Under the pieces are notes generated by a model. It was not told the DNA's origin and did not search any database. It saw only the letters and a program-made list of their open reading frames with translations. The position numbers and the translations under genes were made by a program. A DNA stretch of 64,000 nucleotides, taken from IMG/VR virus record IMGVR_UViG_3300029548_000183. One strand, written 5' to 3'. Numbering within the stretch: position 1 is the first letter of the stretch; each line of letters opens with the position of its first letter. This DNA comes from a virus. Its lineage: Duplodnaviria > Heunggongvirae > Uroviricota > Caudoviricetes. Positions 1 to 64,000 of the stretch are shown here, one piece after another.

Positions 1-1
1 T

Positions 2-133
2 GTTAACATTAAAAAATCTCCAAATGATAAAAAATCAATAATTAAGTATACGGTAAAAAAGAAACCACAAATATCTGACTATTTATTTTGGTTGCCGAGA
101 ATCAAAAAAGCAACGGTTTATGTAATTTATGAT
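2..133 (+). CDS. possible 3' end of an upstream ORF (partial at window edge)
   Basis: Frame open from window edge to TAA at 131-133; no other support. Confidence 0.15.
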
Positions 134-354
134 TAAATACCATACATATAACAGAATATACGAATAATATTGTGAACTACCACACACCTAAAGGTATGTG
201 GATTTACGGCTGATTATTATATAAAAGTGTATGCATACTTACTTACTTTTGTAATCCTACAAACTCAAAAAATCATACATATTACAATTGGGAACAAAGT
301 AACAATAACAACTAATTTATTTAATATTTAAATTTCAGAAAGGAATAAGGAGCA

Positions 355-789
355 ATGGTTAATTCTATAAAAAAAACATATATTAAAATAGATTCAAAAG
401 CAATAAAAGCATTGGAAAAAGAGAAAAAGAAGGAATTAGTAATATGTAAAATAGTTTATGGCATCATATTAGTAATAGGTATTACAGCTATTGTTGACTT
501 AATATTCTTTTCATCTTTTCTTTTCATGTTAATAGAAATGGCAGTCGTTGTATTATTTCTTCCAGTTTCAGAGAGACCCTCGGATTTATATTATTTTGTA
601 GATAATATTAAAGAAGCATCTCAAAACAATAATCAGATATACATAGATGTAGAAAGTAAAGAAGTAACATATAACAAAAACAAAGATTATTACGAGTCGA
701 CCAAATTGCCAGATTACGAATTAAGATATTGGGAAAAAGAAACTGATGAATTATCTTTAGATAATGAAATTTCATACGAATGTATATAA
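355..789 (+). CDS. small membrane protein (KALEKEKKK segment, one TM helix, C-terminal domain)
   Basis: RBS GGAATAAGGAG upstream of ATG 355; hydrophobic core. Paralogous to the frameshifted locus 2228-2736. Confidence 0.5.
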   Translation: MVNSIKKTYIKIDSKAIKALEKEKKKELVICKIVYGIILVIGITAIVDLIFFSSFLFMLIEMAVVVLFLPVSERPSDLYYFVDNIKEASQNNNQIYIDVESKEVTYNKNKDYYESTKLPDYELRYWEKETDELSLDNEISYECI

Positions 790-802
790 GGAGGAAAATA
801 CT

Positions 803-1819
803 ATGGATTTTATACCAACAAAGAAACATACTGAAGTATCTTTAGAACAAGGTCTATCTTTACTAAAATCAAAAGAAATCGATAAACTTTATTTAGATGG
901 TTTATGTGCTAATGAATATATTTATTATGATAAGGATAAAGGCTTCTGCTATGAAGATGGTTGCGTGATTGGGAAAACAATTATTAATACTTATGAAAGG
1001 CTTAATGAATTAGAATGGATTGCAAACAGCAATTTCTATGTTGAAAACATAAAAAACAATATAGAAGATAAACATCTAATAGTGGGAATAGTTATGAAAC
1101 CATTTTTATTATCTCAACTTACAGGAAGTATATGGGATGATTTGTATGTTAAACAAAATTTTGCTGATATTTTAGCCAGATTTAATACAAATTGCATTGG
1201 AATTATTCCACAAGGTATCTTTTTGGATAGATTAAATAGCAATGATACTGATTTATCTATAGATAAAGACTTAACTCAAAATCAGAAAAGGTTTTTGATT
1301 GAACAAATAAATTTGTGTGATGGATTAATATTACAAGGAGGCCTTTCGTCTCACAAATATGAAATCTTTATAGTTCAATATGCAATTGAAAATAATATTC
1401 CAATTATTGGTATTTGTGCAGGTTTTAACAACATTGCAAGAGCTATTGGAACAGAAGTTGAATATGATAAAGATCTTTCAAAAAAACATGATATATATGA
1501 TAAAAAACAATGTCACAATATTTATATTAAAGATAATGCTGACATACTATCAGTTAAAGAATTGTCAAAAAGAATAATACCTGTTAATAGTATTCATACA
1601 ATTACACTTAGTTCATCTGAAGCATATTTGAATAACAGAATAAATGTTGAAGCTGTTTCAAAAGAGAAAGGACTTTGGGGTATTTCATATGAAACAGTTG
1701 AGGCTTTTTCTGTAAAATATACAAAATTTTGTTTAGCTATAAAATGGCATCCTGAACTATTGCCAAATGACGAAATAACAAATTTAATATTCAAAAAATT
1801 TGTTAAATCAATGAAATAA
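803..1819 (+). CDS. class I glutamine amidotransferase-like / peptidase C26 family hydrolase
   Basis: RBS AAGGAGG 7 nt before ATG 803. GICAGF nucleophile-elbow motif and downstream W-H-P-E motif, typical of C26 gamma-glutamyl hydrolase-like domains. Confidence 0.55.
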   Translation: MDFIPTKKHTEVSLEQGLSLLKSKEIDKLYLDGLCANEYIYYDKDKGFCYEDGCVIGKTIINTYERLNELEWIANSNFYVENIKNNIEDKHLIVGIVMKPFLLSQLTGSIWDDLYVKQNFADILARFNTNCIGIIPQGIFLDRLNSNDTDLSIDKDLTQNQKRFLIEQINLCDGLILQGGLSSHKYEIFIVQYAIENNIPIIGICAGFNNIARAIGTEVEYDKDLSKKHDIYDKKQCHNIYIKDNADILSVKELSKRIIPVNSIHTITLSSSEAYLNNRINVEAVSKEKGLWGISYETVEAFSVKYTKFCLAIKWHPELLPNDEITNLIFKKFVKSMK

Positions 1820-1947
1820 TCAACAGATTTGGTAAAAATAACACAAAGACAGAGCCCATAGATAAATGTATATGTGCCTTATGAAAATAAAAAGATAAGT
1901 AAAGAATCAATAAAAGATTTTTTTATGACTGCAAGGAGGAAATAAAA

Positions 1948-2170
1948 CGAGTCGACCAAATTGCCAGATTACGAATTAAGATATTGGGAAAAAGAAACTG
2001 ATGAATTATCTTTAGAAGTAGACAAAAATAATGATGTTCACCTATATTGGACAACTCCGATTTCAAATAAAGTGAAAGATAACGAAGCTAAATTAACTAA
2101 AACAACCATTAATCAGGTTTCTTTGCCGCAAACTCCTAACCCAGAAGTGGTTAATGAATCTTTCAAATAA
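1948..2170 (+). pseudogene. gene fragment carrying a duplicated ~70-bp module of ORF 355-789
   Basis: nt 1948-2017 almost identical to nt 693-762 (encodes ..TKLPDYELRYWEKETDELSL..). No ATG start; only a TTG at 1961, poorly spaced from the RBS. Confidence 0.3.
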
Positions 2171-2227
2171 AACATAAATAAAAATTGGAACTTAGTTCCG
2201 ATTTTACTATTAAAAGGAGGATTTGCA

Positions 2228-2736
2228 ATGGAATATGGAATAAGAAAATTAACTGTAACATTAGATCCTAAAGTGATAAAAAGCTTAGAAGAAAAAGAGA
2301 AAAAAATAAAATAAAAGAAGATGCTGTTATAGGGATTATGATAATCTTGATTTTAGGATTTGTAATAGTGAATGTTTTTCCAAGTACTAAAAAAGCAGAA
2401 TGTATTTTATGTATTGGACTTGTTGTTTTACCTGTAATAATAGCTACTAGCTGTAATCCAGAAAATACTGAACTATATATATTTTTAAGAGATATCAAAG
2501 CTGCTTTACAAAAATATGGATGGCTATATGTAGATGTAGTAGATAATACTATATTGGTTGAAGAAGACAGTAGAGATTATGACTATTGTGAAATTACATC
2601 CATTCCCGAATGGTGTGAAATTAATTATTGGGACAGTACAATTAACGAAATATCCGTTAAGATAGATAAGAAGAATAAAGTAAAAATATATTGGAATAAA
2701 CCAAAATCTGAAAAGTCTGTTATACTAGACCGTTAA
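2228..2736 (+). pseudogene. frameshifted paralog of ORF 355-789 (two frames joined across an A-run near 2297-2312)
   Basis: ATG 2228 with RBS AAAGGAGGA. Frame A encodes MEYGIRKL..KSLEEKEKKIK then a stop at 2312. The similarity to ORF 355 continues in frame +2 (..EKNKIKEDAVIGIMIILILGFVIV..) up to the stop at 2736. Confidence 0.4.
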
Positions 2737-2762
2737 TATGGAGCTCGGAAAGGAGGATTTAA

Positions 2763-3380
2763 ATGGAATGTGAAGAAAAACAATATATAAAAATATCAAA
2801 TAAAAGATTAATATTAAGGCTTGTAATTATGATAAGTATACTACTTGCTTTTGCTTATTATGTTTACACTAATTCAAATATTTTTAATACTAAGCTGGCG
2901 TACCAAACTATTTCCAGTTCAGACTTGTATGAAATTGGGAAAACAAAAGTGATTAAGGAAAGAGGTAAGACTCCTTTTTATAAGGTTGAAATTAAGAATT
3001 TTGGAAACGTGACATTACCTGAATCCACATATAACAAATATATTGGAAATAAGTACAACGCCATTAGAATTAATGAAGAAAAACTCAGTATATATATAGA
3101 CGAAAGCTATTTAATTGAAAGTTCTTTTTCAACATGTACAGAAAGAAGCGTTAAAAGAGTATCATATCCATGGGATGCAAAACAAGCTCAAAAATTTACT
3201 AATAAAGAAATAAAAGAAACAATCAGTATTATAAAAAAAATAGGGATTAATGAAGATAAATGGCATGATGCAAATTTGCCATATGAATACACTAATAAAT
3301 ATTGTATATATCGTGGTTATTTTAATGGCTATAATGTTAACAAAGATATTTCAAACGGAAAAATAATTAAGTGTGATTAA
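2763..3380 (+). CDS. hypothetical membrane-anchored protein
   Basis: RBS AGGAGGA 6 nt before ATG; N-terminal TM helix. Confidence 0.5.
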   Translation: MECEEKQYIKISNKRLILRLVIMISILLAFAYYVYTNSNIFNTKLAYQTISSSDLYEIGKTKVIKERGKTPFYKVEIKNFGNVTLPESTYNKYIGNKYNAIRINEEKLSIYIDESYLIESSFSTCTERSVKRVSYPWDAKQAQKFTNKEIKETISIIKKIGINEDKWHDANLPYEYTNKYCIYRGYFNGYNVNKDISNGKIIKCD

Positions 3381-3475
3381 GATACATAATTTTACACCGA
3401 AATCAATAGTGAAATTTTATTATAGTATAATATTAATAGATAAGAAAATTATTTAGTAAAAAGGAGGAAACAGGT

Positions 3476-3625
3476 ATGTTAATAGTAATTTTAGGATTTG
3501 TAATTGGGGTTATAATAGCAATTAAAGCTTTTAATTCTTTGTTTACAGGGGACCCCAATGCAAAAATGTACTGTATAATGATAGATATTTTAACGGGATG
3601 TCTGATTACAAAATGCTGTGACTGA
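3476..3625 (+). CDS. small hydrophobic peptide (49 aa)
   Basis: RBS AAAGGAGGAAA before ATG 3476; N-terminus ILGFVIGVIIA resembles the TM segment of ORF 2338. Confidence 0.3.
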   Translation: MLIVILGFVIGVIIAIKAFNSLFTGDPNAKMYCIMIDILTGCLITKCCD

Positions 3626-4241
3626 TAAAAGTAAGATAGATTGGGAATATTTAGAGAAATGTATTTCCGAATCAAAAGCACCTACCATTAATCTATCCGG
3701 TAGTGGTGATCCATTTTATAATTGGCAGGATAATATTGATTTTTATAATCACATATATGAATTAGCTACAAAATATGGAAAGAAATTAGATATACATACT
3801 CGTATTCTTCCTACAGATATGGATTTAATTAAAAAGTTCAGGAAAATTGCTTTAAGTATTGAGTCTTATGATGAAGAAGCAATGAAAAGACTACAGGCTA
3901 TGCTGCTGGAAATTACAAAGACTACTAAGGTAAGGGTAATTAATGTATTAAATGAGAGAATGACCACCGAGGATTGTCTTGATTACATAAACAAAATGCA
4001 TAGTATTGGTGTTGAGCAGATTACTTTTAGACAAATGTTTGGTAATAAAAATGCATATCAAAATTTCTTAAAAATCAAAGATACTATTAATATTCCAGGC
4101 GTCATGTTTTTGCCTGATGATGAATACCACAATTACTATTTTACAACTAATAACACACTTTATCCATATTTCTTTGGCTATACAGAACATGGAAAAAGAA
4201 ACGCAGGATATAAATTAAAAAGTTGGATGAAAGATTGTTAG
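3618..4241 (+). CDS. hypothetical protein. The SGSGDP segment is reminiscent of the GGE motif of radical-SAM activases, but no CxxxCxxC is present
   Basis: Long ORF with only a GTG start at 3618; the N-terminus may be truncated. Confidence 0.35.
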   Translation: MTDKSKIDWEYLEKCISESKAPTINLSGSGDPFYNWQDNIDFYNHIYELATKYGKKLDIHTRILPTDMDLIKKFRKIALSIESYDEEAMKRLQAMLLEITKTTKVRVINVLNERMTTEDCLDYINKMHSIGVEQITFRQMFGNKNAYQNFLKIKDTINIPGVMFLPDDEYHNYYFTTNNTLYPYFFGYTEHGKRNAGYKLKSWMKDC

Positions 4242-4253
4242 GAGATAAATTAT

Positions 4254-4775
4254 ATGACAAATTTTTATATAGCAGATACTCATTTTGGACACGATAATAT
4301 ACGAAGATTATCGCATAGACCATTTAACAGTATCGAAGAAATGGACAAAACAATTATTAATAATTGGAATAATAAAGTGAAACCAAGTGATGATGTTTAT
4401 ATTTTAGGAGACTTTACATACAAAGGTAAAGACTATAAACATTACCTAAAACAATTAAATGGTAAAAAGCATTTAATCATTGGGAATCACGATTCAAGAA
4501 CAGTAAGAGAAAGCAGAGGAACTAATGATTTTGTAGAAGTAAAACAAATGCTGGAAATTAATGATAATGGACACAGAATTGTGCTTTGTCATTATCCATT
4601 AGTTGAGTGGAACGGCTATTACAGAGGTACATATCATTTTTATGGACATGTACATAACAATTATCATAATGAAACCACCAGCTATGCTAAGGGTATGCAT
4701 AATGCATTTAATGTGGGAGTAGATGTAATTGGATTTACACCTTGCACATTCGATGAAATTGTAAATAAGAATTAA
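4254..4775 (+). CDS. calcineurin-like metallophosphoesterase
   Basis: Motifs DTHFGH, GDF, GNHD and GHVH in canonical order; RBS GGAGAT before ATG. Confidence 0.8.
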   Translation: MTNFYIADTHFGHDNIRRLSHRPFNSIEEMDKTIINNWNNKVKPSDDVYILGDFTYKGKDYKHYLKQLNGKKHLIIGNHDSRTVRESRGTNDFVEVKQMLEINDNGHRIVLCHYPLVEWNGYYRGTYHFYGHVHNNYHNETTSYAKGMHNAFNVGVDVIGFTPCTFDEIVNKN

Positions 4776-4796
4776 AAAAAATAATAAGGAGATTAT

Positions 4797-5570
4797 ATGC
4801 AAAAATTAAACAGATTCATACTAGAAAAATCGTATAACGATATAGAAATCAATATGATTAAAGAAAAATTAGATAAAAATTCATATATGTATGATTATTC
4901 CTTAATAGATAATGCAGATATTCCATCATTTGTTAAAAATGATACAGATATACCTGTGGGAAGCATACAGTTTGTAGAAAAATATTTAAATATAAAAGAA
5001 AATCCAATAGAACTACCTCCTTATTTAAGGACTGATGAATTTTTGAAAAGAGATTATAAATTTGTAACATGGGATAAAGTACCAAGACAGGGTATGTTTT
5101 TCCTTAAAGACGTTACTAATTTAAAGGAGTTCAGCAAAGTAGTAAATGCTGAATTTGAGGTAAATGATGAATTGTGGAATTATGAAAGAAAAAATGAGTT
5201 CGATAACACTTTAGTCTTAGATAAAAATGCAACTTATTTGGTTAGTAGCACATTTCCTATACTTTCTGAATATAGAGTGTATGTTTTTCAGGGAGAAATA
5301 GATACCATATCTTTATACAATGGTGATGCAACTGTATTGCCGGATATGGATTTAATAAAGAAAGCTGTTTACTTAATTAATAACAATGAAGAATATTTGG
5401 ATTCATATACCATAGATGTAATGGTAGGAAAAGAAGGCACAGCATTAATAGAAGTACATAATTTTACATCCTGTGGCTTGTATTCAACATTATGGGGTAA
5501 TAATCTGTTAACAGCATATAAAGATGGAATAAAATATCTAAAGAAAGATAATCATAAATTAGAAATTTAA
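4797..5570 (+). CDS. putative ATP-grasp-like enzyme
   Basis: RBS AAGGAGA before ATG. The C-terminal ..GTALIEVHNF.. segment resembles the ATP-grasp fold core; weak call. Confidence 0.35.
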   Translation: MQKLNRFILEKSYNDIEINMIKEKLDKNSYMYDYSLIDNADIPSFVKNDTDIPVGSIQFVEKYLNIKENPIELPPYLRTDEFLKRDYKFVTWDKVPRQGMFFLKDVTNLKEFSKVVNAEFEVNDELWNYERKNEFDNTLVLDKNATYLVSSTFPILSEYRVYVFQGEIDTISLYNGDATVLPDMDLIKKAVYLINNNEEYLDSYTIDVMVGKEGTALIEVHNFTSCGLYSTLWGNNLLTAYKDGIKYLKKDNHKLEI

Positions 5571-5586
5571 AAGTAAAAGGAGATAT

Positions 5587-5904
5587 ATGATGATACTTAC
5601 AATTAGATTTGTTGACACAACAGAATCAAAAAATCCTGCTGTACTTACTCTGTGTAACTTGGAAATCAAGACAAATGATGAGGAGACAGTTAAGGACTCA
5701 TATCAAAAATTAATACCTAAGGTACACAATCAAAACTTTTCCGGAAATGCAGCAATGCTGTTACAGGAAGTTACAACCTTGGTGATGTCAGAAAATCCTG
5801 ACATGGTTTTACTGTCAGTTAATGATGATCCAAAGAAGTGTAGCAAGACTCATTTTTTGGATGTTGAGTTAACAAGAAAAACAAATAATCCATATACATC
5901 TTAA
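5587..5904 (+). CDS. hypothetical protein
   Basis: RBS AAAGGAGAT before ATG. Confidence 0.45.
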   Translation: MMILTIRFVDTTESKNPAVLTLCNLEIKTNDEETVKDSYQKLIPKVHNQNFSGNAAMLLQEVTTLVMSENPDMVLLSVNDDPKKCSKTHFLDVELTRKTNNPYTS

Positions 5905-5925
5905 GAAAAGAAAGGAACGAGAAAA

Positions 5926-6135
5926 ATGCAAAAAGACAGCATGAAAGAATTGCAAAATGAAAGATTAAATACAAAGAAAAAAGAAATAGTTAGTAGGCAG
6001 AATGCATTGGAGATATATTGGCAGAACAACAAGGATAAGCCACTGGTTGAGAAAAATGCAATAAACGAACTGCTCATATTAATGCAATTAAAATCAGAGG
6101 TTGAAGAGTTGGAAAATTATTTGAAAATGTTGTAG
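5926..6135 (+). CDS. hypothetical coiled-coil protein
   Basis: RBS AAAGGAACGAG before ATG. Confidence 0.4.
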   Translation: MQKDSMKELQNERLNTKKKEIVSRQNALEIYWQNNKDKPLVEKNAINELLILMQLKSEVEELENYLKML

Positions 6136-6190
6136 AAAAAATTGAAAAAAATATAATAAAAGCAGAAACTCATCAAAAAAAGCATCAAAA

Positions 6191-6620
6191 ACACAGTTGC
6201 AAAAAATGGTGATTTTTGGCATTATGATATTATAATTGCAACAAGAGAGGAAATGTTCCACCAATCCGAATCACCACCCCGGATATTACTTTCTTCTCTT
6301 GTAAAAATACAAGAGGAAAAATAGTTAAAAAGTTAATTTTTCATTTAATAATTTCTTTCTTATAAATATATAAAACAGCTGCCGGTCCTCTTGGGCAGTT
6401 GGAACCGTGGAATCATTGTTTTGACAAACTTACATGACTCATCCCCCAATAAACGCTCTCATGTAAGTGCCGGCTCATCCCGGCTGATTCCAATAGACAA
6501 GGCAAAACTTGTCATGAGTGGCAGCAAAGAGACACTCCTTAACTCTTTGCAAACTCCTATTATTATTTAGACGAACGGATAAGAAAAAGATCATGGTAGC
6601 CACTCCCATGGTCTTTTTTA
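6191..6620 (+). ncRNA. candidate structured non-coding RNA (paralog of the 41617-42215 region)
   Basis: No ORF. Starts with the shared motif AAAAACACAGTTGCAAAAAAT. Shares blocks AAATACAAGAGGA, CCTCTTGGGCAGTTG..GAATCATTG and the hairpin module GTGCCGGCTCATCCCGGCTGATTCCA with 41745-42215. Confidence 0.3.
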
Positions 6621-6728
6621 TGTAAAAAAAAGGAATATTATTCTTCTTTTTTATCTCTTTTTTAAAAAAATCCATATTAAACATATAAAAATAAAAATTG
6701 GAGTTTAAACATGAAAGGAGATACAAAA

Positions 6729-7037
6729 ATGGTTAGATCAAGATATTTTAATGTGGGAGAGGTCTTCGTAACAAAAAGCATAAATGAATTAATTAAGTCA
6801 GACATGCCTTTTAACAAAGCCATTAACAGTGCTTTAACAAAATTTGTAAACAAGGACTGGGGTATTCTTTGTGATGAGGACAAAGCTCTTAATGATGAAG
6901 CTCTTAAACATCCTGATGATCTGTACATTCTTGCTGCATATGAAACACCAAAAGGTAAGGTATACATCATTACAAACAGAAAATCAGAAGAGCCTGGTGA
7001 CAATGTAACCACAATCTGTTTTCCTGATGAGAGATAA
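6729..7037 (+). CDS. hypothetical protein
   Basis: RBS AAAGGAGAT 8 nt before ATG 6729. Confidence 0.5.
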   Translation: MVRSRYFNVGEVFVTKSINELIKSDMPFNKAINSALTKFVNKDWGILCDEDKALNDEALKHPDDLYILAAYETPKGKVYIITNRKSEEPGDNVTTICFPDER

Positions 7038-7049
7038 GAATAAAAAATC

Positions 7050-7078
7050 AGAGTCACATCTTGTGGCTCTCTTTTTTA
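7050..7078 (+). terminator. intrinsic terminator (AGAGTCAC-loop-GTGGCTCT plus T-run family)
   Basis: 8-bp stem with one G-U pair followed by TCTTTTTT. Confidence 0.6.
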
Positions 7079-7094
7079 TGTATTAAAAAAAAAC

Positions 7095-7110
7095 AACCAT
7101 ATTATAAATG
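7095..7110 (+). promoter_or_regulatory. conserved promoter-proximal motif AACCATATTATAAATG
   Basis: One of more than 20 near-identical copies. Each lies 20-60 nt after a terminator and 20-70 nt before an RBS, always on the same strand as the downstream gene. Confidence 0.5.
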
Positions 7111-7150
7111 TATCTATTAATAACAGGAGCTTTAAGAAAGGAGAAAAGAG

Positions 7151-7393
7151 ATGGAAAAGTTCTATTTTACATTTGGAAGCAGTAGTCAGTTTCCATATCA
7201 TGGAGGTTATTTAATTGTAAAAGCAGATGACAGGAATGATGCCATTGAAAAATACAGAAAGAAATATCCTGATGTGAATGAAAATACTGTGAACTGTGCA
7301 TTCATCTATTCAGAAAAAGAATGGAACAATTTTTTGGAATGGTGTGAGTGTTTAAGCATTGGAAGAGAAACATGCCATGAGGTAATTGAATAA
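7151..7393 (+). CDS. hypothetical protein
   Basis: RBS AAAGGAGAAAAG before ATG. Confidence 0.5.
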   Translation: MEKFYFTFGSSSQFPYHGGYLIVKADDRNDAIEKYRKKYPDVNENTVNCAFIYSEKEWNNFLEWCECLSIGRETCHEVIE

Positions 7394-7411
7394 AAAAAGG
7401 AGAAAAAAGAA

Positions 7412-8344
7412 ATGGTAAATAGCATTATGTTTTTAATTGGAGCAGGTATTATTATTTTCACTCTTGTTAAAAGAATTATAAGCAAAGTTGGAACGGGCTA
7501 TAATGATGAAAAAAAGACAAAGGTTAAAATTACAGGATACATTGTGGGATTAATTGTGATTATTCTGTCATCAAGTTTTGTAATTATTCCTACGGGATAC
7601 ACTGGCATTAAAAAGACGTTTGGCCAGATAAGTAAAAATACATTACCTAATGGATTTAACTTTAAGGTGCCCGTTGTTCAGACAGTTGAAAAAATTAACA
7701 ACAAACAGCAGGACATATCATTTGAAGACACAACAATTTCGTCAGAAACCAGTGAACGAAATGAAGTATTCTTTTCAGGCATTACGGTAACATTCAGAAT
7801 TAACCCTGAAAAATCAGCATGGATTGCAGCCAACATAAGTGATTATGAAAGCAATCTGTTGAATGAAGGATTGATTGGCTCGGCAATTAAGTCTGCTGCA
7901 AAAACATTGACTCCTATCGATGTAACAAATCGTGGCAAGATTGAGCCAATAGCACAGGAAAACATTCAGAATTCCATTAATGACAAATATGGCAAGGATG
8001 TAATCTACATAAACAAGGTTGTCATTAACAATGCAACATTCGACAAGGAATACAATGAAAAGATTGCAAAGAAACAGCAGGCTCAGATGGATTATGAAAA
8101 ACAGCAGATAGAAAACAAGAAGGAAATTGAAAAGGCAAGTGCAGAAGCTCAGGTTAAGAAGACAAAGGCTGAGGCAGATGCGGAAGCCACAAAGATAGCT
8201 GCTGATGCTGAAGCAGAAGCCAATAAAAAGATTTCCAATTCCATTACTGACAAGATAATTAATAACAAACTAGCAGAAGCAAGAATCAAGCATGGCTGGG
8301 TAACTGTATCTGGCAGTGACACTGTTGTAACTAATAATAAATAA
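7412..8344 (+). CDS. SPFH/band-7 (prohibitin-like) membrane protein
   Basis: N-terminal TM. GYTGIKKTFGQ..PNGFNFKVPVVQTV matches the SPFH core; C-terminal Ala/Glu/Lys-rich coiled coil. Confidence 0.75.
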   Translation: MVNSIMFLIGAGIIIFTLVKRIISKVGTGYNDEKKTKVKITGYIVGLIVIILSSSFVIIPTGYTGIKKTFGQISKNTLPNGFNFKVPVVQTVEKINNKQQDISFEDTTISSETSERNEVFFSGITVTFRINPEKSAWIAANISDYESNLLNEGLIGSAIKSAAKTLTPIDVTNRGKIEPIAQENIQNSINDKYGKDVIYINKVVINNATFDKEYNEKIAKKQQAQMDYEKQQIENKKEIEKASAEAQVKKTKAEADAEATKIAADAEAEANKKISNSITDKIINNKLAEARIKHGWVTVSGSDTVVTNNK

Positions 8345-8480
8345 CATTCCAAAATAAAAGAGATTCACAATAATGGCTCTTTATTTTTATTTAGCTGCAT
8401 ACTTTTATTTCTTGTATAAAAAAATCCATATTATTATTGTAACAAAAAATAATAGGAGATTAAGAAAGGAAAATAAATTA

Positions 8481-9182
8481 ATGAATAATTTAACTAAAAA
8501 ACTAATATTATTCGATTGGGGAAATGTTTTACTAAACAGTAATTCAGAAAAATATACAATCTATGATGCTAGAAATGATATTGCACTAGATTTAAAGCCT
8601 CAAAATGTCGAAATATTTGAATCAATGTTTAATGATAAATCTTTTTGGACGTCTAGTGGAACTAATCTTTCTAGTGTTATAACAAAGTATCTAAAATCCT
8701 CTGGATGCAAATGTTCAGTAGATGATTTTAAAAATTGTTATTTAAAACATTATCGTAAAGTACCATGGTTTTTAGAAATGAAGAACTTAATAAAAAAGAT
8801 AGCAATAGATCAACGATTTTGTATTGGCATATTATCAACATTATGTGAAATGGATATGGAATTATTAAGAGAAAATTTACCTTTAGATAAATTTAATTAT
8901 CGATTTTTTTCATTTAATTTAGGCATTCAAAAACCAGATCCTCAAATTTATGAAATTGTAGAAACAGTTACAGGACACTATGGAGAAAATATACTTTTCA
9001 TTGACGATTTAAAAGAAAACATTAATGTTGCTAAATCAAGAGGATGGAAAACTTTATTATCAACAGGTTTTGATTATGAAAAAATAGCTATTAAATGCTT
9101 TTCCTTTATGGAAATGAATTATGAAGAAGAACAATTTTTTGAATCATTAGCTTATGATAACATAATGTCATTTTTTGGATAA
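8481..9182 (+). CDS. HAD-superfamily hydrolase-like protein
   Basis: LILFDWGNVLL (motif I-like) and ILFIDDLKENI (motif IV-like). RBS AGGAGA before ATG 8481. Confidence 0.45.
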   Translation: MNNLTKKLILFDWGNVLLNSNSEKYTIYDARNDIALDLKPQNVEIFESMFNDKSFWTSSGTNLSSVITKYLKSSGCKCSVDDFKNCYLKHYRKVPWFLEMKNLIKKIAIDQRFCIGILSTLCEMDMELLRENLPLDKFNYRFFSFNLGIQKPDPQIYEIVETVTGHYGENILFIDDLKENINVAKSRGWKTLLSTGFDYEKIAIKCFSFMEMNYEEEQFFESLAYDNIMSFFG

Positions 9183-9209
9183 CATTGTTTTTAAGAAGAT
9201 TTATAAATT

Positions 9210-9236
9210 AGAGTCACCCCGGTGGCTCTTTTTTTA
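9210..9236 (+). terminator. intrinsic terminator (AGAGTCAC family)
   Basis: AGAGTCACCCCGGTGGCTCT followed by TTTTTT. Confidence 0.6.
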
Positions 9237-9303
9237 TGTCATTGAAAAATGTAACCATATTATAAATGTAAACATTAATAATGGGAGATTGGAGTAAATT
9301 ATT

Positions 9304-9672
9304 ATGAATGAATTTTTAAAAATAAAAAACGAAATCATAAATAATGGGTGGACTGAAATTGAGGAAAGAACCACATTAGAAGGTTGGGGTGATGGAAAAA
9401 TTGGATATACCATTTGGATAAGACGTCCTGACTGGCATGGTAAGGATTCATTTTCATTAATAGGAAGAAATGTGGAACTATATGCATCGTGTAATGATGC
9501 ATCTAATCCGGATATGGTATTGAAAACCATTTCTAATTTAAGAAAACTGGCAAAAAGGGCTTGGGATGATTTTCCTGATGGTATTCCAGTTCAGAATGCT
9601 TTTGGAGAACTTGTGAAAGAAATCCTTTGCCATCCATTTGCAGAAGGGACAAACATAATAAAACAAAAATAG
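9304..9672 (+). CDS. hypothetical protein
   Basis: ATG with GGGAGATTGGAG upstream. Confidence 0.5.
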   Translation: MNEFLKIKNEIINNGWTEIEERTTLEGWGDGKIGYTIWIRRPDWHGKDSFSLIGRNVELYASCNDASNPDMVLKTISNLRKLAKRAWDDFPDGIPVQNAFGELVKEILCHPFAEGTNIIKQK

Positions 9673-9684
9673 GAGGAACTTAAA

Positions 9685-9912
9685 ATGAAAGATTACAACA
9701 AAGCTTATAAAAAAGGCAAGAAACTTTTGGAAGACATTGCAAGACAAAAAGGTTGGAAATATTATGACATTGTAGAGGACAGTTATACTTACCCTTATGG
9801 TTTACTTCTCATTGGCTATGAGGATGAAGCATCAATGAAGGGAATGGTAAGGGACATTAATGAAATTGGTCATGTCTGCATCAATCTTGATGGTTGTGAC
9901 AAACTGGTTTAA
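9685..9912 (+). CDS. hypothetical protein
   Basis: RBS TAGGAGGAA before ATG. Confidence 0.45.
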   Translation: MKDYNKAYKKGKKLLEDIARQKGWKYYDIVEDSYTYPYGLLLIGYEDEASMKGMVRDINEIGHVCINLDGCDKLV

Positions 9913-10285
9913 AAAATCATGATAGAAAGAAAAAATAATTATGGTATTGAAAATTCTTAAATAATTGTAATGAAAATCAGAGTCACCTAAGTGGTGGCTC
10001 TTTTTTAGGTTTGCTTTACAGTATACAAAAACATAAAAATAATTTCTTTAATAAAAGTTAAATTTTAGAAAAAAATCAAAAATTCTAAAAAGTTATAAAA
10101 AAAGGAATAATATTCATTTTAGAGAGCAAAATGTCAGAAATTTAACCATATTATAGTTGAATTAAAATGAAGAATTACTAATTTTGATTATAAAAATTTT
10201 AAATTCCCTAATTTACAGAATGCAAAAAAATATTAAATATGAAAAATGATAGTATTAACAAAAAATAGAAGGAGGAAAATAACTC

Positions 10286-10897
10286 ATGAAACAAAAAAAA
10301 GAAAAAAAGAAAATTTCAAAAGATGAAAAAATAAGTAATTTTATTGATGTTTTTGGAACACAAATAATTGTTGTTTTGGTATTACTATCCATATTTCTAA
10401 TATGTGCAATAGGATTAGCCGGAGATAAAATTTTTAATCATGGAAATTCAATTTTAGCTGATGATGGAAAATTTTTCACAATTAATTATTTCTTTGATGG
10501 TCTTGTTTATATTGCAGGAATCATGATGATTCTTGCCATTGTAGCACTGCTTGAAACAATTATTGTGACAACAACATCAAAAATACTTTTCTTAAGAAAG
10601 ATTAATAACAATCCTGTAACGGATGAAGAATTGGAAGCTCTTAATTTCAACACGGCAAAAGAATATCTTCAGTACATTGCTGAAAAAATAAACATAACCA
10701 CATCAGTTCTTCCTTTTGAATCAGAATTCATTGTCTGTGATTATAGTAAAAGAGTTATTTTAAAAGTGCTTAAAATATGTGAGAAAAAATTTAATGTCGA
10801 TTTAAAGTATGAATTGACATCTGGCTCAATTACATTATACCAAACATCAAAGAAAGAAAAATCAGAAGTATATGAAAGTGTTTCCATAGACGATTAG
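10286..10897 (+). CDS. hypothetical membrane protein
   Basis: RBS AGAAGGAGGAAA; three predicted TM segments. Confidence 0.5.
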   Translation: MKQKKEKKKISKDEKISNFIDVFGTQIIVVLVLLSIFLICAIGLAGDKIFNHGNSILADDGKFFTINYFFDGLVYIAGIMMILAIVALLETIIVTTTSKILFLRKINNNPVTDEELEALNFNTAKEYLQYIAEKINITTSVLPFESEFIVCDYSKRVILKVLKICEKKFNVDLKYELTSGSITLYQTSKKEKSEVYESVSIDD

Positions 10898-10942
10898 GTA
10901 ATTAAGAGTTTTGAAACAAATTATGAAATGAGAGGTGGAAAA

Positions 10943-11506
10943 ATGAACAGGAAGAACACAACAAAATTTCTTGGAAAATTATTGGAAGACGAAAAGTTTA
11001 CAGGACTGGGCAAGTATTGGGCAAAAGAAGTCAGTATTGATCCAATGTCAACAAAAGGAAAAAGAGTGGATTACATGCAATTTTCTCCAAAAGACCAGTG
11101 TTCTCCATCTTCCATCGAAAAAGGAATTTTTACATGCTATGAAATTAAGAGCTGCATTGATGATGTATACAGTGGTAATGGCCTTAATTTCCTTGGTGAA
11201 AAGAACTACATAGTTACAACTGTGGAATGCTACAAGCAGTTAATGTTGGACATAAAAAGTGGTAAATTCAGAGATTATGTTTTGAACAATTATCCTGATT
11301 CATCATTATACTTTGGCATTATGGTTGCAGTTCCAAAAAACTACTCCTTGGATGTCAAAAGTCAATTAAAAAGAGAGTTGGAAAATCCAACACCTTTGGA
11401 CAAACATGACAAATGGACACTTTCAGTTGCAATGTCCTGCAGAGAAGGACCAAGAAAACGTTCAATAACTGAATTGTTGTTTTGCATGCTACGAAGTGGA
11501 AAATAA
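10943..11506 (+). CDS. hypothetical protein; possible PD-(D/E)XK-like core (RVDYMQF..CYEIKS)
   Basis: RBS GAGGTGGAAA before ATG 10943; fold assignment is weak. Confidence 0.4.
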   Translation: MNRKNTTKFLGKLLEDEKFTGLGKYWAKEVSIDPMSTKGKRVDYMQFSPKDQCSPSSIEKGIFTCYEIKSCIDDVYSGNGLNFLGEKNYIVTTVECYKQLMLDIKSGKFRDYVLNNYPDSSLYFGIMVAVPKNYSLDVKSQLKRELENPTPLDKHDKWTLSVAMSCREGPRKRSITELLFCMLRSGK

Positions 11507-11518
11507 AGGAGGACTATT

Positions 11519-12013
11519 ATGGAAAGAAATTTTACAATAAAGCCAAGCAATAACCCTATAGAAGTAAAGGTAGAAACAAATAATATGGTGCCTGAATTAA
11601 CTAAAAGTTCAAATGTATATTCAAAGGTAGCTATGTATTGGGCAATAGCCTCACTTATCATTGTGCCTATAATAAATATTCTGTCAGGATTTATTAAGCC
11701 ATTAAGTGCAATATCCAATAAAATATTTTTAGGAACAATAATTTATGCAATTTTATCCTTCATTATTATAATGAAATTAGGACATAAGATGGCACCTTTA
11801 GGAATAGATCCAATAAATAGAATTAACAAATTACAAAAAGAACTAGAAAACAGTGAACAGTTCCCAGCAAATATTTTTAAAAAGTTTGATGCAAATGAAT
11901 TTAAAAATTGGGATAAAGACTATATTCTTATAAAAACAGAAATAGATGATAAAAAGAAAACCGTAAACATGAATGTATATGTCCCATATAATTCATTGGT
12001 ATTATTGCCTTAA
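11519..12013 (+). CDS. hypothetical membrane protein
   Basis: RBS AAAGGAGGA; two TM segments. Confidence 0.5.
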   Translation: MERNFTIKPSNNPIEVKVETNNMVPELTKSSNVYSKVAMYWAIASLIIVPIINILSGFIKPLSAISNKIFLGTIIYAILSFIIIMKLGHKMAPLGIDPINRINKLQKELENSEQFPANIFKKFDANEFKNWDKDYILIKTEIDDKKKTVNMNVYVPYNSLVLLP

Positions 12014-12354
12014 ATATAAAATAAAAAACAGGAGGTTTATAAAAGTCAACAACCCATCACTAAAGTAGTGTACTTGCAATAGCAAGTGGTTGATTAGCCT
12101 AAATACTTTGAGGACTACGTTACCATAGAATACATAGTCACCAGTGGATACTTCTCACGTCCACTGCTCTGAGAAGCCAAGTAAACATCTCTGAAGGGTA
12201 AGGAGAAGTCGGAGCCGTTAAAACCCATGGATAACATTGGCGATGAGAACCTACCACATTCATTTACTCATATATCTGGATGTGAGAGTGACATGGAGTG
12301 GATTTCCACTTCGATTGTCACATTTTAGTAACCGGAAGAAAGGAGAATTTTTGG

Positions 12355-12654
12355 ATGAATACTGAAGATATAGTAATTATAGTGTTTGTATCGTTATGGA
12401 TTATAGGGCTAATAACTGGGTACTTTTTGTACATAAAGAAAGAAACTAGTTCTTTCCGCATTAATAAGATGACATATGTTCTACCTAACCTTACATTTGC
12501 AATTTGTTTTGTATTTTGCAAGTTTATTATGAATTATGATTTAAAAGATTTTCTTCTGGAAGATGGAATTATGAGTTTAATTATATTTCTACTTTTATTT
12601 GACCCGGAGGAACAAAAAATAATTAATAACGAAATTAAGAGTCATATTTTTTGA
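12355..12654 (+). CDS. small membrane protein
   Basis: RBS GAAAGGAGAA before ATG 12355. Confidence 0.4.
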   Translation: MNTEDIVIIVFVSLWIIGLITGYFLYIKKETSSFRINKMTYVLPNLTFAICFVFCKFIMNYDLKDFLLEDGIMSLIIFLLLFDPEEQKIINNEIKSHIF

Positions 12655-12860
12655 ATATGGCTCTTTTTTTAAAAATTTCAACCATATTAGTATTGAAAAC
12701 ACAGTTGCAAAAAAATTAGTTTTTTTAATTTTGCTAAGATTAATTTGTAACTAAAGAAATTAAAACAACACAAAATGTTCAGCAGGAAACTGTAATTGTA
12801 AACGGTAAAACATAGTGGTTGGTTGACTAAAAGTAATAATGAAAAAGGATGGAAGTACAC

Positions 12861-13175
12861 ATGAAGAAGATAATGCTTATTTTATTGACCTTAATCTGCA
12901 TTACATTAAATTCATTTTTTGTATTTGCAGATGAATCCGTAACACAGAAATGTAGTACACAACAAAAAACACAGTCAGAAACCATAATCCTAAATGGTGA
13001 TACATATGTAAAACAGAATGAAAGTCATAGCCATAATCATGATGTGAATGAAAAATCAGAAAACATAAGTGAAGGTGAAAAGCAAAAGGAAATTTTAGAT
13101 TTGGAAGATATAGTTGCAGTTTGCATTATAGTCATTATAATACTGTTTTACTTTGTTCTTCTTTCCTTATGTTAA
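12861..13175 (+). CDS. small exported protein with C-terminal TM anchor (paralog of 13325-13672)
   Basis: Signal peptide ending VFADE, shared ETII(L/V)N(G/N)DTY block, C-terminal hydrophobic helix. Confidence 0.5.
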   Translation: MKKIMLILLTLICITLNSFFVFADESVTQKCSTQQKTQSETIILNGDTYVKQNESHSHNHDVNEKSENISEGEKQKEILDLEDIVAVCIIVIIILFYFVLLSLC

Positions 13176-13206
13176 CTTTTCCATAAAAAAAGAGAGGTGA
13201 CAAAGT

Positions 13207-13335
13207 ATGGCAAAAATTTGTCCAATTTCAAATGAAAAGGTTTTATATCTTGATTGCTTGGAGTGTGATGAAAAAATATGTAAAAGGGACTATGTAAAAA
13301 AAAATAAAGAAGAGGAGGAAAAAAATGAAGTTTAA
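13207..13335 (+). CDS. small Cys-rich peptide (42 aa; CP..C..C..C)
   Basis: RBS AGAGAGGTGA before ATG 13207; may be zinc-ribbon-like; no other support. Confidence 0.25.
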   Translation: MAKICPISNEKVLYLDCLECDEKICKRDYVKKNKEEEEKNEV

Positions 13336-13672
13336 AAGATTTATATTAATAGTTACAATTCTATTATGTATTGTAATTAGTTCAATATCAGTATTTGCTG
13401 ATGAAAAAACAATTCAAACAAGAGAAGAAATTCCATCTGAAACAATTATTGTAAATAATGATACATATATTTTAGACGAAAAAATTAATAACAAAAACAT
13501 AGATGAGAAAGCAAAACTTTCCATTGGAAACCATACATATTACAAACTTAGTACTACACAAGAAAATAGTAACTCCGTAGATGTTGGTATGCTCGTTTTT
13601 CTCTCAATAGCTACTATTCTTTTATACGTATTCTTATTAGGTAGGTTGGCCACAAAAACGATAGTCGTTTAA
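13325..13672 (+). CDS. small exported protein with C-terminal TM anchor (paralog of 12861-13175)
   Basis: RBS GAGGAGGAAAAAA; signal peptide ending VFADE. Confidence 0.5.
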   Translation: MKFKRFILIVTILLCIVISSISVFADEKTIQTREEIPSETIIVNNDTYILDEKINNKNIDEKAKLSIGNHTYYKLSTTQENSNSVDVGMLVFLSIATILLYVFLLGRLATKTIVV

Positions 13673-13680
13673 AATCCTTA

Positions 13681-14043
13681 GTGAATGACAAAACTTTTTT
13701 GGCAGTTTACTTTCAAATGAGTCACTATTATTTTACATTTGAAAAAGAAACCTATGGGAAAATAAGATTCTTGATTAATTCAGATGAAAATCCGGTCTTT
13801 GCTAATAATAAGTATTTGTGCATTGAATCTTCATCTAAATACTCTCAAGTCTTTTTTCTGACTGATGGAAAGAAGATGTATGAAGTTTTTGAATATAATC
13901 CTTGCATTGAGAAAAAAATGACATCTGATACTTTTCTCATTCAGGATTTTCTAAATGATTTTGATAACTTTGAAGCTGATTTTTATGATTGGATTGATTC
14001 CATCCAAAATAATGAGAAAGGAGTTCACAATGAAAAAAGTTAA
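13681..14043 (+). CDS. hypothetical protein (start uncertain: GTG 13681 or ATG 13722)
   Basis: ORF only. Confidence 0.3.
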   Translation: MNDKTFLAVYFQMSHYYFTFEKETYGKIRFLINSDENPVFANNKYLCIESSSKYSQVFFLTDGKKMYEVFEYNPCIEKKMTSDTFLIQDFLNDFDNFEADFYDWIDSIQNNEKGVHNEKS

Positions 14044-14341
14044 ATGTAGTGAATGCAAGTGCATGAGCAGATGGTGTTTACCTGAAATTGTTAATGACCA
14101 TAATTACAATTATGCCATTTCTACCTATAATGCAGCACAAAGGTCTTTTGTCTGTCTACAGACAGCAAAAACAAAGGCTCTTTCAAATGAACAATATTGT
14201 AAATATTTTGAAGAAAAAAAAGAAGTAGATAGAAACATTGACAAAATATATCAAAAGGAAGTGGAACAATTAAAAAAGAAAATTGAGGAATATGAGAAAA
14301 AAAGAAAAACAATGATGGTAACTAAATTGTACCAAAATTAA
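14030..14341 (+). CDS. hypothetical protein with Cys-rich N-terminus (KCSECKCMSRWC) and coiled coil
   Basis: RBS AGAAAGGAG before ATG 14030. Confidence 0.4.
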   Translation: MKKVKCSECKCMSRWCLPEIVNDHNYNYAISTYNAAQRSFVCLQTAKTKALSNEQYCKYFEEKKEVDRNIDKIYQKEVEQLKKKIEEYEKKRKTMMVTKLYQN

Positions 14342-14370
14342 TTTACATGCTTAAATTTGAGGAGGGTTAA

Positions 14371-15000
14371 ATGAAATATATTTGTAACTTAGTAAATACT
14401 GAAGATAATAAAAGAAAAAATGATGCAAAAATTAATAAATTAGAAGTAAATATTGCTGATGACATTGATACAAAAATTGGTCCTGAACCTGTATTTAAAT
14501 ATGAAATAATTAGTAGTATTTTAAATATATTTTCTTTAATACTTGAGGGTTTGTCTATTTTTGTACTTATTGTCAGTGCTTCTGCTATGTTGCTTGATTT
14601 AAAAAATAAATCATTAACAATATTGTCAAAAGCAATTGTTGTTTCGCTTATTCTGCTTCTCATAAATGTTGTAATTGAACACATAACAAGTAAAAAACTA
14701 ACTACAATAGATATTCAAAAAAATAATTATAATGCTAATAAACGTAGAGTACTTCCAATAAATAAATTACTTGAATTTTTATCAAATAAAGATAACTATT
14801 CAAATATAAACTATGATCCAAAAACAAGAATCATTACATATTTTAACAAAGATGGATTATTAAGAGATTTTAATGCAATTGATGAAATTAATGAGAATAG
14901 CAATGCTTACACAGAATATTGGATGAACAATTATATAAAAATAGACATCGACAATGATAAAATAACAAAATACTACCCAGTAAAATATAAAAAAGTTTAA
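14371..15000 (+). CDS. hypothetical membrane protein
   Basis: RBS TGAGGAGGG. Confidence 0.5.
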   Translation: MKYICNLVNTEDNKRKNDAKINKLEVNIADDIDTKIGPEPVFKYEIISSILNIFSLILEGLSIFVLIVSASAMLLDLKNKSLTILSKAIVVSLILLLINVVIEHITSKKLTTIDIQKNNYNANKRRVLPINKLLEFLSNKDNYSNINYDPKTRIITYFNKDGLLRDFNAIDEINENSNAYTEYWMNNYIKIDIDNDKITKYYPVKYKKV

Positions 15001-15031
15001 TAAAAACAGAATTGTCAGATAGGAGAACATT

Positions 15032-15286
15032 ATGAAGAATTCAAAAAAAATTTATAAAAAAATAAATACTGTATTAGAAAAGATAATATTGTGTGCATTC
15101 ATTATTAGTATTGTTAGTTTTGTAGGCTTTTTTGTAAGCACTATTGGTTTTGTACTTTTTTTCTTATTTGGCCAGTACTATTTATTGGCAAAATCAACAA
15201 TAGTATTTGGAATTATTATTTTAGCTATGCTTCTCTTAATATGTGTTTGCAATCTATTTATTGATATTATTGAATATTCAAATTAA
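15032..15286 (+). CDS. small membrane protein
   Basis: RBS TAGGAGAA. Confidence 0.45.
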   Translation: MKNSKKIYKKINTVLEKIILCAFIISIVSFVGFFVSTIGFVLFFLFGQYYLLAKSTIVFGIIILAMLLLICVCNLFIDIIEYSN

Positions 15287-15369
15287 TGTGTGAATAAGGC
15301 TGTAAAACTAATGGGTATAAATGAACAGAAAAATCTGAAAATATAAAAATAGAAGTGTAAAGGAGATTT

Positions 15370-15651
15370 ATGATGAATAAATATACAAAGCCATATCCAA
15401 CTATTGGAGCTTTAATCAAAGATAAAAATTATGATTATGTAGATTATCGTATTATATATCCTGATTGTGATGATGAAAAACGTGGAGAATTTATTGGATG
15501 TTTTAAAGTAAAAGATGGAAAAATAATTCCATTAGATGGGGATATTTATGAAGAGAATGAATCAGTTATTGCATCTGAGGAGTGGACTAAAGATTATAAT
15601 GGAGAAAAAATAAATGGATTAACTGTAGTAGTAGAAGCTGCACTAATGTAA
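15370..15651 (+). CDS. hypothetical protein
   Basis: RBS AAAGGAGAT. Confidence 0.45.
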   Translation: MMNKYTKPYPTIGALIKDKNYDYVDYRIIYPDCDDEKRGEFIGCFKVKDGKIIPLDGDIYEENESVIASEEWTKDYNGEKINGLTVVVEAALM

Positions 15652-15779
15652 CACCATTATTAATTGAAAAAAGAAGTTTTTTATTTACAAATACTTTTAT
15701 TCAAAAATATAAAAATAAGAGCAACCATATTATAAATGGAACAATAACACTTAGTTTTTAACGAAAGAGAGGTAATAAC

Positions 15780-16664
15780 ATGAAGAAAAAAATGATAAGT
15801 GTGGCTCTAATTGGATGTCTGGTAAGTAGTCTGCTAACCGGATGCATGCAGTCAGAAGATGCAGTAAAATTTAATGAGGATGGTTCTGTTAAAATTTCTG
15901 CTGTTATAAGAGTGGAAAAGGATGCAGTGGATTCAAGTGAGGGAACAACAACAATTAATGGTAAGGATCCAAAAACATTTAAGGTAACAACAATTAATGG
16001 CATTGACTATTATGAAGACACGGAAACAAAGGAATACAAAAATAGCAATGAAGCATTAGCTGCATTAACTAAAAGTGAAAATGACAAGGACAAGGATTCA
16101 AGTACTGGACTTTCAAATGTAACTGTTAACAGTTTTTCATCAAAAACAGTAGACATTAGCATTCCATCTGATAACAATATTAAACAGTCAATGGCAATGA
16201 TAAGTGCAATGGGAAAGGGTAAATCATATGTCAGGTATTCATTTGAGTTTCCTTCGAACATAAAGAAAACAAATGGGGAAATTGATAAAACAAATTCCAG
16301 AAAGGTTAATTTTGATTTTACGGCAACAAAAACATATGAAAAAATGTTTGTAACAACTGAAGACAATGTAAAACCTGCACCAATATTAAAAGTTCAGAAA
16401 ATAAAAAAGATAAAAGTAAAAACTACAAAAAACAAAGCTACAATAAAATGGAGCAAGAGTAAAAATGCAAAATCATACATTATTAAGTATGGTAAGATTA
16501 GAAAGGGAAAATTGGTTAGCCTCAAGACAAAAAGAACAACAAAAACAAAATTCAAAATCAAAAAACTTAAGAAAAACACTAAATACAAAGCAACAGTTTA
16601 CGCAGTTGGAAACAACAACATAAGCACAGGCAAAAGCATAAAATTCAAAACAAAGAAAAAATAA
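15780..16664 (+). CDS. lipoprotein with C-terminal fibronectin type III-like domain
   Basis: Signal peptide with lipobox LLTGC; Lys-rich Fn3-like C-terminus. Confidence 0.6.
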   Translation: MKKKMISVALIGCLVSSLLTGCMQSEDAVKFNEDGSVKISAVIRVEKDAVDSSEGTTTINGKDPKTFKVTTINGIDYYEDTETKEYKNSNEALAALTKSENDKDKDSSTGLSNVTVNSFSSKTVDISIPSDNNIKQSMAMISAMGKGKSYVRYSFEFPSNIKKTNGEIDKTNSRKVNFDFTATKTYEKMFVTTEDNVKPAPILKVQKIKKIKVKTTKNKATIKWSKSKNAKSYIIKYGKIRKGKLVSLKTKRTTKTKFKIKKLKKNTKYKATVYAVGNNNISTGKSIKFKTKKK

Positions 16665-16720
16665 TGAAAAAACATTGAAAAAAGGAATAATATTTCTTTT
16701 TTTTATCTATATTCAAAACA

Positions 16721-16736
16721 TAACCATATTAAATAT
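16721..16736 (+). promoter_or_regulatory. conserved promoter-proximal motif (AACCATATTAAATATG variant)
   Basis: Part of a ~80-bp promoter/5'UTR module nearly identical to 28703-28780. Confidence 0.5.
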
Positions 16737-16778
16737 GAAACAAATTAATAATTGGAGTTAAATGAAAGGAGAAAAAGT

Positions 16779-17369
16779 ATGGGATGGACAGGTTACTGTG
16801 CAACACATTATAAGAATGGAAAAATTGACAGAAAAGCAGAATGTGATGCCTACTTTATGGAAGGCTTAAACAGAGGTAATTTTAAAGTTCTTAAGTCAAC
16901 AATGAAGGGTGCTGTCTATTATGCAGCAATACAGAATATGGTTAAATATGATGGTAAAGATCAAAATGGAGAAGACATATATACACCAATAGATAATGGT
17001 AAAGTGTGGGCTGCCATTTTTCTTACGTCAGTTGAAAATAGTATGTTTTACTATAAAAATATGGATGAAACATATGGTCCTAATTATTATGATTGTCCAA
17101 AATCAATTCTAAACTTGCTTACTGAAACAACAAATGAATATGCACTAAATTGGAGACAATTATGTGTAGAAAATGTAACACAGAAAAATGCGTTATCTAA
17201 GCTTCCTATCGGTGCAACCATAGAATTTGAAAGAGGTAATGGACATAAGATAAAAGCCTATAAACATGAGCCAGCATATCAGTTTAAAAGGGCTTTTTGG
17301 ATGTCTATGGATGGGTATCATATTCCAACAAAAATGATAAAAAACTGGAAAGTATTGGAGGTAAAATAA
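16779..17369 (+). CDS. hypothetical protein
   Basis: RBS AAAGGAGAAAAAG before ATG 16779. Confidence 0.5.
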   Translation: MGWTGYCATHYKNGKIDRKAECDAYFMEGLNRGNFKVLKSTMKGAVYYAAIQNMVKYDGKDQNGEDIYTPIDNGKVWAAIFLTSVENSMFYYKNMDETYGPNYYDCPKSILNLLTETTNEYALNWRQLCVENVTQKNALSKLPIGATIEFERGNGHKIKAYKHEPAYQFKRAFWMSMDGYHIPTKMIKNWKVLEVK

Positions 17370-17590
17370 ATAATGAAAAATAAAGAAAATTTTAATGAAT
17401 GGTATCTATTTAATGATTGCTTTTTTTCATATTACATCAATAATGCAACAGGAGAAAAGAAATTTGAACTGGAAGATGGTGATGTGGAAGTTGAAGCAAA
17501 TTTAGATGACTTTTGCAGTTTTAAGTAAATGGAATCATTGTAGAGTATTTTTTGAAAAAATAAATTAATATTAAACTATATGAAAAAATT

Positions 17591-17618
17591 AGAGTCACAA
17601 ATAGTGGCTCTTTTTTTA
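17591..17618 (+). terminator. intrinsic terminator (AGAGTCAC family)
   Basis: AGAGTCACAAATAGTGGCTCT followed by TTTTTTT. Confidence 0.6.
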
Positions 17619-17623
17619 TTTTG

Positions 17624-17667
17624 CCCCTATTAGTTCGTTAAATTGGTATTTAACGAACTAATAGGGG
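17624..17667. promoter_or_regulatory. perfect 20-bp inverted repeat (CCCCTATTAGTTCGTTAAAT-tggt-ATTTAACGAACTAATAGGGG); candidate recombinase target (res/dif-like) site
   Basis: Seen directly, about 110 bp upstream of the tyrosine recombinase gene. Confidence 0.4.
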
Positions 17668-17779
17668 ACTTTAAAAATACAAAATAACCCTCTCTCCTTG
17701 CTACCATATAGATTTTTTTTAAAAAAAGTCGTATACTATTACATATTTAACATAAAATATAATCAAGGGAGATCTCTTA

Positions 17780-18879
17780 TGGCTGAAAAAAGCGATTATG
17801 CTTTTCAACAGGAAGCAAAAATTAATCAAAAAATAAAACAAATAGAAATGATGCTGCCTCCAATTTGTGGAGAGTATTTTTCCCATTTAATGTTATCAAA
17901 AACACCAAAAACGGTTTATGCCTATGCCAATGACTTAAAAATGTTTTTTGAATTTCTTTGTCAACATGTTTTTGCCACTGAAATGGACCAGATTGACATG
18001 TACATGTTAAAGGAAGTTAAGGCAAGCGACATTTCACATTTTTTGATTACAATGCATAATGGACATGGAAAATATGATAAAAATGGATTAAGAGAAAATA
18101 GAAATGGAGACAAAGCCTTAAGTAGAAAGCTGTCAAGCATTAAATCCTTCTTCCACTACTGCTATCTATATGGCTATCTTCCTTCTGATGTATCTTCAAT
18201 TGTTGAAACACCGACTAAAAGAAGGAAAAGTAAAAATATAATACGATTGACTGAAGAAGAAAATAACATGCTTCTAAATGTGATAGCTTATGGAGAAAAT
18301 TATTCAAACAATACACTTTCAGAAAGACAAATAACATATGCAAAAAAAACAAGAAGAAGAGATTATGCCATTATCATAACTCTTCTTGGAACTGGAATTC
18401 GTGTATCTGAACTTGTTGGGATTGATATAAATGACATTAACTTTAATGACATGTCCATTAGAGTTTTTAGAAAGGGTGCTTTTTATGATACTGTTTTTTT
18501 TGGACAGGAAGTTAATGATGCTCTTCTGACATATCTGGATGAACGCAAAAAAATAAAGCCTTTACCCGGCTCAGAACAAGCTCTTTTTCTCTCTCTAAGA
18601 AAAAAAAGAATTGATGTTCGAAGTGTGGAAAAGCTTGTTAAAAAATACAATTTGCTTACTGGAAATGCAAAAAACATTACTCCTCATAAATTGAGATCAA
18701 CTTTTGCAACATTAACCTATGAGCAAACAACAGACATAATGCTCACAAAGAATGCAATGGGACATGCTGACATCAAGACCACGGAAATATATGTGGAAAA
18801 TACCAGTATGGAAAAAAGAAAGGATGCTGCATCAAAGATGGTCATTTTCAAAAACTCTGATGAAAGCAATTTTGAATAA
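17780..18879 (+). CDS. site-specific tyrosine recombinase, XerC/XerD family
   Basis: C-terminal catalytic signature ..ITPHKLRSTFAT..AMGHADIKTTEIYVE (HxxR, GH, Y). RBS AAGGGAGA before ATG 17780. Confidence 0.85.
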
Positions 18880-18984
18880 TAAAAGTATAAAAAAATAAAT
18901 TGTAAAAATTATTTTATAAGAGGTTAGACAATAATGATTCTGACCTTCCTGTTTTTCTTTTGACACATTAATATATTATTCAAA

Positions 18985-20241
18985 TTAAGGAAGACTTTCT
19001 ATCAGCACCTCTTCTTCTATCACTTCTGCTTTTGGATCAATTATTGATTCCTCTATGTACGCATTTTGGGATTCCACTGTTCCCATACCTGCCCAATTTT
19101 GTCTAATGCATTCTATCAACCAACCTGTTACATTTCTAACATTATTTGCATTATTTAACAATTGACCTGCTTCATCTATTATATGTAAATCGTATCCTGC
19201 ACATTCTGCAACAGCTCTTGCATCAGAAACTTTCAAATCATAAGTATCAGATACATATTCAATTATGGCATTGATTCTTTCCATGTCCTTCTCATCATAC
19301 TTGAACATCTTCTGAGCTCGTTCTCTTATTTCTAACATGTTCTGATGATTTCTTGTATTTCTAAATATGGTGAATACATATTTTTTAGGTCTTCCGTATC
19401 CTCCAACTTCTTCATACTCAAAATCTATGTCCGTTAATTCTCTTATCTCTTTTTGTGCAACATCTATTACTTTTTCTCGTAGGGCATAAGTTTGCTTATA
19501 CTTATTTTTGTCCTTTCCTTTTAATTTAGACATTATTTTTTCATAGTCCTTACATCCCTGACTCATTAATATTTTTGCCTCATTGTTTTGAGAGTCATTT
19601 AAATCATAAATACCTAATTTGAATCTTAATTCACATTCATCAATTTCAACTACAACACTATTTTTAAAAGCTAATTTTCTCAATAAAAAAGATTCTTTTC
19701 TAAACATCTCATACATTTTCATTGAATATTTTGACCTCATGGGAATGGTATTTGTGGAACTAAATACAGTAAACCCAATACCCTTTCGCTGAAGATTAGT
19801 AAGAAAAGGCGTAACACTAGGAGCAAATTTTATTTCAACACCTCGTCTTTCTATGTAATGGGCTTTTTCTATCAATACATAAAACCCTAGATTCATTCCC
19901 TCTTCATTTATCCCCTCAAAATAAAAGGTATTATTGTTTGATAAATCAAATACGGCTCTCTTAACCTGACTGTAAATGGAATTTCCCTTCACTCCCAATG
20001 CTTGTTTTAATTCCCTGATTGGAATAAAGACACCAAGCCCTTTATCTGGTGGAACTTCTTCAAATGGATTTATTTTTGCCAATGCTACATTCAATAATTT
20101 CATGCCATTTAAAGTTAAATTATAACTACTTGTAATTAACGGATTGGATTTTACTATCGTGAATGGAGATGGTAATTCATTTTGACCAACCAACTCCATT
20201 GTTACTGTATCATTTTCCACTACTGGTACATCATTTGGCAT
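18985..20241 (-). CDS. plasmid replication initiator, Rep_3 (RepB-like) family
   Basis: N-terminal IVKSNPLITSSYNLTLNGMKLLNVALAKINP matches the Rep_3 signature (vvKsNdLieasY.LtlnEqrlil); iteron array lies upstream. Confidence 0.8.
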   Translation of the reverse strand: MPNDVPVVENDTVTMELVGQNELPSPFTIVKSNPLITSSYNLTLNGMKLLNVALAKINPFEEVPPDKGLGVFIPIRELKQALGVKGNSIYSQVKRAVFDLSNNNTFYFEGINEEGMNLGFYVLIEKAHYIERRGVEIKFAPSVTPFLTNLQRKGIGFTVFSSTNTIPMRSKYSMKMYEMFRKESFLLRKLAFKNSVVVEIDECELRFKLGIYDLNDSQNNEAKILMSQGCKDYEKIMSKLKGKDKNKYKQTYALREKVIDVAQKEIRELTDIDFEYEEVGGYGRPKKYVFTIFRNTRNHQNMLEIRERAQKMFKYDEKDMERINAIIEYVSDTYDLKVSDARAVAECAGYDLHIIDEAGQLLNNANNVRNVTGWLIECIRQNWAGMGTVESQNAYIEESIIDPKAEVIEEEVLIESLP

Positions 20242-20439
20242 ATTATTTCACTCCCTGATATTTTTTTCGTTCACGTTCAATAAACTTAAATTACAACTTT
20301 TGAGGTTAATTGTCAAGCACAATAACCTTAAATTTTTTCTTAAAATGTGCTGCCTTAAATTCATAAATGTTTTCTTAATTGCCTACATTCCCTTTGTTTA
20401 TGGGTTATTTGCTTATATTTTTTTTAAATTTTTCTTTTC

Positions 20440-21140
20440 AACTCTTGAAAATGAAATTCAACTTTTAGGGTTAATTGTGTTTTTCCATTTTACCCTTTGT
20501 AAAAAAATCTTGGTATTTACTCCAAGACTAAAAATCCATCAAAAAGTTTTGACTTTCTATCAAAAAGTTTTAACTTTTTTCCCACAGTTCCCATTTTTCC
20601 TGACTTTTTTTTGACTGTAATATGTTTAACATACTATTTTGTAAATTCATTAGGGGATAGTATATAAGCTTTGAATAATATATTATATTTATATTTTATA
20701 TTTAAGTTTTAGCTATCTTATATCTTTTGGGGAAAGTTTGCAACCCTATTTTTTTGAAAAATCTGGAGTGTCTGCACTTTTCCAGTATTACTTTTTTGAA
20801 CTTTTATTTAATTTCAACTTTTTTAAGTGTTTTTTTGTTTAACTACAAAAAGTTTTGTTTTTTAATTCCATTTTTTTATTTTTCTTTCGGTGATGATTTT
20901 ATTCTTAAAAATAAACTTTTTGCACTATTTATTTTTTTTACTTTAATATAGAAGAAACTCATTACAGATTTGTTTATTTTTGTATTTTGTTTCTTCTTTT
21001 TTTGAAATTCAACTTTTGTGGTTATTTTGCCTTGAGCTCTTCTGCTTTATTTTGTAATTATACAAAAAGTTTTATTTACACTTGTATTATGTTTTGCCTT
21101 TTTAAAATTCAACTTTTTGCAGTGTTTTTATTTATGAAAA
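20440..21140. repeat. dispersed inverted copies of the iteron core (AAATTCAACTTTT..GGTTA)
   Basis: At least 4 copies of the reverse complement of AACCAAAAAAGTTGAATTT, between rep and the direct-repeat array. Confidence 0.45.
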
Positions 21141-21282
21141 TAATCTTCAAAAAATTTTTTTATATATTTGTAAAAAAAATCACTTACATGGATTTGTGTA
21201 CAAGTTAGAAAACAGATCATCATTTTATTGGCAAAAAAATAATTTCTTAGAGAAATAAATTCATCTTTTAAGGTAAATAATT

Positions 21283-22285
21283 AACCAAAAAAGTTGAATT
21301 TCAGGGAAATCTATGTTGCACTTCTGCTTTTTCTTCATAATAAATAAAATTTTGAAAAAAACAAAATAAAACTTTTGTAGTTATTAATTAACCAAAAAAG
21401 TTGAATTTCAGGAAAAACTATATTGGTCTACTTCTTTTGCTTCATAATAAAAAGGATTTTTTAATGACAAATAAAACTTTTAAGGTTATTATTAACCAGA
21501 AAAGTTGAATTTCAGGAAAAATTATATTAGCTTTCTACTTCTGATACATTATAAACAGGATGTTGGGTAAGAACAAAATAAAACTTATGGGGTTAACATT
21601 TAACCAAAAAAGTTGAATTTCAGGAAAAACTATGATGCTTTTTTGCTTTTGCTACATAATAAAAGGGATTGCTTTAAGTAAAATAAAACTTTTAAGGTTA
21701 TTATTAACCAAAAAAGTTGAATTTCAGAAAAAACTATGTTGTTCTACTGCTTTTGCTACATAATAAAAGGGATTGCTTTAAGTAAAATAAAACTTTTAAG
21801 GTTATTATTAACCAGAAAAGTTGAATTTGATAAAAAAAACAAGTTGCTCTCCTGCTTTTACTACACAATAAAAGGGCTTTTTGGGAAAAAAACAAAATAA
21901 AACTTTTGTAGTTATTAATTAACCAAAAAAGTTGAATTTTGGAAAAAACTATGTTGTTTTTCTGCCTTTACTTCATAATGAAAGGAATTTTTTAATAAAA
22001 ATAAAACTTTTATAGTTATTAATTAACCAAAAAAGTTGAATTTTAGAAAAAAACTATGTTGTTCTACTGCTTTTACTACATAATAAAAGGGCTTATTTTA
22101 ATGGAAATAAAACTTTTAAGGTTATTATTAACCAGAAAAGTTGAATTTGATAAAAAAAACAAGTTGCTCTCCTGCTTTTGCCACACAATAAAAGAAATTA
22201 TTTGGAAGAACAAAATAAAACTTATGGGATTAATAATTAACCAAAAAAGTTGAATTTTGGAAAAGTATCATATACTATTGCATAT
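21283..22285. repeat. iteron array: ~10 direct repeats of ~105-110 bp, each containing the core AACCAAAAAAGTTGAATTTCAG
   Basis: Repeat starts near 21283, 21379, 21493, 21601, 21706, 21810, 21920, 22027, 22130 and 22238. Array lies upstream of the divergent Rep_3 gene. Confidence 0.7.
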
Positions 22286-22351
22286 GTTAATAATAAGAAA
22301 TTTTTTTTCATATATAAAAAAAGAAAGCATTTCTGCTTTCCTTTTCTTTTC

Positions 22352-22852
22352 TTATTTCTCTTCTTTTGATAAATTTATTTCTATTATTTTTTTTAGATCA
22401 GGATACTCATTTGAAAGAATATTTAAGTATTCTATAATTGCATCTCTAATAAATTGGGATGTGTTAATATCAGCATATAATGCTGCAGTTTTACTCAACT
22501 CATCCAATTTTCTTGTAAGATATATTTTTTTTTGAATTGTATTTTCTGTTTTTACAAAATCTTCTAACATTTTTTTTATTGAAGTATTTGTTTGATCATC
22601 TGATGATAATTCTTGTTTTTCTTCCTCTTTTTGGGGAAGTGACATTTTTTCTTCTTTTTTTATTTCTTTCTCTAAGTTTATGTTTGACTCTTCAGTAGCA
22701 TTTTCATTTTCTGTTTTATCAGATAATGAATCAGAATCATTTTCTGATATTGGTTTTATTTTTTTTTCTACAACATTATTGCTTTCTTTTTTCTTTTTTT
22801 CACTTTCAAATCCAAACAACAATTCCTCAGTGAAGGATTTTGTTTTTGCCAT
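22352..22852 (-). CDS. small acidic protein with C-terminal ribbon-helix-helix-like segment; probable ParG/omega-type centromere-binding protein
   Basis: Immediately downstream of parA in the same operon; C-terminus ..SKTAALYADINTSQFIRDAIIEYL. Confidence 0.5.
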   Translation of the reverse strand: MAKTKSFTEELLFGFESEKKKKESNNVVEKKIKPISENDSDSLSDKTENENATEESNINLEKEIKKEEKMSLPQKEEEKQELSSDDQTNTSIKKMLEDFVKTENTIQKKIYLTRKLDELSKTAALYADINTSQFIRDAIIEYLNILSNEYPDLKKIIEINLSKEEK

Positions 22853-22869
22853 AATTTTATTTCTCTCCT

Positions 22870-23637
22870 CTATTTTTCATTTATAAATTCATCAACTAAT
22901 TTGACATAGTCTTTTGCACTTGTACAATTAGGCATGTAATTTAATAACAGTTCTCTTTTGGTTTGCGCTTCCTTGACACTAATGCATCTTCTAATTGTTG
23001 TTTTAAAAAGTTTTGTTCCTATTTGTCCAGCTATTTCTTCCAAAGTTTTTTTAACTTCTCTGGAAAGAATAGTTCGTTTATCATCCATGACAAGAAGTAA
23101 TCCTGCTATATTTAAATTTGGATTAAATCTTTTTTGTGTCTTCTTTATTGAGTCATATAATTGAGCTAATCCCTGTACTCCATATTGATCTGCTGTTATT
23201 GGGATGATAATATCATCAACTGCAACAAGGCAATTAATCAATAATGTATTTAAACTTGGACCAGTATCAATAACTAAATAATCATATCCATTTAAATTGG
23301 AAATGGAATCTCTCAATTTAAAGAAACCATCAACATCTCCATTTAATATTTTGTCAGCATTTGAAAGAAGACTATCAGATGCAATAATATCTCCTGCTTC
23401 TGTATGCTGAATTGCTTCATTAATGTCAACCGGATTTTCTTCTTCAAGAATTACATCATATAAGGTAGTTATACCATCTCCTGTATTAGCTCTGTATGTA
23501 TTAGTGCTGTTGCACTGTGGATCTGCATCTATAAATAAAACCTTATATCCTTTTGTTTGCAATACATTTGCTATTGCTGTGGCTGTGGATGTTTTTCCAA
23601 CTCCACCTTTTTGATTTGCTATAAGTATAGTTCTCAT
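22870..23637 (-). CDS. parA: ParA-family partition ATPase
   Basis: Deviant Walker A motif KGGVGKT in ..IANQKGGVGKTSTATAIA..; typical ParA length. Confidence 0.9.
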   Translation of the reverse strand: MRTILIANQKGGVGKTSTATAIANVLQTKGYKVLFIDADPQCNSTNTYRANTGDGITTLYDVILEEENPVDINEAIQHTEAGDIIASDSLLSNADKILNGDVDGFFKLRDSISNLNGYDYLVIDTGPSLNTLLINCLVAVDDIIIPITADQYGVQGLAQLYDSIKKTQKRFNPNLNIAGLLLVMDDKRTILSREVKKTLEEIAGQIGTKLFKTTIRRCISVKEAQTKRELLLNYMPNCTSAKDYVKLVDEFINEK

Positions 23638-23689
23638 TTTTTTCTCCTAATTTTATAATATGTGTACTCCTTTTATATACTATACTTTT

Positions 23690-23880
23690 TTTTGATTTTT
23701 ATGTCAATGAATTTTAGTACCAAAGTACTAAGGTACCAAGGTACTATAGTACTGTTTTTTTTTAGAAAATAGACGGTACCAAAGTACCAAGGTACTGCTT
23801 TCTTGAAAAATAGACGGTACCTTGGTACTTTGGTACTACTTTTTAAAAGGAAAGACAGAACCAATGTACCTTAGTACTAG
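23690..23880. repeat. heptad-repeat operator/centromere-like site upstream of parA (GTACCAA/GTACTAA units, direct and inverted)
   Basis: GGTACCAAAGTACCAAGGTACT in both orientations. Confidence 0.5.
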
Positions 23881-24295
23881 ATTTAAAAATGTATAGTATT
23901 TAAAAAAATCGATAACTGAGGAAAAGTTCTTCTTAAATAACTACTTTCGTATGGTTTTTTATATAATATTTTTTGTATTTTAATATGGTAAGTATATTTT
24001 ATCTGATATGCTTGCATATGAAATACAAGTATATCTGACACTTGGAGATTTACAATAGTAAGAAATATTTGTTCTCCAATTTCCATAATAATTGTTCATA
24101 TTCATTAAGAAAATTATGGTGTTAAATTTTAAAAAAAAATTGTTGCTTTTTTTTAATTTAAAAAATCTTGCTCATTTATTATGTTCCAGCCTTTGTTGTA
24201 AATAATATTATGTTTTATATTTTACATTAAAAAGAAATACCCTTAAAATTGCATTCAGTTATATTATCTTGAAAATATGAAGGGGCTGCGTTTAT

Positions 24296-25190
24296 GATTG
24301 GCAAACAGTATTAAAGTACCAAGGTACTGTCTTTCAGGAATGTATAGACAGTACTAAAGTATCAAAGTACCAAGGTACTATCTTTTGGAAGCATATAGAA
24401 GGTACTAAAGTACCAAAGTACCAAGGTACCAAGGTACTGCCTTTCAGGAATGCATAGACGATACTAAAGTACCAAAGTACCAAGGTACTACATTTTGGAA
24501 GTATATAGACGGTACCAAAGTACTAAGGTACTACATTTTAGAAATACATAAACGGTACTAAGGTACCAAAGTACCAAGGTACTGCCTTTCAGGAATGCAT
24601 AGACGGTACTAAAGTACCAAAGTACCAAGGTACTACATTTTAGAAATACATAAACGGTACTAAGGTACTAAAGTACCAAGGTACTGCCTTTTAGGAATGC
24701 ATAGACAGTACTAAAGTACCAAGGTACTACATTTTGGAAGCATATAGACGGTACTAAAGTACCAAAGTACCAAGGTACTACATTTTGGAAGTATATAGAC
24801 GGTACCAAAGTACTAAGGTACTGCCTTTTAGGAATGCATAGACGGTACTAAAGTACCAAAGTACCAAGGTACTACATTTTGGAAGCATATAGACGGTACC
24901 AAAGTACTAAGGTACTACATTTTAGGAATATATAGACGGTACTAAAGTACCAAAGTACCAAGGTACTACATTTTGGAAGCATATAGACGGTACCAAAGTA
25001 CTAAGGTACTACATTTTAGGAATATATAAACGGTACTAAGGTACTAAAGTACCAAGGTACTGCCTTTTGGAAGCGTATAGACAGTACTATAGTACCAAGG
25101 TACCAAGGTACTGCCTTTCAGGAATGTATAGACAGTACTAAAGTGCCAAAGTACCAAGGTACTACATTTTAGAGACTATACAAACAATTA
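24296..25190. repeat. array of ~17 tandem ~45-58-bp units, each ..ATAGACGGTACYAAAGTACCAAGGTACT..; candidate parS centromere
   Basis: Seen directly. Built from the same GTACYAA heptads as 23690-23880; no unique spacers. Confidence 0.6.
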
Positions 25191-25309
25191 TAAAAGTATA
25201 TATTAAGTAAAAATCAAAGTATTTTAAGAATTTCTTAATGCACTTTAATATGAAAATCCATATTGAAAATTTTTTCCTAAGAATATAAAATATTTTTGAG
25301 GTATATAAA

Positions 25310-26443
25310 ATGAATTATAACAAAAGAAACCCATGTCCAATATGTGGAGCAACAGATTATTGTGCATATATTAAGTCTCAAAATGGATACTTAGTGACAT
25401 GCCATAAATTAAAACAGCTTGTTAAAAAGAATGAAGTAGTAGATGGAATAGATGGAAAAGAGTACATTTTTCTGTATGAAAAAAACGGATGCTTCATGTT
25501 TGAAGAAAAGAATCAGTATGAGGCTGCAAAAAAGGCATATTACGAAAGTTTTAACAGTAATGCAAGCAAGGTTACGATTGCCAAGGAAAAAACTCAAAAC
25601 ACGCCAAAATTGAAGAGTAAAAAGATGTATGAATATACAAAAGTTTCGCATGATGTCCTTAATGAAGTTTATGAAAAAATTTTAAACAGATGTGTATTGG
25701 ATAAAAAACACATAAGAATGTTAAAAAAAGAGAAGTGGAGTGATGAATTAATAAATAAATCAGGATATTTTTCAACACCTGATTTGTTTACAAAGAATGT
25801 GATTCTTAAAGACATCAAACAAAGTAACTTACCTTTGGCTGGAGTTCCTGGCTTTTTTACAAAAAATGGTGTATGGACCTATAACATGGTTTCAGGAATG
25901 ATTCTTCCTGTTTATGACATTGATAAAAAAATAATAAGATTACAGATAAGACCGGACTGGAATCATTGGCAAATAAATTCCTTCAGGAAAAGAGGAGAAG
26001 ATCCACCAAAATACATTAATTTTTCATCAGATGGAAAAAAGAATGGCACAAAAAGCGGATCAATGGCAGGCATTCATTACAATGAACCAAGATTTAGGAC
26101 AATTATTGTAACGGAAGGCTCAAAAGATGCTAAAATTACATTAGAATATTTAAAAAGAGCCTGTGTTTATCTTCCGGGTGTTGATACCTATAATGCTTTT
26201 CTTAACTCAGATTTATTTAATGAACTTAAAAAAAGAGGACTTGAAAATGTCATAATTGCATATGATGCTGACATTATTTACAAGCCTCAAGTAAAGAGAG
26301 CAATGGAAGGATTTTACGAAAAACTTGAAGAAGCTAATGTTAATGTATACTATGCAAAATGGACCATAAATGAAGGAAAGGGCATAGGTGACATGCTCTT
26401 AAATGGTTTCAAACCTAAAATATATAAAAGAATAAAAAAATAG
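25310..26443 (+). CDS. putative plasmid primase: N-terminal zinc finger plus Toprim domain
   Basis: CPICG..C..C zinc-binding start. Toprim motifs IIVTEGSKDA (E-G..D) and IIAYDADI (DxD). Confidence 0.65.
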   Translation: MNYNKRNPCPICGATDYCAYIKSQNGYLVTCHKLKQLVKKNEVVDGIDGKEYIFLYEKNGCFMFEEKNQYEAAKKAYYESFNSNASKVTIAKEKTQNTPKLKSKKMYEYTKVSHDVLNEVYEKILNRCVLDKKHIRMLKKEKWSDELINKSGYFSTPDLFTKNVILKDIKQSNLPLAGVPGFFTKNGVWTYNMVSGMILPVYDIDKKIIRLQIRPDWNHWQINSFRKRGEDPPKYINFSSDGKKNGTKSGSMAGIHYNEPRFRTIIVTEGSKDAKITLEYLKRACVYLPGVDTYNAFLNSDLFNELKKRGLENVIIAYDADIIYKPQVKRAMEGFYEKLEEANVNVYYAKWTINEGKGIGDMLLNGFKPKIYKRIKK

Positions 26444-26523
26444 TAAAAAACGAGAAAAGTTTTAAAAAAAAGAGTCATTTTATGGCTCTTTTTTTAAATT
26501 AAAAAGCAACCATATTATAAAAG

Positions 26524-26790
26524 AATGCAAAACACAGTTGCAAAAAATCAACATTTCTTAAATTTGGCGTAATTCAGGCTAATCATTGCGGAATCATTGA
26601 TAATTCTTATTCTGGAGATAACGATCAGTGGAAATTTCCTGCAATTGCATTAAGAAATACAAAAATCCATAAAAATGATAGGATTTGTCAGTTCAGGCTT
26701 ATGAAAAAAATGGAAGATGTGACATTGGAAGAAGTTGAACATCTTAATGAGAGAGACAGGGGTGGCTTTGGCTCAACTGGAACCAATTAG
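26524..26790 (+). pseudogene. dut: dUTPase remnant (C-terminal ~85 codons only)
   Basis: The frame encodes ..[35 protein letters not shown]. These are dUTPase motifs III-V. Motifs I/II and a start codon are absent, and the frame opens at a stop within the promoter motif. Confidence 0.6.
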
Positions 26791-26971
26791 CAAAAAACAT
26801 TATAAAAAACGATTCAAAAAGGAACATTATTCCTTTTTGAAAATAAAAATATTATAAAAATTAAAAAATAAGAGTCAAAAATGGCTTTTTTTTTTATTTC
26901 ATAAAAATTTTTTTACATATTAAAAATGTAACATAAAAAAATAATAGGAGCTAAGAAAAGGAGAAAAAAGT

Positions 26972-27565
26972 ATGGCAAAAATTAACGGAATTGAAATTAA
27001 GGCTTTAAAAAGATTTGCAGATCATGAAGGTTGCAGGATAGCACAAGGAAACTTGTACCTTGGAGGCAAGAAATTAGGTTTCTGGAGTCAGGACTATATG
27101 TGTGGACCGGATAGATTTGACTTTGACAAAATTTATGATGATGAAAAACTAAACAATAAAGTCAAGCAGTTGAATTTTGACAAAAGGATTGAAATTACCT
27201 GTCGTAATGGTTCAAAAACATTCCTTGAATATGATTTGGATCTGCTTTTATATGATTTGCTTACATTAAAGGAAGAAGAAAAATTCTTTAAAAAGCAGGC
27301 TAAAAAGATTGATCATAATCCAGTTGTCATAGTTATTAATGGACAACATAGTTGGAATGCATTATCTCTTAATGCTGAATCTTACACAAAATTATCAGAT
27401 GAACAAATCCTTAATCTTGAAAACATAAAAAAAGAAATCAAGGAAATAAAAAAGGAAGTTTCATATGGTGGTGAAACTTCAGAAGTAAAAGTAACAATTT
27501 ACAGAACACTAAAAAATTTTGACATTGGAGAACACATCAAACTGGAAGACATAAAAACAAACTAA
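26972..27565 (+). CDS. hypothetical protein
   Basis: RBS AAAAGGAGAAAAAAG. Confidence 0.5.
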   Translation: MAKINGIEIKALKRFADHEGCRIAQGNLYLGGKKLGFWSQDYMCGPDRFDFDKIYDDEKLNNKVKQLNFDKRIEITCRNGSKTFLEYDLDLLLYDLLTLKEEEKFFKKQAKKIDHNPVVIVINGQHSWNALSLNAESYTKLSDEQILNLENIKKEIKEIKKEVSYGGETSEVKVTIYRTLKNFDIGEHIKLEDIKTN

Positions 27566-27634
27566 TTGTAACTAAATTTAGTTGCAAAAGTGCGTAAGTG
27601 GAGTATAATTAAATTAGCAAAGGAGAAAAATGTA

Positions 27635-27889
27635 ATGGGACAAAAGGAAAAATTGGTGGAGAAATTAAAATCAAAACCAAAAACATTTACCTTTGATGAT
27701 ATGGTAAAACTTCTTGGATTCTTTGGAATGAAATGTTCAAATAAAGGTAAAACTAGTGGCTCGAGAGTAATGTTTTCAAGTCAAAAACATGGATGCATAA
27801 GAATGCATAAACCTCATCCGCAAAAGGAATTAAAATCATATCAGGTTAAGCAACTGTTGGAATTTTTAGAAAAGGAGAATTTGGTATGA
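27635..27889 (+). CDS. hicA: HicA-like (YcfA family) mRNA interferase toxin
   Basis: ..GKTSGSRVMF..IRMHKPHPQKELKSYQVKQLLEFL resembles the HicA fold signature; overlaps hicB by 4 nt. Confidence 0.6.
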   Translation: MGQKEKLVEKLKSKPKTFTFDDMVKLLGFFGMKCSNKGKTSGSRVMFSSQKHGCIRMHKPHPQKELKSYQVKQLLEFLEKENLV

Positions 27890-28218
27890 AAAATACAATT
27901 AAGTACAAAGGCTATATTGGAAGTGTTGAGTTTTCAGAAGAAGATGAAGCTTTTTTTGGAAAAGTTCTTGGAATTAAATCTTTAATTTCATATGAAGGCA
28001 AAAATGCAAGTGAGCTTTTAAATGATTTTCATGATGCAATTGACGAATATTTGAAAGAGTGTAATGAAAATAACATTAAACCTGAGACTGCATATAAAGG
28101 AAGCTTCAATGTAAGAATTTCTCCACAACTTCATGAAAAGATTGCAATGAAGGCTTTGTCTGAAAGAGTTTCGTTAAATAAATTTGTGGAAACAGCATTA
28201 CAAAAATCAGTATTATAA
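27886..28218 (+). CDS. hicB: HicB-family antitoxin
   Basis: N-terminal YKGYIGSVEFSEEDEAFFGKVLGI matches HicB; C-terminal RHH-like segment FNVRISPQLHEKIAMKA. Confidence 0.75.
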   Translation: MKNTIKYKGYIGSVEFSEEDEAFFGKVLGIKSLISYEGKNASELLNDFHDAIDEYLKECNENNIKPETAYKGSFNVRISPQLHEKIAMKALSERVSLNKFVETALQKSVL

Positions 28219-28290
28219 ACAAAATAAATTAAAAGAGTCACACTGGTGACTCTTTTTTTAACATTTTAAAAAAAAGCAACCATTTTATAA

Positions 28291-28668
28291 TTGCAATTGC
28301 AAGAGGAAAAGGAGAAATGTAATATTATAAAAACAATATGTATTAATGTAAAAGATACAATTAATAGTCCATCTGCATTAACAAGAGAACAAGGGAGAAT
28401 CATTCATAAAATCATAAAAGAAAAGATACTAGGCGGCTATAAAGTTGAACTTGATTTTCAAGATGTGGAAAGTTTAATAATACTATTTTTAAATGTAGCC
28501 ATTGGAAAATTATATGAACATTTTTCGAGTGAAGATTTACAAGAAAGATTAAAAGTAATAAATATCCCACAAGGAAAATCATTATATTTCAATATTGTCA
28601 TTGAAAATGCAAAAAAATGTTATTTTATCCCCAAAACTGTTATCCCCAATAATAAAGAATGCAGTTGA
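28291..28668 (+). CDS. hypothetical protein (no in-frame ATG; TTG 28291 or ATT 28324 as start)
   Basis: 125-codon frame without Met. RBS GGAGAAA 6 nt before ATT 28324. Confidence 0.35.
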   Translation: MQLQEEKEKCNIIKTICINVKDTINSPSALTREQGRIIHKIIKEKILGGYKVELDFQDVESLIILFLNVAIGKLYEHFSSEDLQERLKVINIPQGKSLYFNIVIENAKKCYFIPKTVIPNNKECS

Positions 28669-28677
28669 GGTGTAATT

Positions 28678-28706
28678 AGAGTCACAATTTAGTGGCTCTC
28701 TTTTTT
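28678..28706 (+). terminator. intrinsic terminator (AGAGTCAC family)
   Basis: AGAGTCACAATTTAGTGGCTCT followed by CTTTTTT. Confidence 0.6.
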
Positions 28707-28723
28707 ATCTATATCCAAAACAT

Positions 28724-28739
28724 AACCATATTAAATATG
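28724..28739 (+). promoter_or_regulatory. conserved promoter-proximal motif (AACCATATTAAATATG variant)
   Basis: Within the duplicated promoter/UTR module. Confidence 0.5.
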
Positions 28740-28780
28740 AAACAAAATAATAATTGGCGTTACAGGAAAGGAGAAAAAGG

Positions 28781-29416
28781 ATGAAAGAGATTCAGTACAG
28801 AGCAAAAAACATTGAAACAGAGGAATGGGAAACAGGTTATTATGTTAGATTACAAAGTAATAAAGTATATACTAAAACACATCGCATATATACAGGCTAT
28901 GCAGAAGAGGATACTGGGGAACTATTTCCAGAATATGTTGATGTAAATCCCAAAACCGTTTGCCAATTTACCGGAATGTATGACATAAATGAAAATTATA
29001 TTTATGAGCATGACATTGTGGAAACAAGGATTGGAAAAGCATACATCATTGGCGAAGTCAAAAATGAGGATGGAACATGGGTAATTGTCGATTATGGTAA
29101 GATTAATCTGTTTGATGTTAGATCAGAATACATCAAGATTCTTGGTAATACCATTGACAATAAGGAATTGCTAGACAAAACACATAATGAAAAACCAATG
29201 GTTAGTGATTTCATTTACAGTGGAAGGGTCCGAATAATGTGTCTACCCAAAAGGGAAGTGTCAGAAAAAAGCTTTTACCAAGAACTTATAGGAAAAGAAG
29301 GCAGAATTGTCACAATAAGCCAAGATCTCATAGGTGTTAAAATTGATGAGGTTCCAAATCCTGAAAGCAAATATGATTGCTTTTGGTTTGATGCTGAATG
29401 CATGGAAAAAATTTAA
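28781..29416 (+). CDS. hypothetical protein, possibly YopX-like phage protein
   Basis: N-terminal KEIQYRAKNIETEEWETGYY resembles the YopX family; weak. Confidence 0.35.
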   Translation: MKEIQYRAKNIETEEWETGYYVRLQSNKVYTKTHRIYTGYAEEDTGELFPEYVDVNPKTVCQFTGMYDINENYIYEHDIVETRIGKAYIIGEVKNEDGTWVIVDYGKINLFDVRSEYIKILGNTIDNKELLDKTHNEKPMVSDFIYSGRVRIMCLPKREVSEKSFYQELIGKEGRIVTISQDLIGVKIDEVPNPESKYDCFWFDAECMEKI

Positions 29417-29444
29417 AATTATCCAGACATAGGAGGAGATAAAT

Positions 29445-29795
29445 TTGAAAAAGAAAGAAATTCGAATTGGAGAAGTAGTATATTTTTTAAATAAGGAACA
29501 TGATTGTATTGACCAAGGAATTGTTAAACACTTCTATGAGGATGGAACCTGTCTTGTAAGAAAAGAAATAGGCGGATTGTACAAACCATACCATTATTTG
29601 TACAAAACATTTTCAGAGGCAGAAAAAGAACAGGCTAATTGGCATAAAATACAATATGCCAAATATAAGTCAGAAATTCATGATCTAAAAGATTTGCTTA
29701 TTTTCATGCTTCACAATATGGATGCCTCAGAAAATGAAGTTGCAAAAAAAGTTTCAGTAGATTGCATAAAGGAACAACTTGGAATACAGCTATAA
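29445..29795 (+). CDS. hypothetical protein (TTG start)
   Basis: RBS AGGAGGA 7 nt before TTG 29445. Confidence 0.45.
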   Translation: MKKKEIRIGEVVYFLNKEHDCIDQGIVKHFYEDGTCLVRKEIGGLYKPYHYLYKTFSEAEKEQANWHKIQYAKYKSEIHDLKDLLIFMLHNMDASENEVAKKVSVDCIKEQLGIQL

Positions 29796-29850
29796 TTTGA
29801 AAAACATAGGCTTGAAAGAAGAACAACATTCCTTTACTTAAACATTATGA

Positions 29851-29880
29851 AGAGTCACAATTTAGTGGCTCTTTTTTTTT
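29851..29880 (+). terminator. intrinsic terminator (AGAGTCAC family)
   Basis: AGAGTCACAATTTAGTGGCTCT followed by a T9 run. Confidence 0.6.
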
Positions 29881-29975
29881 AGCAAAAAAAATGAATATTA
29901 TTCCTTTTTTTATTTAATTATGACTTTAATCCCATATTTTTTGTGTAATCAAAACATTAATAGGAGGTATTTTTT

Positions 29976-30383
29976 ATGACATACTTATTGAGTGAAAGAA
30001 CAATGGAAACAAACTTAAACAAGATTGAAGCAGTTGTAGACTGCACAATTGACATTACGGAAATTTACCATTCCATGGTGGAAAATGGAGAGGTAAAACC
30101 AATAAAATCCAAGGAAAAAACCAGAGAAATCATAAAGAATATTGCACTTGATTTTTCAGAAATCTATCCTATAAGAGAATATTGCATTAATTATGATGAA
30201 AAACTTTCTGAATTTGCAAGAAAAACTCTAATTGAAAAATTAAACAATGTAAAAATAATTACAGTTAAAGTTAACATTGAAAAAAGCAATGATGAGTTAT
30301 CAGAAAAAGGGGAAGAAAGCGTTGCAAAAAATGTAATGGATATAATTAATAATGCAGGATTAAAAGGTTTTACAACAATTTAA
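29976..30383 (+). CDS. hypothetical protein
   Basis: RBS TAGGAGGT. Confidence 0.5.
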   Translation: MTYLLSERTMETNLNKIEAVVDCTIDITEIYHSMVENGEVKPIKSKEKTREIIKNIALDFSEIYPIREYCINYDEKLSEFARKTLIEKLNNVKIITVKVNIEKSNDELSEKGEESVAKNVMDIINNAGLKGFTTI

Positions 30384-30395
30384 GGAGGTTTCTTT

Positions 30396-30740
30396 ATGGA
30401 ATTAATGGTAAATGAAATAGTTAAAGCTCCTAAAAACATTGATGTTGAAGAATACTTGGATTATATGGGTGAAGAGTTTTCTGAATATCTTAAGGATAAT
30501 AAAAAGATAAAATTCTCAGAAGCTTATGAAAAACTTAAAGAAATTTTTTATGATTATGATATGCCTTTGGATTTAATTGATTTCACAAGAAATTTCAATG
30601 ATACTAAAAAGATGGAAACAATGGAATTCACAATTGGGCATACATATTTTTGCTATACATTCATTTCATTAGAAGACATCCAACTATTAGAGGAAATTCC
30701 AGATAACATGCCGGGAAAATGGTGCATTAAAAATTCATAA
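30396..30740 (+). CDS. hypothetical protein
   Basis: RBS TAAGGAGGT. Confidence 0.5.
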   Translation: MELMVNEIVKAPKNIDVEEYLDYMGEEFSEYLKDNKKIKFSEAYEKLKEIFYDYDMPLDLIDFTRNFNDTKKMETMEFTIGHTYFCYTFISLEDIQLLEEIPDNMPGKWCIKNS

Positions 30741-31249
30741 AAAATAATGAAAATTAGAAGTCACAATGTGGCTTCTTTTTTTTGCTCAAAAAAAAAGAAG
30801 GCAATGCCCATATTAAGGAAAAGGAAAACAAAATAAACAAAAAATAAAAATATGAAAGGAAATTCAAGAAAAATGCAAGAAGAAAAATCAAACAAAAAGA
30901 AACAAAGGAAACAAAAAAAATTAAAATCATAGACGTATTAATGTTTGGCTTCGCTTATTCGATGGTTGCTGTCTGCTTATTTATTTTATTTATTCTTTTT
31001 TTTTCTATAAAAAATGCTCAAAAACACAGAATGCAAAAATTTTAAAAAAATCAAAAAAAGTAAAGTAGACATATCAGGTTTTCGAAATCTGAAAAACATC
31101 AAAAAAGCATTAATAAAAAATTAATAAAAAAGAAAGGGCATGGCTAATGAGAAAAAACATAAAAAACAGGGGTCACCCATCCCCCCTGACAAAAAGATGA
31201 AGATTATTTGTGTACATTGAAAATTTAAACAAGGAGGAAAGCCTTTCAA

Positions 31250-32776
31250 ATGAAAGGTATAAAATATTTTATGATAAAAGCAATTATTATTGGTGTTGCA
31301 GTAGTATTATTTTTAATTCTTATTTTAACTAGTTATGTTAAGGCTCCACCAAATATGGCATATGTAATTTCCGGATTAAAGAAACATCCAAAAGTATTAA
31401 TTGGAAGAGCAGGAATTAAGTGGCCAATACTTGAAAGACTTGATAAATTATTATTAGGTCAGATTACAATTGACATTAAGACTGAAGGATACATTCCAAC
31501 AAGAGATTTCATTAACATTCAGGTTGATGCTGTTGCAAAAGTTAAGGTTGGAAATACAGAGGAAATGATGGCTCTTGCAATGAAAAACTTTTTAAATAAG
31601 AATTCTGATGCAATCATTGAAGATTTACAGGATTCACTTCAGGGCAATATGCGTGAGATCATAGGTACTCTTGATCTTAGAAGCATCTGTAATGACAGAA
31701 ATGAATTTGGTAACATGGTGCAGGAATCTGCAACTAAAGACATGGCAAAATTAGGAATTGAAATCATATCATGTAACATTCAGAATGTAAATGATGAAAC
31801 AGACTTGATTGTAAACATGGGTGCTGACAATACTGCTAAAATCAGAAAAGATGCAAGCATTGCAAAAGCAGAAGCAGAGAGAGATGTGGCAATTAAACAG
31901 GCAGAGGCAGATAAGGCTGCCAATGATGCAAAAGTAGCATCAGAACTCGAAATTGCTCAGAAGCAGAATGAATTGGAAATCAAGAAAGCAGAGTTAAAGA
32001 AAGTTGCTGATGCAAAGAAAGCAGAAGCTGATGCGGCATATGAAATTCAGCAGCAGGAACAGAGAAAATCAATTGAAATTGCTTCATCAAATGCAGACAT
32101 TGCAAAACAGGAAAGAGAAGCAGAAAAGAAAAAACAGGAAGTATTGGTTAAGGAACAGGCTCTTGCAGCTGAAGTCAAGAAGACAGCAGAGGCAGAAAAA
32201 TTCAGAAGACAGCAGGAAGCAGAAGCTGAATTATTTGAAAGACAAAAAAATGCTGATGCACAGAAAGCAGAAGCAGAAGCTAAAAAATATGCTTTGGAAC
32301 AGGAAGCTGAAGGTATTAAGGCAAAAGGACAGGCAGAAGCTGAGGCAATCAAGGCAAAGGCTCTTGCAGAAGCAGAAGGTCTTCAGAAGAAAGCAGAAGC
32401 AATGCAGAAGTATGGTGAAGCAGCAATACTTGAAATGTACTTTAAATCATTGCCTGAAGCTATTAAAAATGCAGCTGAACCACTTGGAAATGTTGAATCA
32501 ATTACAATGTATGGTAATGGCAACAATGAACAGATGGTAAGTTCAATTATGAACACAGTAACGCAGGTTAATGATGGTATTAAGGGTTCAACAGGACTTG
32601 ACATGAAATCTGTACTTGCAGGTGTTCTTGGAACTAAGGCTCTTTCATCAGTTGCATCTGATAATAATGAAGATGTTGATGCTGATGATCAGAAGAAAGA
32701 AGAAAAAACATCAAAAGAAAATGCTAAATATACAGAAGTTGTAGAAACTGTTAAAAAAGAAAAAACAGAAGAATAA
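31250..32776 (+). CDS. flotillin-like SPFH protein (FloT/YqiK-like)
   Basis: N-terminal TM, SPFH core, then a long Ala/Glu/Lys/Gln coiled coil with EA repeats. The ORF-track entries embedded at 32004-32604 are frame artefacts. Confidence 0.8.
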   Translation: MKGIKYFMIKAIIIGVAVVLFLILILTSYVKAPPNMAYVISGLKKHPKVLIGRAGIKWPILERLDKLLLGQITIDIKTEGYIPTRDFINIQVDAVAKVKVGNTEEMMALAMKNFLNKNSDAIIEDLQDSLQGNMREIIGTLDLRSICNDRNEFGNMVQESATKDMAKLGIEIISCNIQNVNDETDLIVNMGADNTAKIRKDASIAKAEAERDVAIKQAEADKAANDAKVASELEIAQKQNELEIKKAELKKVADAKKAEADAAYEIQQQEQRKSIEIASSNADIAKQEREAEKKKQEVLVKEQALAAEVKKTAEAEKFRRQQEAEAELFERQKNADAQKAEAEAKKYALEQEAEGIKAKGQAEAEAIKAKALAEAEGLQKKAEAMQKYGEAAILEMYFKSLPEAIKNAAEPLGNVESITMYGNGNNEQMVSSIMNTVTQVNDGIKGSTGLDMKSVLAGVLGTKALSSVASDNNEDVDADDQKKEEKTSKENAKYTEVVETVKKEKTEE

Positions 32777-32791
32777 TTTCTAGCAATACAT

Positions 32792-32828
32792 AAGCCTTCT
32801 GCCCATAATGGGCAGGGGCTTTTCTTTT
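32792..32828 (+). terminator. intrinsic terminator
   Basis: GCCTTCTGCCCATAATGGGCAGGGGC hairpin followed by TTTTCTTTTT. Confidence 0.6.
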
Positions 32829-32921
32829 TGTAAAAAAACATAAAAGACATACCAACAACCATATTAATATAAAAGGAAAAATTTATTTTTTTTCAATAAA
32901 ATGTAGAAAGGAGAAGAAAAT

Positions 32922-33317
32922 ATGGATTATTCTTATGCAGTGGATTCCTACTATTCTTATGGTACAGGACCAACAGTATCACCAGTATTTACAATTGCAT
33001 ATTGGATAGTATTAATCATTTCGTTGGTTGCTTCCTGGAAATTAATTTCAAAGGCAGGAGAACCGGGATGGAAATGTCTTATTCCAATATATAATGTATA
33101 CATAATGTTCAAGATTGTGTATGGTAATGGTTGGAAATTCTTTTTATTGTTAATACCAATTGTTAACATTGTGATTGCCATTAAGTATGTAATTGACTTG
33201 GCTAAAGCTTATGGTCAAAGTACACTTTTTGGTGTTGGAATAATTTTTGTTCCATTTATTTTTCAGTTAATATTAGCATTTGGTGATTCAGAATATGAAG
33301 GACCATTAGGAAAATAG
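32922..33317 (+). CDS. small polytopic membrane protein
   Basis: RBS GAAAGGAGAAG; 3-4 TM helices. Confidence 0.5.
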   Translation: MDYSYAVDSYYSYGTGPTVSPVFTIAYWIVLIISLVASWKLISKAGEPGWKCLIPIYNVYIMFKIVYGNGWKFFLLLIPIVNIVIAIKYVIDLAKAYGQSTLFGVGIIFVPFIFQLILAFGDSEYEGPLGK

Positions 33318-33391
33318 TATTTTGAAAAGAAGATTCTTATTAAAAGCAGATAAGGTCTTCTTTTTTTTATGAAATTTCAAAGCATATTTTC

Positions 33392-33407
33392 AACCATATT
33401 ATAAATG
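33392..33407 (+). promoter_or_regulatory. conserved promoter-proximal motif AACCATATTATAAATG
   Basis: Followed at 33427 by AAAAACACAGTTGCAAAAAAT and a hairpin-rich leader before infC. Confidence 0.5.
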
Positions 33408-33575
33408 TGGCAAAAAGTAGTCAAAAACACAGTTGCAAAAAATGAGCAAAAACTTGTTTTTGATATAGTATTTGTCAAAAGGCAGTCCACGGTTCGGCTC
33501 CGTTAGGCTAAGTGGGATGAGCAGATACATTTCCAACTGCCAATAAAACTAAAAATTAAGAAAGGAAAATTTTTA

Positions 33576-34070
33576 ATGAAGAAAATTTTTTCAAATTATG
33601 AAATCAGAGAAAAAGAAGTTTATGTGGTTAAGGACAAAATGGAAGGTCCTGTACTAAAAAAAGAAGCAATGAAAGAGGCTCAGGAGCAGGAACTTGATCT
33701 TGTTCAGATTGCAGTCAAGGATGGAGTTCCAATCTGCAAATATCTTGACTATAACAAGTATGTGTATGATTTAAAGAAAAAAGAAAAGGGAAACAAGCAT
33801 AAAAAACAGGAAGTAAAGGAAATAAAGATTACTGCAAACACAGAAGAACATGACATAAAAATTAAGGAAAACAAAATAAGAAAAATGCTTGAAAAAGGCT
33901 GTGAAATTAAAATAACAATGATGTTTCGTGGCAGGGAAAAGGCTAACAAGAAATTTTATGTTCCTAAACTTGAATCAATGGTTGAAGACTTAATGGATGT
34001 TGCAGTTGTGTCAAAAAAAATAAAAATTACTGATTACAATGCATTTGTGATTCTTAAATCAAACAGGTAA
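33576..34070 (+). CDS. infC: translation initiation factor IF-3 homolog
   Basis: By-eye alignment to bacterial IF3 over its full length: ..IREKEVYVV..ELDLVQIAVKDGVPICKYLDYNKYVY..QEVKEIKITANTEEHDIKIKENKIRKMLEKGCEIKITMMFRGRE.. Confidence 0.8.
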   Translation: MKKIFSNYEIREKEVYVVKDKMEGPVLKKEAMKEAQEQELDLVQIAVKDGVPICKYLDYNKYVYDLKKKEKGNKHKKQEVKEIKITANTEEHDIKIKENKIRKMLEKGCEIKITMMFRGREKANKKFYVPKLESMVEDLMDVAVVSKKIKITDYNAFVILKSNR

Positions 34071-34083
34071 AAGGTATTTCATA

Positions 34084-34866
34084 ATGAAAAAAAGAAAAAT
34101 AATATTTTTAACAATTGCATACACAATGCTAACATCTTTTGTTGGTTGTCAAAAAATAAACATAAGGTCTCCAGAAAAAACTGAACAGACAACAGAATTT
34201 TTTTCTGCAAGAGAGACTGAATTAATTACACAACCAATAATAAACATAAGTAGCAAGGATAAATCAAAACCAAAGAAATTTAAATACTTAAATATAGAAG
34301 AAACTCCAAAAGAATTAACGGTTGAATCGTATGATGGTTCATGCAAGTTTCTGATAATTCCTGATGAATCCAATGAATTGCCAGTAACAGGAATTACAGG
34401 TTCAGCATTTTTTGGAAGTAAAGCAGGATTTAAGTATGTGATTTTTGGAAAGAACATAAAAGAAATAGGTAAAAATGCTTTTTGCCAACAGAAAAATTTA
34501 AAATACATTAATTTTAATGATTGCTTGGAAAATATTGATGATGCTGTTTTTTTATCAACAGGTCTAAAAGGAACAATAGTAATTCCTAACAGTGTTAAAT
34601 ACATAGGTAATGGTGCATTTGCTGACACAAAAATAGAAAACATAATTGTAGGAAGTGGTGTGAAAAAAATATCAGCAGTTGCATTCAGTGTTGGTCCAAC
34701 ATTAAAAACAGTTACATTTACGAGCATGAACATTGAGTTTGATGATGACAATAAGAAAGATGGAAACATATTCTATGGTTGTCCAAACTTAACAATTATT
34801 GCACCAATAGGTTCAACAGCAGAAAAATATGCCAAAAAGCACAACATTAGCTTTAAGGAATTATAA
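34084..34866 (+). CDS. lipoprotein with BspA-type leucine-rich repeats
   Basis: Signal peptide with lipobox FVGC. Repeats ..IGKNAFCQQKNLKYINF.., ..IGNGAFADTKIENIIV.. and ..ISAVAFSVGPTLKTVTF. Confidence 0.6.
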   Translation: MKKRKIIFLTIAYTMLTSFVGCQKINIRSPEKTEQTTEFFSARETELITQPIINISSKDKSKPKKFKYLNIEETPKELTVESYDGSCKFLIIPDESNELPVTGITGSAFFGSKAGFKYVIFGKNIKEIGKNAFCQQKNLKYINFNDCLENIDDAVFLSTGLKGTIVIPNSVKYIGNGAFADTKIENIIVGSGVKKISAVAFSVGPTLKTVTFTSMNIEFDDDNKKDGNIFYGCPNLTIIAPIGSTAEKYAKKHNISFKEL

Positions 34867-34951
34867 AAATATTTGGAAAATAAGAGTGTACTTTTGTGTA
34901 TACTCTTATTTTTTTGTCATTAACACCCATTTTATAAATGGAGGTGATTTT

Positions 34952-35560
34952 ATGGGATACATGATATTCAATGTGTATGCTAAACACCATCAAAAATGGA
35001 TGGATAATTTTACATATACGCTTAAGTACACAAAAAAAGGGTTCTACTTCGTTTTCAAGGTAAAAAAAGAAGACATAAAAAAGATTAAAAGAGAGATAAG
35101 AAAACATCATTTGAGATATGCAATGTATGAGGAAAAATGGGAAAGATCAAGTTCCTACAGAAAGAAGTTTTTTAAGGCAAATAAAGGTCCATACAGATGC
35201 CGTTATTGTAACCAAATTCTAAAGAAGGAATACCTTGTGGTTGACCATATTTATCCAATTGCAAAAGGAAAGTATAACAAAGAAAGCAGAAAATTACTAA
35301 ATCTAAGAGGAATTGAAAATGTTAATGATACAAGAAATCTGGCAGCAAGTTGTTTTAAATGTAATGAAAAAAAGGGAGACAAACTTGGGCTATGGTACAT
35401 AAGGGGACTACTTGGACAATATGACTGGTATTGGAAAACATTAAAAATTTTAAAAATTTTGATTATTATTGTAATTATTTTAAGCCTGATTTTCATTTTT
35501 CTGCATTTTTCCAACCTTAATTTCCACTTGCAAAAAATTATAAAAAATCCATTACGCTAA
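34952..35560 (+). CDS. HNH endonuclease with C-terminal transmembrane anchor
   Basis: RBS GGAGGTGA 7 nt before ATG 34952. HNH core CRYCNQ..VVDHIYPIAKGG-like..N..NL..SCFKCNEKKGDK. C-terminus ILKILIIIVIILSLIFIFL is hydrophobic. Confidence 0.7.
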   Translation: MGYMIFNVYAKHHQKWMDNFTYTLKYTKKGFYFVFKVKKEDIKKIKREIRKHHLRYAMYEEKWERSSSYRKKFFKANKGPYRCRYCNQILKKEYLVVDHIYPIAKGKYNKESRKLLNLRGIENVNDTRNLAASCFKCNEKKGDKLGLWYIRGLLGQYDWYWKTLKILKILIIIVIILSLIFIFLHFSNLNFHLQKIIKNPLR

Positions 35561-35596
35561 TATCTTTTTATGATTTTTTAATTTTCATAAAAAAAC

Positions 35597-35612
35597 AACC
35601 ATATTAGATATG
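35597..35612 (+). promoter_or_regulatory. conserved promoter-proximal motif (AACCATATTAGATATG variant) upstream of the cas12a-like gene
   Basis: Same cassette motif as elsewhere. Confidence 0.45.
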
Positions 35613-35641
35613 AAAACCAAAATGATAAAAGGAGATAAAAA

Positions 35642-38600
35642 ATGGATAATTTTAAAAATTTTACGGATTTAAAACAGAAACAGATTACAATCTGTCAGAA
35701 ACTCATTCCTGTTGGAATGACAAGAAAAAACATTGACATTTTTAATGCAATGGAAAGTGATGAATATGTCTCTGAAAATAAGGGTGAAATCAGAAAGTTA
35801 ATTAAGCTATTGGCCAGAGAAAAAATGGAAGAAGGAATAAGCAAGGCAAAATCAAATTTAAGTTTTACAAAACTTCTTGGCTTGATGAATGAGTACAATG
35901 AAACTGATTCTGAATATAAGATGGAAGTCCTTGAAAGACTCTTTGATGAAAGAGTAAGACTTGCCAACATTATTGCATCAGAATTTAAGACAAAATTTTC
36001 CTGTGCTGACACAATAACTACTCTTCTTCCTGAATATGTTAATGAACATTTCAATGGAAGTGAAAAGGAAGAATACCTAAACCTTCTTGAAGAGGTTAAG
36101 AAACATCAGGCAATGTTTAACAGGTTTGAGTCAAACATTGACAACATGTTTTCACCAATGCTAAAAAAAGGCTCTGTTGTATACAGAATGTTGGTTGAAA
36201 ATACTCAGATATTTCTTAATAACAAATCAAAAACTGATAAGGAAGATTTTAAGAAAATCATTGATTTGTCAGAACTTGATGATGAAACAAAAAGCATCAT
36301 CATCAAAAGATGCATTGACATTGATGAAGAGTCATATGCAGAAGTCCTAATTCAGGAAGACATTGACGGATACAACTATTGCATTGGAATGCTTAATAGT
36401 GAAAGCAAGATGTTTTGTGATAAAAACAAATTAAACTACAAGGACTTTGAACTTAAAAACTTATATAAGGCAATGCTCTGTGAAAAGACTGCATTCTTTG
36501 AAAAAATTGATTCATTTAAAAATGATGAGCAGATTGTGGATTCCTACAATTCATTAATGTCAAACATTAATGCAAAAAACATTGCAAAAACATATGAAAA
36601 GTGCATGGGACACATGGATGGAATGCACATAAAACCATCAGTTCTTTCATTTTATTCTAATGTTGTGTATGGCAAATGGAATGTTGTAAGAAACTGCATA
36701 AGAGCCTACTGTCAGGATGAAATGAATTCAATAAAAAAGAATAAAAAGAGTCTTGATGATTATTATGAAGCTTTCATTAAGAAAGGCATAACAATTAACC
36801 AGATAAGTAACATTGTATCATCATATGCTGAAGAACTTGAGCTAAAGGTCTTTGAGAAAGATTTATCAGATACAATATACAGTTATCTTTTACATAAATA
36901 TGCATGTGTGGAAGAGGAAAAAACTCCATTGAAGTCTGATGAAAGCAAAAATGCAGAAACAATCAGGGTTGAACTTGAACATTGCATTCAGGCATTAAGG
37001 TTACTAAAAATTTATGACACTGAAAATGACAATCTCAATGAAGAAATGAAAACATTGATTGATGAAATCATTGATGAATTGTCACCTGCCATATTATTGT
37101 TCAACATGACAAGAAACTACATAACTGCAAAACCTACTCCAAAGAAAAAACTTGCATTGACATTCAATACTGCAAGCTTTGGAGGAGGGTGGAGTGAAAG
37201 TGTTGAAAGTTCAAAGAGAGTGAGTTTACTAAAGGATGATGAAGGAAACAAGTACCTGATGATATACAACATAACAGGATGTAAGGCTAACAATGTTTCC
37301 ATGGTATCAGTTACGGAAAAAGTAAAGGCGAATTTACTTAATGACAAGAAGAACATTGACTGTTACAGAAAACTTGTATACAGTGCGGTTCCTGATGCAT
37401 TAAAGGACATATCAAGACTTTTCATTAACAAACTTGAAGATGAAGAAATGATTAAACGCTACAAGAATAAGGAACACAAGGAAAACAGGGAATTTCTTAA
37501 TGAACTGATAAGTGTCTTAAAGAAAAAGATTAATGAGCATCCTACATGGTCAAGATATGGCTTTAAGTTTAGGGATGAATACGATTCCTTTGATGATTTT
37601 TGCGATGACATTAATAATCAGGGCTACTATGCAAAATGGAAATACATTCCAAAGACAGTAATTGATGAGTATGTCGAAAATGGATGCATTTATCTGTTTA
37701 AGATTTACAACAATGATTATAGTGCATACAAAAAGGCAGGTTCAAAGGTTAAAACCCATACAAGATACCTTGATTACTTATTTAGTGATGAAAATGAAAA
37801 AACAGATCTCATCAAATTACTTGGAGGTCTTGAAGTATTCTATAGAGAGCCTCAGATTAAGAATCCTTATGTACATAAAAAAGGTAGCATTCTTGTAAAC
37901 AAGAAATACAAGGATGGAACAATCATTGGTAATGAATATAAGGAGTTATTTAAAAAGGCACAGACAACAAAACTTGACAATGTGTATACAAGAGCGTGTC
38001 CATATGACATCATAAAGGACAAGAGATATACAATGGAACAGTTTGAAGTTCATTTTCCAATATTGATTGGTAATGACAATAATCCTGAAAATTTCATTGA
38101 AATGAGTAAACACTTTGTTGAAAATGCAAAGCACACGGTTGTTGTTGGTAGAAACAGGGACAATCTTTTATATGTGTCTGTTTATGAGGAAAATGCCTTA
38201 ATTCATTCAAAATCACTTAATAAAGTAAATGGAACTAATTACAAGGATAAGTTATTCATAATTGAAGATGCAAAGAAAAACAATGCAAGAAACTGGAAAA
38301 CAATAGGCTCAAATGATGCATTGCTGACAGGATACATTTCAGCAGTAATAAAAGATATCACAGACCTTGTTCTTAAATACAATGCAGCTCTCGTCATTGA
38401 AATGGGAAGTAACTTGGCAAAAGACAGAAATCTCTTGCCAAACAGAGTATATACAAAGTTTAAGGAAGCACTACTTCACAAATTGGAATTTCTAATTGAT
38501 TCAGAAAAGGCTGATGATGAACCGGGTGGATTATTACATCCTTATCATTTGACTGAAATTAATAAGAAAAATCCAAAGAGAAGTATTGATACTCCACACA

Positions 38601-39181
38601 ATGGAATAGTGTTACTGGTACCTTCATTTTATTGTGGTTTAACTGATCCGGAATCAAATCTTTGTAATCTTACTTATGCAAGAACAAAAAAGGAAAAGGA
38701 AGAGGTTCTTAAAAAAATTAAGGGATTTAAGTACAATAAGGAAGAAAGTATTTTTGAATTTGTTTATGACATGTCATTATTCAATCCTAACATGAAAGGA
38801 AAGTTTACTTGTACAAGCAATGGAGACAGACTGGTTGATACAGAAAATGATAAGGTGGTAATGGACTTAACACATTATATTGAAGATAAGTTAAAATCAC
38901 TTGGAATCGAGTATAAGTCAGGAAATGAAATTAATCTCATTTCTGATGATGGGTTAACAAATGAAACTTTATTTAACTGTATTAGATACACATTACAGAT
39001 GAACAATGGTAATTTCTTCATTTCTCCTGTTACGGGATTTTGCTATACTTGTGATGGTTGTTCAAACATTTCTTATAATAGAAATTTGTACAACAGATCA
39101 AAACTGGTTAAGGAAAACATAAAGAGTGGAAAGAAACTTAAGTTCATGACAATCAAGGACATTTACAAACCTCAGTCTTAA
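35642..39181 (+). CDS. cas12a: Cas12a (Cpf1)-family protein; RuvC and Nuc catalytic residues appear substituted (predicted nuclease-deficient)
   Basis: Cas12a hallmark blocks found by eye: QKLIPVGMTRKNI (WED-I), RNYITAKPTPKKKLALTFNTASFGGGW, GCIYLFKIYNNDYSAYKK..THTRYLDYLFSDENEKTDLI..LEVFYREPQ, YDIIKDKRYTMEQFEVHFPI, and the RuvC-II block YNAALVIEMG with Glu retained. The RuvC-I position reads TVVVGRNRDNLLYV where IGIDRGERNL is expected. The Nuc block reads TLQMNNGN (Arg replaced by Asn). No DADANGAY-like RuvC-III motif is present. Confidence 0.85.
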   Translation: MDNFKNFTDLKQKQITICQKLIPVGMTRKNIDIFNAMESDEYVSENKGEIRKLIKLLAREKMEEGISKAKSNLSFTKLLGLMNEYNETDSEYKMEVLERLFDERVRLANIIASEFKTKFSCADTITTLLPEYVNEHFNGSEKEEYLNLLEEVKKHQAMFNRFESNIDNMFSPMLKKGSVVYRMLVENTQIFLNNKSKTDKEDFKKIIDLSELDDETKSIIIKRCIDIDEESYAEVLIQEDIDGYNYCIGMLNSESKMFCDKNKLNYKDFELKNLYKAMLCEKTAFFEKIDSFKNDEQIVDSYNSLMSNINAKNIAKTYEKCMGHMDGMHIKPSVLSFYSNVVYGKWNVVRNCIRAYCQDEMNSIKKNKKSLDDYYEAFIKKGITINQISNIVSSYAEELELKVFEKDLSDTIYSYLLHKYACVEEEKTPLKSDESKNAETIRVELEHCIQALRLLKIYDTENDNLNEEMKTLIDEIIDELSPAILLFNMTRNYITAKPTPKKKLALTFNTASFGGGWSESVESSKRVSLLKDDEGNKYLMIYNITGCKANNVSMVSVTEKVKANLLNDKKNIDCYRKLVYSAVPDALKDISRLFINKLEDEEMIKRYKNKEHKENREFLNELISVLKKKINEHPTWSRYGFKFRDEYDSFDDFCDDINNQGYYAKWKYIPKTVIDEYVENGCIYLFKIYNNDYSAYKKAGSKVKTHTRYLDYLFSDENEKTDLIKLLGGLEVFYREPQIKNPYVHKKGSILVNKKYKDGTIIGNEYKELFKKAQTTKLDNVYTRACPYDIIKDKRYTMEQFEVHFPILIGNDNNPENFIEMSKHFVENAKHTVVVGRNRDNLLYVSVYEENALIHSKSLNKVNGTNYKDKLFIIEDAKKNNARNWKTIGSNDALLTGYISAVIKDITDLVLKYNAALVIEMGSNLAKDRNLLPNRVYTKFKEALLHKLEFLIDSEKADDEPGGLLHPYHLTEINKKNPKRSIDTPHNGIVLLVPSFYCGLTDPESNLCNLTYARTKKEKEEVLKKIKGFKYNKEESIFEFVYDMSLFNPNMKGKFTCTSNGDRLVDTENDKVVMDLTHYIEDKLKSLGIEYKSGNEINLISDDGLTNETLFNCIRYTLQMNNGNFFISPVTGFCYTCDGCSNISYNRNLYNRSKLVKENIKSGKKLKFMTIKDIYKPQS

Positions 39182-39287
39182 TTTTAACAAAGTCAAAATT
39201 ATAAAAGAAAAATGAGTGAATATACCCAAAATCATTGTGATTATGTACTTTTTTCATAAAGAAAATTGTGCATAATCACAAGATAAG

Positions 39288-39502
39288 AGTTAAAGAAAAG
39301 CAAATGTCTGCTGATATGCAGATTAGATTGTGCCACTCATTCCATCAGAAGTTAAAAGAAGACGAAATGTCTACCATCATGTAGATCATAACAAGTAGCA
39401 TATCCCAATATACAGTAAAAGGAAGTAAAATGTCTGCCATTATGTAGATATGGTGTGATTACTCTGGATTTCAATGAGAAAAAATTCTGCTGTTGATGAA
39501 AT
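39288..39502 (+). CRISPR. mini CRISPR array: 3 Cas12a-type repeats plus a degenerate terminal repeat, 3 spacers of 26-27 nt
   Basis: Period of 63 nt. Repeats of ~36 nt end in AATGTCTGCTGATATGCAGAT, AATGTCTACCATCATGTAGAT and AATGTCTGCCATTATGTAGAT (Cas12a-like UCUAC-loop-GUAGAU hairpin). A 4th copy at 39470-39502 is degenerate. Confidence 0.75.
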
Positions 39503-39628
39503 ATATTCCGTAAGCTTGTAAAATCATGAAAAGAAAAAATTATTCAAAAACTAAATAGAGTCAGTTAATCTGGCTCTTTTCTTTTTGTAGAATGCAAAAA
39601 TTGAGATAACAAACAAAATGGTATAATA

Positions 39629-39726
39629 AAAAATAAAAAAAGTAATGTCTGCTGTTATGCAGATTCAGTGTGTGTAATAGGACAAACTATATTAAAAGAA
39701 AACAAAATGTCTGCTATTGCGTAGAT
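39629..39726 (+). CRISPR. second mini-array: 2 repeats, 1 spacer (26 nt), with its own promoter-like and terminator sequences
   Basis: Repeats end GTAATGTCTGCTGTTATGCAGAT and AAAATGTCTGCTATTGCGTAGAT. TTGAGA-N15-TATAAT lies upstream (39601-39627). A hairpin plus T-run lies downstream (39740-39766). A separate terminator at 39558-39596 divides it from array 1. Confidence 0.65.
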
Positions 39727-39833
39727 ATAATAAGTAAAAATTGGAGTCAAAAGTAGACTCCTTTTTTTGTACAAAAATAAACAAGGAAACAACCATATTA
39801 AGTATAAGAAAACAATGAAAGAAGGAAGAAAAG

Positions 39834-40691
39834 ATGCTTAACTTAAATTCTTTATACAATGGGGATTGCCTTGAAGTAATGAATCAGATTGATGACAAAT
39901 CAATTGACTTAATATGTACTGACCTGCCTTATGGACAAACAGCAAGAAATAAATGGGATACTGTCATTCCCTTTTGTGATTATGTGAAAATAAAAGGAAA
40001 TACATACTATGAAAATGATGTATTTAAAATTAGTGGTGTGCTTAATAAGAATATGGAATACACAAAAAAATGGTTTGATGAAAACAAAAAGACAGGACTA
40101 TGGACTCATTATAAACGTATCATTAAGGACAATGGAGCAATTGTTTTGTTTGCAAATGGTATGTTTACGGCTGACTTAATGAAAAGCAATGAGAAAATGT
40201 GGAGGTATAATCTTGTATGGCAAAAAACGCAGCCAACAGGTCATTTAAATGCAAAAAGAATGCCATTACGTTCACATGAAGACATATGTGTTTTCTACAA
40301 AAAACTTCCAACATATAATCCACAAAAAACAACAGGACATAAAAGAAAAGTATCAACAGCAAAAAACAAAATGAACTGTAAGAAAACATTAAATTATGGT
40401 GAATATAATCTGACATCATATGATAGCACGGAAAGATACCCAACCTCAGTATGGACTTTTTCAAAGGACATACAAAAATCAGCAATACATCCGACACAAA
40501 AACCAGTTGCCTTAATTGAGAAAATAATAAAAACATATTCAAATGAAAATGAAATTGTTCTTGATTCCTGTGCCGGAAGCATGACAACTACGATTGCCAG
40601 CATTAACACACACAGGCAGTACATATGCATTGAAAAAGACAAGGATATTTTTGAATCTGGAAAGGAAAGAGTACAAAAAGCAAAAAAATAA
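39834..40691 (+). CDS. DNA methyltransferase (N6-adenine/N4-cytosine, beta class), orphan
   Basis: Motif IV DLICTDLPYG precedes motif I DSCAGSMTT; no adjacent restriction endonuclease. Confidence 0.8.
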   Translation: MLNLNSLYNGDCLEVMNQIDDKSIDLICTDLPYGQTARNKWDTVIPFCDYVKIKGNTYYENDVFKISGVLNKNMEYTKKWFDENKKTGLWTHYKRIIKDNGAIVLFANGMFTADLMKSNEKMWRYNLVWQKTQPTGHLNAKRMPLRSHEDICVFYKKLPTYNPQKTTGHKRKVSTAKNKMNCKKTLNYGEYNLTSYDSTERYPTSVWTFSKDIQKSAIHPTQKPVALIEKIIKTYSNENEIVLDSCAGSMTTTIASINTHRQYICIEKDKDIFESGKERVQKAKK

Positions 40692-40786
40692 TAAAAAAAA
40701 ATTGTAAAAAATACAAGAAATTTTATTTTCATAAAATTTTCAACCATATTAGTAATGAAACAAATGATAATAGGAGGATTAATTTT

Positions 40787-41497
40787 ATGGAAAAGAAAAA
40801 ATTTGACTTGAAAAACTTATCAGACAAGGATCTTGATAACATGTCAAAAGAAGAACGTGATGAGTTGGTTGATCAGTTATTTAAAGAGATGAGAGTTCAT
40901 TTAAGAATGGTAAAAATTAAATTTTTCATATCAATATTTCTTATATTTATGATGCCAATGGTTGTATTTATGTTGTTTGATAATTTAAAAGATAATTTCT
41001 CAAAACCATACCTATATACTATTGAATCATCAGTAAAAGAGGTTAAGGTTGAAGAGAAGGATACCCTCACAACAGATGATAAGTCATCTCATGTTCTTAT
41101 AATTAATGGAAGTAATGTTACAATCTCTGATGATGATTACAAAAAATATTTTGGAAATGGTTTAAGTACAATTAAGTTAAAGGAGAAAAAAATAACCATT
41201 TATGAAGATGGAAATGACATTCAGTATGAGAAAACTTACACTACATGTCCCTGGGAAAAGGAAAAAAGCCTGAGTGAAAAAGATGTGGACAAGATTCTTA
41301 AAAATTTCTCATCAACGGGAAATGATAAAAATAAAGAGTTTGAAGAAACTTTATTATCTGTATATGACAGAGGAAAGGATTCAAGCTCAGTTAAGAATGT
41401 AACAAAAAGCAGTTTAAAATACTGTCCAACATCAATAGCAAGTTGCCTTGATATGGTGGAAATGTTAATAATAATTCTGATTTTCCTAAAATTTTAA
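40787..41497 (+). CDS. hypothetical membrane protein
   Basis: RBS TAGGAGGAT; N- and C-terminal TM helices. Confidence 0.5.
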   Translation: MEKKKFDLKNLSDKDLDNMSKEERDELVDQLFKEMRVHLRMVKIKFFISIFLIFMMPMVVFMLFDNLKDNFSKPYLYTIESSVKEVKVEEKDTLTTDDKSSHVLIINGSNVTISDDDYKKYFGNGLSTIKLKEKKITIYEDGNDIQYEKTYTTCPWEKEKSLSEKDVDKILKNFSSTGNDKNKEFEETLLSVYDRGKDSSSVKNVTKSSLKYCPTSIASCLDMVEMLIIILIFLKF

Positions 41498-41616
41498 AAA
41501 TCATTAAAGAGTCTCAAAAATTTTAAAGTGTATGGGCAACCATATTATGAATACAGAAAGATTTGAGGCTTTTTATATTAAAGAAAATAAAAAACTGGTC
41601 AAAAAAAAAGCCAAAA

Positions 41617-42215
41617 ACCCACTTGCAAAAATCTGGGTATTTTGGAATTTGGTATCATAGTTCTTGTCAAGAGGACAAAACAAACATAATGATGTCATAA
41701 ATCTTTCTCTTACAAAATGAGGAATCATTGTATAGACAAGCCACAATAAAGAAGTCTTATCCCCCTAGTGACTCACAACTGTGGTGTTGGTTCATCCCAA
41801 CTGATTCCACTTGGCAATGATTTTTGCCAAAATAATACTTCTGTCGTAAGAAGTACTCCTTATTTATTGATCATTTCTCCATGGTTAGAAGGCTGTGGAG
41901 AAGAATGCTCTACAAAAAAGTTTGTATCAGGAAAAATCAACATTGTTTTCCTGTTGCAATAAATACAAGAGGAATATTTTTTTTCGAAATGTGTTCATAT
42001 ACTACATTTTTTGTAGCTTGCGTTTGCAACTGTTGTACCTCTTGGGCAGTTGCATCATAGAATCATTGCCTTGGGCATGCCATATGTTGAAATATAATAT
42101 CCTATCCCCCCATTTTTTTTCAATGTATGGTGCCGGCTCATCCCGGCTGATTCTACTTGGCAAGATGAATTGCCAATTTTTTTTAATCTTTTTCACTCAC
42201 ATCCTTTGGGGTGTG
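41617..42215 (+). ncRNA. candidate large structured non-coding RNA immediately upstream of the tRNA (paralog of 6191-6620)
   Basis: ~600 nt without an ORF. Contains two copies of a module: a 5-bp stem with a YTCATC loop (GTTGG..CCAAC / GCCGG..CCGGC, compensatory changes), then TGATTCYACTTGGCAA-N6-TTGCCAA plus a T-run. Shares further blocks with 6191-6620. Confidence 0.3.
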
Positions 42216-42221
42216 GGGCTT

Positions 42222-42295
42222 GGATCATTAGCTCAGCAGGTTGGAGCGGTTGTCTCATAAGCAACAGGTGGTAGGTTCGACTCCTACATGATCCA
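42222..42295 (+). tRNA. tRNA with anticodon CAU (elongator Met or lysidine-dependent Ile2 type)
   Basis: Cloverleaf folded by hand. Acceptor GGATCAT/ATGATCC with 7 Watson-Crick pairs; D-arm GCTC-AGCAGGTTG-GAGC; anticodon arm GTTGT-CTCATAA-GCAAC; T-arm GTAGG-TTCGACT-CCTAC; discriminator A; no encoded CCA. The paired 1-72 position argues against an initiator. Confidence 0.85.
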
Positions 42296-42504
42296 TTAAA
42301 AAAGGAATATTATTCCTTTTTTTTTGCTCTTTTTCTCTGATTAAACAAAAAAGAGTATACAGCCATATTATAAGTGAAGGGCAAAAAGTCCTTCTTCTAA
42401 GTATTACAAATTTTAAATTCAAAAGAAAGGAGGATCAGGGATTAAACTGAATATCAATATTCTACCCATCTGTTATTCTCACAGATGGGTCCCTGTTTTT
42501 ACGA

Positions 42505-43419
42505 ATGTTTTTATTTTTCATTGTGATTGCATTGGGAATTGCAGTTGTTTCAACATGTGTAAAGATTGTGCCACAGGCTCATTCTTACATAATTGAAAGA
42601 TTGGGAGTGTATCAACAGACATGGCCAGTTGGCATACATTTCAAAATTCCATTTTTGGACAGAGTGGCAAGAAAGGTTAATTTAAAGGAGCAGGTTGCAG
42701 ATTTTGACCCACAGCCTGTTATTACAAGAGATAATGTAACAATGCAAATTGATACAATTATTTTTTATCAGATTACGGATCCAAAACTTTATGCTTATGG
42801 CGTTGAAAATCCAATTTTGGCAATTAAGTCATTGACTGCAACAACACTCAGAAACATAGTAGGCGACTTGGAACTTGATGAAACTCTTACTTCAAGAGAA
42901 ACAATCAATGCCAAGATGCGCACAGAACTTGACGTAGCGACTGATCCTTGGGGAATAAAGGTCAACAGGGTAGAACTTAAAAACATCATTCCACCAAGAG
43001 ACATTCAGGAAGCAATGGAAAAGCAGATGAGAGCTGAACGAGAAAAACGTGAACAAATTCTTAGAGCAGAAGGTGAAAAGAAATCCGCAGTTCTCATTGC
43101 AGAAGGAAAGAAGGAAGCTGCAATTCTTAATGCAGAAGCAGATAATAAGGCTGCTGTTCTTAAAGCTGATGCTGAAAAGAAAAAACGAATTCTTGAAGCT
43201 GAAGGTGAGGCACAGGCCATTCTTAGTGTTCAGAAGGCAACGGCAGATGGAATTAAGGTGATTAAGGAAGCAGGAGCAGATGATGCAGTTCTTACACTTA
43301 AGAGTTTAGAAGCTTTTGTGGCTGCAGCTGATGGTCAGGCTACAAAGATTATCATTCCATCAGAAATCCAGGGAATTGCCGGTTCAGTAAAGGCTTTGGC
43401 AGAAACAATCAAGGATTAA
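42505..43419 (+). CDS. SPFH-domain protein (stomatin/QmcA-like)
   Basis: N-terminal TM. IVPQAHSYIIERLGVYQQTWPVGIHFKIPFLDRV matches the stomatin-type SPFH core. No clear RBS before ATG 42505, so the start is uncertain. Confidence 0.8.
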   Translation: MFLFFIVIALGIAVVSTCVKIVPQAHSYIIERLGVYQQTWPVGIHFKIPFLDRVARKVNLKEQVADFDPQPVITRDNVTMQIDTIIFYQITDPKLYAYGVENPILAIKSLTATTLRNIVGDLELDETLTSRETINAKMRTELDVATDPWGIKVNRVELKNIIPPRDIQEAMEKQMRAEREKREQILRAEGEKKSAVLIAEGKKEAAILNAEADNKAAVLKADAEKKKRILEAEGEAQAILSVQKATADGIKVIKEAGADDAVLTLKSLEAFVAAADGQATKIIIPSEIQGIAGSVKALAETIKD

Positions 43420-43585
43420 AGAAGTTAGGGCAAATGCTTTTTAACACGCCGTGAGCAAGAAATCCCCCACCTCTACAGGTGGTGGAATGAATTGCGATAA
43501 ACACGGCATTTTATTGACTTTTGCATCTCATAGTATTATAATCATAGTGTAATCAGTCGTAAACGTTGTAAAGGTTATAAATTAT

Positions 43586-44002
43586 ATGAAATTAGATAAT
43601 AATAATCATTCGGTATTCATGCTCCATTATCACCTTATTATGTGCATTAAATATCGTAATAAAGTTATAGATGATAAAATCTCAAACCGTCTCAAAGAAA
43701 TATTTGAGAAGATAGCTCCTTCCTATAACATCACGTTAGAGGAATGGAATCACGACATAGACCATGTACATATACTATTTCGAGGACAGCCCAATACGGA
43801 AATAAGTAAATTTATCAATGCTTATAAATCTGCAAGCAGTAGACTTATCAAAAAAGAATATCCTCAGATACGTAAATATCTCTGGAAAGAGATGTTCTGG
43901 TCACAGAGCTTTTGTCTGTTAACCACGGGCGGTACTACGGTAGATATTATTAAGCAATATATCCAATCTCAAGGTAAGAAAGATGGCAAACAGAGCAATT
44001 AA
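43586..44002 (+). CDS. tnpA: IS200/IS605 family transposase TnpA (HUH Y1)
   Basis: HYHLIMC..YRNKV.. and ..HDIDHVHILFRGQP.. (HuH motif), ..ASSRLIKKEYP..LWKEMFWSQSFCLLTTGG.. over 138 aa. Confidence 0.85.
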   Translation: MKLDNNNHSVFMLHYHLIMCIKYRNKVIDDKISNRLKEIFEKIAPSYNITLEEWNHDIDHVHILFRGQPNTEISKFINAYKSASSRLIKKEYPQIRKYLWKEMFWSQSFCLLTTGGTTVDIIKQYIQSQGKKDGKQSN

Positions 44003-45128
44003 GTACAGAGCATATCCTACAACTAAACAATCTGTCATGTTTGCTAAGACCTTTGGCTGTTGTCGTAAGGTCTATAATCTCATGCTTTCAGATAAGATTG
44101 AAGGCTACAAGGCTACTGGTGAGTTTCCTACTGTTACACCTGCTAAGTATAAGAACGATTATCCTTATCTTAGAGAAGTAGACAGCCTTGCTCTTGCCAA
44201 TAAGCAGATGGACTTACAGGAGGCTTTTCGTAATACATTTAGTAAATCTCGTAAGAAGAAAAACGGTTTTCCTAAATTCAAGTCTGCCAAACATAGTCGT
44301 AAGTCCTATACTACAAACAATCAAAAAGGCACAGTTGCTATCATAGATAACAAATGTATTAAGCTCCCTAAGATTGGAAAGGTAAAAGCTGTTATCCATC
44401 GTGTGCCTGACGATAGTTGGACAATTAAATCGGCTACCGTATCACAGGAATCTGACGGCAAATATTATATCTCCGTACTCTTTGAGTTTGAGAATACCGT
44501 AAATCCTTATGTAGCCGATAAAACTAATGCCATCGGGTTAGATTATGCTTCCGACGGCTTATACGTAGATAGTAATGGCAATACAGGTACTAATCATAAG
44601 TATTATCGTGAGAGCCACAACAAGCTTGCTAAGGCTCAGCGTAAGCTATCACGTATGCAAGGCTCTAAGAAACACGAGGTTAAGTCCAATAATTATATAA
44701 AGCAACTCCGTAAAGTGAATAAGATACATAGGCATATCGCTAATCAGCGTTTGGATAACCTGCATAAGATATCTACTGAGATAGCCAATCAGTATGATGT
44801 TGTTTGTGTAGAATCCCTAAATATGAAAGTTATGTCAAATAAAGGTTTTGGTAATGGCAAAGCTACTCTTGATAACGGATATGGCATGCTCCTGTCTATG
44901 CTTGAATACAAGTTATCTGACAGGAATAAGTATCTCATCAAGGTAGACAAGTGGTTCCCGTCATCACAGATATGTCATTGTTGTGGTATGCTACATCCTG
45001 AAATGAAGAATTTAGCCATCCGTAAAATGACATGTAATTGTGGTCTTACAATAAGCCGTGACCAGAACGCTGCTATCAATATCCTAAAGGAAGGATTACG
45101 ACTACTGACTGAAGTAGCCCGAAACTAA
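43983..45128 (+). CDS. tnpB: TnpB (IS605 OrfB) RuvC-like RNA-guided nuclease family protein
   Basis: C-terminal zinc finger ICHCCGM..CNCG, followed by ISRDQNAAINILKEG (RuvC-III). Start overlaps the end of tnpA. Confidence 0.85.
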   Translation: MANRAIKYRAYPTTKQSVMFAKTFGCCRKVYNLMLSDKIEGYKATGEFPTVTPAKYKNDYPYLREVDSLALANKQMDLQEAFRNTFSKSRKKKNGFPKFKSAKHSRKSYTTNNQKGTVAIIDNKCIKLPKIGKVKAVIHRVPDDSWTIKSATVSQESDGKYYISVLFEFENTVNPYVADKTNAIGLDYASDGLYVDSNGNTGTNHKYYRESHNKLAKAQRKLSRMQGSKKHEVKSNNYIKQLRKVNKIHRHIANQRLDNLHKISTEIANQYDVVCVESLNMKVMSNKGFGNGKATLDNGYGMLLSMLEYKLSDRNKYLIKVDKWFPSSQICHCCGMLHPEMKNLAIRKMTCNCGLTISRDQNAAINILKEGLRLLTEVARN

Positions 45129-45295
45129 ATATGACAGTAGGGATGGAATAGCCCAAACTTATACGCCTGTGGACACTGTGTAAGACGAGCCGTTACGTAT
45201 CATTGTAGCCAGTGCAGTAGTGGTTGAAGCAGGAAGCTCCGACTTCTATAAGTCAGAGTAGTTCACATGTATGTGCATTAATAATAGATGTAATT
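45129..45295 (+). ncRNA. probable omega-RNA / right-end region of the IS605 element
   Basis: GC-rich structured segment directly 3' of tnpB, as is typical for TnpB guide RNAs; boundaries not determinable by eye. Confidence 0.35.
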
Positions 45296-45321
45296 TTCTT
45301 TGTCAAAATGTTATAAAAATC

Positions 45322-45350
45322 TGAGTCACTTTTTAGTGGCTCTTTTCTTT
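45322..45350 (+). terminator. intrinsic terminator (AGAGTCAC family), probably the original terminator of the SPFH cassette
   Basis: TGAGTCACTTTTTAGTGGCTCT followed by TTTCTTTT. Confidence 0.55.
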
Positions 45351-45401
45351 TGTGCCAACAACCATATTACAGGTATGAAACAAAAGAAAGGGGGAAGACT
45401 T

Positions 45402-45944
45402 ATGACAAAATTAGAGTTTGATAATAAAAGATTTTCTGAAATAATAACATCCAATAATTTAAATACAAAAGAATTGGCAAAAAGCCTTGGCATATCTGAA
45501 ACAACAGTGTTTAACTGGATGAGAGGAGATGCCATTCCATCCAATGGATATGTTGAAAAGATTAATAAAGTAATAGGTGTGGAACTGTTTTATAAAACAA
45601 AGTCTGATAAAAAGACAAAATATAAAAATGATAAAACAGTAGTGAATGGCATAAAGTTTGATTCTGTTAAGGAAGCAAAACGATATTCAGAATTAAAGAT
45701 TCTTGAAAAAATGGGAGAAATCACTGACCTTCAGATGCAGGTTAAATATGTATTAATTCCTTCCCAAAAGGATGAAAAAGGAAAATGCATTGAAAGAGAA
45801 TGCTCTTACCTTGCTGATTTTGTATATAAAAATAAAGAAGGGAAGATGGTGGTTGAAGACACAAAGGGTATCAGAACAACAACATACATCATAAAAAGAA
45901 AATTGATGCTATATGTTCACCATATAAAAATAATAGAAATTTAA
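45402..45944 (+). CDS. HTH (XRE-like) DNA-binding protein with C-terminal DUF1064-like domain
   Basis: LAKSLGISETTVFNWMRG helix-turn-helix. C-terminal ..NGIKFDSVKEAKRYSEL..YLADFVY.. RBS AAAGGGGGAAGA before ATG 45402. Confidence 0.5.
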   Translation: MTKLEFDNKRFSEIITSNNLNTKELAKSLGISETTVFNWMRGDAIPSNGYVEKINKVIGVELFYKTKSDKKTKYKNDKTVVNGIKFDSVKEAKRYSELKILEKMGEITDLQMQVKYVLIPSQKDEKGKCIERECSYLADFVYKNKEGKMVVEDTKGIRTTTYIIKRKLMLYVHHIKIIEI

Positions 45945-46039
45945 AAATATTGAAAAAAAGGGGCAAAAACTCACTTGCGAAAATTTTCTTCAAAATTGAT
46001 GTGCTATAATAAAGAAAAAAGAAATAGGAGGAATTAAAA

Positions 46040-46204
46040 ATGAAAAAGGATACAAAGTATTATGAAGATTTAGCAAAAAACATTGATCAGGAGGCAATAC
46101 TTAAAAACTTTATGAATAAGCCACTTACAGAAGAAGAACAGAAGTCAGTTAATATGGCAAAAGAGCTTGATGAGACTGTAAGAGAAATAAAGGCAAAAAA
46201 ATAA
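46040..46204 (+). CDS. small hypothetical protein (54 aa)
   Basis: RBS TAGGAGGAATTAAAA before ATG. Confidence 0.3.
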   Translation: MKKDTKYYEDLAKNIDQEAILKNFMNKPLTEEEQKSVNMAKELDETVREIKAKK

Positions 46205-46426
46205 TTGCAAAAATGCAGAAATAATTGCAAAAAAAAGGGGCTGTAAGTTTACAGCTCTTTTTTTAACATAAAAAACAAGGCAATAACCATATTAAAAAAG
46301 AAGAAAATTGAAAGGAGGAAAAATATTATGCAGACAAAAGATGCAGAAATTAGAAGAATAGAAAATTTCTTTAAAAAAGATAAGAAAAATAAAAAAAAGA
46401 AAAAGTAGTGGAAAGGAAGTACTAAA

Positions 46427-48499
46427 ATGTTGGAGATACTAAAGAAACACAAACAAGGCATAATGAAAATGCTTATGTTCTTTCCAATATCTGTAGTTGC
46501 AGTGGATACACCAATTGCATTCATTACAATAAATCTTGCAACCATATTATTCATTCATTTAAGCAAAATTAATATTGGGAAAGAAAAAAAGGAAAAATTT
46601 AAAAACATATCATTAATATTACTGATGCTTTTACTATATGCATTAACCATAATTGCAAGTGTGGATAAGGCATGCACATTTGTTAATCTGGCAATAGCTT
46701 ATGGATTAATGATGCTTGGTCCATCAGGAGAACATTTTAAAAATGACTTAAAAAAAGTGCTAATAATAGCATTATCATTCTTCACAATTGAATTCTTAAA
46801 TGGATCAATACCTGTAATGGCTGAAATGTACATTACATACAAATCACCATACAATTTTGGAATGATATTTAACTTATGCATAATATGTTTTGCTTACTAT
46901 ACAATAAGCACTTTGGTAAATGGTAGAAAATTGGGAATATATTTGACCACAATTTTATTGGCAATATTATCTATAATTAACTTCTTTGTAGTGCAATGGA
47001 CACAGCAATCAGTAATAATCAGTGACATAATTAAACTTAGAACAGCAATGAGTGTCGTGGGTAAGCAGTCATTTACAACATCAATGCTTATTACCCTGGT
47101 AATTGGTGTGATTTTATGGAGCATTGTATTTATGCTGATTCGCAAAACAAAAGCAAAAAAGAATGGATATATACTTGGAAGATTGATAAAGAATGCATTT
47201 CTACTTATGATAATGTGTTTCCTTGTAATGTTTGCAAATCAGGTGTTGTTAAACTTTAATGGAGGACAGGTATATGGTGTTCTTACAAATCTTACAATAA
47301 CAACAGGTAATGGATTGAGAGCCCCTGAAAATCCGATAAATTACAATAAATATAAAAAAACTTCAACAACTGAAAATAACAAACCAAATGTCATCATAAT
47401 AATGAGTGAGGCATACAGTGACTTGTCATACAGTTCAGACAAACTACAACTATCAGATGATTACAGATCATATTTTAAGGAGTTATGCAAGAGTAATCCA
47501 TCAGGAATTGCATATTCATCAGTGTATGGAAACAATACCGTGACAAGTGAAGCTGAATGCCTGACTGGAACATCATCACTGTTTTCAACTGAGGGTGCAA
47601 AGCTGTGGAGAGAATATGTTACAACCGATACATACAGCATAGTGAAGGATTTTAATTCCTATGGTTATGATACTTATGGCATTCATCCAAGTTACTCATT
47701 CAGTTACAACAGAAACACAGCTTGGCAAAATCTCGGTTTTAAGAACATATGGTTTCTGGAAAACTTACAGAACAATGATACAAAAAAATACAGGGATTTG
47801 GTTACTGATGAACAGGATTATGAATACATAATGAAAGCCTATGAAAATAGCAAGAAAAATAGCAAACCATTTTTCTGCTTTAATGTTACCATGCAAAATC
47901 ATGCTGCATACAGTGAGAATTTAAGTTCATATGGACTTAAAAAGATAACATCAAATGTAAAGGATGCATCAACAAAAACAGAAACAGAAAATTATGCAAG
48001 TCTTCAAAAGGCAAGTGATGCTGCATTGAAAAAACTAATAAACTACTTTGAAAAGCAAAAAGAAGAAACAATAATTTTATTCTTTGGCGATCATCAGCCA
48101 ATGTTTGCCAAAGATGTTTATACTGAGTTAAATGGAAAGAATGCTGATAATTTATCATTGGCAGAATCAACTCGGTTTTACAAAGTACCATATCTCTTAT
48201 GGTCAAATAAAAAGATAAATGTAAAGTTACCAGAAGTTACATCCATTAATTACCTTTCATCATTAATATATGAAGTGGGTTCAATTAAGAAACCTTGGAA
48301 TATTCAGTACAATTTGGAATTGATGGAAAAATATCCGGTGGTCACTGCAAACTTCGTTATGGACTACAAGAACAATCTTCTTAATAGCATGGAAGTTGTG
48401 GATGCCGTAAACAAGAAGTCAGTTACAGGTGATTTACAGAAGTTAAAGATTTATCAGAATATGTCATATAATTTACTTCTTGGAAAAGATGTAAATTAA
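46427..48499 (+). CDS. LtaS-like polytopic membrane protein with extracellular sulfatase-superfamily domain
   Basis: ~8 N-terminal TM helices. Then ..NVIIIMSEAYSD.. and ..LFFGDHQP.., as in LTA synthase / phosphoglycerol transferase family enzymes. Confidence 0.55.
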   Translation: MLEILKKHKQGIMKMLMFFPISVVAVDTPIAFITINLATILFIHLSKINIGKEKKEKFKNISLILLMLLLYALTIIASVDKACTFVNLAIAYGLMMLGPSGEHFKNDLKKVLIIALSFFTIEFLNGSIPVMAEMYITYKSPYNFGMIFNLCIICFAYYTISTLVNGRKLGIYLTTILLAILSIINFFVVQWTQQSVIISDIIKLRTAMSVVGKQSFTTSMLITLVIGVILWSIVFMLIRKTKAKKNGYILGRLIKNAFLLMIMCFLVMFANQVLLNFNGGQVYGVLTNLTITTGNGLRAPENPINYNKYKKTSTTENNKPNVIIIMSEAYSDLSYSSDKLQLSDDYRSYFKELCKSNPSGIAYSSVYGNNTVTSEAECLTGTSSLFSTEGAKLWREYVTTDTYSIVKDFNSYGYDTYGIHPSYSFSYNRNTAWQNLGFKNIWFLENLQNNDTKKYRDLVTDEQDYEYIMKAYENSKKNSKPFFCFNVTMQNHAAYSENLSSYGLKKITSNVKDASTKTETENYASLQKASDAALKKLINYFEKQKEETIILFFGDHQPMFAKDVYTELNGKNADNLSLAESTRFYKVPYLLWSNKKINVKLPEVTSINYLSSLIYEVGSIKKPWNIQYNLELMEKYPVVTANFVMDYKNNLLNSMEVVDAVNKKSVTGDLQKLKIYQNMSYNLLLGKDVN

Positions 48500-48621
48500 T
48501 TTAAAAATTCATTTCCTTTCATATTTAACATGAAAAAGAAAAACTGGAGAAAAATCATTTTACAAAAGAAATGTTGACCTGTTTTTTCTTTTTAATATGG
48601 AAGAAAGGAGGTTAACCTATC

Positions 48622-49407
48622 GTGGAAAGCTTTGAAGGAAGTTACAACGAAAGACTAAGAAGTGTTGTAAAAAAACTAAGACCAATTGACGACATATTTT
48701 TTCAAAAATTTGCAAGTAACAAGGAATTTTGTGAAGAACTGGTAAGAACGGTGTTAGAGGATGAAAGCATTACAATCCTTGAGCACACTGTACAATGCAA
48801 TCTTAAAAATTTAACTGGACGTTCAGTGATTCTGGACTTACAATGTAGATTAGGAGATGGTACACTTTGTAATGTGGAAGTGCAAAAATCCGATAATGAA
48901 AACCATGTTAGACGTGCAAATTACAATGCCTCAATGATGGAAACATGTTATTCATTATGTGGATCAACTTTTGACGAACTGCCAAACACAATAGTCATTT
49001 TCATAACGGAACATGATTTTTTTGGATTTGGAAAAACAATGTATGTACAAAATAGTGTTCTTAGATTCGATGGTGGATCAATTGATATGGATTTTGGAAG
49101 AAAAATCATATATCTCAACATTGAATCAAAAAATAACACAAAAATTGGAAAATATATTCGTCAATTTGGAGAAAGTAATCCGGAAAATTGCACATCTACA
49201 AAATTAAAAGAAATAATGGAATTATATAAAGGCAATGAGAAAGGAGAAACAATTATGTGCAAGGAACTACAGGAATTACTCACAGAAGAAAGACTAAAAA
49301 GCATAGTCAATATGATTAAGGCAGGCTTTGACAAGGATTCAATTCTTAAATGTGAGTATACTGAAGAAGAGTATAATAAAGCTGTTGAAAAAATGAAACA
49401 ATTGTAA
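48622..49407 (+). CDS. PD-(D/E)XK nuclease-family protein (Rpn/YhgA-like); GTG start
   Basis: ..ILDLQCRLGDGTLCNVEVQKSDN.. resembles the D..E.Q core of the Rpn family. RBS AAAGGAGG 8 nt before GTG. Confidence 0.4.
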   Translation: MESFEGSYNERLRSVVKKLRPIDDIFFQKFASNKEFCEELVRTVLEDESITILEHTVQCNLKNLTGRSVILDLQCRLGDGTLCNVEVQKSDNENHVRRANYNASMMETCYSLCGSTFDELPNTIVIFITEHDFFGFGKTMYVQNSVLRFDGGSIDMDFGRKIIYLNIESKNNTKIGKYIRQFGESNPENCTSTKLKEIMELYKGNEKGETIMCKELQELLTEERLKSIVNMIKAGFDKDSILKCEYTEEEYNKAVEKMKQL

Positions 49408-49420
49408 AATACTTAAATTA

Positions 49421-49448
49421 AGAGTCACTCAGGTGGCTCTTTTTTTTG
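49421..49448 (+). terminator. intrinsic terminator (AGAGTCAC family)
   Basis: AGAGTCACTCAGGTGGCTCT followed by a T8 run. Confidence 0.6.
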
Positions 49449-49570
49449 CATGCAAAAAACATAAAAAGTCAAATAAAATACGTCAAAATTTAGAATAAAT
49501 AGTTAAAAATTTCAGGTATATCCGGCACCCATTTTGTTTTTAGACAAACAAAATGAAAGGTGGAAACGAT

Positions 49571-51895
49571 ATGCAGACAAGTATATTTGATTTTATGATG
49601 CCGGAAATCTCAATAGACAAGCCAATAAGACTTATTGAACTGTTTGGTGGATATGGCTCACAAGCTATGGCACTAAAAAGAATAGGAGCAAATGTTGAAC
49701 ATTGGAAAATGTCTGAATGGGAAATAGATGCAGACAAGTCATACAACAGTGTTCATAATAACAAGGATTTTAAAAATTATGCAAGGGGAAAGAGCAGAGA
49801 ACAACTTGCAAGAAAATTATATAAAAGGGGCATATCAAATGATGGCAGCACTCCAATGCCTTATTCAAAAATAAGAAAAATGAGTTTGGAACAGTTACAG
49901 AAAACATATAATTCATTCTGCCAGAATCAGAATTTGGGAAGCATAACAAACATAAAAGGAAAACAACTAAACATAGTGAATACCAATAAGTATGAATACA
50001 TAATGACATATTCCTTTCCCTGCACTGATTTATCATTGTCAGGAAAGCAAAAAGGAATGAAAAAGGGAAGTGGAACAAGAAGCGGACTGCTATGGGAAGT
50101 TGAAAGAATTCTCACTGAATTAAGAGACGAGGGAAGGGAACTTCCTCAAATATTATTCATGGAAAATGTACCGCAAGTCATTGGAGCAAAGAACATTGAA
50201 GATTTCAGGGATTGGGAAGATTTCTTAAAAAGTCTTGGATACTCAAATCATCTGCAAATATTAAATGCAAAAAATTATGGAGTTGCTCAAAATAGAGAAA
50301 GATGTTTCATGCTTAGTTTTTTAGGGGAATATAACTATCATTTTCCGGAACCGATAAAATTGGACAAGAGATTAAAGGACTATCTTGAAAAAGATGTTGA
50401 TGAAAAATATTACATAAAAAATGAAAAAGCAAAAAGGTTAATAGATGAATTAATAAAAAGTAGAACATTTAAACCTGATTCCATAATGACATATGACATT
50501 CCTCAAACTGTTCTTGTAAGAAAACATGAAATAGATAATAAAAAATTATGTGAATTTTTAAGAAAACATAAGGCAAATTCAAATAAAACAAATGTTGAAA
50601 TTGCAGAAAATTTAAATCTGCCTGTAACACAGGTTGAGCACTGGTTTAGAATGGATAACAGCTTTGCAGTTCCTGATGCAAACGTATGGATTAATCTAAA
50701 AAAATGTCTAAATATACAGTCTGATGAATGGGATGAAAAAATCATGACATTTGAGGAGAAATTATCAGTTTTTGAAAAAGGAAACAGATGTTATGGTGCC
50801 AATGGAATAGCACCTACAATTACAAGTTCAAGTGCTGATGAAAAAATCATAGAACCTAAGTGTCTGAATAGTAAAGGTGGCAGAAATGGAGTAGAAGGAC
50901 TTCAACCAAAAGTTATAGGCTCAATTTATACTGAAAATTCAGAAATGTTTGGCACAAAATTAATGCCAATAGCACATACATTAAAGGCATCAAAAAATGA
51001 TGTGGCAATTGTTGAAAAAATTAAGGAATCTGAACCACAAATTGAAGTTCTTGGTAATTACATGAAGAGTAACCATGATGCAACAAGAGTGGTATCACCT
51101 GAAGGCATTGCACCAACGGTAAGAGAATGCCATGGTTCAGTTACAGCCGTTGCACTTGAGGATGAGAGTAATGATGCACAGATTAACATACTTGGACTTC
51201 TGGACATAAAAGGAAAAGATCAGGTTAGACGTGTATATGGTGTTGATGGAATTTCACCTACACTTAACACAATGCAAGGAGGAAACAAACAACCAAAAAT
51301 AGTTGAAAGTGAAGTGGTATCAGCAGCAATAAGAGGAAGATATGATGAGAATGGTAAGGTGGAACAGCATTTGGAACAGGGAAGCAGGGAGTACTCAAAC
51401 ACAATAACAACTGTAACAAAGGATAATATGGTAATAGAAAAGAATAACAAGCCTGAAAGGGTCGGTCAAATTTCAAGTGATGGAAGTCAATGTGGAATGG
51501 TGTATTCTGATGATGGACTCTTCCCTACACTTAGTGCGGGATGTCATGGATATGCAAATCCACATGTATATACACAATATAGAATAAGAAAACTGACACC
51601 TGTTGAATGTGGAAGACTAATGGGTGTCAATATGGATGACATCATAAGAATGATAATTGCAGACCACAGGAAAGCTGATGAATATTTACAATACATGAAA
51701 GACAATGGCATTGAATATGAAGGAAAAAAACAAATGGATGAACTTTCAAAAATACAGGGAATGTCAAATTCCAAATTATACAAGCAGTATGGAAATTCAA
51801 TTGTGGTTGATGTGATGTGTGCAATGTTTAGAAACTTAAACATCAAGGGTATTAAAAATTGGAATAATTATTGTAAAAATCAGGCAAAAAAATAA
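49571..51895 (+). CDS. DNA (cytosine-5) methyltransferase with long C-terminal extension, orphan
   Basis: Motif I ELFGGYGS, IV FPCTDLS, VI FMENVPQV, VIII AQNRERCF. About 500 aa follow motif VIII. RBS AAAGGTGGAAA before ATG 49571. Confidence 0.85.
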   Translation: MQTSIFDFMMPEISIDKPIRLIELFGGYGSQAMALKRIGANVEHWKMSEWEIDADKSYNSVHNNKDFKNYARGKSREQLARKLYKRGISNDGSTPMPYSKIRKMSLEQLQKTYNSFCQNQNLGSITNIKGKQLNIVNTNKYEYIMTYSFPCTDLSLSGKQKGMKKGSGTRSGLLWEVERILTELRDEGRELPQILFMENVPQVIGAKNIEDFRDWEDFLKSLGYSNHLQILNAKNYGVAQNRERCFMLSFLGEYNYHFPEPIKLDKRLKDYLEKDVDEKYYIKNEKAKRLIDELIKSRTFKPDSIMTYDIPQTVLVRKHEIDNKKLCEFLRKHKANSNKTNVEIAENLNLPVTQVEHWFRMDNSFAVPDANVWINLKKCLNIQSDEWDEKIMTFEEKLSVFEKGNRCYGANGIAPTITSSSADEKIIEPKCLNSKGGRNGVEGLQPKVIGSIYTENSEMFGTKLMPIAHTLKASKNDVAIVEKIKESEPQIEVLGNYMKSNHDATRVVSPEGIAPTVRECHGSVTAVALEDESNDAQINILGLLDIKGKDQVRRVYGVDGISPTLNTMQGGNKQPKIVESEVVSAAIRGRYDENGKVEQHLEQGSREYSNTITTVTKDNMVIEKNNKPERVGQISSDGSQCGMVYSDDGLFPTLSAGCHGYANPHVYTQYRIRKLTPVECGRLMGVNMDDIIRMIIADHRKADEYLQYMKDNGIEYEGKKQMDELSKIQGMSNSKLYKQYGNSIVVDVMCAMFRNLNIKGIKNWNNYCKNQAKK

Positions 51896-52016
51896 CAAAA
51901 TAAAAAGTAATGGGAAGGTGAATGTTAATGTCATCTTCCCTTTTTTCATTTGTGCAGGAAAAAAATACATATTAATGATGAAATAAAAATAATTGGAGTA
52001 AAGGAGACTAAAATCT

Positions 52017-53054
52017 ATGGAGAGAAATTTAATAATAAGTCAGTTGCAAAAACAGGACCAGTCAGTTATATCATTTCCTGACAGAAACAGTGAGTGGGGT
52101 GATTCCAAGTATCGTGGAAACTGTTCAGGTTGGATACAGGCTTTTCTCATATGGAAGTATCAGGTAGAAAAATTTGCTGAATTGTTTAGTGGCTCAGGTA
52201 CGGGATATGATGTGGCAAAGGACATGGGTATTAAATATGTTGGAGCTGACCTTAATCCTGTTCCTGTAAGACCGGGCATACTTCAGGTAAATGCAGTTAC
52301 TGATGAAGTACCCGAAGCATTTGTTCAGAGTGACTTTATTTTCATGCATCCACCCTATGGTGCTGAAATTGGCATACCATATGCCGGAGCAGAATGGGGG
52401 GCAGAAAAGAAATGGACAAAGGTTAATGGCAGAAACAAATGTATCATCACTGATCATACCAATGAATTAATACCAAAAATGGGATATGATCCCAAGGATT
52501 ATGATTTGGGACGAATGGAATGGAATAAATTCATCAAGACATTAAACACAATAATAATGAAATATTATTCAGCAATGCAGAATGGTGCAAAAATGGGAAT
52601 CCTCATGGGTGATGTGAGAAGAGCAGGAAAGTTTCATTCTATGCTTACGGACATTGTTAAACCCGGAAGCCTAGAGCAGGTAATCATTAAGATGCAACAT
52701 AATACTGTGTCTGAAAGACAAAACATACAGTATGCTCACAAAAATTTTGTTCCCTTGGTACATGAATACATAATGGTTCTAAAGAAAATTACGCCATACA
52801 TAATTGATTTTTCGTTACCAACAAAATATGAAGGGGACATAAGGGATTCTTCATCAGCCACATGGAGAGATGTTGTTGTTGCTGCAATGAACAATCTTGG
52901 AGGAACAGCAGATCTTAACTCAATTTACAATGAAATTGATGGACATAAGAAATGTAAAAATAATGAACTTCATTGGAAAGAAAAAATCAGACAGACATTA
53001 CAGCATTACAATGTATTCATAAATATTGAACGTGGAGTTTGGTCCTTGGCTTAA
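52017..53054 (+). CDS. putative N6-adenine DNA methyltransferase (gamma-like motif order)
   Basis: Motif I-like FSGSGTG, then motif IV-like MHPPYG. Confidence 0.6.
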   Translation: MERNLIISQLQKQDQSVISFPDRNSEWGDSKYRGNCSGWIQAFLIWKYQVEKFAELFSGSGTGYDVAKDMGIKYVGADLNPVPVRPGILQVNAVTDEVPEAFVQSDFIFMHPPYGAEIGIPYAGAEWGAEKKWTKVNGRNKCIITDHTNELIPKMGYDPKDYDLGRMEWNKFIKTLNTIIMKYYSAMQNGAKMGILMGDVRRAGKFHSMLTDIVKPGSLEQVIIKMQHNTVSERQNIQYAHKNFVPLVHEYIMVLKKITPYIIDFSLPTKYEGDIRDSSSATWRDVVVAAMNNLGGTADLNSIYNEIDGHKKCKNNELHWKEKIRQTLQHYNVFINIERGVWSLA

Positions 53055-53062
53055 AGAAAATC

Positions 53063-53095
53063 AGAGTCACATTTAGTGGCTCTAATTTTTTTGAA
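53063..53095 (+). terminator. intrinsic terminator (AGAGTCAC family)
   Basis: AGAGTCACATTTAGTGGCTCT followed by AATTTTTTT. Confidence 0.55.
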
Positions 53096-53449
53096 AAATA
53101 AAAAAGAAAAAAGCAAGGCAATGACCATATTATGAATGAAAGAAAACATAAACAAATGCAACAACCATATTATGTATAAAACAAAATAAAAAAGAATTTC
53201 AAAAATTACAGTATGCAAAAAAATAGGATTTTTCAGTTTTTGATATACTTTTGCTAAATAAAAAAGAGCCAAATGCATTGCAAGTGGCTCCTACCTGTGA
53301 ATGAACATTTTGTAGTCATAATATGTCCATTCAAAGTGTATCAAAAGTAGAAAGAAAAATCAATAATAATAGAAAGGAACTAAAAAAAATTATGGAAAGA
53401 AAAGAATTAGAAATAGAATTAGAAAAAAAAGAACAAAATCATTAATGAT

Positions 53450-53707
53450 ATGGAAATATTTTTAAAGGACAGATACAAACTTTGCAAGGAAGAGGAAAAG
53501 GTCGCAAATGAAAATAGAGATTACAGTGGAGAAGATTTATGGAAGTATGAAGCCATAGCAACTGAAATTTGTCTTAATGAATTAAAGGCAATAATTAGAA
53601 GAGCCTACCAAAAACCAAAGAAAAAACAGGAAAACTCCCCTAAAAAAGGATTAAATACAGAAATCAATGAAACAAAAGCAAAAGAAAAAGGAAAGGAGAG
53701 CAATTAA
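53450..53707 (+). CDS. hypothetical basic protein
   Basis: No RBS. Preceded by a 17-codon mini-ORF (53391-53444, MERKELEIELEKKEQNH) that has an RBS. Confidence 0.3.
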   Translation: MEIFLKDRYKLCKEEEKVANENRDYSGEDLWKYEAIATEICLNELKAIIRRAYQKPKKKQENSPKKGLNTEINETKAKEKGKESN

Positions 53708-53708
53708 A

Positions 53709-54059
53709 ATGTTTGGAAATTTTGATGTTACAAAGAAAAAAATGAGTCAGGAGGAATTAAAGAAGAAAAGTCAGACAATTGGCAAACACATGAATCCTAA
53801 AATGTTTAATGCAATCACAAAACAGGCATCAAAGAAAATGGCAGATGTTATTGTAGCAATTGCAAATCAGACAGAAGATAAAACATGTGAAGTTACAATG
53901 GCAGACTTGGGAAAACTCTATGGTCTTAATGTGGAACAGGCAGGAGCAATGTTTTTAGTGCAGGGCTTCTCTGATATGGTTATAACAAAAGCTTTAAAAA
54001 ATGAAAACATTGAATCATGCTTTTTTAATGAGGACAAGTTCATTGTGATTAAAAAGTAA
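53709..54059 (+). CDS. hypothetical protein
   Basis: RBS GGAAAGGAGAG before ATG 53709. Confidence 0.45.
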   Translation: MFGNFDVTKKKMSQEELKKKSQTIGKHMNPKMFNAITKQASKKMADVIVAIANQTEDKTCEVTMADLGKLYGLNVEQAGAMFLVQGFSDMVITKALKNENIESCFFNEDKFIVIKK

Positions 54060-54111
54060 CAAGTAAATCAAAAAAAGGAATATTATTCCTTTTTTATCAA
54101 AAAAGAATTAA

Positions 54112-54137
54112 AGAGTCACAGCAGTGGCTCTTTTTTA
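54112..54137 (+). terminator. intrinsic terminator (AGAGTCAC family)
   Basis: AGAGTCACAGCAGTGGCTCT followed by TTTTTT. A second terminator family member (AAAGGAATATTATTCCTTTTTT) lies at 54072-54099. Confidence 0.6.
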
Positions 54138-54200
54138 AAAAACAAAGATAGCAACCATATTATAATAGGAAGAAACTCAAAAAATGAAAGGAGAATATTT

Positions 54201-55256
54201 ATGGTAAAGGCAGTAATTTTCATTGTGGTACTAGCATTGGTGTTACAGATTCTTAACTATGTGGTATTAACATCATTGTATGGTATTCAGTTAAATTTAA
54301 TGGTAAAAAGTGTTGGAAATAAAAAACAAAAAGTAGTAAAAATAACATTGTCAGTTATGTACTTTATTGCAACTGTGTTACTACTTGGTGTGGTTTATGC
54401 AGTAATAGGTGATGTACATAAAATTGTTGGTGTGGAAAAGAATAGCATATTGTCAATAATAACTTCTCCATTAAATTTAATGTCTGTTAACAAGGTTTAT
54501 ATTTTCATTCCGGCAATCATTTTCATAAATGAGGTAGCTGTATTATTTAAGAAAGAAAACAGAGATACAAAGAAAAAAATAGGACTTGCTATTTTTAGTT
54601 CAGTATTTTTAACATATTGGAGTTTTATGCTACCTTCAGGCATATCATTGTATTGGATATGTAGAAAACTTTTTGAACCATCATTAAAGATAAGAGAGAA
54701 AGGACAGGATAGATTAAACAAACTTATGCAGAAGAAGATGTACGAAAATCCTGAAGCATATAGAGAATACTTGTTAAAACATCAAGAAGAAAAGGCAAAA
54801 AAAGAGAAAGAAAAGAAAGAAAAAACGAATGACGCATTTAATCTTCATCGTTTCATAGATGTTCAAAACGGAGTATATGATATGGCTTTAAATGAGATAA
54901 AAACAGGTCAGAAGAAAAATCACTGGATGTGGTACATCTTTCCACAAATGAAGGGACTTGGAGAGAGCCTTGCATCTGAAAAGTATGGAATTTCATCCAT
55001 TGAGGAAGCTAGAGCATATATGGAAAATGAAACATTAAGAAACAGGCTCATAAAAATAACCAATGAAGTTGTAAACTTAAATGAGAATAAGATAGAATAC
55101 ATATTCCCTTATCCTGATCATTTAAAATTTAGATCATGTATGACATTATTTATGATTGCAAATCCAGAGTGTGAAGTGTTTAAAAATGCACTTGATAAAT
55201 TCTATGATGGAAAACAGGATGAAAAAACACTGGAGTTTCTTGGATTAGAGGCATAA
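54201..55256 (+). CDS. membrane protein with C-terminal DUF1810 domain
   Basis: 4 TM helices; ..HRFIDVQNGVYDMALNEIKTGQKKNHWMWYIFPQMKGLGES.. matches the DUF1810 signature. Confidence 0.55.
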   Translation: MVKAVIFIVVLALVLQILNYVVLTSLYGIQLNLMVKSVGNKKQKVVKITLSVMYFIATVLLLGVVYAVIGDVHKIVGVEKNSILSIITSPLNLMSVNKVYIFIPAIIFINEVAVLFKKENRDTKKKIGLAIFSSVFLTYWSFMLPSGISLYWICRKLFEPSLKIREKGQDRLNKLMQKKMYENPEAYREYLLKHQEEKAKKEKEKKEKTNDAFNLHRFIDVQNGVYDMALNEIKTGQKKNHWMWYIFPQMKGLGESLASEKYGISSIEEARAYMENETLRNRLIKITNEVVNLNENKIEYIFPYPDHLKFRSCMTLFMIANPECEVFKNALDKFYDGKQDEKTLEFLGLEA

Positions 55257-55257
55257 T

Positions 55258-55521
55258 ATGAGTAAATACACAATAATTGTAAAAATAAAATCCATAAGAG
55301 AACTAATCAGATTTTCCAATGTATTACAGGATGTAAGAGGCATATACATAATTCAGAAAACAAAAAGAGATAACTATGTTAAAATCAGACCTGGAAGCAT
55401 AATGGGATTGTTTTCTCTGGAAGATATGTGTAATCTGACTTTATATACTGAAGATGAGAATGTATGTCAAAAGGTAGAGAAAGTATTAAATAAAGAAGGA
55501 TTTTCTACTCAAAGGGTTTGA
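55258..55521 (+). CDS. hypothetical protein
   Basis: ATG overlaps the previous stop. Confidence 0.4.
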   Translation: MSKYTIIVKIKSIRELIRFSNVLQDVRGIYIIQKTKRDNYVKIRPGSIMGLFSLEDMCNLTLYTEDENVCQKVEKVLNKEGFSTQRV

Positions 55522-55892
55522 CCGTAAATTGTGCTTTTTGTATAATGGCATCAGAGGTAAAAAAGCAACACAAAAAGGAGAAAACAGTGATTGATACAAA
55601 TACGGTTAAGTTCATATCATTACTTAATCAATTGGCAGAAAAAAGCAAAAATGGAATAAAGTCAATACTGGAAGTACAGGAAAATAATGCAGATTGCATT
55701 GTATATGACATAAGTAAGAAAATTTCTAATGGATATCCGGTAGTTACTTATACACATACAAAGATGTATGATGAGGAAGGATTAATTATGGTAGCAATGG
55801 TGGATGAAGAAAATCCATACATTTCAGTAACTTCAAAAACAGAACCATTTTTCAACATAGTCATTGAGAATGGTAAATGGTATTGTACATAA
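55518..55892 (+). CDS. hypothetical protein (TTG start coupled to upstream stop, or ATG 55545)
   Basis: ORF only. Confidence 0.35.
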   Translation: MTVNCAFCIMASEVKKQHKKEKTVIDTNTVKFISLLNQLAEKSKNGIKSILEVQENNADCIVYDISKKISNGYPVVTYTHTKMYDEEGLIMVAMVDEENPYISVTSKTEPFFNIVIENGKWYCT

Positions 55893-55962
55893 AGCCAAGC
55901 AAAAAAAGTAAAAAAAAAGAGTGGTACACAAGATGTATCACTCTCTCCTTTTTAGAAAACAA

Positions 55963-56412
55963 CTAAAACAAATCAGGATGGATGATTGCGAAGTTATATG
56001 CTTCCACCAAATCTTCCATATCGACTGAATTTGATTTATCAATCTTAATTTTGACAAAGTATTCATTTGTCATTGAATGACATACACTATTAAGCCAAAG
56101 AATTTTTCTTGCTGACATCTCATATGTATGTTTTGCAATTTCATATTTTTCTTCCTCTGTATACTCAGCCATTCTAAATGAATTTCTCTTGATGTAGTTA
56201 GTAATGTAAAGTGCCTGAATCTTTGCATACCAACTTCCAAGTGTCTTTAATTCTTCAAGAAGAAGGGTTTCTGTCCCATCTCTTCTTACTCCGATTATTT
56301 CATTACAGTTAGCTGCAATGAAATCCTTCAATAGTTCAACATCAATAATTGCTTTTGCCTTGTTTAATTCGTTTTTTAAAATAGTATTCATTTTTATCTC
56401 CTTTTCTTCCAC
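55963..56412 (-). CDS. hypothetical protein
   Basis: RBS AAGGAGAT before ATG on the minus strand; upstream promoter motif in reverse orientation at ~56478-56493. Confidence 0.5.
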   Translation of the reverse strand: MEEKEIKMNTILKNELNKAKAIIDVELLKDFIAANCNEIIGVRRDGTETLLLEELKTLGSWYAKIQALYITNYIKRNSFRMAEYTEEEKYEIAKHTYEMSARKILWLNSVCHSMTNEYFVKIKIDKSNSVDMEDLVEAYNFAIIHPDLF

Positions 56413-56530
56413 AATTTGTGTGGACTCAGTTGTATTGAAGTGTTTAATTGTTCGTCCAACTCCAATAATTAATCTTTACATTCTTAATATGGAAGAATTT
56501 AAAAATGAAATTAAAAATAAAAGAGAGTCC

Positions 56531-56818
56531 TCAGTGAGAACCCTCTTTTTGTTCAAGATTAAGCAATATTTTTTCAACTTCATATGAAAAATCCTTATCA
56601 TTTGAAATTCTTATAAAGCTTTTTAAAAGATACTTTGAATGTAAATCCTTTGGTATCTTTTTCTTAGTATACATTCTCATTATCCAACGAACAGTATTGT
56701 AATTATTAACATGAGTATGTCCATTGTCGAAATCCTTATGCTTATTGTACAAGATGTAGGAAGATGTTTTGTTCTTCCATAAAATTATAAAATCCTTGTT
56801 TTCATAAATTTTCTTCAT
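56531..56818 (-). CDS. hypothetical protein
   Basis: RBS GGAGAAATGGAG before the ATG at 56818 (minus strand). Confidence 0.45.
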   Translation of the reverse strand: MKKIYENKDFIILWKNKTSSYILYNKHKDFDNGHTHVNNYNTVRWIMRMYTKKKIPKDLHSKYLLKSFIRISNDKDFSYEVEKILLNLEQKEGSH

Positions 56819-57311
56819 ATTTTCTCCATTTCTCCTGCAATAAAAACAGGGCACCTGCACCGAAAGAATGTATGCATCTCCGATGATTTATCCTTATATT
56901 TTTAATATGGATGAATATGCAAATGTAAATTTATGATTGATTTTGTTTTATAAATATAATTCCTGTTTTGCATACTGTAAAATGAAAGGAGTTATGGGTA
57001 ACACATAATATTTTTTATGTGTAGGAAAGGATTATTAATTCTAATGAAACAAAGTAAAAATAGGAAATTTAGAAAATAAAAAGAAGATGCAGTACACTGA
57101 CTACATCTTCTTTCTTTAGTAAATGAAATCACCGAAAGAGTACAATAAAGACTCTATCATTGATTTCTCCTCCTGAAATTGTAAAAAAAGATTCGATAAC
57201 GCATGTAAAACATGTCAAATATAACTACCATTATATTCCTCGCTTACGGGATATCTCATCAATTTCATTATAAAAGTACATTATCTTATTGTCAATCATC
57301 TTTACATAAAA

Positions 57312-58328
57312 TTATGTATTATTTAAGTTTTTTTGCTTTTTTTCAAGTTCTTTTATAGTGTATTCCAATTCTCTTTTTTCTTTTATTAAGACATCAACCT
57401 TTTTTATTAATTTATTCTTTTCTCTTTTTGTGTTTCTAAGTCTATTTTTAAGAGTATGAATTTCTGCATTTTTTCTTTTTAACTCTTCATAATCAAAGGG
57501 AATTTGTCTGAGTCCAAAATAATTTCGCACATCCTTTTCTATTACTTTAAAACCACCATTGTATAATTTCTTTTCCATTGTTTTTATAATGTCTGACTTT
57601 TGATCAGTGTCGATAAAGAGAGACTTTATTAAATAAAAAGCAATGTAATCAGCAAGTTCAATACCTGCATTCTCTGTATGCTTTGAAATGGTTACAAAAC
57701 TTCGAATTCTTTTTCTAATTTCTAAATTATTTATGTTTAAAATTCCTTTGTTGTTAATTAAAGTTTTACAGTAATTGTGATACATCTTTATGTCAGCAGA
57801 ATTAATTGTTCTATGTTCATCTCGTGATTCATATACAATATCTCCAATTGCATTTTGATTTTTTAAAAAATGTGCATAATTCTCAATGATGTTTTGTATT
57901 GCAATATTATATATATCATCTTTTTGTTCTTTTGAATAATACTCTTTATATTTATTTATGTCTATGATACATCCCAAAATAGTAATATCAAGAGTACTAA
58001 TGGTTTTTCTTATTTGCTCTGTAACACCATCAATTTTATCTTTTATTAAATTTGGTTCAATTGATTGAAAAAATTTATATTCATTTCTTTTTATGTAACT
58101 ATAAAGTAACTTATTTTTTCTATTATTTTTAATTGTTGCTAATTCAGTACAATGCAATATGGTGTCATGAGAATTAATGTAATTTTCAGTCCATAATATA
58201 GTTTTGGCTTTATGTATTTGCTCTTTTAAAAAGTCAATGTCCTTTTCTCTTATTGCAAAACCAGCAACAAGAATTATTTGTTTTTCAGTGTTTATGCTTT
58301 CATCAAGATAAAGTTTGTATTCTTTCAA
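57312..58328 (-). CDS. DUF3800-like protein with C-terminal coiled coil (TTG start)
   Basis: RBS AAAGGAGG 6 nt before TTG. N-terminus KEYKLYLDESINTEKQIILVAGFAI matches the DUF3800 start. Confidence 0.45.
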   Translation of the reverse strand: MKEYKLYLDESINTEKQIILVAGFAIREKDIDFLKEQIHKAKTILWTENYINSHDTILHCTELATIKNNRKNKLLYSYIKRNEYKFFQSIEPNLIKDKIDGVTEQIRKTISTLDITILGCIIDINKYKEYYSKEQKDDIYNIAIQNIIENYAHFLKNQNAIGDIVYESRDEHRTINSADIKMYHNYCKTLINNKGILNINNLEIRKRIRSFVTISKHTENAGIELADYIAFYLIKSLFIDTDQKSDIIKTMEKKLYNGGFKVIEKDVRNYFGLRQIPFDYEELKRKNAEIHTLKNRLRNTKREKNKLIKKVDVLIKEKRELEYTIKELEKKQKNLNNT

Positions 58329-58549
58329 AATATTCCTCCTTTGCACTAAAAACATTATAGCATAATCTATCTGATATTTGTAAAAGAGGTTAAAACAAAT
58401 AAAATTAAAAAATTTATGTAAAATAATTAAAATTACAGTATGCAAATTTGTGGTTATAAAATTTTCTGGTATAATATGATTATAAAAAAAGAAAATAACT
58501 TAGTAATTGAGGTATAAAAAATTTAAAAAAGAAAAAGGAGAGAAAAAGA

Positions 58550-59641
58550 ATGAAGAAAACAATTAAGAAGGGATTAATTCTTGCAATGGCAGGAATCATA
58601 GCAATTATGCCTGTGACCGTAAATGCATGGAGTTGGGACAATGAAGATGACAACTTGTATAGTGGAGCATCACAACTTGTTGCGCCAAAGGACATCAAAT
58701 ACAAAAAACCAAAGGCTGTAAGTTCTCTTACAAATCCAACAGAACTTAAAGTATATCGTTCAACGGAAGCTGCATTAATATCATGGCAGAAAGTTGAAAA
58801 TGCAGATTACTATATGATATATCGAAAACAGGGAAAGTCAAAATGGTTGTATCTTGGAAAAACATATGAAAAGGACTTTTACGCATCTACATACTATGAT
58901 AATGTTAGAGAGTTTGTAGACATTAGATATAAAAACAGCAAAAAAAAGTCAAGTGTCAATTACAAGAAAAAAGCTTATAATTATAAGAAGAAATACACAT
59001 ACAAGATTGTTGCAGTAAACAGAAATGTAAAGAGTACAGGAGCAACTTGCACAAGTAAGAAGTGGAAAATGAAAAAAGCTGAATTATCTTACTACACACT
59101 ATATCTCGTAAACAAGGAAAGAAAAAAGAAAGGTAAAGAATTTTATACTTGGGGACATTCTTATGAAAAAGGAAGTCTTACAAGAGCAAAGGATTTAGTT
59201 ACCCAAACAAAGAAATCAAGAGACAAATGGCACAGCAGGCCTAATGGCTATGGTTGGAGTCATGCATTTCTATACATGGAAAATCTAACAATGAAGGATC
59301 CAATTACAGGAAAGAAAGGCTATGCCTGTCCTGTAACTGAAGATGTTGGCTATACTAGTGGAGGAACTGAAGATGTTTTTGAAGCATACTGTAACAGTAA
59401 GGGACATTATGGACCATTAATGTTTAATGCTGATGAACCGGGAGCAGACATTGATGTTGAAGTTTTTTATAATGGAGTTAATGTTGTCATACCTAAAAAT
59501 TATGTTGTAAGAAGTGGTTTATCATTATCATCTGCAACATATTCAAGCAACATACTTAAAAGTACAGTATATCATGAACTCGTAATTGGCGATGAGGATC
59601 ATATCATAAAGAAAAATCAAAAGTGGAAATGGGGAGAATAA
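58550..59641 (+). CDS. secreted protein with Fn3-like segment
   Basis: Signal peptide ..MPVTVNAWS; RBS AAAAGGAGAG. Confidence 0.5.
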   Translation: MKKTIKKGLILAMAGIIAIMPVTVNAWSWDNEDDNLYSGASQLVAPKDIKYKKPKAVSSLTNPTELKVYRSTEAALISWQKVENADYYMIYRKQGKSKWLYLGKTYEKDFYASTYYDNVREFVDIRYKNSKKKSSVNYKKKAYNYKKKYTYKIVAVNRNVKSTGATCTSKKWKMKKAELSYYTLYLVNKERKKKGKEFYTWGHSYEKGSLTRAKDLVTQTKKSRDKWHSRPNGYGWSHAFLYMENLTMKDPITGKKGYACPVTEDVGYTSGGTEDVFEAYCNSKGHYGPLMFNADEPGADIDVEVFYNGVNVVIPKNYVVRSGLSLSSATYSSNILKSTVYHELVIGDEDHIIKKNQKWKWGE

Positions 59642-59674
59642 AAAAATATAAAATGTAATTAATCATAAGAAATT

Positions 59675-59706
59675 AGAGAATCCAAAGTTGGGTTCTCTTT
59701 TTTTGC
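59675..59706 (+). terminator. intrinsic terminator
   Basis: GAGAATCCAAAGTTGGGTTCTC followed by TTTTTTT. Confidence 0.55.
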
Positions 59707-59786
59707 CCTTTTTTCCTGTAAAAAATTTCAAAAGGAGCAAGCAGCCATATTAGTGATGGAACTAAATAGAAAGGAGAGATTTTGTT

Positions 59787-62700
59787 ATGAGATTAAAGAA
59801 ATTAAAACAAAATTGCAAGAAAATCTTATCTTGCACCTTGGCCATAGCCTTAATGGCCTCCAGTTTCGTTGGAGTTTCATCTCCACTAACAGTCAATGCA
59901 AAATTTCCATCCAATAAGACAAACAAGTCAGCAACACTTACACATTCAGACCATGTATTTGTAAATAATTTGTCTTATTTGGGAACAAATTGCATTGAAA
60001 GAATTACCTTGACCAGTGGAAAGGACAGTGTAGCTGCCTTTTGTCTGGCTCCCGGTAAGCCACTTAATAATAATTCAACTTATAAATCAAGTGAATTAAA
60101 AGCCGGCTATGCAGAAAAGTACTATAAGGCTGCTCTTGCGTTCTATTACAAGGATGGACACAACAAGGGTGATGACAAATTTGCATACAGAGCTACAACA
60201 CAGTTACTCATATGGAGAATTGCAAAATACAAGGAATCAACAAAAAAGGATTTTAAGGCAAGTGACCTTAAAACAAAAAGTTTAAAGACTACTGTTGTTA
60301 ATACCTTGAATGCAATGAAAAACAAGGGAACCATTGAATTTGCAAAAGGAAAGAGTGCAAGTGATTACTATGATGCTGCTGTTAAGACAATCTTTACTGA
60401 GGGTGAATCAAAGACATATAACAATGATGTTTCATATGTTAAATGGTCAGACGGACAGGGACAGATTGTACTTTCAGGTAAATATGCTCCAGTTGAAGAT
60501 GTCTATGTTAATTTAAAAATTAACAAAAGAGGTGTGGATGCGAATGGTAACACTGTAAAGAATGCCAACCTTGCAGGTGTAGAATATTATGTTTACTCGG
60601 ACGTTAAATGTTCAACAAGAGAAAAGGACAAGGATGGTAATAAACTTTCAATTAAGTTAAATGCCAATGGAGAAGGTACAAGCTCATACATGAAACTTGA
60701 AGAAGGTGAAGTAAAAACAGTTTATGTAAAAGAACACTCAAGCACTTCTGGTGTAAACATTAATAATTCAGTAGCTTATCTTGTGATAAGAGCAGATGGT
60801 TTCAAGGATGGATCAAAAAACACGGTTACGGTTCCTACTGCATCAACGGTTGATGATGTGTGGTCAGCAAAGTTAAAGCTGATTAAAAAGGGTGATGATG
60901 ACAAGATAATTCCCGGAGCTGTTTTTGAGGTGTATGAATGGAATGGCTCAAAATACGTAAGCACAGGTGACAAACTTACAACAGGTTCTGATGGTACTGT
61001 AACATCAAAAACTTACTATTACACAAAAACAAATGTAGGTAAGTTCATGGCAAAGGAAGTTTCTGTTCCAAGACCATACATGAATCAGGGGTGGTCACAA
61101 GAGTTTACAATTTCCAAGAAAGATCAGACATTTGAATATACTGTAATCAACAGAGCACCAAAAGCTACAGGAGATGTAACAGTAACAAAAATTGATAAGA
61201 TAACCAGAAAACCAATCAGTATAGACACAAAATTTTACTTATATAAATATGTAAGAGATTATGAATATACTGATGTAACGGGACTTACATACTATGGAAC
61301 TCTTGAAGAAAAAGGTAATGGAATTTACTCACTTGGAAATCTTCCAGAAGGTGAATATTGGGTATCAGAAATTAATTCATCAGGTGGATATAAGTATCTA
61401 GCATATAAGGATCCAGCAGGAACTTTAAAAACAGAAAACATTGATGATGGTTTTAAGTTCACAATCAAGCCGGAGAATGAAAGCAATCATTTTGTTTTTG
61501 AAAAAGAAAATGAACTTATTCCATGTAAGATTACTGTTTTAAAACTTGACAAAGACACAAAGGAAACTCTTGGAGGCTTCACATTTGGACTTTATGAATA
61601 TAATGAAAACAGTGAATCAAAAGATAAGTATGATCTTGTTTCTCTTGGTGAAACAGATGATAAAGGGGAGCTTACATTTGACAATCTTAACATTACACAT
61701 AAGTACAAGGTTAGAGAAATAAGTGCCAAGGAAGGCTATACCATTGAAGATGACAATGAAAAGGAAATTGACATGTTAAGGGATACTGGAGCTGATACAA
61801 CAAAAATTCAGCTTACTGATTGGACTGGTGCAAAGACTGACGACATGATAATTGAAAAATATAAGGCAGTTGCTAACTATAACTACAATGTTAAGGTAAC
61901 TTTTGAAAATGAAAAGGTTAAAAGACCAATTCATATTCATAAAACTTCATCAAACAGAACAGGTAAGGAAACTTACAATGTTGCAGGTGCAAAATTCGAT
62001 GTGTATGATGCATCAAAACTTTCAGAAGAAGACTTAAAGGATTACCTAAACTTTGATTATACAAAGTATGAAGCTGTTGATAGTGTCACAACTGATGAAA
62101 ATGGTAATGCAACAACAAAGGCACTTCCATTTGGAAAATATATTCTTGTTGAAATACAGGCACCAAAAAATATGTTAAAGGCTGATAATCAGGTAATAGA
62201 AATTGATCCTAATATTGGCAAGGCTGATGATTCAACTGGTGTTGAAAATCCATCTGATGATACAAAGGTTGATGCAGACACAAGTGTAGCAGATGACAAC
62301 GGCAAATATGTAAATGTTGATGTTGTTGATGCAGAATTTGAAGCAAGACTAAAAATTGTTAAAAAGGATAAGGTTACAGGTGAAGTTGTAAAACAGGCAG
62401 GAACACAGTTCAAGGTATTTGATAAGGATAACAACAAGTACATAAAACAGACTGTTTATGAAACAAAAAAAGTAAAACATGATGTGGATGATGTCGATGA
62501 AAATGGAAATCCAATTAAAAAGCAGGTAGAAGTTGAAGAAATTGTAAATCAGTATGACACTGATGTATTCACAACAGATGAAAATGGAGTTGCAACACTT
62601 CCTAATGTGCTTGCATGTGGTCATTATGAAATTGAAGAAGTAAAGGCACCTGCAGGATACACATTAAGTAAGGAAAAAATACCATTCATTGTTGATGAAA

Positions 62701-63761
62701 CAGTGGAATATGAAGTTGATGAAACATATCAGGATCCTGTAATTTCAATTAACTTTGCAAATGGCATCATTAAGGCATTGTTTAGTAAGACTGACATTGT
62801 GACAGGTGAACCTGTAATTGGTGCACAGATGGTAGTCCTTACAACTGATGGAAAGGTAATTGATAGATGGACAACAACAAAGGAACCTCATATGATTGAA
62901 AGACTTCCTGTTGGTGAATACATCTTAAAGGAAGAAATTGCTCCTACAGGTGATGGTTATGTTACAGCAGAAGAAGTTAAGTTCACTGTAAATGACATAG
63001 GTGATGCCATCCAGACAGTTGAAATGAAGGATGATTACACAAAAGTACAGATTTCAAAAACTGATATTACTGGAACAAAAGAAATTGAAAATGCAAAACT
63101 TAAGGTTGTAAATGCCAAGGGTGAAGTGGTCAGATCATGGGTTACAAATGGTCAGATAAGTCAGATAGACAGACTTCCTACAGGCAAGTACACATTGATA
63201 GAAGAATCTGCTCCATATGGTTACATTATTGCTGAAAATGTTGAATTTGAAGTAAAGGATACTGGAGAAATTCAGAAAGTAGTAATGAAAGATGACTATG
63301 CCAAGGCTGTAGTGACATTGACAAAGGTTGATTCAAAGACAGGCAAAGGTCTTCCAAATGCAGAATTTACAATCTATGACACACACAATAAGAAGATTGG
63401 AACAATGAAGACTGATAAGAATGGTAAAGCAAAATCATCAAAAATCAATATTCCTGAAACTAAAGATAATGCCCTTGTATTAACGGTTGTTGAAACAAAG
63501 GCACCTACAGGATACAAGAAGAGTTCAAAGAAATATACTGTTGTATTCAAGTATCAGGATGAGAAAACACCTGTCATTACAAAAGACTTAGGCAAAATTA
63601 AGAACACAAAGAAGGAAATTCCAAGCATTCCTGACATTGCAACTCATGTAAAGACCGGAATTCAGGAAAACAAGGTTCCATTTGCAATATTCTTGATTTC
63701 AGCCTGTGGACTTGCAGGTGTGATTGTCATTACAAGAAAGAAAAAGAAAGCAAATAATTAA
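59787..63761 (+). CDS. large surface adhesin with repeated SpaA/CnaB-type (prealbumin-like) domains and C-terminal anchor
   Basis: Signal peptide. At least 6 repeats of the pattern G(A/T).F.(V/L)Y....TDENG.A....LP.G.Y...E..AP.GY. C-terminus ..THVKTG plus a hydrophobic helix plus RKKKKANN, which looks like a sorting signal. Confidence 0.75.
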   Translation: MRLKKLKQNCKKILSCTLAIALMASSFVGVSSPLTVNAKFPSNKTNKSATLTHSDHVFVNNLSYLGTNCIERITLTSGKDSVAAFCLAPGKPLNNNSTYKSSELKAGYAEKYYKAALAFYYKDGHNKGDDKFAYRATTQLLIWRIAKYKESTKKDFKASDLKTKSLKTTVVNTLNAMKNKGTIEFAKGKSASDYYDAAVKTIFTEGESKTYNNDVSYVKWSDGQGQIVLSGKYAPVEDVYVNLKINKRGVDANGNTVKNANLAGVEYYVYSDVKCSTREKDKDGNKLSIKLNANGEGTSSYMKLEEGEVKTVYVKEHSSTSGVNINNSVAYLVIRADGFKDGSKNTVTVPTASTVDDVWSAKLKLIKKGDDDKIIPGAVFEVYEWNGSKYVSTGDKLTTGSDGTVTSKTYYYTKTNVGKFMAKEVSVPRPYMNQGWSQEFTISKKDQTFEYTVINRAPKATGDVTVTKIDKITRKPISIDTKFYLYKYVRDYEYTDVTGLTYYGTLEEKGNGIYSLGNLPEGEYWVSEINSSGGYKYLAYKDPAGTLKTENIDDGFKFTIKPENESNHFVFEKENELIPCKITVLKLDKDTKETLGGFTFGLYEYNENSESKDKYDLVSLGETDDKGELTFDNLNITHKYKVREISAKEGYTIEDDNEKEIDMLRDTGADTTKIQLTDWTGAKTDDMIIEKYKAVANYNYNVKVTFENEKVKRPIHIHKTSSNRTGKETYNVAGAKFDVYDASKLSEEDLKDYLNFDYTKYEAVDSVTTDENGNATTKALPFGKYILVEIQAPKNMLKADNQVIEIDPNIGKADDSTGVENPSDDTKVDADTSVADDNGKYVNVDVVDAEFEARLKIVKKDKVTGEVVKQAGTQFKVFDKDNNKYIKQTVYETKKVKHDVDDVDENGNPIKKQVEVEEIVNQYDTDVFTTDENGVATLPNVLACGHYEIEEVKAPAGYTLSKEKIPFIVDETVEYEVDETYQDPVISINFANGIIKALFSKTDIVTGEPVIGAQMVVLTTDGKVIDRWTTTKEPHMIERLPVGEYILKEEIAPTGDGYVTAEEVKFTVNDIGDAIQTVEMKDDYTKVQISKTDITGTKEIENAKLKVVNAKGEVVRSWVTNGQISQIDRLPTGKYTLIEESAPYGYIIAENVEFEVKDTGEIQKVVMKDDYAKAVVTLTKVDSKTGKGLPNAEFTIYDTHNKKIGTMKTDKNGKAKSSKINIPETKDNALVLTVVETKAPTGYKKSSKKYTVVFKYQDEKTPVITKDLGKIKNTKKEIPSIPDIATHVKTGIQENKVPFAIFLISACGLAGVIVITRKKKKANN

Positions 63762-63927
63762 AGCAAAACAATTGCAAAAAATATTAACAATTAACAATTT
63801 TTGTGAAAAATAAGTAACAAGTAGGTAGGGGACTGCTAAAAAGTAGTCCCTTAAATTAAAAATAAAAGTAACAAAAAACAATAAAGAATAATAAAAAACA
63901 ATAAATTCGAAAAGAAGGTAAATACAA

Positions 63928-64000
63928 ATGAAGGCAATATTACACGAATACGGAATGGCATTGTTTAGCATGATTTGTGTCATATTTTTAATATGCATAG
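63928..64000 (+). CDS. hypothetical membrane protein, 5' part (truncated by window end)
   Basis: RBS AAAGAAGGTAAA before ATG 63928; runs to the window end. Confidence 0.3.
   Translation, partial: MKAILHEYGMALFSMICVIFLICI

Follow-up and report, generated by a model that had tools for sequence, protein, structure and literature searches.

A putatively non-cutting Cas12a with two short type V-A-style arrays on a plasmid of gut Clostridia

Introduction

In Cas12a crRNAs the handle is located 5' of the spacer. The canonical type V-A system combines a Cas12a effector, which needs no tracrRNA, with repeats of about 35-36 nt that start with GTT.AA and end in a handle of the form AAUUUCUAC-N3-5-GUAGAU. 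The 5-bp stem of this handle is of the UCUAC/GUAGA type and lies directly 5' of a spacer of 26-28 nt. The array is found beside cas12a on the same strand, grows by additions at its leader end and has an adjacent cas4-cas1-cas2 module. The locus analyzed here, within a 64,000-nt stretch of DNA that we refer to as the window, resembles this system in effector domain architecture, the absence of a tracrRNA, repeat length and start, stem type and position, spacer length, array placement and leader-end additions. It differs in that the effector has lost the RuvC-I Asp and RuvC-III, cas4-cas1-cas2 are missing, and the handle reads AAUG in place of AAUU, hence a G.U closing pair. The loop measures 6 nt (4-12 nt in relatives), whole repeats within the array share only 69-83% pairwise identity, and two transcription units are present instead of one.

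Cas12c (bioRxiv 10.1101/2021.12.06.471469), Cas12m (PMC10442227) and Cas12k of the V-K transposons perform crRNA-guided DNA binding with no cleavage of double-stranded DNA; Cas12c and Cas12m protect by this binding and by transcriptional silencing. All three constitute Cas12 families separate from the present protein, which is a bona fide Cas12a by sequence. Furthermore, Cas12c requires a tracrRNA-like scoutRNA, and Cas12k acts together with Tn7 proteins, none of which occur here. Cas12m, which does not cut double-stranded DNA, has a non-canonical RuvC triad, whereas our protein has lost two of the three motifs outright. Type IV-A3 systems reside on large conjugative plasmids, possess neither an adaptation module nor a nuclease, have been demonstrated to acquire spacers in trans, and silence in inter-plasmid conflict (bioRxiv 10.1101/2023.06.23.546257). 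The likeness to our locus is one of behavior only: it too is plasmid-borne, has no adaptation genes and apparently no nuclease, and its array grows, whereas type IV-A3 is a class 1 system with a multi-subunit Csf complex and a DinG helicase, unrelated in sequence. CRISPR loci on mobile genetic elements that have no adaptation genes are thought to cope via host Cas1-Cas2 acting in trans (PMC9071438).

crRNA-like mini-arrays (bioRxiv 10.1101/2023.03.03.530964) recall the second unit of our locus (repeat 5, spacer S5, repeat 6), which is likewise a two-repeat array with its own promoter, beside a V-A effector and with an altered distal repeat. It departs from them in that no promoter of the locus proved to be partially complementary to it, and in its position downstream of both cas12a and the main array. 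Racrs, or solitary repeat units (PMC10651486), are repeat-like hairpin RNAs of mobile elements, with V-A examples among them; they stand alone without functional spacers or cas genes, whereas here variable spacers lie beside their own effector. No natural Cas12a with a dead RuvC site is described in the full-text literature that we searched, an absence that does not prove novelty. We read the locus as a naturally RuvC-dead Cas12a on a Rep3/ParA plasmid of gut Clostridia, accompanied by two short V-A-style arrays and binding DNA without cutting it, and give this reading a probability of about 0.6.

Results

The Cas12a effector and its clade

The cas12a homolog spans positions 35642-39181 on the + strand and encodes 1179 residues that include all Cas12a domains. 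Pfam detects RuvC_1 (1.6e-33) along with REC1, REC2, PI and NUC, all five above their cut-offs, and a sequence search of the PDB yields full-length Cas12a matches such as ReChb (9e-82) and Lb2Cas12a (8e-72). The RuvC site is nevertheless dead: PDB and family alignments reveal no intact D-E-D triad. The RuvC-I motif has changed from IGIDRGERNLLY to VVVGRNRDNLLY (IGIDRGE to VVVGRNR), with the Asp replaced by Gly in the window protein and by Thr in relatives. The RuvC-III segment DADANGAYNIA, which holds the DADANG motif, is deleted, and the Glu of RuvC-II is the sole RuvC catalytic residue left. All members of the clade have neither the RuvC-I Asp nor the RuvC-III motif, and about 250 alignment columns are invariant; the invariance of these columns and of the RuvC-II Glu indicates a maintained protein and not a pseudogene. 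With the RuvC-I Asp and the entire RuvC-III missing, binding without cutting is expected, and we infer from these alignments that DNase activity has been lost. An effector stripped of two of its three RuvC catalytic motifs fits the hint at a silencing-type system that an earlier reading of the sequence, made without database searches, had offered (below, the sequence-only reading).

The crRNA-processing His of the WED domain (VHFPI) is the same in all sequences aligned, and the third RNase residue is matched by a Lys/Arg. The second RNase Lys, equivalent to K852 of FnCas12a, has no clear counterpart in the alignment. Self-processing of crRNAs by the plasmid Cas12a is plausible, if uncertain.

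The clade is small and well separated from other Cas12a proteins. Among 1319 hits, its four representatives at 50% identity score at least 845 bits, followed by canonical Cas12a at 570 bits. The contigs that carry its members come from the human gut, measure 80-230 kb and encode a relaxase, a VirB4-like ATPase, a sortase and SNF2 genes. One member is present in the genome of Eubacterium album LFL-14, for which the NCBI label is plain Cas12a/Cpf1. The RuvC-I Asp is also replaced in four other Cas12a lineages (P0008, P0015, P0016 and P0018), so loss of the active site is recurrent.

The main array

Repeat 1 (39289-39323, + strand, as are all features of both arrays) starts 107 nt after the cas12a stop codon and is the leader-proximal template. 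Its handle is AAUGUCUGC-UGAUAU-GCAGAU, with a G-C pair at the one variable stem position. Spacer S1 (39324-39350, 27 nt), for which no target was found, is common to all near-identical plasmids. It is followed by repeat 2 (39351-39386, handle AAUGUCUAC-CAUCAU-GUAGAU, pair A-U), S2 (39387-39414, 28 nt), repeat 3 (39415-39449, handle AAUGUCUGC-CAUUAU-GUAGAU, pair G.U) and S3 (39450-39476), of which a 1-nt variant occurs in the sister locus L032. The fourth, terminal repeat (39470-39502) is decayed, with a handle remnant, AAAUUCUGCUGUUGAUGAAAU, at 39482-39502 that does not fold. An intrinsic terminator identified by a terminator scan (39557-39587) closes the array. The handles of repeats 1-3 start exactly 63 nt apart, and that of the fourth starts merely 53 nt past the third, so the 3' limit of S3 is uncertain and its length lies between 18 and 27 nt. 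Because the handle of a Cas12a crRNA sits 5' of the spacer, the terminal repeat would load no guide. The 63-nt period, the spacers of 26-28 nt and the position beside cas12a are those of a regular type V-A array.

Five copies of the motif AATGTYTRC-N6-GYAGAT are present in the 64-kb window, always on the + strand within 39303-39726, against an expectation of 0.06 from dinucleotide-preserving shuffles of the window. These five occurrences are the handles of repeats 1-3 and of repeats 5 and 6 in the second unit. Each repeat ends in AAUGUCU-R-C, a 6-nt loop and G-Y-AGAU, and all five handles fold to one 6-bp hairpin. Within the 21-nt handle, all variation falls in the loop (six positions) and in a single stem pair, which is G-C in repeats 1 and 5, A-U in repeat 2 and G.U in repeats 3 and 6; the 13 other positions are invariant. 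Folds and covariation thus describe, at the level of the hairpin, a 3' stem-loop handle 5' of the spacer with no tracrRNA. Rfam returns no match in 39150-39850.

Most of what the sequence-only reading says of the repeats holds. It took them to be of Cas12a type, and they do adjoin a Cas12a gene; the 63-nt period is confirmed, and the handles it quoted agree with ours letter for letter. The switch of one stem pair from G-C to A-U to G-U is found in repeats 1-3, the last repeat is indeed decayed, and folding each repeat, as it proposed, gives the same hairpin for all five handles. It was correct that the loop varies in sequence, but not that it varies in length, which is 6 nt in all window copies.

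Covariation of the handle

For covariation we aligned 20 different handles of 21 nt, drawn from the window clade, L022 and L018/L019. Standard pairs are formed in 99.2% of the alignment cells, and neither the observed pairing nor the covariation score is reached by any of 500 shuffles. Sliding the 3' partner cuts pairing to 18-53%. Pair 8-17 is AU in 11 handles, GC in six and GU in three, and never A.C; pair 9-16 is CG in 19 and UA in one; and pair 6-19 includes a single U.G. Two stem positions have therefore changed on both sides among the 20 handles.

An equivalent switch has arisen independently in four further places. CCUAC/GUAGG has become CCUGC/GCAGG in L007/L021, and the four-repeat mini-array of E. 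album / L026 shows the switch as well. In L031, which belongs to an independent dead lineage (P0008), the series runs from GCUUA/UAAGC through GUUUA/UAAGC to GUUUA/UAAAC. Repeat 3 of L016 carries a C-to-U change, and the resulting UUUGC/GUAGA variant stays paired via a U.G wobble. All these variants fold alike, with loops of 4-12 nt across relatives. The earlier proposal that the hairpin is kept by covariation as the primary sequence drifts is borne out by these data, and the covariation-preserved handle is a property of the whole family.

The second unit

A second mini-array (39644-39726), absent from the sequence-only reading, has its own promoter and its own terminator. The promoter (39601-39627) comprises TTGAGA, a 15-nt gap and an extended -10 element, TGGTATAAT (39619-39627); it was read by eye, and a simple promoter scan did not pick it up. 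Of repeat 5 only the handle is present (39644-39664, AAUGUCUGC-UGUUAU-GCAGAU, pair G-C). Spacer S5 (39665-39690, 26 nt) is kept in all near-identical plasmids, and is followed by repeat 6 (39691-39726, handle AAUGUCUGC-UAUUGC-GUAGAU, pair G.U). An intrinsic terminator (39743-39770) lies within the sequence after repeat 6. The scan yields five terminator-like sites, compared with 0.2 from shuffles.

The second unit, too, is variable among near-identical plasmids. L032 contains an additional repeat-spacer between S5 and repeat 6. Repeat 6 of the window is a deletion chimera, in which the 5' half of this extra repeat is fused with the handle of the one that follows it.

The leader and its inverted repeat

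The leader spans 39182-39288 on the + strand, and its block TTTTGTGCATAATCACAAGATAAGAG, which abuts repeat 1, is conserved in orthologous loci and includes a -10-like CATAAT (39272-39277). In an alignment of six leaders, block TTTTGTGnATAATCACAAGATAnGAG immediately ahead of repeat 1 is conserved in loci whose proteins are merely 36-55% identical, and a recognizable block, TTTTGTACATAAT, is present in the leader of E. album / L026.

The inverted repeat noticed in the leader by the sequence-only reading is real. It covers 39235-39281 on the + strand (TTGTGATTATGTAC ... GTGCATAATCACAA) and could act as a hairpin or as an operator. Its two half-sites are perfect and occur nowhere else in the window, and its fold has an energy of -25 kcal/mol (z = -8.8). 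The inverted repeat is conserved in orthologous leaders: across four distinct ones 16 of its pairs are kept, compensatory changes are seen at four of these pairs, and a U.G pair is the same in all. The kept pairs and the G.U wobbles on the + strand favor a putative RNA hairpin of the leader. An operator that overlaps a promoter is possible as well, given that the right arm contains the -10-like CATAAT, from which transcription would begin near 39284.

Two candidate relationships between S3 and the leader were dismissed. As a match to the inverted repeat (common sequence TGTGATTA), S3 agrees at 11 of 16 positions with mismatches in the seed and a poor PAM, and by our own estimate for the regions scanned about two such matches are expected by chance. 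The other candidate would have S3 and the decayed repeat descend from a leader duplication of the kind present in L001; its local alignment score of 28 is reached by 16 of 500 shuffles, and a different segment is aligned.

Array growth in sister plasmids

Sister plasmids differ from one another at the leader end of the main array. L012 is identical to the window. L013 encodes an identical protein, and its flanks match the window at 100% identity on the upstream side (9,682 bp) and 99.93% on the downstream side (5,775 bp). Its leader is nevertheless separated from repeat 1 by two extra units, each led by a perfect copy of repeat 1. Three different extra units are present in L016 (flanks 98-99% identical), and two further, different ones in L032-L034. 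The core R1-S1-R2-S2-R3-S3 is common to all sister plasmids, so that one core bears four leader-end states in backbones that are 98-100% identical. As in type V-A systems, spacers differ between strains and new units are found at the leader end.

The order of units is Rv-a1-Rv-a2-Rv-a3-R1-S1 in L016 and R1-b1-R1-b2-R1-S1 in L013, from which it follows that a 2-nt change in the first repeat was propagated by later insertions. The L016 order is a chronological, leader-polarized record, and it shows how repeats come to differ along an array. Spacer b2 of L013 and spacer a3 of L016 occupy the same position and are one base apart. Within L016, spacers a1 and a3 are identical at 19 of 26 positions in the same register, so both derive from one site in two related targets. 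The contigs of L014, L035 and L036 break inside repeat 1, as expected for a polymorphic population.

Among the more distant orthologs, L001 and L017 have no spacers in common, and for L007 and L021 the overlap is limited to the last spacer. Spacers are all different in orthologous loci at 36-55% identity, and L022 and L026 possess regular arrays of about 11-12 repeats. The sequence-only reading was concerned that the spacer-like segments might be conserved between loci, and hence not be true spacers; they are shared only among near-identical plasmids. Its description of an old array without acquisition does not agree with four leader-end states on near-identical backbones. Since the leader-end units carry perfect copies of repeat 1, the drifted repeats are the older units, far from the leader, of a still-growing array. 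The leader-end differences could in part reflect loss by recombination between identical repeats; even with some loss, several acquisitions are needed to account for three different spacer sets.

Plasmid context and spacer targets

Judged by its genes, the source element is a Rep3/ParA plasmid of gut Clostridia. The Rep3 initiator and ParA are encoded on the minus strand (18985-23637), and the window also carries a tyrosine recombinase, a SpaA/thioester adhesin, several orphan DNA methyltransferases and an IS605 element. A sortase lies immediately past the window end, as seen in L027/L028. The plasmids are 80-140 kb in size. A phage origin of the window was rejected: phage records contain no Cas12a match and a single unrelated 1.8-kb similarity, and the genes are those of a plasmid. 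No close relative of the window is present among isolate phage or plasmid collections. An association with a CAST-like transposon was also discarded, as there are no Tn7-type genes near any clade member.

Pfam detects no Cas1, Cas2 or Cas4 domain in window ORFs of at least 180 residues, a limit that a smaller cas2-sized ORF would escape, and the same holds within 6 kb on either side of cas12a in the further clade loci inspected, L026 among them. An adjacent cas4-cas1-cas2 module of the V-A kind is therefore missing, and the lack of adaptation genes stated in the sequence-only reading is upheld within this size range. Nor did we identify a host adaptation module whose repeat matches.

The spacer searches proposed in the sequence-only reading, against plasmid and phage collections, produced no target in INPHARED, PLSDB or IMG/VR. 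About 60 spacers from 10 loci have no protospacer in the window, the loci of relatives, INPHARED or PLSDB, and the window spacers plus three leader-end spacers of sister plasmids (seven spacers) have no exact match in IMG/VR. PLSDB and the relatives provide no spacer match to other plasmids; plasmids of gut Clostridia are almost absent from such collections. The single database match, of 22 nt to E. coli phages, has E = 0.7 and was judged to be due to chance. Self-targeting was rejected as well, full and PAM-proximal matches on both strands of the window and 10 kb beyond being at chance level only, and no targeting was found between the loci of the relatives. An 18-nt T-rich match of S7 to the cas12a gene of L001 is of low complexity and PAM-distal, and was dismissed.

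Discussion

We picture the locus as operating in the following way. The + strand would be transcribed from the leader and, separately, from the strong predicted promoter before repeat 5. The 3' part of each repeat would fold as the handle hairpin and be bound by the plasmid Cas12a, and the downstream spacer would guide the complex to matching DNA. There the complex would bind the target uncut and block its transcription, replication or transfer. This would be the biological role of the array, for which no spacer target was found. Because the plasmid has no cas1, cas2 or cas4, acquisition presumably occurs in trans, with a host adaptation module adding rare leader-end spacers and copying repeat 1 each time. 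With acquisition this rare, older repeats would never be re-homogenized and hence would drift freely in the loop and the 5' flank. The only surviving changes would be those that spare the stem and the AAUGU...AGAU frame, through selection on crRNA loading.

Other explanations account for some of these features. The sequence-only reading proposed an old, non-acquiring array that is kept for a few useful guides and whose drift reflects age. The missing adaptation genes, the retention of S1-S2-S3 and S5 in every near-identical plasmid seen, and the strong divergence of repeats 2 and 3 with stems intact are all in line with it. Set against the leader-end states and perfect repeat 1 copies on almost identical backbones, and against orthologous elements with entirely different spacers and long regular arrays, it becomes very improbable. 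It is slightly less credible still that DNA continues to be cut, through substitute catalytic residues or a recruited HNH endonuclease. Every plasmid of the sub-clade does have an HNH ORF (34829-35560 in the window) in the same orientation as cas12a and 81 nt upstream of it, and the RuvC-II Glu is kept, but the gene is not beside the orthologs in L001, L007, L009, L010, L019, L022 and L026, and two of the three RuvC motifs are gone across the clade.

A dead effector is also well suited to repression, and the guides, especially that of the second unit, might steer Cas12a to plasmid or host promoters as a programmable repressor, in the manner of CreR, crRNA-like mini-arrays or tracr-L. Mini-arrays and standalone repeats are common in V-A systems and can repress cas promoters (bioRxiv 10.1101/2023.03.03.530964), and R5-S5-R6 is conserved together with its extended -10 promoter and terminator. 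The spacers themselves speak against such regulation: there is no PAM-proximal match of at least 12 nt in the 64-kb window or 10 kb beyond, and nothing above chance near the cas12a, HNH, leader or P2 promoters; the best matches near the cas12a and array promoters (up to 13/16 for the A-rich S6 and 11/16 for S3) are at chance level. We therefore regard this use as unlikely, if less so than the other alternatives. Somewhat more doubtful is a decoy function, in which repeat-like RNAs, the dead Cas12a or both would compete with a V-A system of the host, as an anti-CRISPR similar to Racr or as a dominant-negative effector. The element is plasmid-borne, its handles closely resemble that of canonical Cas12a, Racrs of the V-A type have been described (PMC10651486), and several handles of L018/L019 are almost spacer-less and irregularly spaced. 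The window spacers, however, are of normal length, vary from one element to another and undergo turnover at the leader end, and full-length REC and PI domains under purifying selection would be needless for an RNA sponge.

Non-cutting, guided binding thus remains our preferred account of the window locus. Its extension to the whole clade is more tentative, and we would put it at somewhat less than an even chance. In this broader picture, RuvC-dead Cas12a proteins on conjugative plasmids and integrative elements of gut Clostridia would be the single-protein class 2 counterpart of type IV-A3. They would be programmable binders that do not cut, with arrays fed in trans by the host, silencing rival mobile elements or host genes, and with a handle for which any loop of 4-12 nt would do, as would any stem that pairs.

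The natural variants of the family indicate which positions of the handle are needed (AAUGU, a paired stem and AGAU) and which are free (loop sequence, loop length between 4 and 12 nt, and the 5' flank). These rules are useful for the design of non-repetitive multiplex crRNA arrays. A plain Cas12a/Cpf1 annotation could lead users to mistake these proteins for nucleases. If our interpretation holds, the protein is a natural "dCas12a" that is maintained on plasmids. It would add a single-protein class 2 system to the CRISPR systems that bind without cutting, alongside Cas12c, Cas12m and type IV, and would extend the range of plasmid-borne CRISPR loci supplied by host adaptation machinery.

Apparent loss of the RuvC site in other Cas12a lineages

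Outside the clade of the window's dead Cas12a, the RuvC-I Asp residue is replaced in three Cas12a-type proteins, P0015, P0016 and P0018 (IGISRGE, IGICRGT and IGINRGV, respectively), each of which retains part of RuvC-III. These proteins belong to Cas12a lineages that lie close to canonical active ones. A fourth protein, P0008, is an independent RuvC-dead Cas12a-like protein with 24% identity, and its locus (L031) carries an array of five repeats at 4960-5300. The repeats are heterogeneous and the stem changes are compensated, as in the array of the window. Judging from the protein sequences, it seems that Cas12a lost its DNase site on several occasions.

Genes surrounding the dead cas12a and other plasmid cargo

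An HNH endonuclease ORF (34829-35560, + strand) lies 81 nt 5' of the dead cas12a gene on the same strand. This ORF is found in all plasmids of the window's sub-clade, and is absent beside the more distant orthologues of dead cas12a. On the other side, the first of three DNA methyltransferase genes (39834-40691, 49553-51895 and 52017-53054) begins 64 nt past the terminator of the second array. Two of the methyltransferases are of the N6/N4 type, one of them by a sub-threshold Pfam match, and the other is a C5 enzyme; no restriction partner for the three was found among the window ORFs scanned. An IS200/IS605 element encoding TnpA (Y1 transposase) and TnpB follows at 43586-45128, 4 kb downstream of the arrays, and is common to the identical plasmid L012 and the sister plasmid L013.

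At 12045-12254 (+ strand) lies a HEARO RNA, a member of the family that supplies IscB nucleases with their guides; it is full-length and scores 93 bits, which exceeds the gathering score. It is not adjoined by an ORF for IscB or HNH, and the ORFs that follow all encode fewer than 130 residues and have no Pfam match. The window also carries a translation initiation factor IF3 homolog (33576-34070) and a tRNA-Met (42221-42296), which are unusual cargo for a plasmid, as well as three separate SPFH/Band 7 (flotillin-like) genes on one plasmid segment (7412-8344, 31250-32776 and 42505-43419).

Array architecture and spacer sampling in relatives

The array of a 45%-identical orthologue lies upstream of the gene (L019 2374-3054; also L018 2708-3142) and is highly irregular, with 12-13 handles whose stems are UCUAC/GUAGA, UCUGC/GCAGA or UCUAU/AUAGA. 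The 5' halves of the repeats are barely conserved, blocks are duplicated internally, handle spacing ranges from ~41 to 78 nt, and some handles have almost no spacer. The isolate genome of Eubacterium album LFL-14 (L026) encodes a dead-clade Cas12a and two arrays with homologous leaders, at 3520-4245 and 4500-4740. One is regular, with about 12 repeats and one spacer that occurs twice; the other has four repeats and three different handle types.

Within one array of the sister plasmid L016, the spacers at 8684-8710 and 8809-8834 are identical at 19 of 26 positions in the same register, and one of them has a 1-nt variant in L013. By sequence comparison, the pair probably represents homologous sites sampled from two related targets, which suggests that acquisition favours this site or that selection does.

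Follow-up and report, generated by a model that had tools for sequence, protein, structure and literature searches.

Positions 39601-39768 of the 64,000-nucleotide stretch of DNA analysed here (the window, taken at its full length) appear to hold a second, independently transcribed and non-acquiring mini-CRISPR array, referred to below as unit 2. It would belong to a plasmid-borne, Cas12a-derived system whose effector is mutated in its RuvC domain, and its guide would bind a target without cutting it; judging from sequence, we put the probability of this reading at roughly 0.55.

Organization of the second guide unit

Direct reading of the region found a first terminator, a promoter, two Cas12a-type repeats, a spacer and a second terminator, all where the original prediction had placed them. 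The features are as follows:

39557-39586, + strand: predicted intrinsic terminator 1, with an 8-bp stem and a 5-nt loop (stem-loop AGAGTCAGTTAATCTGGCTCT, 39557-39577) and then TTTCTTTTT; closes the transcript of the upstream array (array 1)
39601-39627, + strand: predicted sigma-70-type promoter of unit 2, consisting of TTGAGA (39601-39606), 15 nt and TATAAT (39622-39627), with the extended -10 TGgTATAAT
39629-39664, + strand: first repeat of unit 2, conserved only in its 3' handle AATGTCTGCTGTTATGCAGAT (39644-39664)
39665-39690, + strand: spacer S4, TCAGTGTGTGTAATAGGACAAACTAT, 26 nt, identical in all related contigs with unit 2
39691-39726, + strand: second repeat of unit 2, a hybrid of the two downstream repeats of two-spacer variants
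39727-39768, + strand: trailer of unit 2, readable as a guide-like ATAATAAGTAAAAATTGGAGTC... and running into terminator 2
39743-39768, + strand: predicted intrinsic terminator 2, with stem-loop GGAGTCAAAAGTAGACTCC (39743-39761, 6-bp stem) and T7 (39762-39768)

The 15-nt gap between the -35 and -10 elements of the unit 2 promoter is suboptimal, and our promoter scan overlooked the promoter because its spacing limit was 16-18 nt. A TG at 39619-39620 ahead of the -10, absent from the original prediction, completes a perfect extended -10 element (TGgTATAAT). The sequence TGNTATAAT has six copies in the whole window (both strands, 128 kb), one of them 16 nt 5' of the first handle of unit 2. Terminator-like sites numbered 6 in the interval 38800-40200, against 0.3 expected. 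A promoter of its own and intrinsic terminators on both sides of the unit are thus predicted, as had been proposed. Folded as a whole, unit 2 gave z = -4.8 relative to shuffles, and both terminators folded as predicted.

The two repeats of unit 2 are 36 nt each, and the description of both as Cas12a-type holds for the handles of both, but not for the 5' half of the first one (39629-39643), which is A-rich, barely repeat-like and overlaps the predicted transcription start. Because repeat-like sequence is confined to the last 21 nt of this repeat, unit 2 is essentially a promoter, a handle, a spacer, a handle and a terminator. The handle pattern ATGTCTRC-N6-GYAGAT has five exact copies in the window, all on the + strand and within 39304-39726; with up to 2 mismatches allowed there were eight copies, as compared with 0.84 expected from shuffled sequence. 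A 6-bp hairpin is common to the folds of all the handles (z = -2.9 to -4.4). A short peptide beginning at the ATG inside each handle was considered and rejected, since it has no ribosome-binding site and the apparent open reading frame is merely the repeat.

Array 1 and array haplotypes in close relatives

The effector gene is followed by array 1 and then by unit 2. In array 1, spacers S1-S3 are accompanied by three well-preserved repeats and a fourth that has decayed:

39182-39287, + strand: leader of array 1, with an inverted repeat formed by TTGTGATTATGTAC (39235-39248) and GTGCATAATCACAA (39268-39281)
39288-39449, + strand: array 1, with repeats at 39288-39323, 39351-39386 and 39414-39449, S1 at 39324-39350 and S2 at 39387-39413
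39450-39476, + strand: spacer S3
39477-39502, + strand: degenerate fourth repeat, which no longer folds

The inverted repeat of the leader, which recurs in the leaders of two relatives (L002 and L003) with both arms altered, may be an operator. In another relative (L025) the fourth repeat is less decayed and ends in GTAGAT.

To compare the two arrays, 16 related contigs from different samples were collected by a 20-nt S4 scan of JGI metagenomes and by look-ups of near-identical effector proteins. Their flanking genes were 97.5-99% identical to those of the window, and their arrays fell into five haplotypes:

Haplotype a (window, L023): array 1 with S1 S2 S3; unit 2 with S4
Haplotype b (L015, L033, L034): array 1 with v01 v02 v03 S1 S2 S3; unit 2 with S4
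Haplotype c (L016): array 1 with v04 v05 S1 S3; unit 2 with S4 S6
Haplotype d (L025, L026; partial in L027 and L018): array 1 with v06 v07 S1 S2 S3; unit 2 with S4 S6'
Haplotype e (L030, L031, L035-L037): array 1 with v08 v05 S1 S2 S3; unit 2 absent

The leader end of array 1 showed turnover, with eight variable spacers beside identical repeats, while its trailer end carried old spacers and decaying repeats common to the haplotypes; this pattern is the classical signature of polarised acquisition. Unit 2 had gained no spacer in any haplotype, and S4 was present in every copy of the unit (4/5 haplotypes). The view of unit 2 as a separately transcribed element and not an adaptive memory thus draws support from the predicted flanking terminators and promoter and from this lack of spacer gain, which sets it apart from array 1.

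The single spacer of the window's unit is not a designed property. Two haplotypes (c and d) carry a second spacer, their unit 2 reading R-S4-R'-S6-R'', and the second repeat of the window consists of the 5' half of R' joined to the 3' half of R''; the hybrid repeat therefore marks the single-spacer state as the product of a repeat-repeat deletion. In haplotype e, ~960 nt between the decayed fourth repeat and a point inside the methylase gene are deleted, and unit 2 is gone together with its promoter and both terminators. The loss of the unit from the five contigs of this haplotype indicates that it is dispensable for the plasmid. The neighbouring methylase gene is disrupted in some variants. 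Since the flanks themselves diverge by only 1-2.5%, the identity of unit 2 among relatives is as expected and gives no sign of selection.

The effector and its plasmid context

The window is a Rep3/ParA plasmid, and contigs with the same effector reach 232 kb. The genes needed here are:

18985-20241, - strand: Rep3 initiator
22870-23637, - strand: ParA
35642-39181, + strand: gene of the Cas12a-like effector (1179 aa), immediately 5' of the arrays

The window also carries genes for a tyrosine recombinase, three DNA methylases and a SpaA/thioester surface protein, together with an IS200/IS605 element. No match to the Cas1, Cas2 or Cas4 families was found among window open reading frames of at least 120 aa, and the element extends beyond the window. 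Curated phage and plasmid collections and IMG/VR held no close DNA relatives of the locus. The upstream HNH gene was considered as a nuclease partner and set aside, since it occurs in the window lineage only and is absent from the orthologue loci.

The effector has the Pfam domains REC1, REC2, PI, RuvC_1 and NUC, all above cut-off except REC1, which is near it, and the PDB entries that match it best are Cas12a proteins (E = 1e-82 to 1e-52). Its RuvC catalytic triad (Asp-Glu-Asp) is not intact, as only the Glu is kept. In the HMMER alignment Gly836 stands opposite D917 of FnCas12a in RuvC-I (HILSIDRGERHLAY aligned with HTVVVGRNRDNLLY), and Glu920 corresponds to E1006 of FnCas12a in RuvC-II. The D-x-N-G motif of RuvC-III is missing or cannot be aligned; the HMMER alignment ends before DADANGAY, and in a multiple alignment the segment is deleted or replaced. 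The same loss of RuvC-I and RuvC-III was seen in P0002-P0005 (43-56% identity), P0008, P0011 and P0012, and across the clade the RuvC-I Asp is replaced by Gly, Thr or Ile. Among the 154 nearest full-length proteins of the family, the window's own included, 29 lack the RuvC-I Asp; D-x-N-G was present in none of these 29, as opposed to 119 of the 125 with the Asp. From these residues we infer that the DNase activity of the effector has been lost, a rearranged active site being also conceivable, with the clade-specific Glu802 as a candidate for a compensating acidic residue. With the RuvC catalytic residues gone the guide would most likely act by binding.

The RNase triad is kept (His745/Lys754/Lys792), and the segments PYVH745KKGSILVNK754 and IIK792DKRY are invariant across the clade. 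These three residues are the exact counterparts of H843, K852 and K869, which process pre-crRNA in FnCas12a, and the effector is predicted to process its own pre-crRNA. Published surveys mention only in passing 'altered catalytic sites ... in Cas12a' (PMC10691335), and recent classification and review papers name V-C, V-K, V-M, V-O, V-P and Cas12b3 as inactivated type V systems and no Cas12a variant. Our literature search found no paper characterising a Cas12a homologue with this RuvC loss.

Orthologue loci and handle conservation

Separately promoted small guide units recur at orthologue loci whose effectors are 43-54% identical, in three lineages and with promoters or leaders of unrelated origin. 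At L011 (43%) such a unit lies upstream of the gene, with a terminator at 9605-9633, a TTGATT-17-TATACT promoter with TG at 9644-9672, a handle at 9679, a spacer, a second and different handle, and a terminator at 9793-9822; the extended -10 promoter sits 6 nt 5' of the handle, and a 4-spacer array lies downstream of the gene. The stand-alone spacer of this locus, compared with its own cas12a promoter, gave no CreR-like match above AT-rich noise. Eubacterium album LFL-14 (L021, 43%) has two arrays upstream of the gene, each behind a copy of a duplicated leader. Between them a hairpin and T-run terminator can be read from the sequence, which the terminator scan did not flag, and the second array is small with heterogeneous handles. 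The loci L003-L005 (54%) have two arrays downstream of the gene, the second preceded by another copy of the leader and of the 3' end of the gene; L032 (41%) has one array only.

The sole protospacer found belongs to the E. album locus. The first spacer of its second array matched at 27/27 positions the 'Bacteriophage sp.' scaffold MT837915.1 (5,990 nt, human faeces), with TTTC directly 5' of the protospacer. At least in that relative, the second-array guide is an ordinary spacer derived from a mobile genetic element, with a canonical Cas12a PAM, and the presence of a phage-derived spacer in the equivalent small array points to guides of the immunity type over gene regulation.

A direct tally of stem pairs in the handles, whose loops vary, showed the 5-bp core stem to be kept in 19/19 handles from four lineages, and two positions had undergone compensatory changes, one from U-A to C-G and the other from A-U to G-C. 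The latter position varies among the window's own five handles, being G-C in R1 and R5, A-U in R2 and G-U in R3 and R6. The handle loop of the window is 6 nt, and loops range from 6 to 12 nt in the window lineage and L003.

Search for targets of S4

The original prediction had asked for a search of the spacer against the plasmid itself, and in the 64-kb window S4 has no full or partial target with a T-rich PAM. Scans allowing up to 3 mismatches and seed scans with and without a PAM returned nothing above chance in this stretch; the best S4 seed was 7 nt, and no TTTV-flanked seed of at least 7 nt was present. For the guide-like trailer, a PAM-proximal match of 9 nt next to TTTA lies at 52028-52040, at the 5' end of a methylase-like open reading frame (52017-53054), a match that is not convincing (p ~0.08 before correction for five guides). 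The region upstream of cas12a yielded nothing.

Searches of external collections were similarly empty. Blastn of concatenated spacers against PLSDB and INPHARED gave only matches to Aeromonas phages at E ~1, taken as chance; IMG/VR held no match to S4 as an exact 26-mer or 18-mer, and no exact 20-nt S4 match occurred in the 185,579 species genomes of GTDB. In the JGI metagenomes the exact S4 20-mer was found at 7 loci, three of which are copies of the array itself. The four other matches (L014, L017/L020, L019) were dismissed as chance, having no T-rich PAM and no Rfam match and lying in DNA free of open reading frames on unrelated contigs.

For 12 further spacers of the window and L003 lineages no match was found in PLSDB, phage records or IMG/VR. 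Across 30 spacers from four lineages there were 0 PLSDB matches and a single match overall, to the phage-like scaffold, and cross-targeting among the plasmid lineages compared was not found. Because the other spacers of the lineage likewise have no database match, the missing match for S4 is uninformative. As for most spacers, the likeliest target of S4 is a mobile element that has yet to be sampled, and the proposal that S4 is a dedicated regulatory guide is unproven.

Proposed mechanism

In the mechanism that we propose, a transcript of ~135 nt would arise from the extended -10 promoter, with a predicted start near 39634, and the upstream terminator would insulate it from array 1. The effector's RNase would cut 5' of each handle to yield a mature crRNA made of the 21-nt handle and S4, so that the processed RNA with S4 would begin at ~39644 (AAUGUCUGC...). 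The ribonucleoprotein would then recognise a TTTV-flanked protospacer and, being predicted unable to cut, would instead stop the target from being transcribed or replicated, the mode of action shown by Cas12m, Cas12c and type IV systems. With a promoter of its own, the old guide S4 would stay expressed independently of the array 1 leader.

A broader version of this scheme is possible, and we advance it tentatively. Large plasmids might carry a so far uncharacterised class of natural nuclease-dead Cas12a (dCas12a) systems with two tiers of guides, of which unit 2 would be the hard-wired one; in such systems an adaptive array fed in trans would be accompanied by one or more non-acquiring promoter-handle-guide-terminator cassettes programming constitutive repression of a specific locus of the host or of a rival element.

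Alternative explanations

Unit 2 could be a decaying relic, the trailer end of a longer array severed by decay or insertion, with no selected function and with motifs that are incidental in AT-rich DNA. The degenerate fourth repeat of array 1 fits such a history, as do the loss of S6 or of the entire unit in some haplotypes, the disruption of the neighbouring methylase in some variants, a conservation of the unit that does not exceed that of the flanking genes, and the fact that terminator 2 followed by an CAACCATATTA motif is a generic intergenic layout of this plasmid. Decay is harder to reconcile with the perfect hairpins that both handles of unit 2 keep despite their differing sequences, and with the perfect TGnTATAAT at the right distance, a motif found only 6 times in 128 kb (both strands). 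Separately promoted units have, moreover, recurred independently in three orthologue lineages (43-54% identity) with promoters or leaders of differing origins. We consider the relic explanation unlikely.

Two further explanations keep a function for the unit and assign it a different one. S4, or an RNA made of the terminal handle and the trailer, might steer the effector to a plasmid or host promoter and so tune, for example, the effector gene, a methylase gene or a function of the host; in Moraxella and Ruminococcus, CreR acts on cas12a in this way. A stand-alone unit with its own promoter and a rho-independent terminator right behind a handle is the described architecture of type V-A CreR and Cracr RNAs; the unit gains no spacers, a self-target would be tolerable with a dead nuclease, and the 9-nt trailer match with TTTA falls at the 5' end of the methylase-like reading frame. 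That match, however, has p ~0.08 before correction for five guides, S4 seeds in the 64-kb window do not exceed 7 nt and none is TTTV-flanked, the cas12a upstream region holds no match, and no exact 20-nt match turned up in 185,579 species genomes. The unit also lies downstream of array 1, away from the effector promoter, it is deleted in a haplotype of 5 contigs, and its equivalent in E. album holds a phage-derived spacer. Regulation of this kind is, in our judgement, likewise unlikely. An anti-defence decoy is a poorer candidate still: a Cracr-like handle RNA would load host Cas12a, titrating it from immune crRNAs or redirecting it to repress its own promoter, and would thereby shield the plasmid from type V-A immunity of the host. 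Type V-A Cracr RNAs encoded by mobile elements are on record, including 16 from plasmids, and in each a single repeat-like handle and a short guide stand between a dedicated promoter and a terminator. The present unit sits on a large plasmid beside several orphan DNA methylases, which are typical anti-restriction cargo. Yet the plasmid carries its own cognate effector directly upstream, and unit 2 has handles like those of array 1, with a loop of 6 nt, in place of the canonical AAUUUCUAC-N4-GUAGAU. We regard the decoy as very unlikely.

Relation to known systems and significance

Among canonical type V-A (Cas12a/Cpf1) systems, reported to be almost exclusively chromosomal (PMC10691335), the closest parallels are in domain architecture, in the self-processing RNase residues and in the 3' hairpin handle, together with a TTTV PAM in a relative. 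The window system differs from them in being plasmid-borne and in lacking the RuvC-I Asp, the RuvC-III motif and, within the window, cas1, cas2 and cas4. Given that its RuvC triad is not intact and that the window holds no adaptation module, it is, as far as sequence can tell, not a standard type V-A system.

CreR mini-arrays of type V-A (bioRxiv 10.1101/2023.03.10.532045; 10.1101/2023.03.03.530964) resemble unit 2 in having a stand-alone handle and a spacer-like sequence outside the main array, separate transcription and the same effector. They lie upstream of cas12a, with a partial, TTTV-adjacent match to the cas12a promoter, whereas unit 2 lies behind array 1 and has no such match in the window; the feature that defines CreR, at least ~9 PAM-proximal nt with a PAM at a cas or cargo promoter of the same locus, was not found for S4 in the 64 kb examined. 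Since the window effector is apparently already nuclease-dead, partial complementarity would not be needed to avoid cutting, unlike in CreR.

Cracr RNAs (bioRxiv 10.1101/2024.10.29.618823) are likewise encoded by mobile elements, can be stacked and, like unit 2, combine a Cas12a handle and a short guide with a dedicated promoter and a rho-independent terminator. The elements that carry them have no cognate effector and hijack host Cas12a, whereas unit 2 has a cognate effector and a normal array directly upstream, and this adjoining effector argues against reliance on a host protein. A similar distinction applies to the virus-borne mini-arrays of inter-virus competition (PMC11656645), which are also one- or two-spacer arrays with a fixed guide on a mobile element, but which use host Cas proteins against related viruses; the window element brings its own effector.

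Cas12m (V-M), Cas12c (V-C) and type IV systems (PMC11656645, PMC12669027) are alike in being plasmid-borne with no adjacent adaptation genes, in having an inactivated nuclease and in an interference presumed to work by blocking transcription or replication; in these binding-only systems, as in the window system, spacers are probably acquired in trans. The window effector is a full-size Cas12a homologue (REC1/REC2/PI/Nuc) and not a Cas12m, a Cas12c or a Cascade-like complex, and no plasmid protospacers were found for it.

The stand-alone crRNA-like units described so far in type V-A systems serve regulation or anti-defence, in every case with a cutting-competent Cas12a, where partial complementarity averts cleavage. 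Here such a cassette occurs in a plasmid Cas12a lineage that lacks the RuvC catalytic residues and keeps the crRNA-processing residues, a normally evolving array and, in a relative, a TTTV PAM. The cassette alone is of moderate interest, and its apparently natural dCas12a setting is the part that specialists may find notable. If the reading is true, this would be a naturally occurring dCas12a in which binding-only interference evolved independently, in a full-size relative of the scaffold most used for CRISPRi and editing, and it would come with a natural minimal expression cassette of promoter, handle, guide and terminator.

Gene content of the plasmid

The features annotated in the window included an HNH endonuclease gene that ends 81 nt upstream of the gene for the predicted nuclease-dead effector, together with the following loci.

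Annotated genes and RNAs (window coordinates)
34829-35560, + strand: HNH endonuclease gene
39834-40691: DNA methylase gene, N6/N4
49553-51895: DNA methylase gene, C5
52017-53054: DNA methylase gene, weak N6/N4 match
33576-34070, 7412-8344, 31250-32776 and 42505-43419, together: genes for an IF3 homologue and three SPFH/flotillin-family proteins
12045-12254, + strand: HEARO RNA (omega-RNA family associated with IscB), full-length Rfam match at 93 bits
42221-42296: tRNA-Met gene, near the IS200/IS605 unit
43586-45128: IS200/IS605 unit, comprising Y1 TnpA (43586-44002) and TnpB (43983-45128)
57312-58445, - strand: weak DUF3800 match (E = 5e-4)

The HNH gene was conserved only within the window's own lineage and was absent from those orthologue loci of the effector that were inspected. 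A homing endonuclease is one candidate identity for its product; that it serves the putatively nuclease-dead effector as a nuclease partner is a more speculative possibility. DUF3800 proteins have been reported as accessory components of certain V-A2 and VI-F loci (PMC12669027), and the weak DUF3800 match in the window, 18 kb away, is probably coincidental. No restriction gene was seen adjoining any of the three methylase genes in the window, and in several haplotypes the methylase gene at 39834-40691 was truncated, split or deleted along with unit 2, the mini-array that carries spacer S4. No obvious IscB-sized ORF was found beside the HEARO RNA. The plasmid also carried a full-length homologue of translation initiation factor IF3 and the three SPFH/flotillin-family proteins, which are unusual as plasmid cargo.

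Recurrent motif and leader inverted repeat

The motif CAACCATATTA occurred at 23 sites in the window against 3 expected (for example, 35596-35606 and 39790-39800), on the + strand in all copies except one. For the two genes examined, the cas12a-like one and a methylase gene, it preceded the start codon by ~35 nt. No copy was located ahead of the arrays in the window. The motif is probably a promoter or 5'-UTR element specific to the plasmid. The leader of array 1 contained a 14-bp inverted repeat with arms TTGTGATTATGTAC (39235-39248) and GTGCATAATCACAA (39268-39281), which was also detected at two orthologue loci that are 54-55% identical, L002 (~10283-10340) and L003 (13553-13600 and 13963-14005); in the leaders of both, the two arms had changed and the repeat was still retained. 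The unit 2 promoter lacked this inverted repeat, which may serve as an operator or as a leader RNA hairpin.

Spacers of related loci

Among the leader-proximal spacers of array 1 variants in the related contigs L015 (reverse complement) and L016, v01 (TGGACAAGCTCGGCTGTAAAGCAATA) and v03/v05 (TGGACAAGAGACTCTATAAAACAAT) were identical at 18 of 25 positions and appear to target one common site, carried by two variants of an element that have diverged from each other; a degenerate scan of IMG/VR for that target returned no match. Array 1 of the Eubacterium album orthologue locus held the spacer TAATTGAACTTCTCGTATTTTTCATTT twice (L021, 4871-4897 and 5182-5208). The second, 30-nt spacer of the two-spacer unit 2, ACTAATATTTTTTTGYATTTTTTATTTTAT (L016, 1836-1865; L018, 148-177; L025, 7217-7246), was extremely AT-rich, with T runs immediately 3' of the handle hairpin; instead of serving as a guide, it may weakly terminate transcription.

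Effector relatives with RuvC loss

Judged from its sequence, the effector encoded at 35642-39181 has neither the RuvC-I Asp nor a RuvC-III motif, and it retains the RNase triad. Within the set of 154 full-length proteins of the Cas12a family that lie nearest to this effector, itself included, 29 showed the same double loss, among them P0002-P0005, P0008, P0011, P0012 and 20 others. On this motif comparison, the 29 proteins look like an uncharacterised group of natural dCas12a.

Follow-up and report, generated by a model that had tools for sequence, protein, structure and literature searches.

A candidate family of three cloverleaf RNAs with tRNA-like helix geometry on a plasmid-like element of the human gut

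What is encoded by the stretch of about 600 nucleotides (41617–42215) that lies directly upstream of a tRNA gene in the 64,000-nucleotide viral sequence analysed here (the window)? The original prediction took it to be ORF-free. Mechanically it is not, since open reading frames of up to 121 aa can be drawn, the longest of which (41895–42260) overlaps the tRNA; functionally, however, the description holds. None of the region's mechanical frames has a Pfam match, no gene is called inside the region among the 18 loci with gene tables, and an indel of 1 nt at 42113, present in 8 of the 19 rows aligned, breaks the longest frame. We conclude, on these grounds, that the region is non-coding. Its limits are as they had been described: the starting motif AAAAACCCACTTGCAAAAATC occupies 41613–41633 (another copy, with three mismatches, lies at 45965), and the region ends 6 nt ahead of the tRNA, which ARAGORN places at 42221–42296 as tRNA-Met(CAU).

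If the region is non-coding, what is the duplicated module that was noticed within it? A direct repeat of 49 nt is present at 41782–41830 and 42128–42176, with 76% identity and a spacing of 346 nt. In both copies a 6-nt loop caps a stem of 5 bp, GTTGG-TTCATC-CCAAC in one and GCCGG-CTCATC-CCGGC in the other, and the two pair changes between the stems are both fully compensatory, as had been claimed. The order beyond the stem (TGATTCYAC, then the hairpin TTGGCAA-N6-TTGCCAA) was also correctly read, as was the ATCCCCC ahead of each copy, at 41759–41765 and 42104–42110. Two details need correction. The range 41785–41815 assigned to the first copy clashes with the 48-nt string quoted for it, the true span being 41783–41830, and the T-run said to follow both copies follows just the second (T8, 42177–42184), the first continuing with AAATAATAC. 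The repeat is real, but the module is only the 3′ half, or end, of a larger cloverleaf, of which a third copy lies at 6409–6514.

What, then, is the repeating entity? We give the name TLS to each of three four-way-junction RNAs, 84–97 nt in length, found on this large gut-bacterial plasmid-like element. Each opens with a closing stem of 7 bp and a tiny, D-like hairpin; a long arm and a 5-bp hairpin come next, and an unpaired A and a further hairpin follow. The long central arm varies freely in sequence and length and always displays YAUCCCCC in its apical loop; the 5-bp hairpin abuts the closing stem without a linker, one unpaired A then following, in all three. Common to the three are the 6-nt YUCAUC loop of the 5-bp hairpin, YAUCCCCC, GAAUCAUUG and the 3′ hairpin, which carries a U-run in TLS2 only. 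A covariance model (CM R1) made from TLS1 and TLS2 found TLS3, 35 kb away, at E ~1e-10 in a search over the whole window with filters off; it scores TLS1 at 128 bits, TLS2 at 114 bits and TLS3 at 64 bits. Each sequence alone folds into the same cloverleaf as its minimum-free-energy (MFE) structure, at −23.8 kcal/mol (z −2.9) for TLS1, −31.3 kcal/mol (z −3.9) for TLS2 and −27.4 kcal/mol (z −5.5) for TLS3, and the TLS1 fold is the same with its flanks included. The conserved unit measures ~270–380 nt, with the cloverleaf of ~90 nt as its core. The single RNA of ~600 nt that had been envisaged resolves into two tandem paralogous units, B1 (~41665–41860) and B2 (~41870–42184), each built round such a cloverleaf. 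The parts of the B1–B2 locus are as follows.

41603–41658, plus strand: promoter-like element with an A-rich tract, CCCACTTGCAAAAAT (member of a motif family that recurs) and TGG TATCAT as extended −10, at 41650–41658 (motif search)
41721–41809, plus strand: TLS1 cloverleaf RNA (fold, CM R1, pair counts)
41721–27/41802–08, plus strand: TLS1 closing stem, GGAAUCA/UGAUUCC
41728–31/41736–39, plus strand: TLS1 short hairpin
41740–41785, plus strand: TLS1 long arm, loop UUAUCCCCCUAGU
41786–90/41797–801, plus strand: TLS1 5-bp hairpin, loop UUCAUC, then unpaired A41809
41811–41830, plus strand: TLS1 3′ hairpin, UUGGCAA-UGAUUU-UUGCCAA
41831–41869, plus strand: spacer with a hairpin (41836–42/41849–55) and the motif ACUCCUUA (fold; unit A–B1 alignment)
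41870–42058, plus strand: B2 5′ domain with hairpins 41877–41900, ~41928–41953 and 42025–42053 and the motifs AAAUACAAGAGGAA and CCUCUUGGGCAGUUG (folds)
42059–42155, plus strand: TLS2 cloverleaf RNA (fold, CM R1, pair counts)
42059–65/42148–54, plus strand: TLS2 closing stem, AGAAUCA/UGAUUCU
42067–70/42074–77, plus strand: TLS2 short hairpin
42079–42131, plus strand: TLS2 long arm, 14 bp in the MFE fold, loop containing UAUCCCCCC
42132–36/42143–47, plus strand: TLS2 5-bp hairpin, loop CUCAUC, then unpaired A42155
42157–42184, plus strand: TLS2 3′ hairpin plus T8, an intrinsic terminator of 7 pairs with a 6-nt loop, TTTTTTTT (terminator scan)
42196–42217, plus strand: hairpin in the tRNA 5′ leader, CUCACAUCC-UUUG-GGGUGUGGG (fold)
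42221–42296, plus strand: genuine tRNA, anticodon CAU (Met or Ile2), CCA not encoded (ARAGORN; Rfam RF00005, 63.7 bits)
42298–42325, plus strand: terminator after the tRNA, AAAAAAGGAAUA-U-UAUUCCUUUUUU (inverted repeat)

From the position of the promoter-like element, transcription of B1–B2 would start at ~41665. The motif family to which this element belongs has members at 6192, 12700, 26533, 33428, 41620 and 45972, each followed ~20–26 nt on by a TAnnAT hexamer. The 3′ hairpin of TLS1 lacks a U-run and is therefore not a terminator, nor was it listed as one in the promoter/terminator scan. At 42157–42184, on the other hand, a GC-containing hairpin is joined to a U-run; this terminator ends 36 nt ahead of tRNA(CAU) and, to judge from its sequence, probably ends the B1–B2 transcript, in which case the tRNA would need read-through. 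Cassettes like the post-tRNA terminator recur at 6626 and 16678. The spacer motif ACUCCUUA is common to the stretch downstream of TLS3, and in three strain variants (L010, L011 and L033) changes at 41835 and 41837 keep or extend the spacer helix. The B2 5′ domain is homologous to 6236–6408, with a local alignment score of 64 versus 28 ± 5 for 500 dinucleotide shuffles.

Is a neighbouring tRNA a part of this arrangement? The original prediction had noted that large ornate RNAs of the ROOL/GOLLD kind often adjoin tRNAs, but adjacency is no trait of this family: the third paralog (unit A, 6236–6612) has no tRNA beside it. Its homology with B2 runs ~170 nt upstream of the TLS.

6176–6234, plus strand: promoter-like element of the same motif family (AAAAACACAGTTGCAAAAAAT), −10 TATGAT/TATAAT (motif search)
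6236–6408, plus strand: unit A 5′ domain with a long hairpin (6241–6302), AAAUACAAGAGGAA and a hairpin (6376–6401) containing CCUCUUGGGCAGUUG (alignment, folds)
6409–6492, plus strand: TLS3, third paralog (CM R1, MFE fold)
6409–15/6485–91, plus strand: TLS3 closing stem
6416–19/6424–27, plus strand: TLS3 short hairpin
6428–37/6459–68, plus strand: TLS3 central arm, a perfect 10 bp, loop CUCAUCCCCCAAUAAACGCUC
6469–73/6480–84, plus strand: TLS3 5-bp hairpin, loop CUCAUC, then unpaired A6492
6496–6513, plus strand: TLS3 3′ hairpin, GACAAG-GCAAAA-CUUGUC
6514–6652, plus strand: unit A tail with a hairpin (6524–6551, loop ACACUCCUUAA) and terminator-like hairpins at ~6590–6612 and 6626–6652

The TLS3 3′ hairpin holds the same position as those of TLS1 and TLS2 and has a different sequence. 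With a promoter motif and terminators of its own, as predicted from sequence, unit A would be a stand-alone gene.

Are these helices maintained by selection? In an alignment of the three paralogs and their strain variants, 98.2% of cells pair, against 24–46% when the partners are slid, and 8 of the 27 pairs change on both sides, the base being three paralogs plus near-identical strains and hence few independent events. The TLS3 central arm is a perfect helix of sequence unrelated to the other copies. The TLS3 match recurs with the same score and length on 10 of 10 strain contigs, where 6409–6493 is letter-identical. The three variants named above carry a block diverged by ~8% (the flanking DNA of one haplotype); within it, the TLS1 substitutions all fall in the central arm or loops, and none in the closing, D-like or 5-bp stems. 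We conclude that selection acts on every TLS helix, and the original prediction of a structured non-coding RNA under selection is borne out by these compensatory changes. The plus strand is favoured since several positions hold G-U pairs, which would read as C-A on the opposite strand, since the promoter motif lies upstream and the terminators downstream on that strand, and since it folds better than the minus strand (z −6.3 versus −3.7).

Do the TLS belong to an RNA family already named? The original prediction could match the region to none, and the Rfam check that it proposed agrees. At gathering scores the whole window yields no match besides the genuine tRNA and a HEARO RNA, which is unrelated, and at E ≤ 10 no family matches the TLS units (41300–42500, 6100–6750, 42050–42160 and 6400–6505), apart from a weak, non-significant match to IS605-orfB-II at 6242–6382 (19 bits, E 0.98). 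ROOL and GOLLD, to which the region had been likened as one ornate RNA, give no match even at this threshold. Searched by BLAST, the two loci gave nothing but tRNA-only Vibrio matches in the phage collection of GenBank and the PLSDB plasmids. Scans of IMG/VR with three patterns gave nothing or one chance match, and a GTDB genome scan gave four chance matches, all without the hairpins. A JGI metagenome scan yielded the same element only (L030, L033 and L034) plus two chance matches; the GTDB and JGI patterns demanded bases absent from TLS3, so that TLS3-like relatives lay outside their reach. No TLS was found near the seven Band_7 relatives in IMG/VR, near seven R2K ATP-grasp relatives of 55–60% identity or at five chromosomal paraslipin loci of Eubacterium sp., and homologs of the 236-aa upstream protein were not found. 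The TLS homologs found come from near-identical copies of the element in human-gut metagenomes, a single lineage.

How close is the resemblance to tRNA (RF00005)? Each TLS is a four-helix cloverleaf whose 7-bp closing stem and 5-bp hairpin abut to make a 12-bp branch, followed by a single unpaired purine; like the neighbouring real tRNA, it has no encoded CCA. The 7-bp stem stacked on a 5-bp stem, with the unpaired base, is found in three of three copies (in TLS1, GGAAUCA/UGAUUCC, GUUGG/CCAAC and A), so that in the modelled folds the 7/5 geometry of the tRNA acceptor and T-arm is reproduced. The predicted likeness is one of helix lengths and topology only. The tRNA covariance model does not match TLS1, TLS2 or TLS3 even at E ≤ 10 (queries of 106–1201 nt). 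The 6-nt YUCAUC loop differs from the 7-nt T-loop and lacks its T54–A58 arrangement; the D-like loop has 3–4 nt (AUAG, UUG or UUUG) and no GG (G18G19); in place of a 5-bp/7-nt anticodon arm there is a central arm of 5–14 bp with loops of 13–25 nt; and the junction is nearly devoid of linker nucleotides. ARAGORN does not call the copies at default settings. It calls TLS1 and TLS2 only at -ps80/-ps75, where shuffles give as many calls, and we rejected these calls as support. Non-canonical cloverleaf tRNAs, such as the allo-tRNAs, have been described (PMC5389517).

What of RNAs that resemble tRNA and are not tRNA? No tmRNA is found by ARAGORN at default or by Rfam, the sole 'tmRNAp' call being at the 70% threshold, and where tmRNA should have G3–U70 the TLS pair 3–70 is A-U in all copies. 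YrlA, a bacterial Y RNA, is likewise a non-coding, partial tRNA mimic, and phages also carry Y RNAs; that of M. smegmatis is cut by RNase P and receives CCA (PMC4201824). However, YrlA has canonical D- and T-loop nucleotides with tertiary contacts, whereas the TLS loops are non-canonical, and its gene lies beside that of Ro60 (TROVE) and it bears a helix for Ro binding, neither of which is seen for the TLS: no TROVE domain occurs among the ~50 window proteins scanned against Pfam (a part of the element's ORFs), and Rfam gives no YrlA or Y RNA match. The tRNAOther of Bacillus cereus, a pseudo-tRNA and regulatory RNA, is a tRNA-shaped Firmicute RNA, reported to be non-translational yet to have a cellular effect, and has a link to a mobile island (PMC3399842). 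It is still predicted as a pseudo-tRNA, whereas at meaningful thresholds the TLS go unrecognised as tRNA; they also possess a sizeable additional 5′ domain and exist as three paralogs. Phage T4 RNAC and RNAD lie within the tRNA gene region, are related to one another and have tRNA-like ends. Their function is still unknown (PMC9697503); as small stable RNAs from a mobile genome they resemble the TLS by description, and the comparison is a lead only. ROOL and GOLLD share with B1–B2 a structured non-coding RNA on a mobile element beside a tRNA, but theirs is an ornate fold of 600–800 nt against a TLS unit of ~270–380 nt, and no covariance model matches. A riboswitch or attenuator would show a terminator and a mutually exclusive antiterminator in every member; a terminator directly follows TLS2 only, and no alternative pairing is conserved across the three TLS.

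What do these units do? The reading we favour, by a little over an even chance, is that the region encodes two members, B1 and B2, of a family of three genes for structured small RNAs. Probably the TLS form a structured small-RNA family that is new and restricted to one lineage, with tRNA-like 7/5 helix geometry. We infer that they are transcribed, processed and act in trans. Transcription would begin at the element's own type of promoter, at ~41665 for B1–B2 and at ~6236 for unit A; the B1–B2 transcript would stop mainly at the TLS2 terminator (42157–42184), some reading through to tRNA(CAU). The tRNA-like minihelix could make each TLS a substrate for enzymes that process tRNA ends, and maturation by these is possible: RNase P would cut 5′ of the 7-bp stem, with RNase Z cleavage or CCA addition after the unpaired A. 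That the TLS may be substrates of RNase P, RNase Z or the CCA enzyme is suggested by their geometry and by the precedent of YrlA (PMC4201824). End processing would release stable RNAs of ~90 nt, and these might act in trans via the invariant single-stranded YAUCCCCC and the UCAUC loop, by pairing with a G-rich RNA or by binding or titrating a protein that recognises tRNA. A stricter version, which we consider unlikely, holds that the TLS are true tRNA mimics, cut by RNase P and RNase Z and given CCA, which would engage a host factor able to recognise the acceptor/T minihelix, either as decoys or as adaptors. Such a factor might be a tRNA-targeting defence toxin, a translation factor, or an enzyme that modifies or charges tRNA; a second binding surface would come from the conserved C-rich loop, and alongside the element's tRNA(CAU) and IF3 the mimics could bias host translation or evade tRNA-directed immunity.

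Could the units instead be decaying tRNA pseudogenes, the functionless debris of a former tRNA array? The cloverleaf, the 7-bp and 5-bp helices, the unpaired A and the real tRNA alongside suit this account, related large elements bear arrays of up to 16 tRNAs, and ARAGORN at relaxed thresholds calls TLS1 and TLS2, although the shuffle control leaves those calls weightless. The original prediction had itself raised degenerate tRNA-array debris, and in shape the units do agree with it; decay is contradicted, since the paralogs share derived features foreign to tRNA (the YUCAUC loop, YAUCCCCC, the 3′ hairpin and the 5′ domain), keep all helices by double changes and, among strains, hardly vary against a flank divergence of ~8% in one haplotype. 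The shared features imply descent from an ancestor already modified. The adjacent tRNA, moreover, has no significant sequence similarity to the units, so that we rejected descent from it, and a promoter motif and terminators belong to unit A itself; debris is, in our judgement, distinctly unlikely. A cis-acting leader is also unlikely. Here the four-way junction would sense a signal and control the terminator at 42157–42184, and with it tRNA(CAU) and the downstream Band_7 gene. The terminator does directly follow TLS2, the scan shows no plus-strand promoter-like site between it and the tRNA, Band_7/SPFH genes lie downstream of both TLS loci (42505–43419 and 7412–8344), and the 5′ strand (AAUCAUUG) is partly complementary to the 3′ hairpin's 5′ arm (42061–42070 with 41813–41822, for instance). 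But a U-run follows just one 3′ hairpin out of three, the alternative pairings lie in non-homologous registers among the copies, so that no antiterminator is conserved, and Rfam offers no riboswitch match. In addition, two terminators end unit A, the next gene has its own promoter-type motif, two strains (L040 and L046) carry a different gene directly after unit A, and a further one (L047) lacks the Band_7 block further downstream.

Might the modules be internal repeats of one ornate molecule of ~600 nt, in the manner of ROOL and GOLLD? B1 has no terminator and B2 no promoter motif, which makes a single primary transcript of ~520 nt likely, the fold of the region as a whole far surpasses those of shuffles (z −6.3), and the region adjoins a tRNA on a mobile element. 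The lone unit at 6236–6612 nevertheless indicates that the unit, and not the pair, is the conserved entity; the long-range pairs of the 604-nt fold are not common to unit A, and with neither family matching we hold this reading very improbable. Hardly credible is a role at the level of DNA, with single-stranded structures or palindromes serving as IS200/IS605-type ends (PATE), recombination sites or single-strand initiation sites. The element does carry an IS200/IS605 (43586–45128) and a HEARO RNA, and it encodes an integrase and a toprim-like protein; a perfect palindrome is formed by TTGGCAA-N6-TTGCCAA; some strains lack a 10-kb block that unit A adjoins; and the weak IS605-orfB-II match falls in the 5′ domain of unit A. 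However, TLS3 has an unrelated hairpin in place of the palindrome, the G-U pairs and strand asymmetry favour RNA, the block boundaries fall on repeated terminator/promoter cassettes (6626 and 16678) and not on the TLS, with 76% at best the paralogs are far too diverged for recent transposition copies, and the ends of the resident IS show no similarity.

Several other candidates were rejected. A kissing loop between UCAUC and GAUGA (in the loop of the TLS2 3′ hairpin) lacks conservation in TLS1 and its variants and in TLS3. A sigma-54 promoter reading of TGGCAA-N-TTGC has a spacing one base over, and the motif is absent from TLS3. No similarity ties the TLS to Cas12a crRNA, to TnpB or IscB guide RNAs or to IS ends. 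A DGR template/variable repeat does not fit, the differences not being adenine-specific and no reverse transcriptase being found in the proteins scanned. Two candidate targets for the C-rich loop, GGGGGA (RBS, 45390) and GGGAUGAGC (infC leader, 33513), were too few and, being chosen post hoc, do not count as evidence.

Why should such an RNA matter? Non-tRNAs with the shape of tRNA are rare and tend to be informative, as with tmRNA, the Y RNAs and the pseudo-tRNA regulators. If expressed, the TLS would constitute a previously undescribed family of structured RNA, absent from Rfam 15. Practical limits apply: the family lies within one lineage, and no more than three paralogs stand behind the covariation. 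A further example, carried by a mobile element, would be one more case of tRNA mimicry and may bear on conflict between plasmid or phage and host, or on the control of translation. The carrier, a widespread extrachromosomal element of the human gut with three copies of the RNA, is a large plasmid-like or phage-plasmid element of a Firmicute, the probable host being Eubacterium sp., and it also encodes Cas12a, IF3 and a tRNA.

Upstream of tRNA-Met(CAU) (42221-42296), the sole tRNA in the window (ARAGORN default settings; 63.7 bits in Rfam), the original prediction placed a structured, ORF-free region containing two copies of one hairpin module. A repeat search recovers that module as a 49-nt direct repeat (41782-41830 and 42128-42176; identity 76%, spacing 346 nt), with an 11-nt repeat, TCYTATCCCCC, just upstream at a spacing of 345 nt. 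The copies read GTTGG-TTCATC-CCAAC and GCCGG-CTCATC-CCGGC, each a 5-bp stem with a 6-nt loop, and in both the 3' side continues with TGATTCYAC and then the hairpin TTGGCAA-N6-TTGCCAA. The T-run said to follow each module is found only after the second copy (T8), where it yields an intrinsic-terminator-like site; the first copy has none. Is the region free of ORFs? Mechanical ORFs do cross it, up to 121 aa long, but they have no Pfam match, no gene is called inside it at the 18 loci for which gene tables are listed, and the longest of them is interrupted by a 1-nt indel at 42113 in eight of 19 aligned rows. Small ORFs are a negligible explanation. The finding is real, and richer than first described.

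TGATTCC and TGATTCT, 3' of the two 5-bp hairpins, are exact complements of GGAATCA (41721-41727) and AGAATCA (42059-42065), 75-83 nt further 5', and the difference between the two closing stems is compensated on both strands. Folded alone and unconstrained, the first core (TLS1, 41721-41810) forms a four-way junction at -23.8 kcal/mol (z -2.9) and the second (TLS2) the identical junction at -31.3 kcal/mol (z -3.9); both persist when 20-40 nt of flank are added.

Parts of the cloverleaf core (TLS)
Part 1: closing stem, 7 bp
Part 2: hairpin, 4 bp, loop of 3-4 nt
Part 3: long arm, with UAUCCCCC in the apical loop
Part 4: 5-bp hairpin with YUCAUC loop, abutting the 3' strand of the closing stem
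Part 5: single unpaired A

The TTGGCAA hairpin starts two nucleotides past this unpaired A.

Does the window contain further copies? A covariance model (R1) built from an alignment (A1) of TLS1, TLS2 and strain variants, with which the whole window was searched with filters off, finds a third on the + strand at 6409-6514 (64 bits, E about 1e-10); the next best match reaches 15 bits. This copy, TLS3, shares the closing stem, the GCCGG-CUCAUC-CCGGC hairpin as in TLS2, and the unpaired A. The central arm, a perfect 10-bp helix with the loop CUCAUCCCCCAAUAAACGCUC, has a stem sequence (ACUUACAUGA/UCAUGUAAGU) unrelated to the other copies, and the 3' hairpin, GACAAG-GCAAAA-CUUGUC, also differs in sequence. 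Alone, TLS3 folds into the same cloverleaf (-27.4 kcal/mol, z -5.5). Positions 6245-6514 of the unit around TLS3 (unit A) align with 41898-42175 of the unit around TLS2 (B2), a homology reaching about 170 nt upstream of the cloverleaf. Their 5' domains alone score 64, against 28 ± 5 for 500 dinucleotide shuffles, and have motifs in common that include AAAUACAAGAGGAA and CCUCUUGGGCAGUUG. From this homology beyond the cloverleaf we conclude that the conserved unit is about 270-380 nt long. The region first noted is two tandem units, B1, which has a short leader and carries TLS1, and B2.

The compensatory changes first noted in the repeated stem are borne out across the three paralogs and their strain variants. 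In their model-fitted alignment (A3, 13 distinct rows), standard pairs make up 98.2% of cells; sliding the 3' partners by 1-3 columns leaves 24-46%. Changes on both sides are seen in eight of 27 pairs, and none of 500 shuffles matched the observed paired fraction, double-change count or covariation score; the independent events behind these figures come from three paralogs only, and A3 is biased towards its fitting model. A MAFFT alignment of TLS1 and TLS2 only, not model-fitted, is 98.0% paired, with double changes in five pairs. The closing pair of the central arm includes G-U, and the first closing-stem pair is G-U in two TLS2 strain variants, G-C in TLS1 and TLS3, and A-U in the reference TLS2; such G-U pairs argue for the + strand being the one that forms the RNA. 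The non-coding units are a three-member paralogous family with a common cloverleaf core, every helix of which is kept by compensatory change, with invariant single-stranded motifs (YAUCCCCC and UCAUC) and + strand polarity. DNA-level elements, the reading in which the repeats would work without an RNA, are highly improbable.

The element is carried by many human-gut metagenome contigs of 60-183 kb, among which the region is nearly invariant. The exception is one haplotype (strain contigs L010 and L011, with L033, an extra variant from the metagenome pattern scan, similar), in which about 8% of positions differ over 41505-41875 in L010/L011. Its changes within TLS1 all fall in the central arm or loops, leaving the closing, D-like and 5-bp stems untouched. 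On each of the ten contigs retrieved, the model matches TLS3 with equal score and length, and 6409-6493 is letter-identical among them.

How might the units be transcribed? The motif said to open the region is present at 41613-41633 (with a 3-mismatch copy at 45965) and belongs to the family AAAA(A/C)NCAC(AG)TTGC(A/G)AAAA.

Promoter-like motif AAAACACAGTTGCAAAAAAT
6192, 12700, 26533, 33428, 41620, 45972: members
10216, 31027, 53209: variants

About 20-26 nt past each member stands a -10-like hexamer, TAnnAT, often preceded by TG. The putative -10 of B1-B2 is TATCAT (41653-41658), which would place the start near 41665. At 6176-6208 unit A has a promoter motif of the same family, and its end is formed by two terminator-like hairpins. 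Since B1 has no terminator and B2 no promoter motif, the simplest reading of these signals is a single primary transcript of about 520 nt that would end at 42184. In the promoter and terminator scan, the 36 nt from terminator to tRNA contain no listed + strand promoter-like site, so tRNA(CAU) would be reached by read-through. A second recurrent motif, AACCATATTA, lies upstream of many genes, and terminators of the form AGAGTCAC..GTGGCTCTTTTT are conserved and recurrent in the window.

How closely do the units resemble known RNAs? Rfam cmscan, run on the whole window at gathering scores and on 41300-42500, 6100-6750, 42050-42160 and 6400-6505 at E <= 10, reported no family for A, B1 or B2, and no tRNA, tmRNA, Y RNA, ROOL, GOLLD, riboswitch or ribozyme match. 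The region was originally left without a named family, and none of the three units acquires one; the family is absent from Rfam 15. The suggested ROOL/GOLLD-like ornate RNA was rejected, having no cmscan match even at E <= 10. Like a tRNA, the TLS is a cloverleaf in which a 7-bp stem and a 5-bp hairpin stack end to end, with an unpaired purine after them; unlike a tRNA, it has no 7-nt T-loop, GG D-loop or anticodon arm. ARAGORN at default settings does not call the units, and their sequence shows no significant similarity to that of the neighbouring tRNA. With no covariance-model, ARAGORN or sequence match, the resemblance is therefore one of geometry. Relaxed ARAGORN calls of TLS1 and TLS2 were discarded as evidence; shuffled copies of the window equal them, with 10-20 (-ps80) and 52-72 (-ps75).

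No homolog outside the element appeared in the searches listed (BLAST, pattern scans, covariance models, descriptor). BLAST against GenBank phages and PLSDB plasmids gave no TLS homolog, and three pattern scans of IMG/VR gave nothing real (one chance match). One scan of GTDB genomes returned four chance matches only, and one of JGI metagenomes the same element plus two chance matches, with patterns that predate TLS3 and would miss TLS3-like sequences. The covariance models gave no match either on the related large elements found via an R2K ATP-grasp protein (55-60% identity) or on chromosomal paraslipin loci of Eubacterium sp. MAGs. Our own descriptor (7-bp stem plus 5-bp hairpin, YTCATC loop) matched only the three paralogs among all sequences retrieved.

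What might such RNAs do? The element's own type of promoter would drive transcription of the units; their tRNA-like minihelix might recruit tRNA end-processing enzymes, a hypothesis drawn from the YrlA precedent (PMC4201824), and so release RNAs of about 90 nt, which could act in trans via their exposed motifs. The whole package, a structured RNA family with its own promoter, tRNA-enzyme processing and trans action, we favour slightly, the doubt being mostly about processing and mode of action and less about a functional structured RNA. A cis attenuator controlling the tRNA and Band_7 genes is unlikely. Neutral tRNA debris is quite unlikely, and a single large ornate RNA, which the predicted joint transcript of B1 and B2 would accommodate and the separate unit A would not, is very unlikely. 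The family adds a new variant, restricted to one lineage, to the 'tRNA-shaped non-tRNA' theme: its anatomy and covariation are clear and its context is unusual, in the one element lineage where it is found.

That context is not typical phage.

Other features of the window
18985-25172 (module), - strand: Rep3 initiator, adjoining the 104-nt iterons
21265-22264: iteron-like repeat of 104 nt, about 9.4 copies
22870-23637, - strand: ParA, adjoining the GTACCAAG repeat arrays
23715-25172: dense GTACCAAG / 43-51-nt repeat arrays
35642-39181, + strand: Cas12a/Cpf1-like protein, 1179 aa (1192 aa in some strains)
12045-12254, + strand: HEARO RNA (IscB-associated omega RNA, RF02033), 93 bits
43445 to about 45290: IS200/IS605 (TnpA 43586-44002, TnpB 43983-45128)

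The stretch 18985-25172 is a replication and partition module. The window also encodes a tyrosine integrase, DNA methylases, IF3, three Band_7 proteins and a SpaA/thioester pilin, with a sortase just beyond it. Cas12a-type repeats (AAUGUCUGC....GCAGAU / GUAGAU; span 39300-39730) lie at about 39303, 39366 and 39428 and, past a terminator and promoter-like stretch, at 39643 and 39706, in effect two mini CRISPR arrays carried by a plasmid-like element. The Band_7 (paraslipin) gene downstream of the tRNA (42505-43419) is 87-89% identical to NfeD-linked chromosomal paraslipins of Eubacterium sp. MAGs (loci L058-L062; e.g. GCA_047242425.1), which suggests recent capture from the host and makes Eubacterium sp. 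the probable host.

The IS200/IS605 is inserted directly after TTTTTAA, downstream of this Band_7 gene, and is missing from strain contigs L011 and L024; its left end contains AAAUCCCCCACCUCUACAGGUGGUGG, which is among the few other ATCCCCC sites of the window. The HEARO match recurs on strain contig L039, and no full-length IscB-sized ORF lies beside the RNA, the adjoining ORFs (164 and 118 aa) having no Pfam match. Similar terminator/promoter cassettes (6626-6691 and 16678-16743) flank a block of about 10 kb (about 6650-16700) in which both a Band_7 gene and the HEARO RNA lie. Strain contigs L040 and L046 lack this block, and in them a 196-aa gene and the integrase follow unit A; L047 has a different, shorter arrangement. 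An exact 70-nt direct repeat (692-761 / 1947-2016, 1255 nt apart) surrounds a glutamine-amidotransferase-like gene.

Could the TLS loops have pairing partners? In the 5' leader of the IF3 gene (33478-33575, + strand), GGGAUGAGC is fully complementary to GCUCAUCCC, which TLS2 and TLS3 carry in their 5-bp hairpin, and for the most part also to the central loops CUCAUCCC (TLS3) and CUUAUCCC (TLS1); the leader also has a T-arm-like hairpin, ACGG-UUCGGCU-CCGU. These features could be chance. A hairpin CAGGGG-UCACCCAUC-CCCCUG with CAUCCCCCC (31167-31188, + strand) lies in the leader of a flotillin/Band_7 gene (31250-32776), 3' of a promoter-motif variant at 31014-31040. The window's sole + strand GGGGG run, in the ribosome-binding region (AAAGGGGGAAGACUUAUG; 45387-45405) of an HTH/DUF1064 gene, has its complement in the TLS loop motif UCCCCC(U).

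A related large element, L049, also encodes SmpB, ClpB and a GGDEF protein. At 13100-13675 it has two strong sigma-70-like promoters and then about 450 nt of unannotated non-coding sequence, immediately 5' of its own tRNA-Met(CAU), with no match to Rfam or to the TLS models R1 and R2. Other relatives found via the ATP-grasp protein carry a 16-tRNA array (L053 / L054 1878-7308) and a homolog of Thg1, the tRNA-His guanylyltransferase (L051 974-1870); this group of elements invests heavily in tRNA-related functions.
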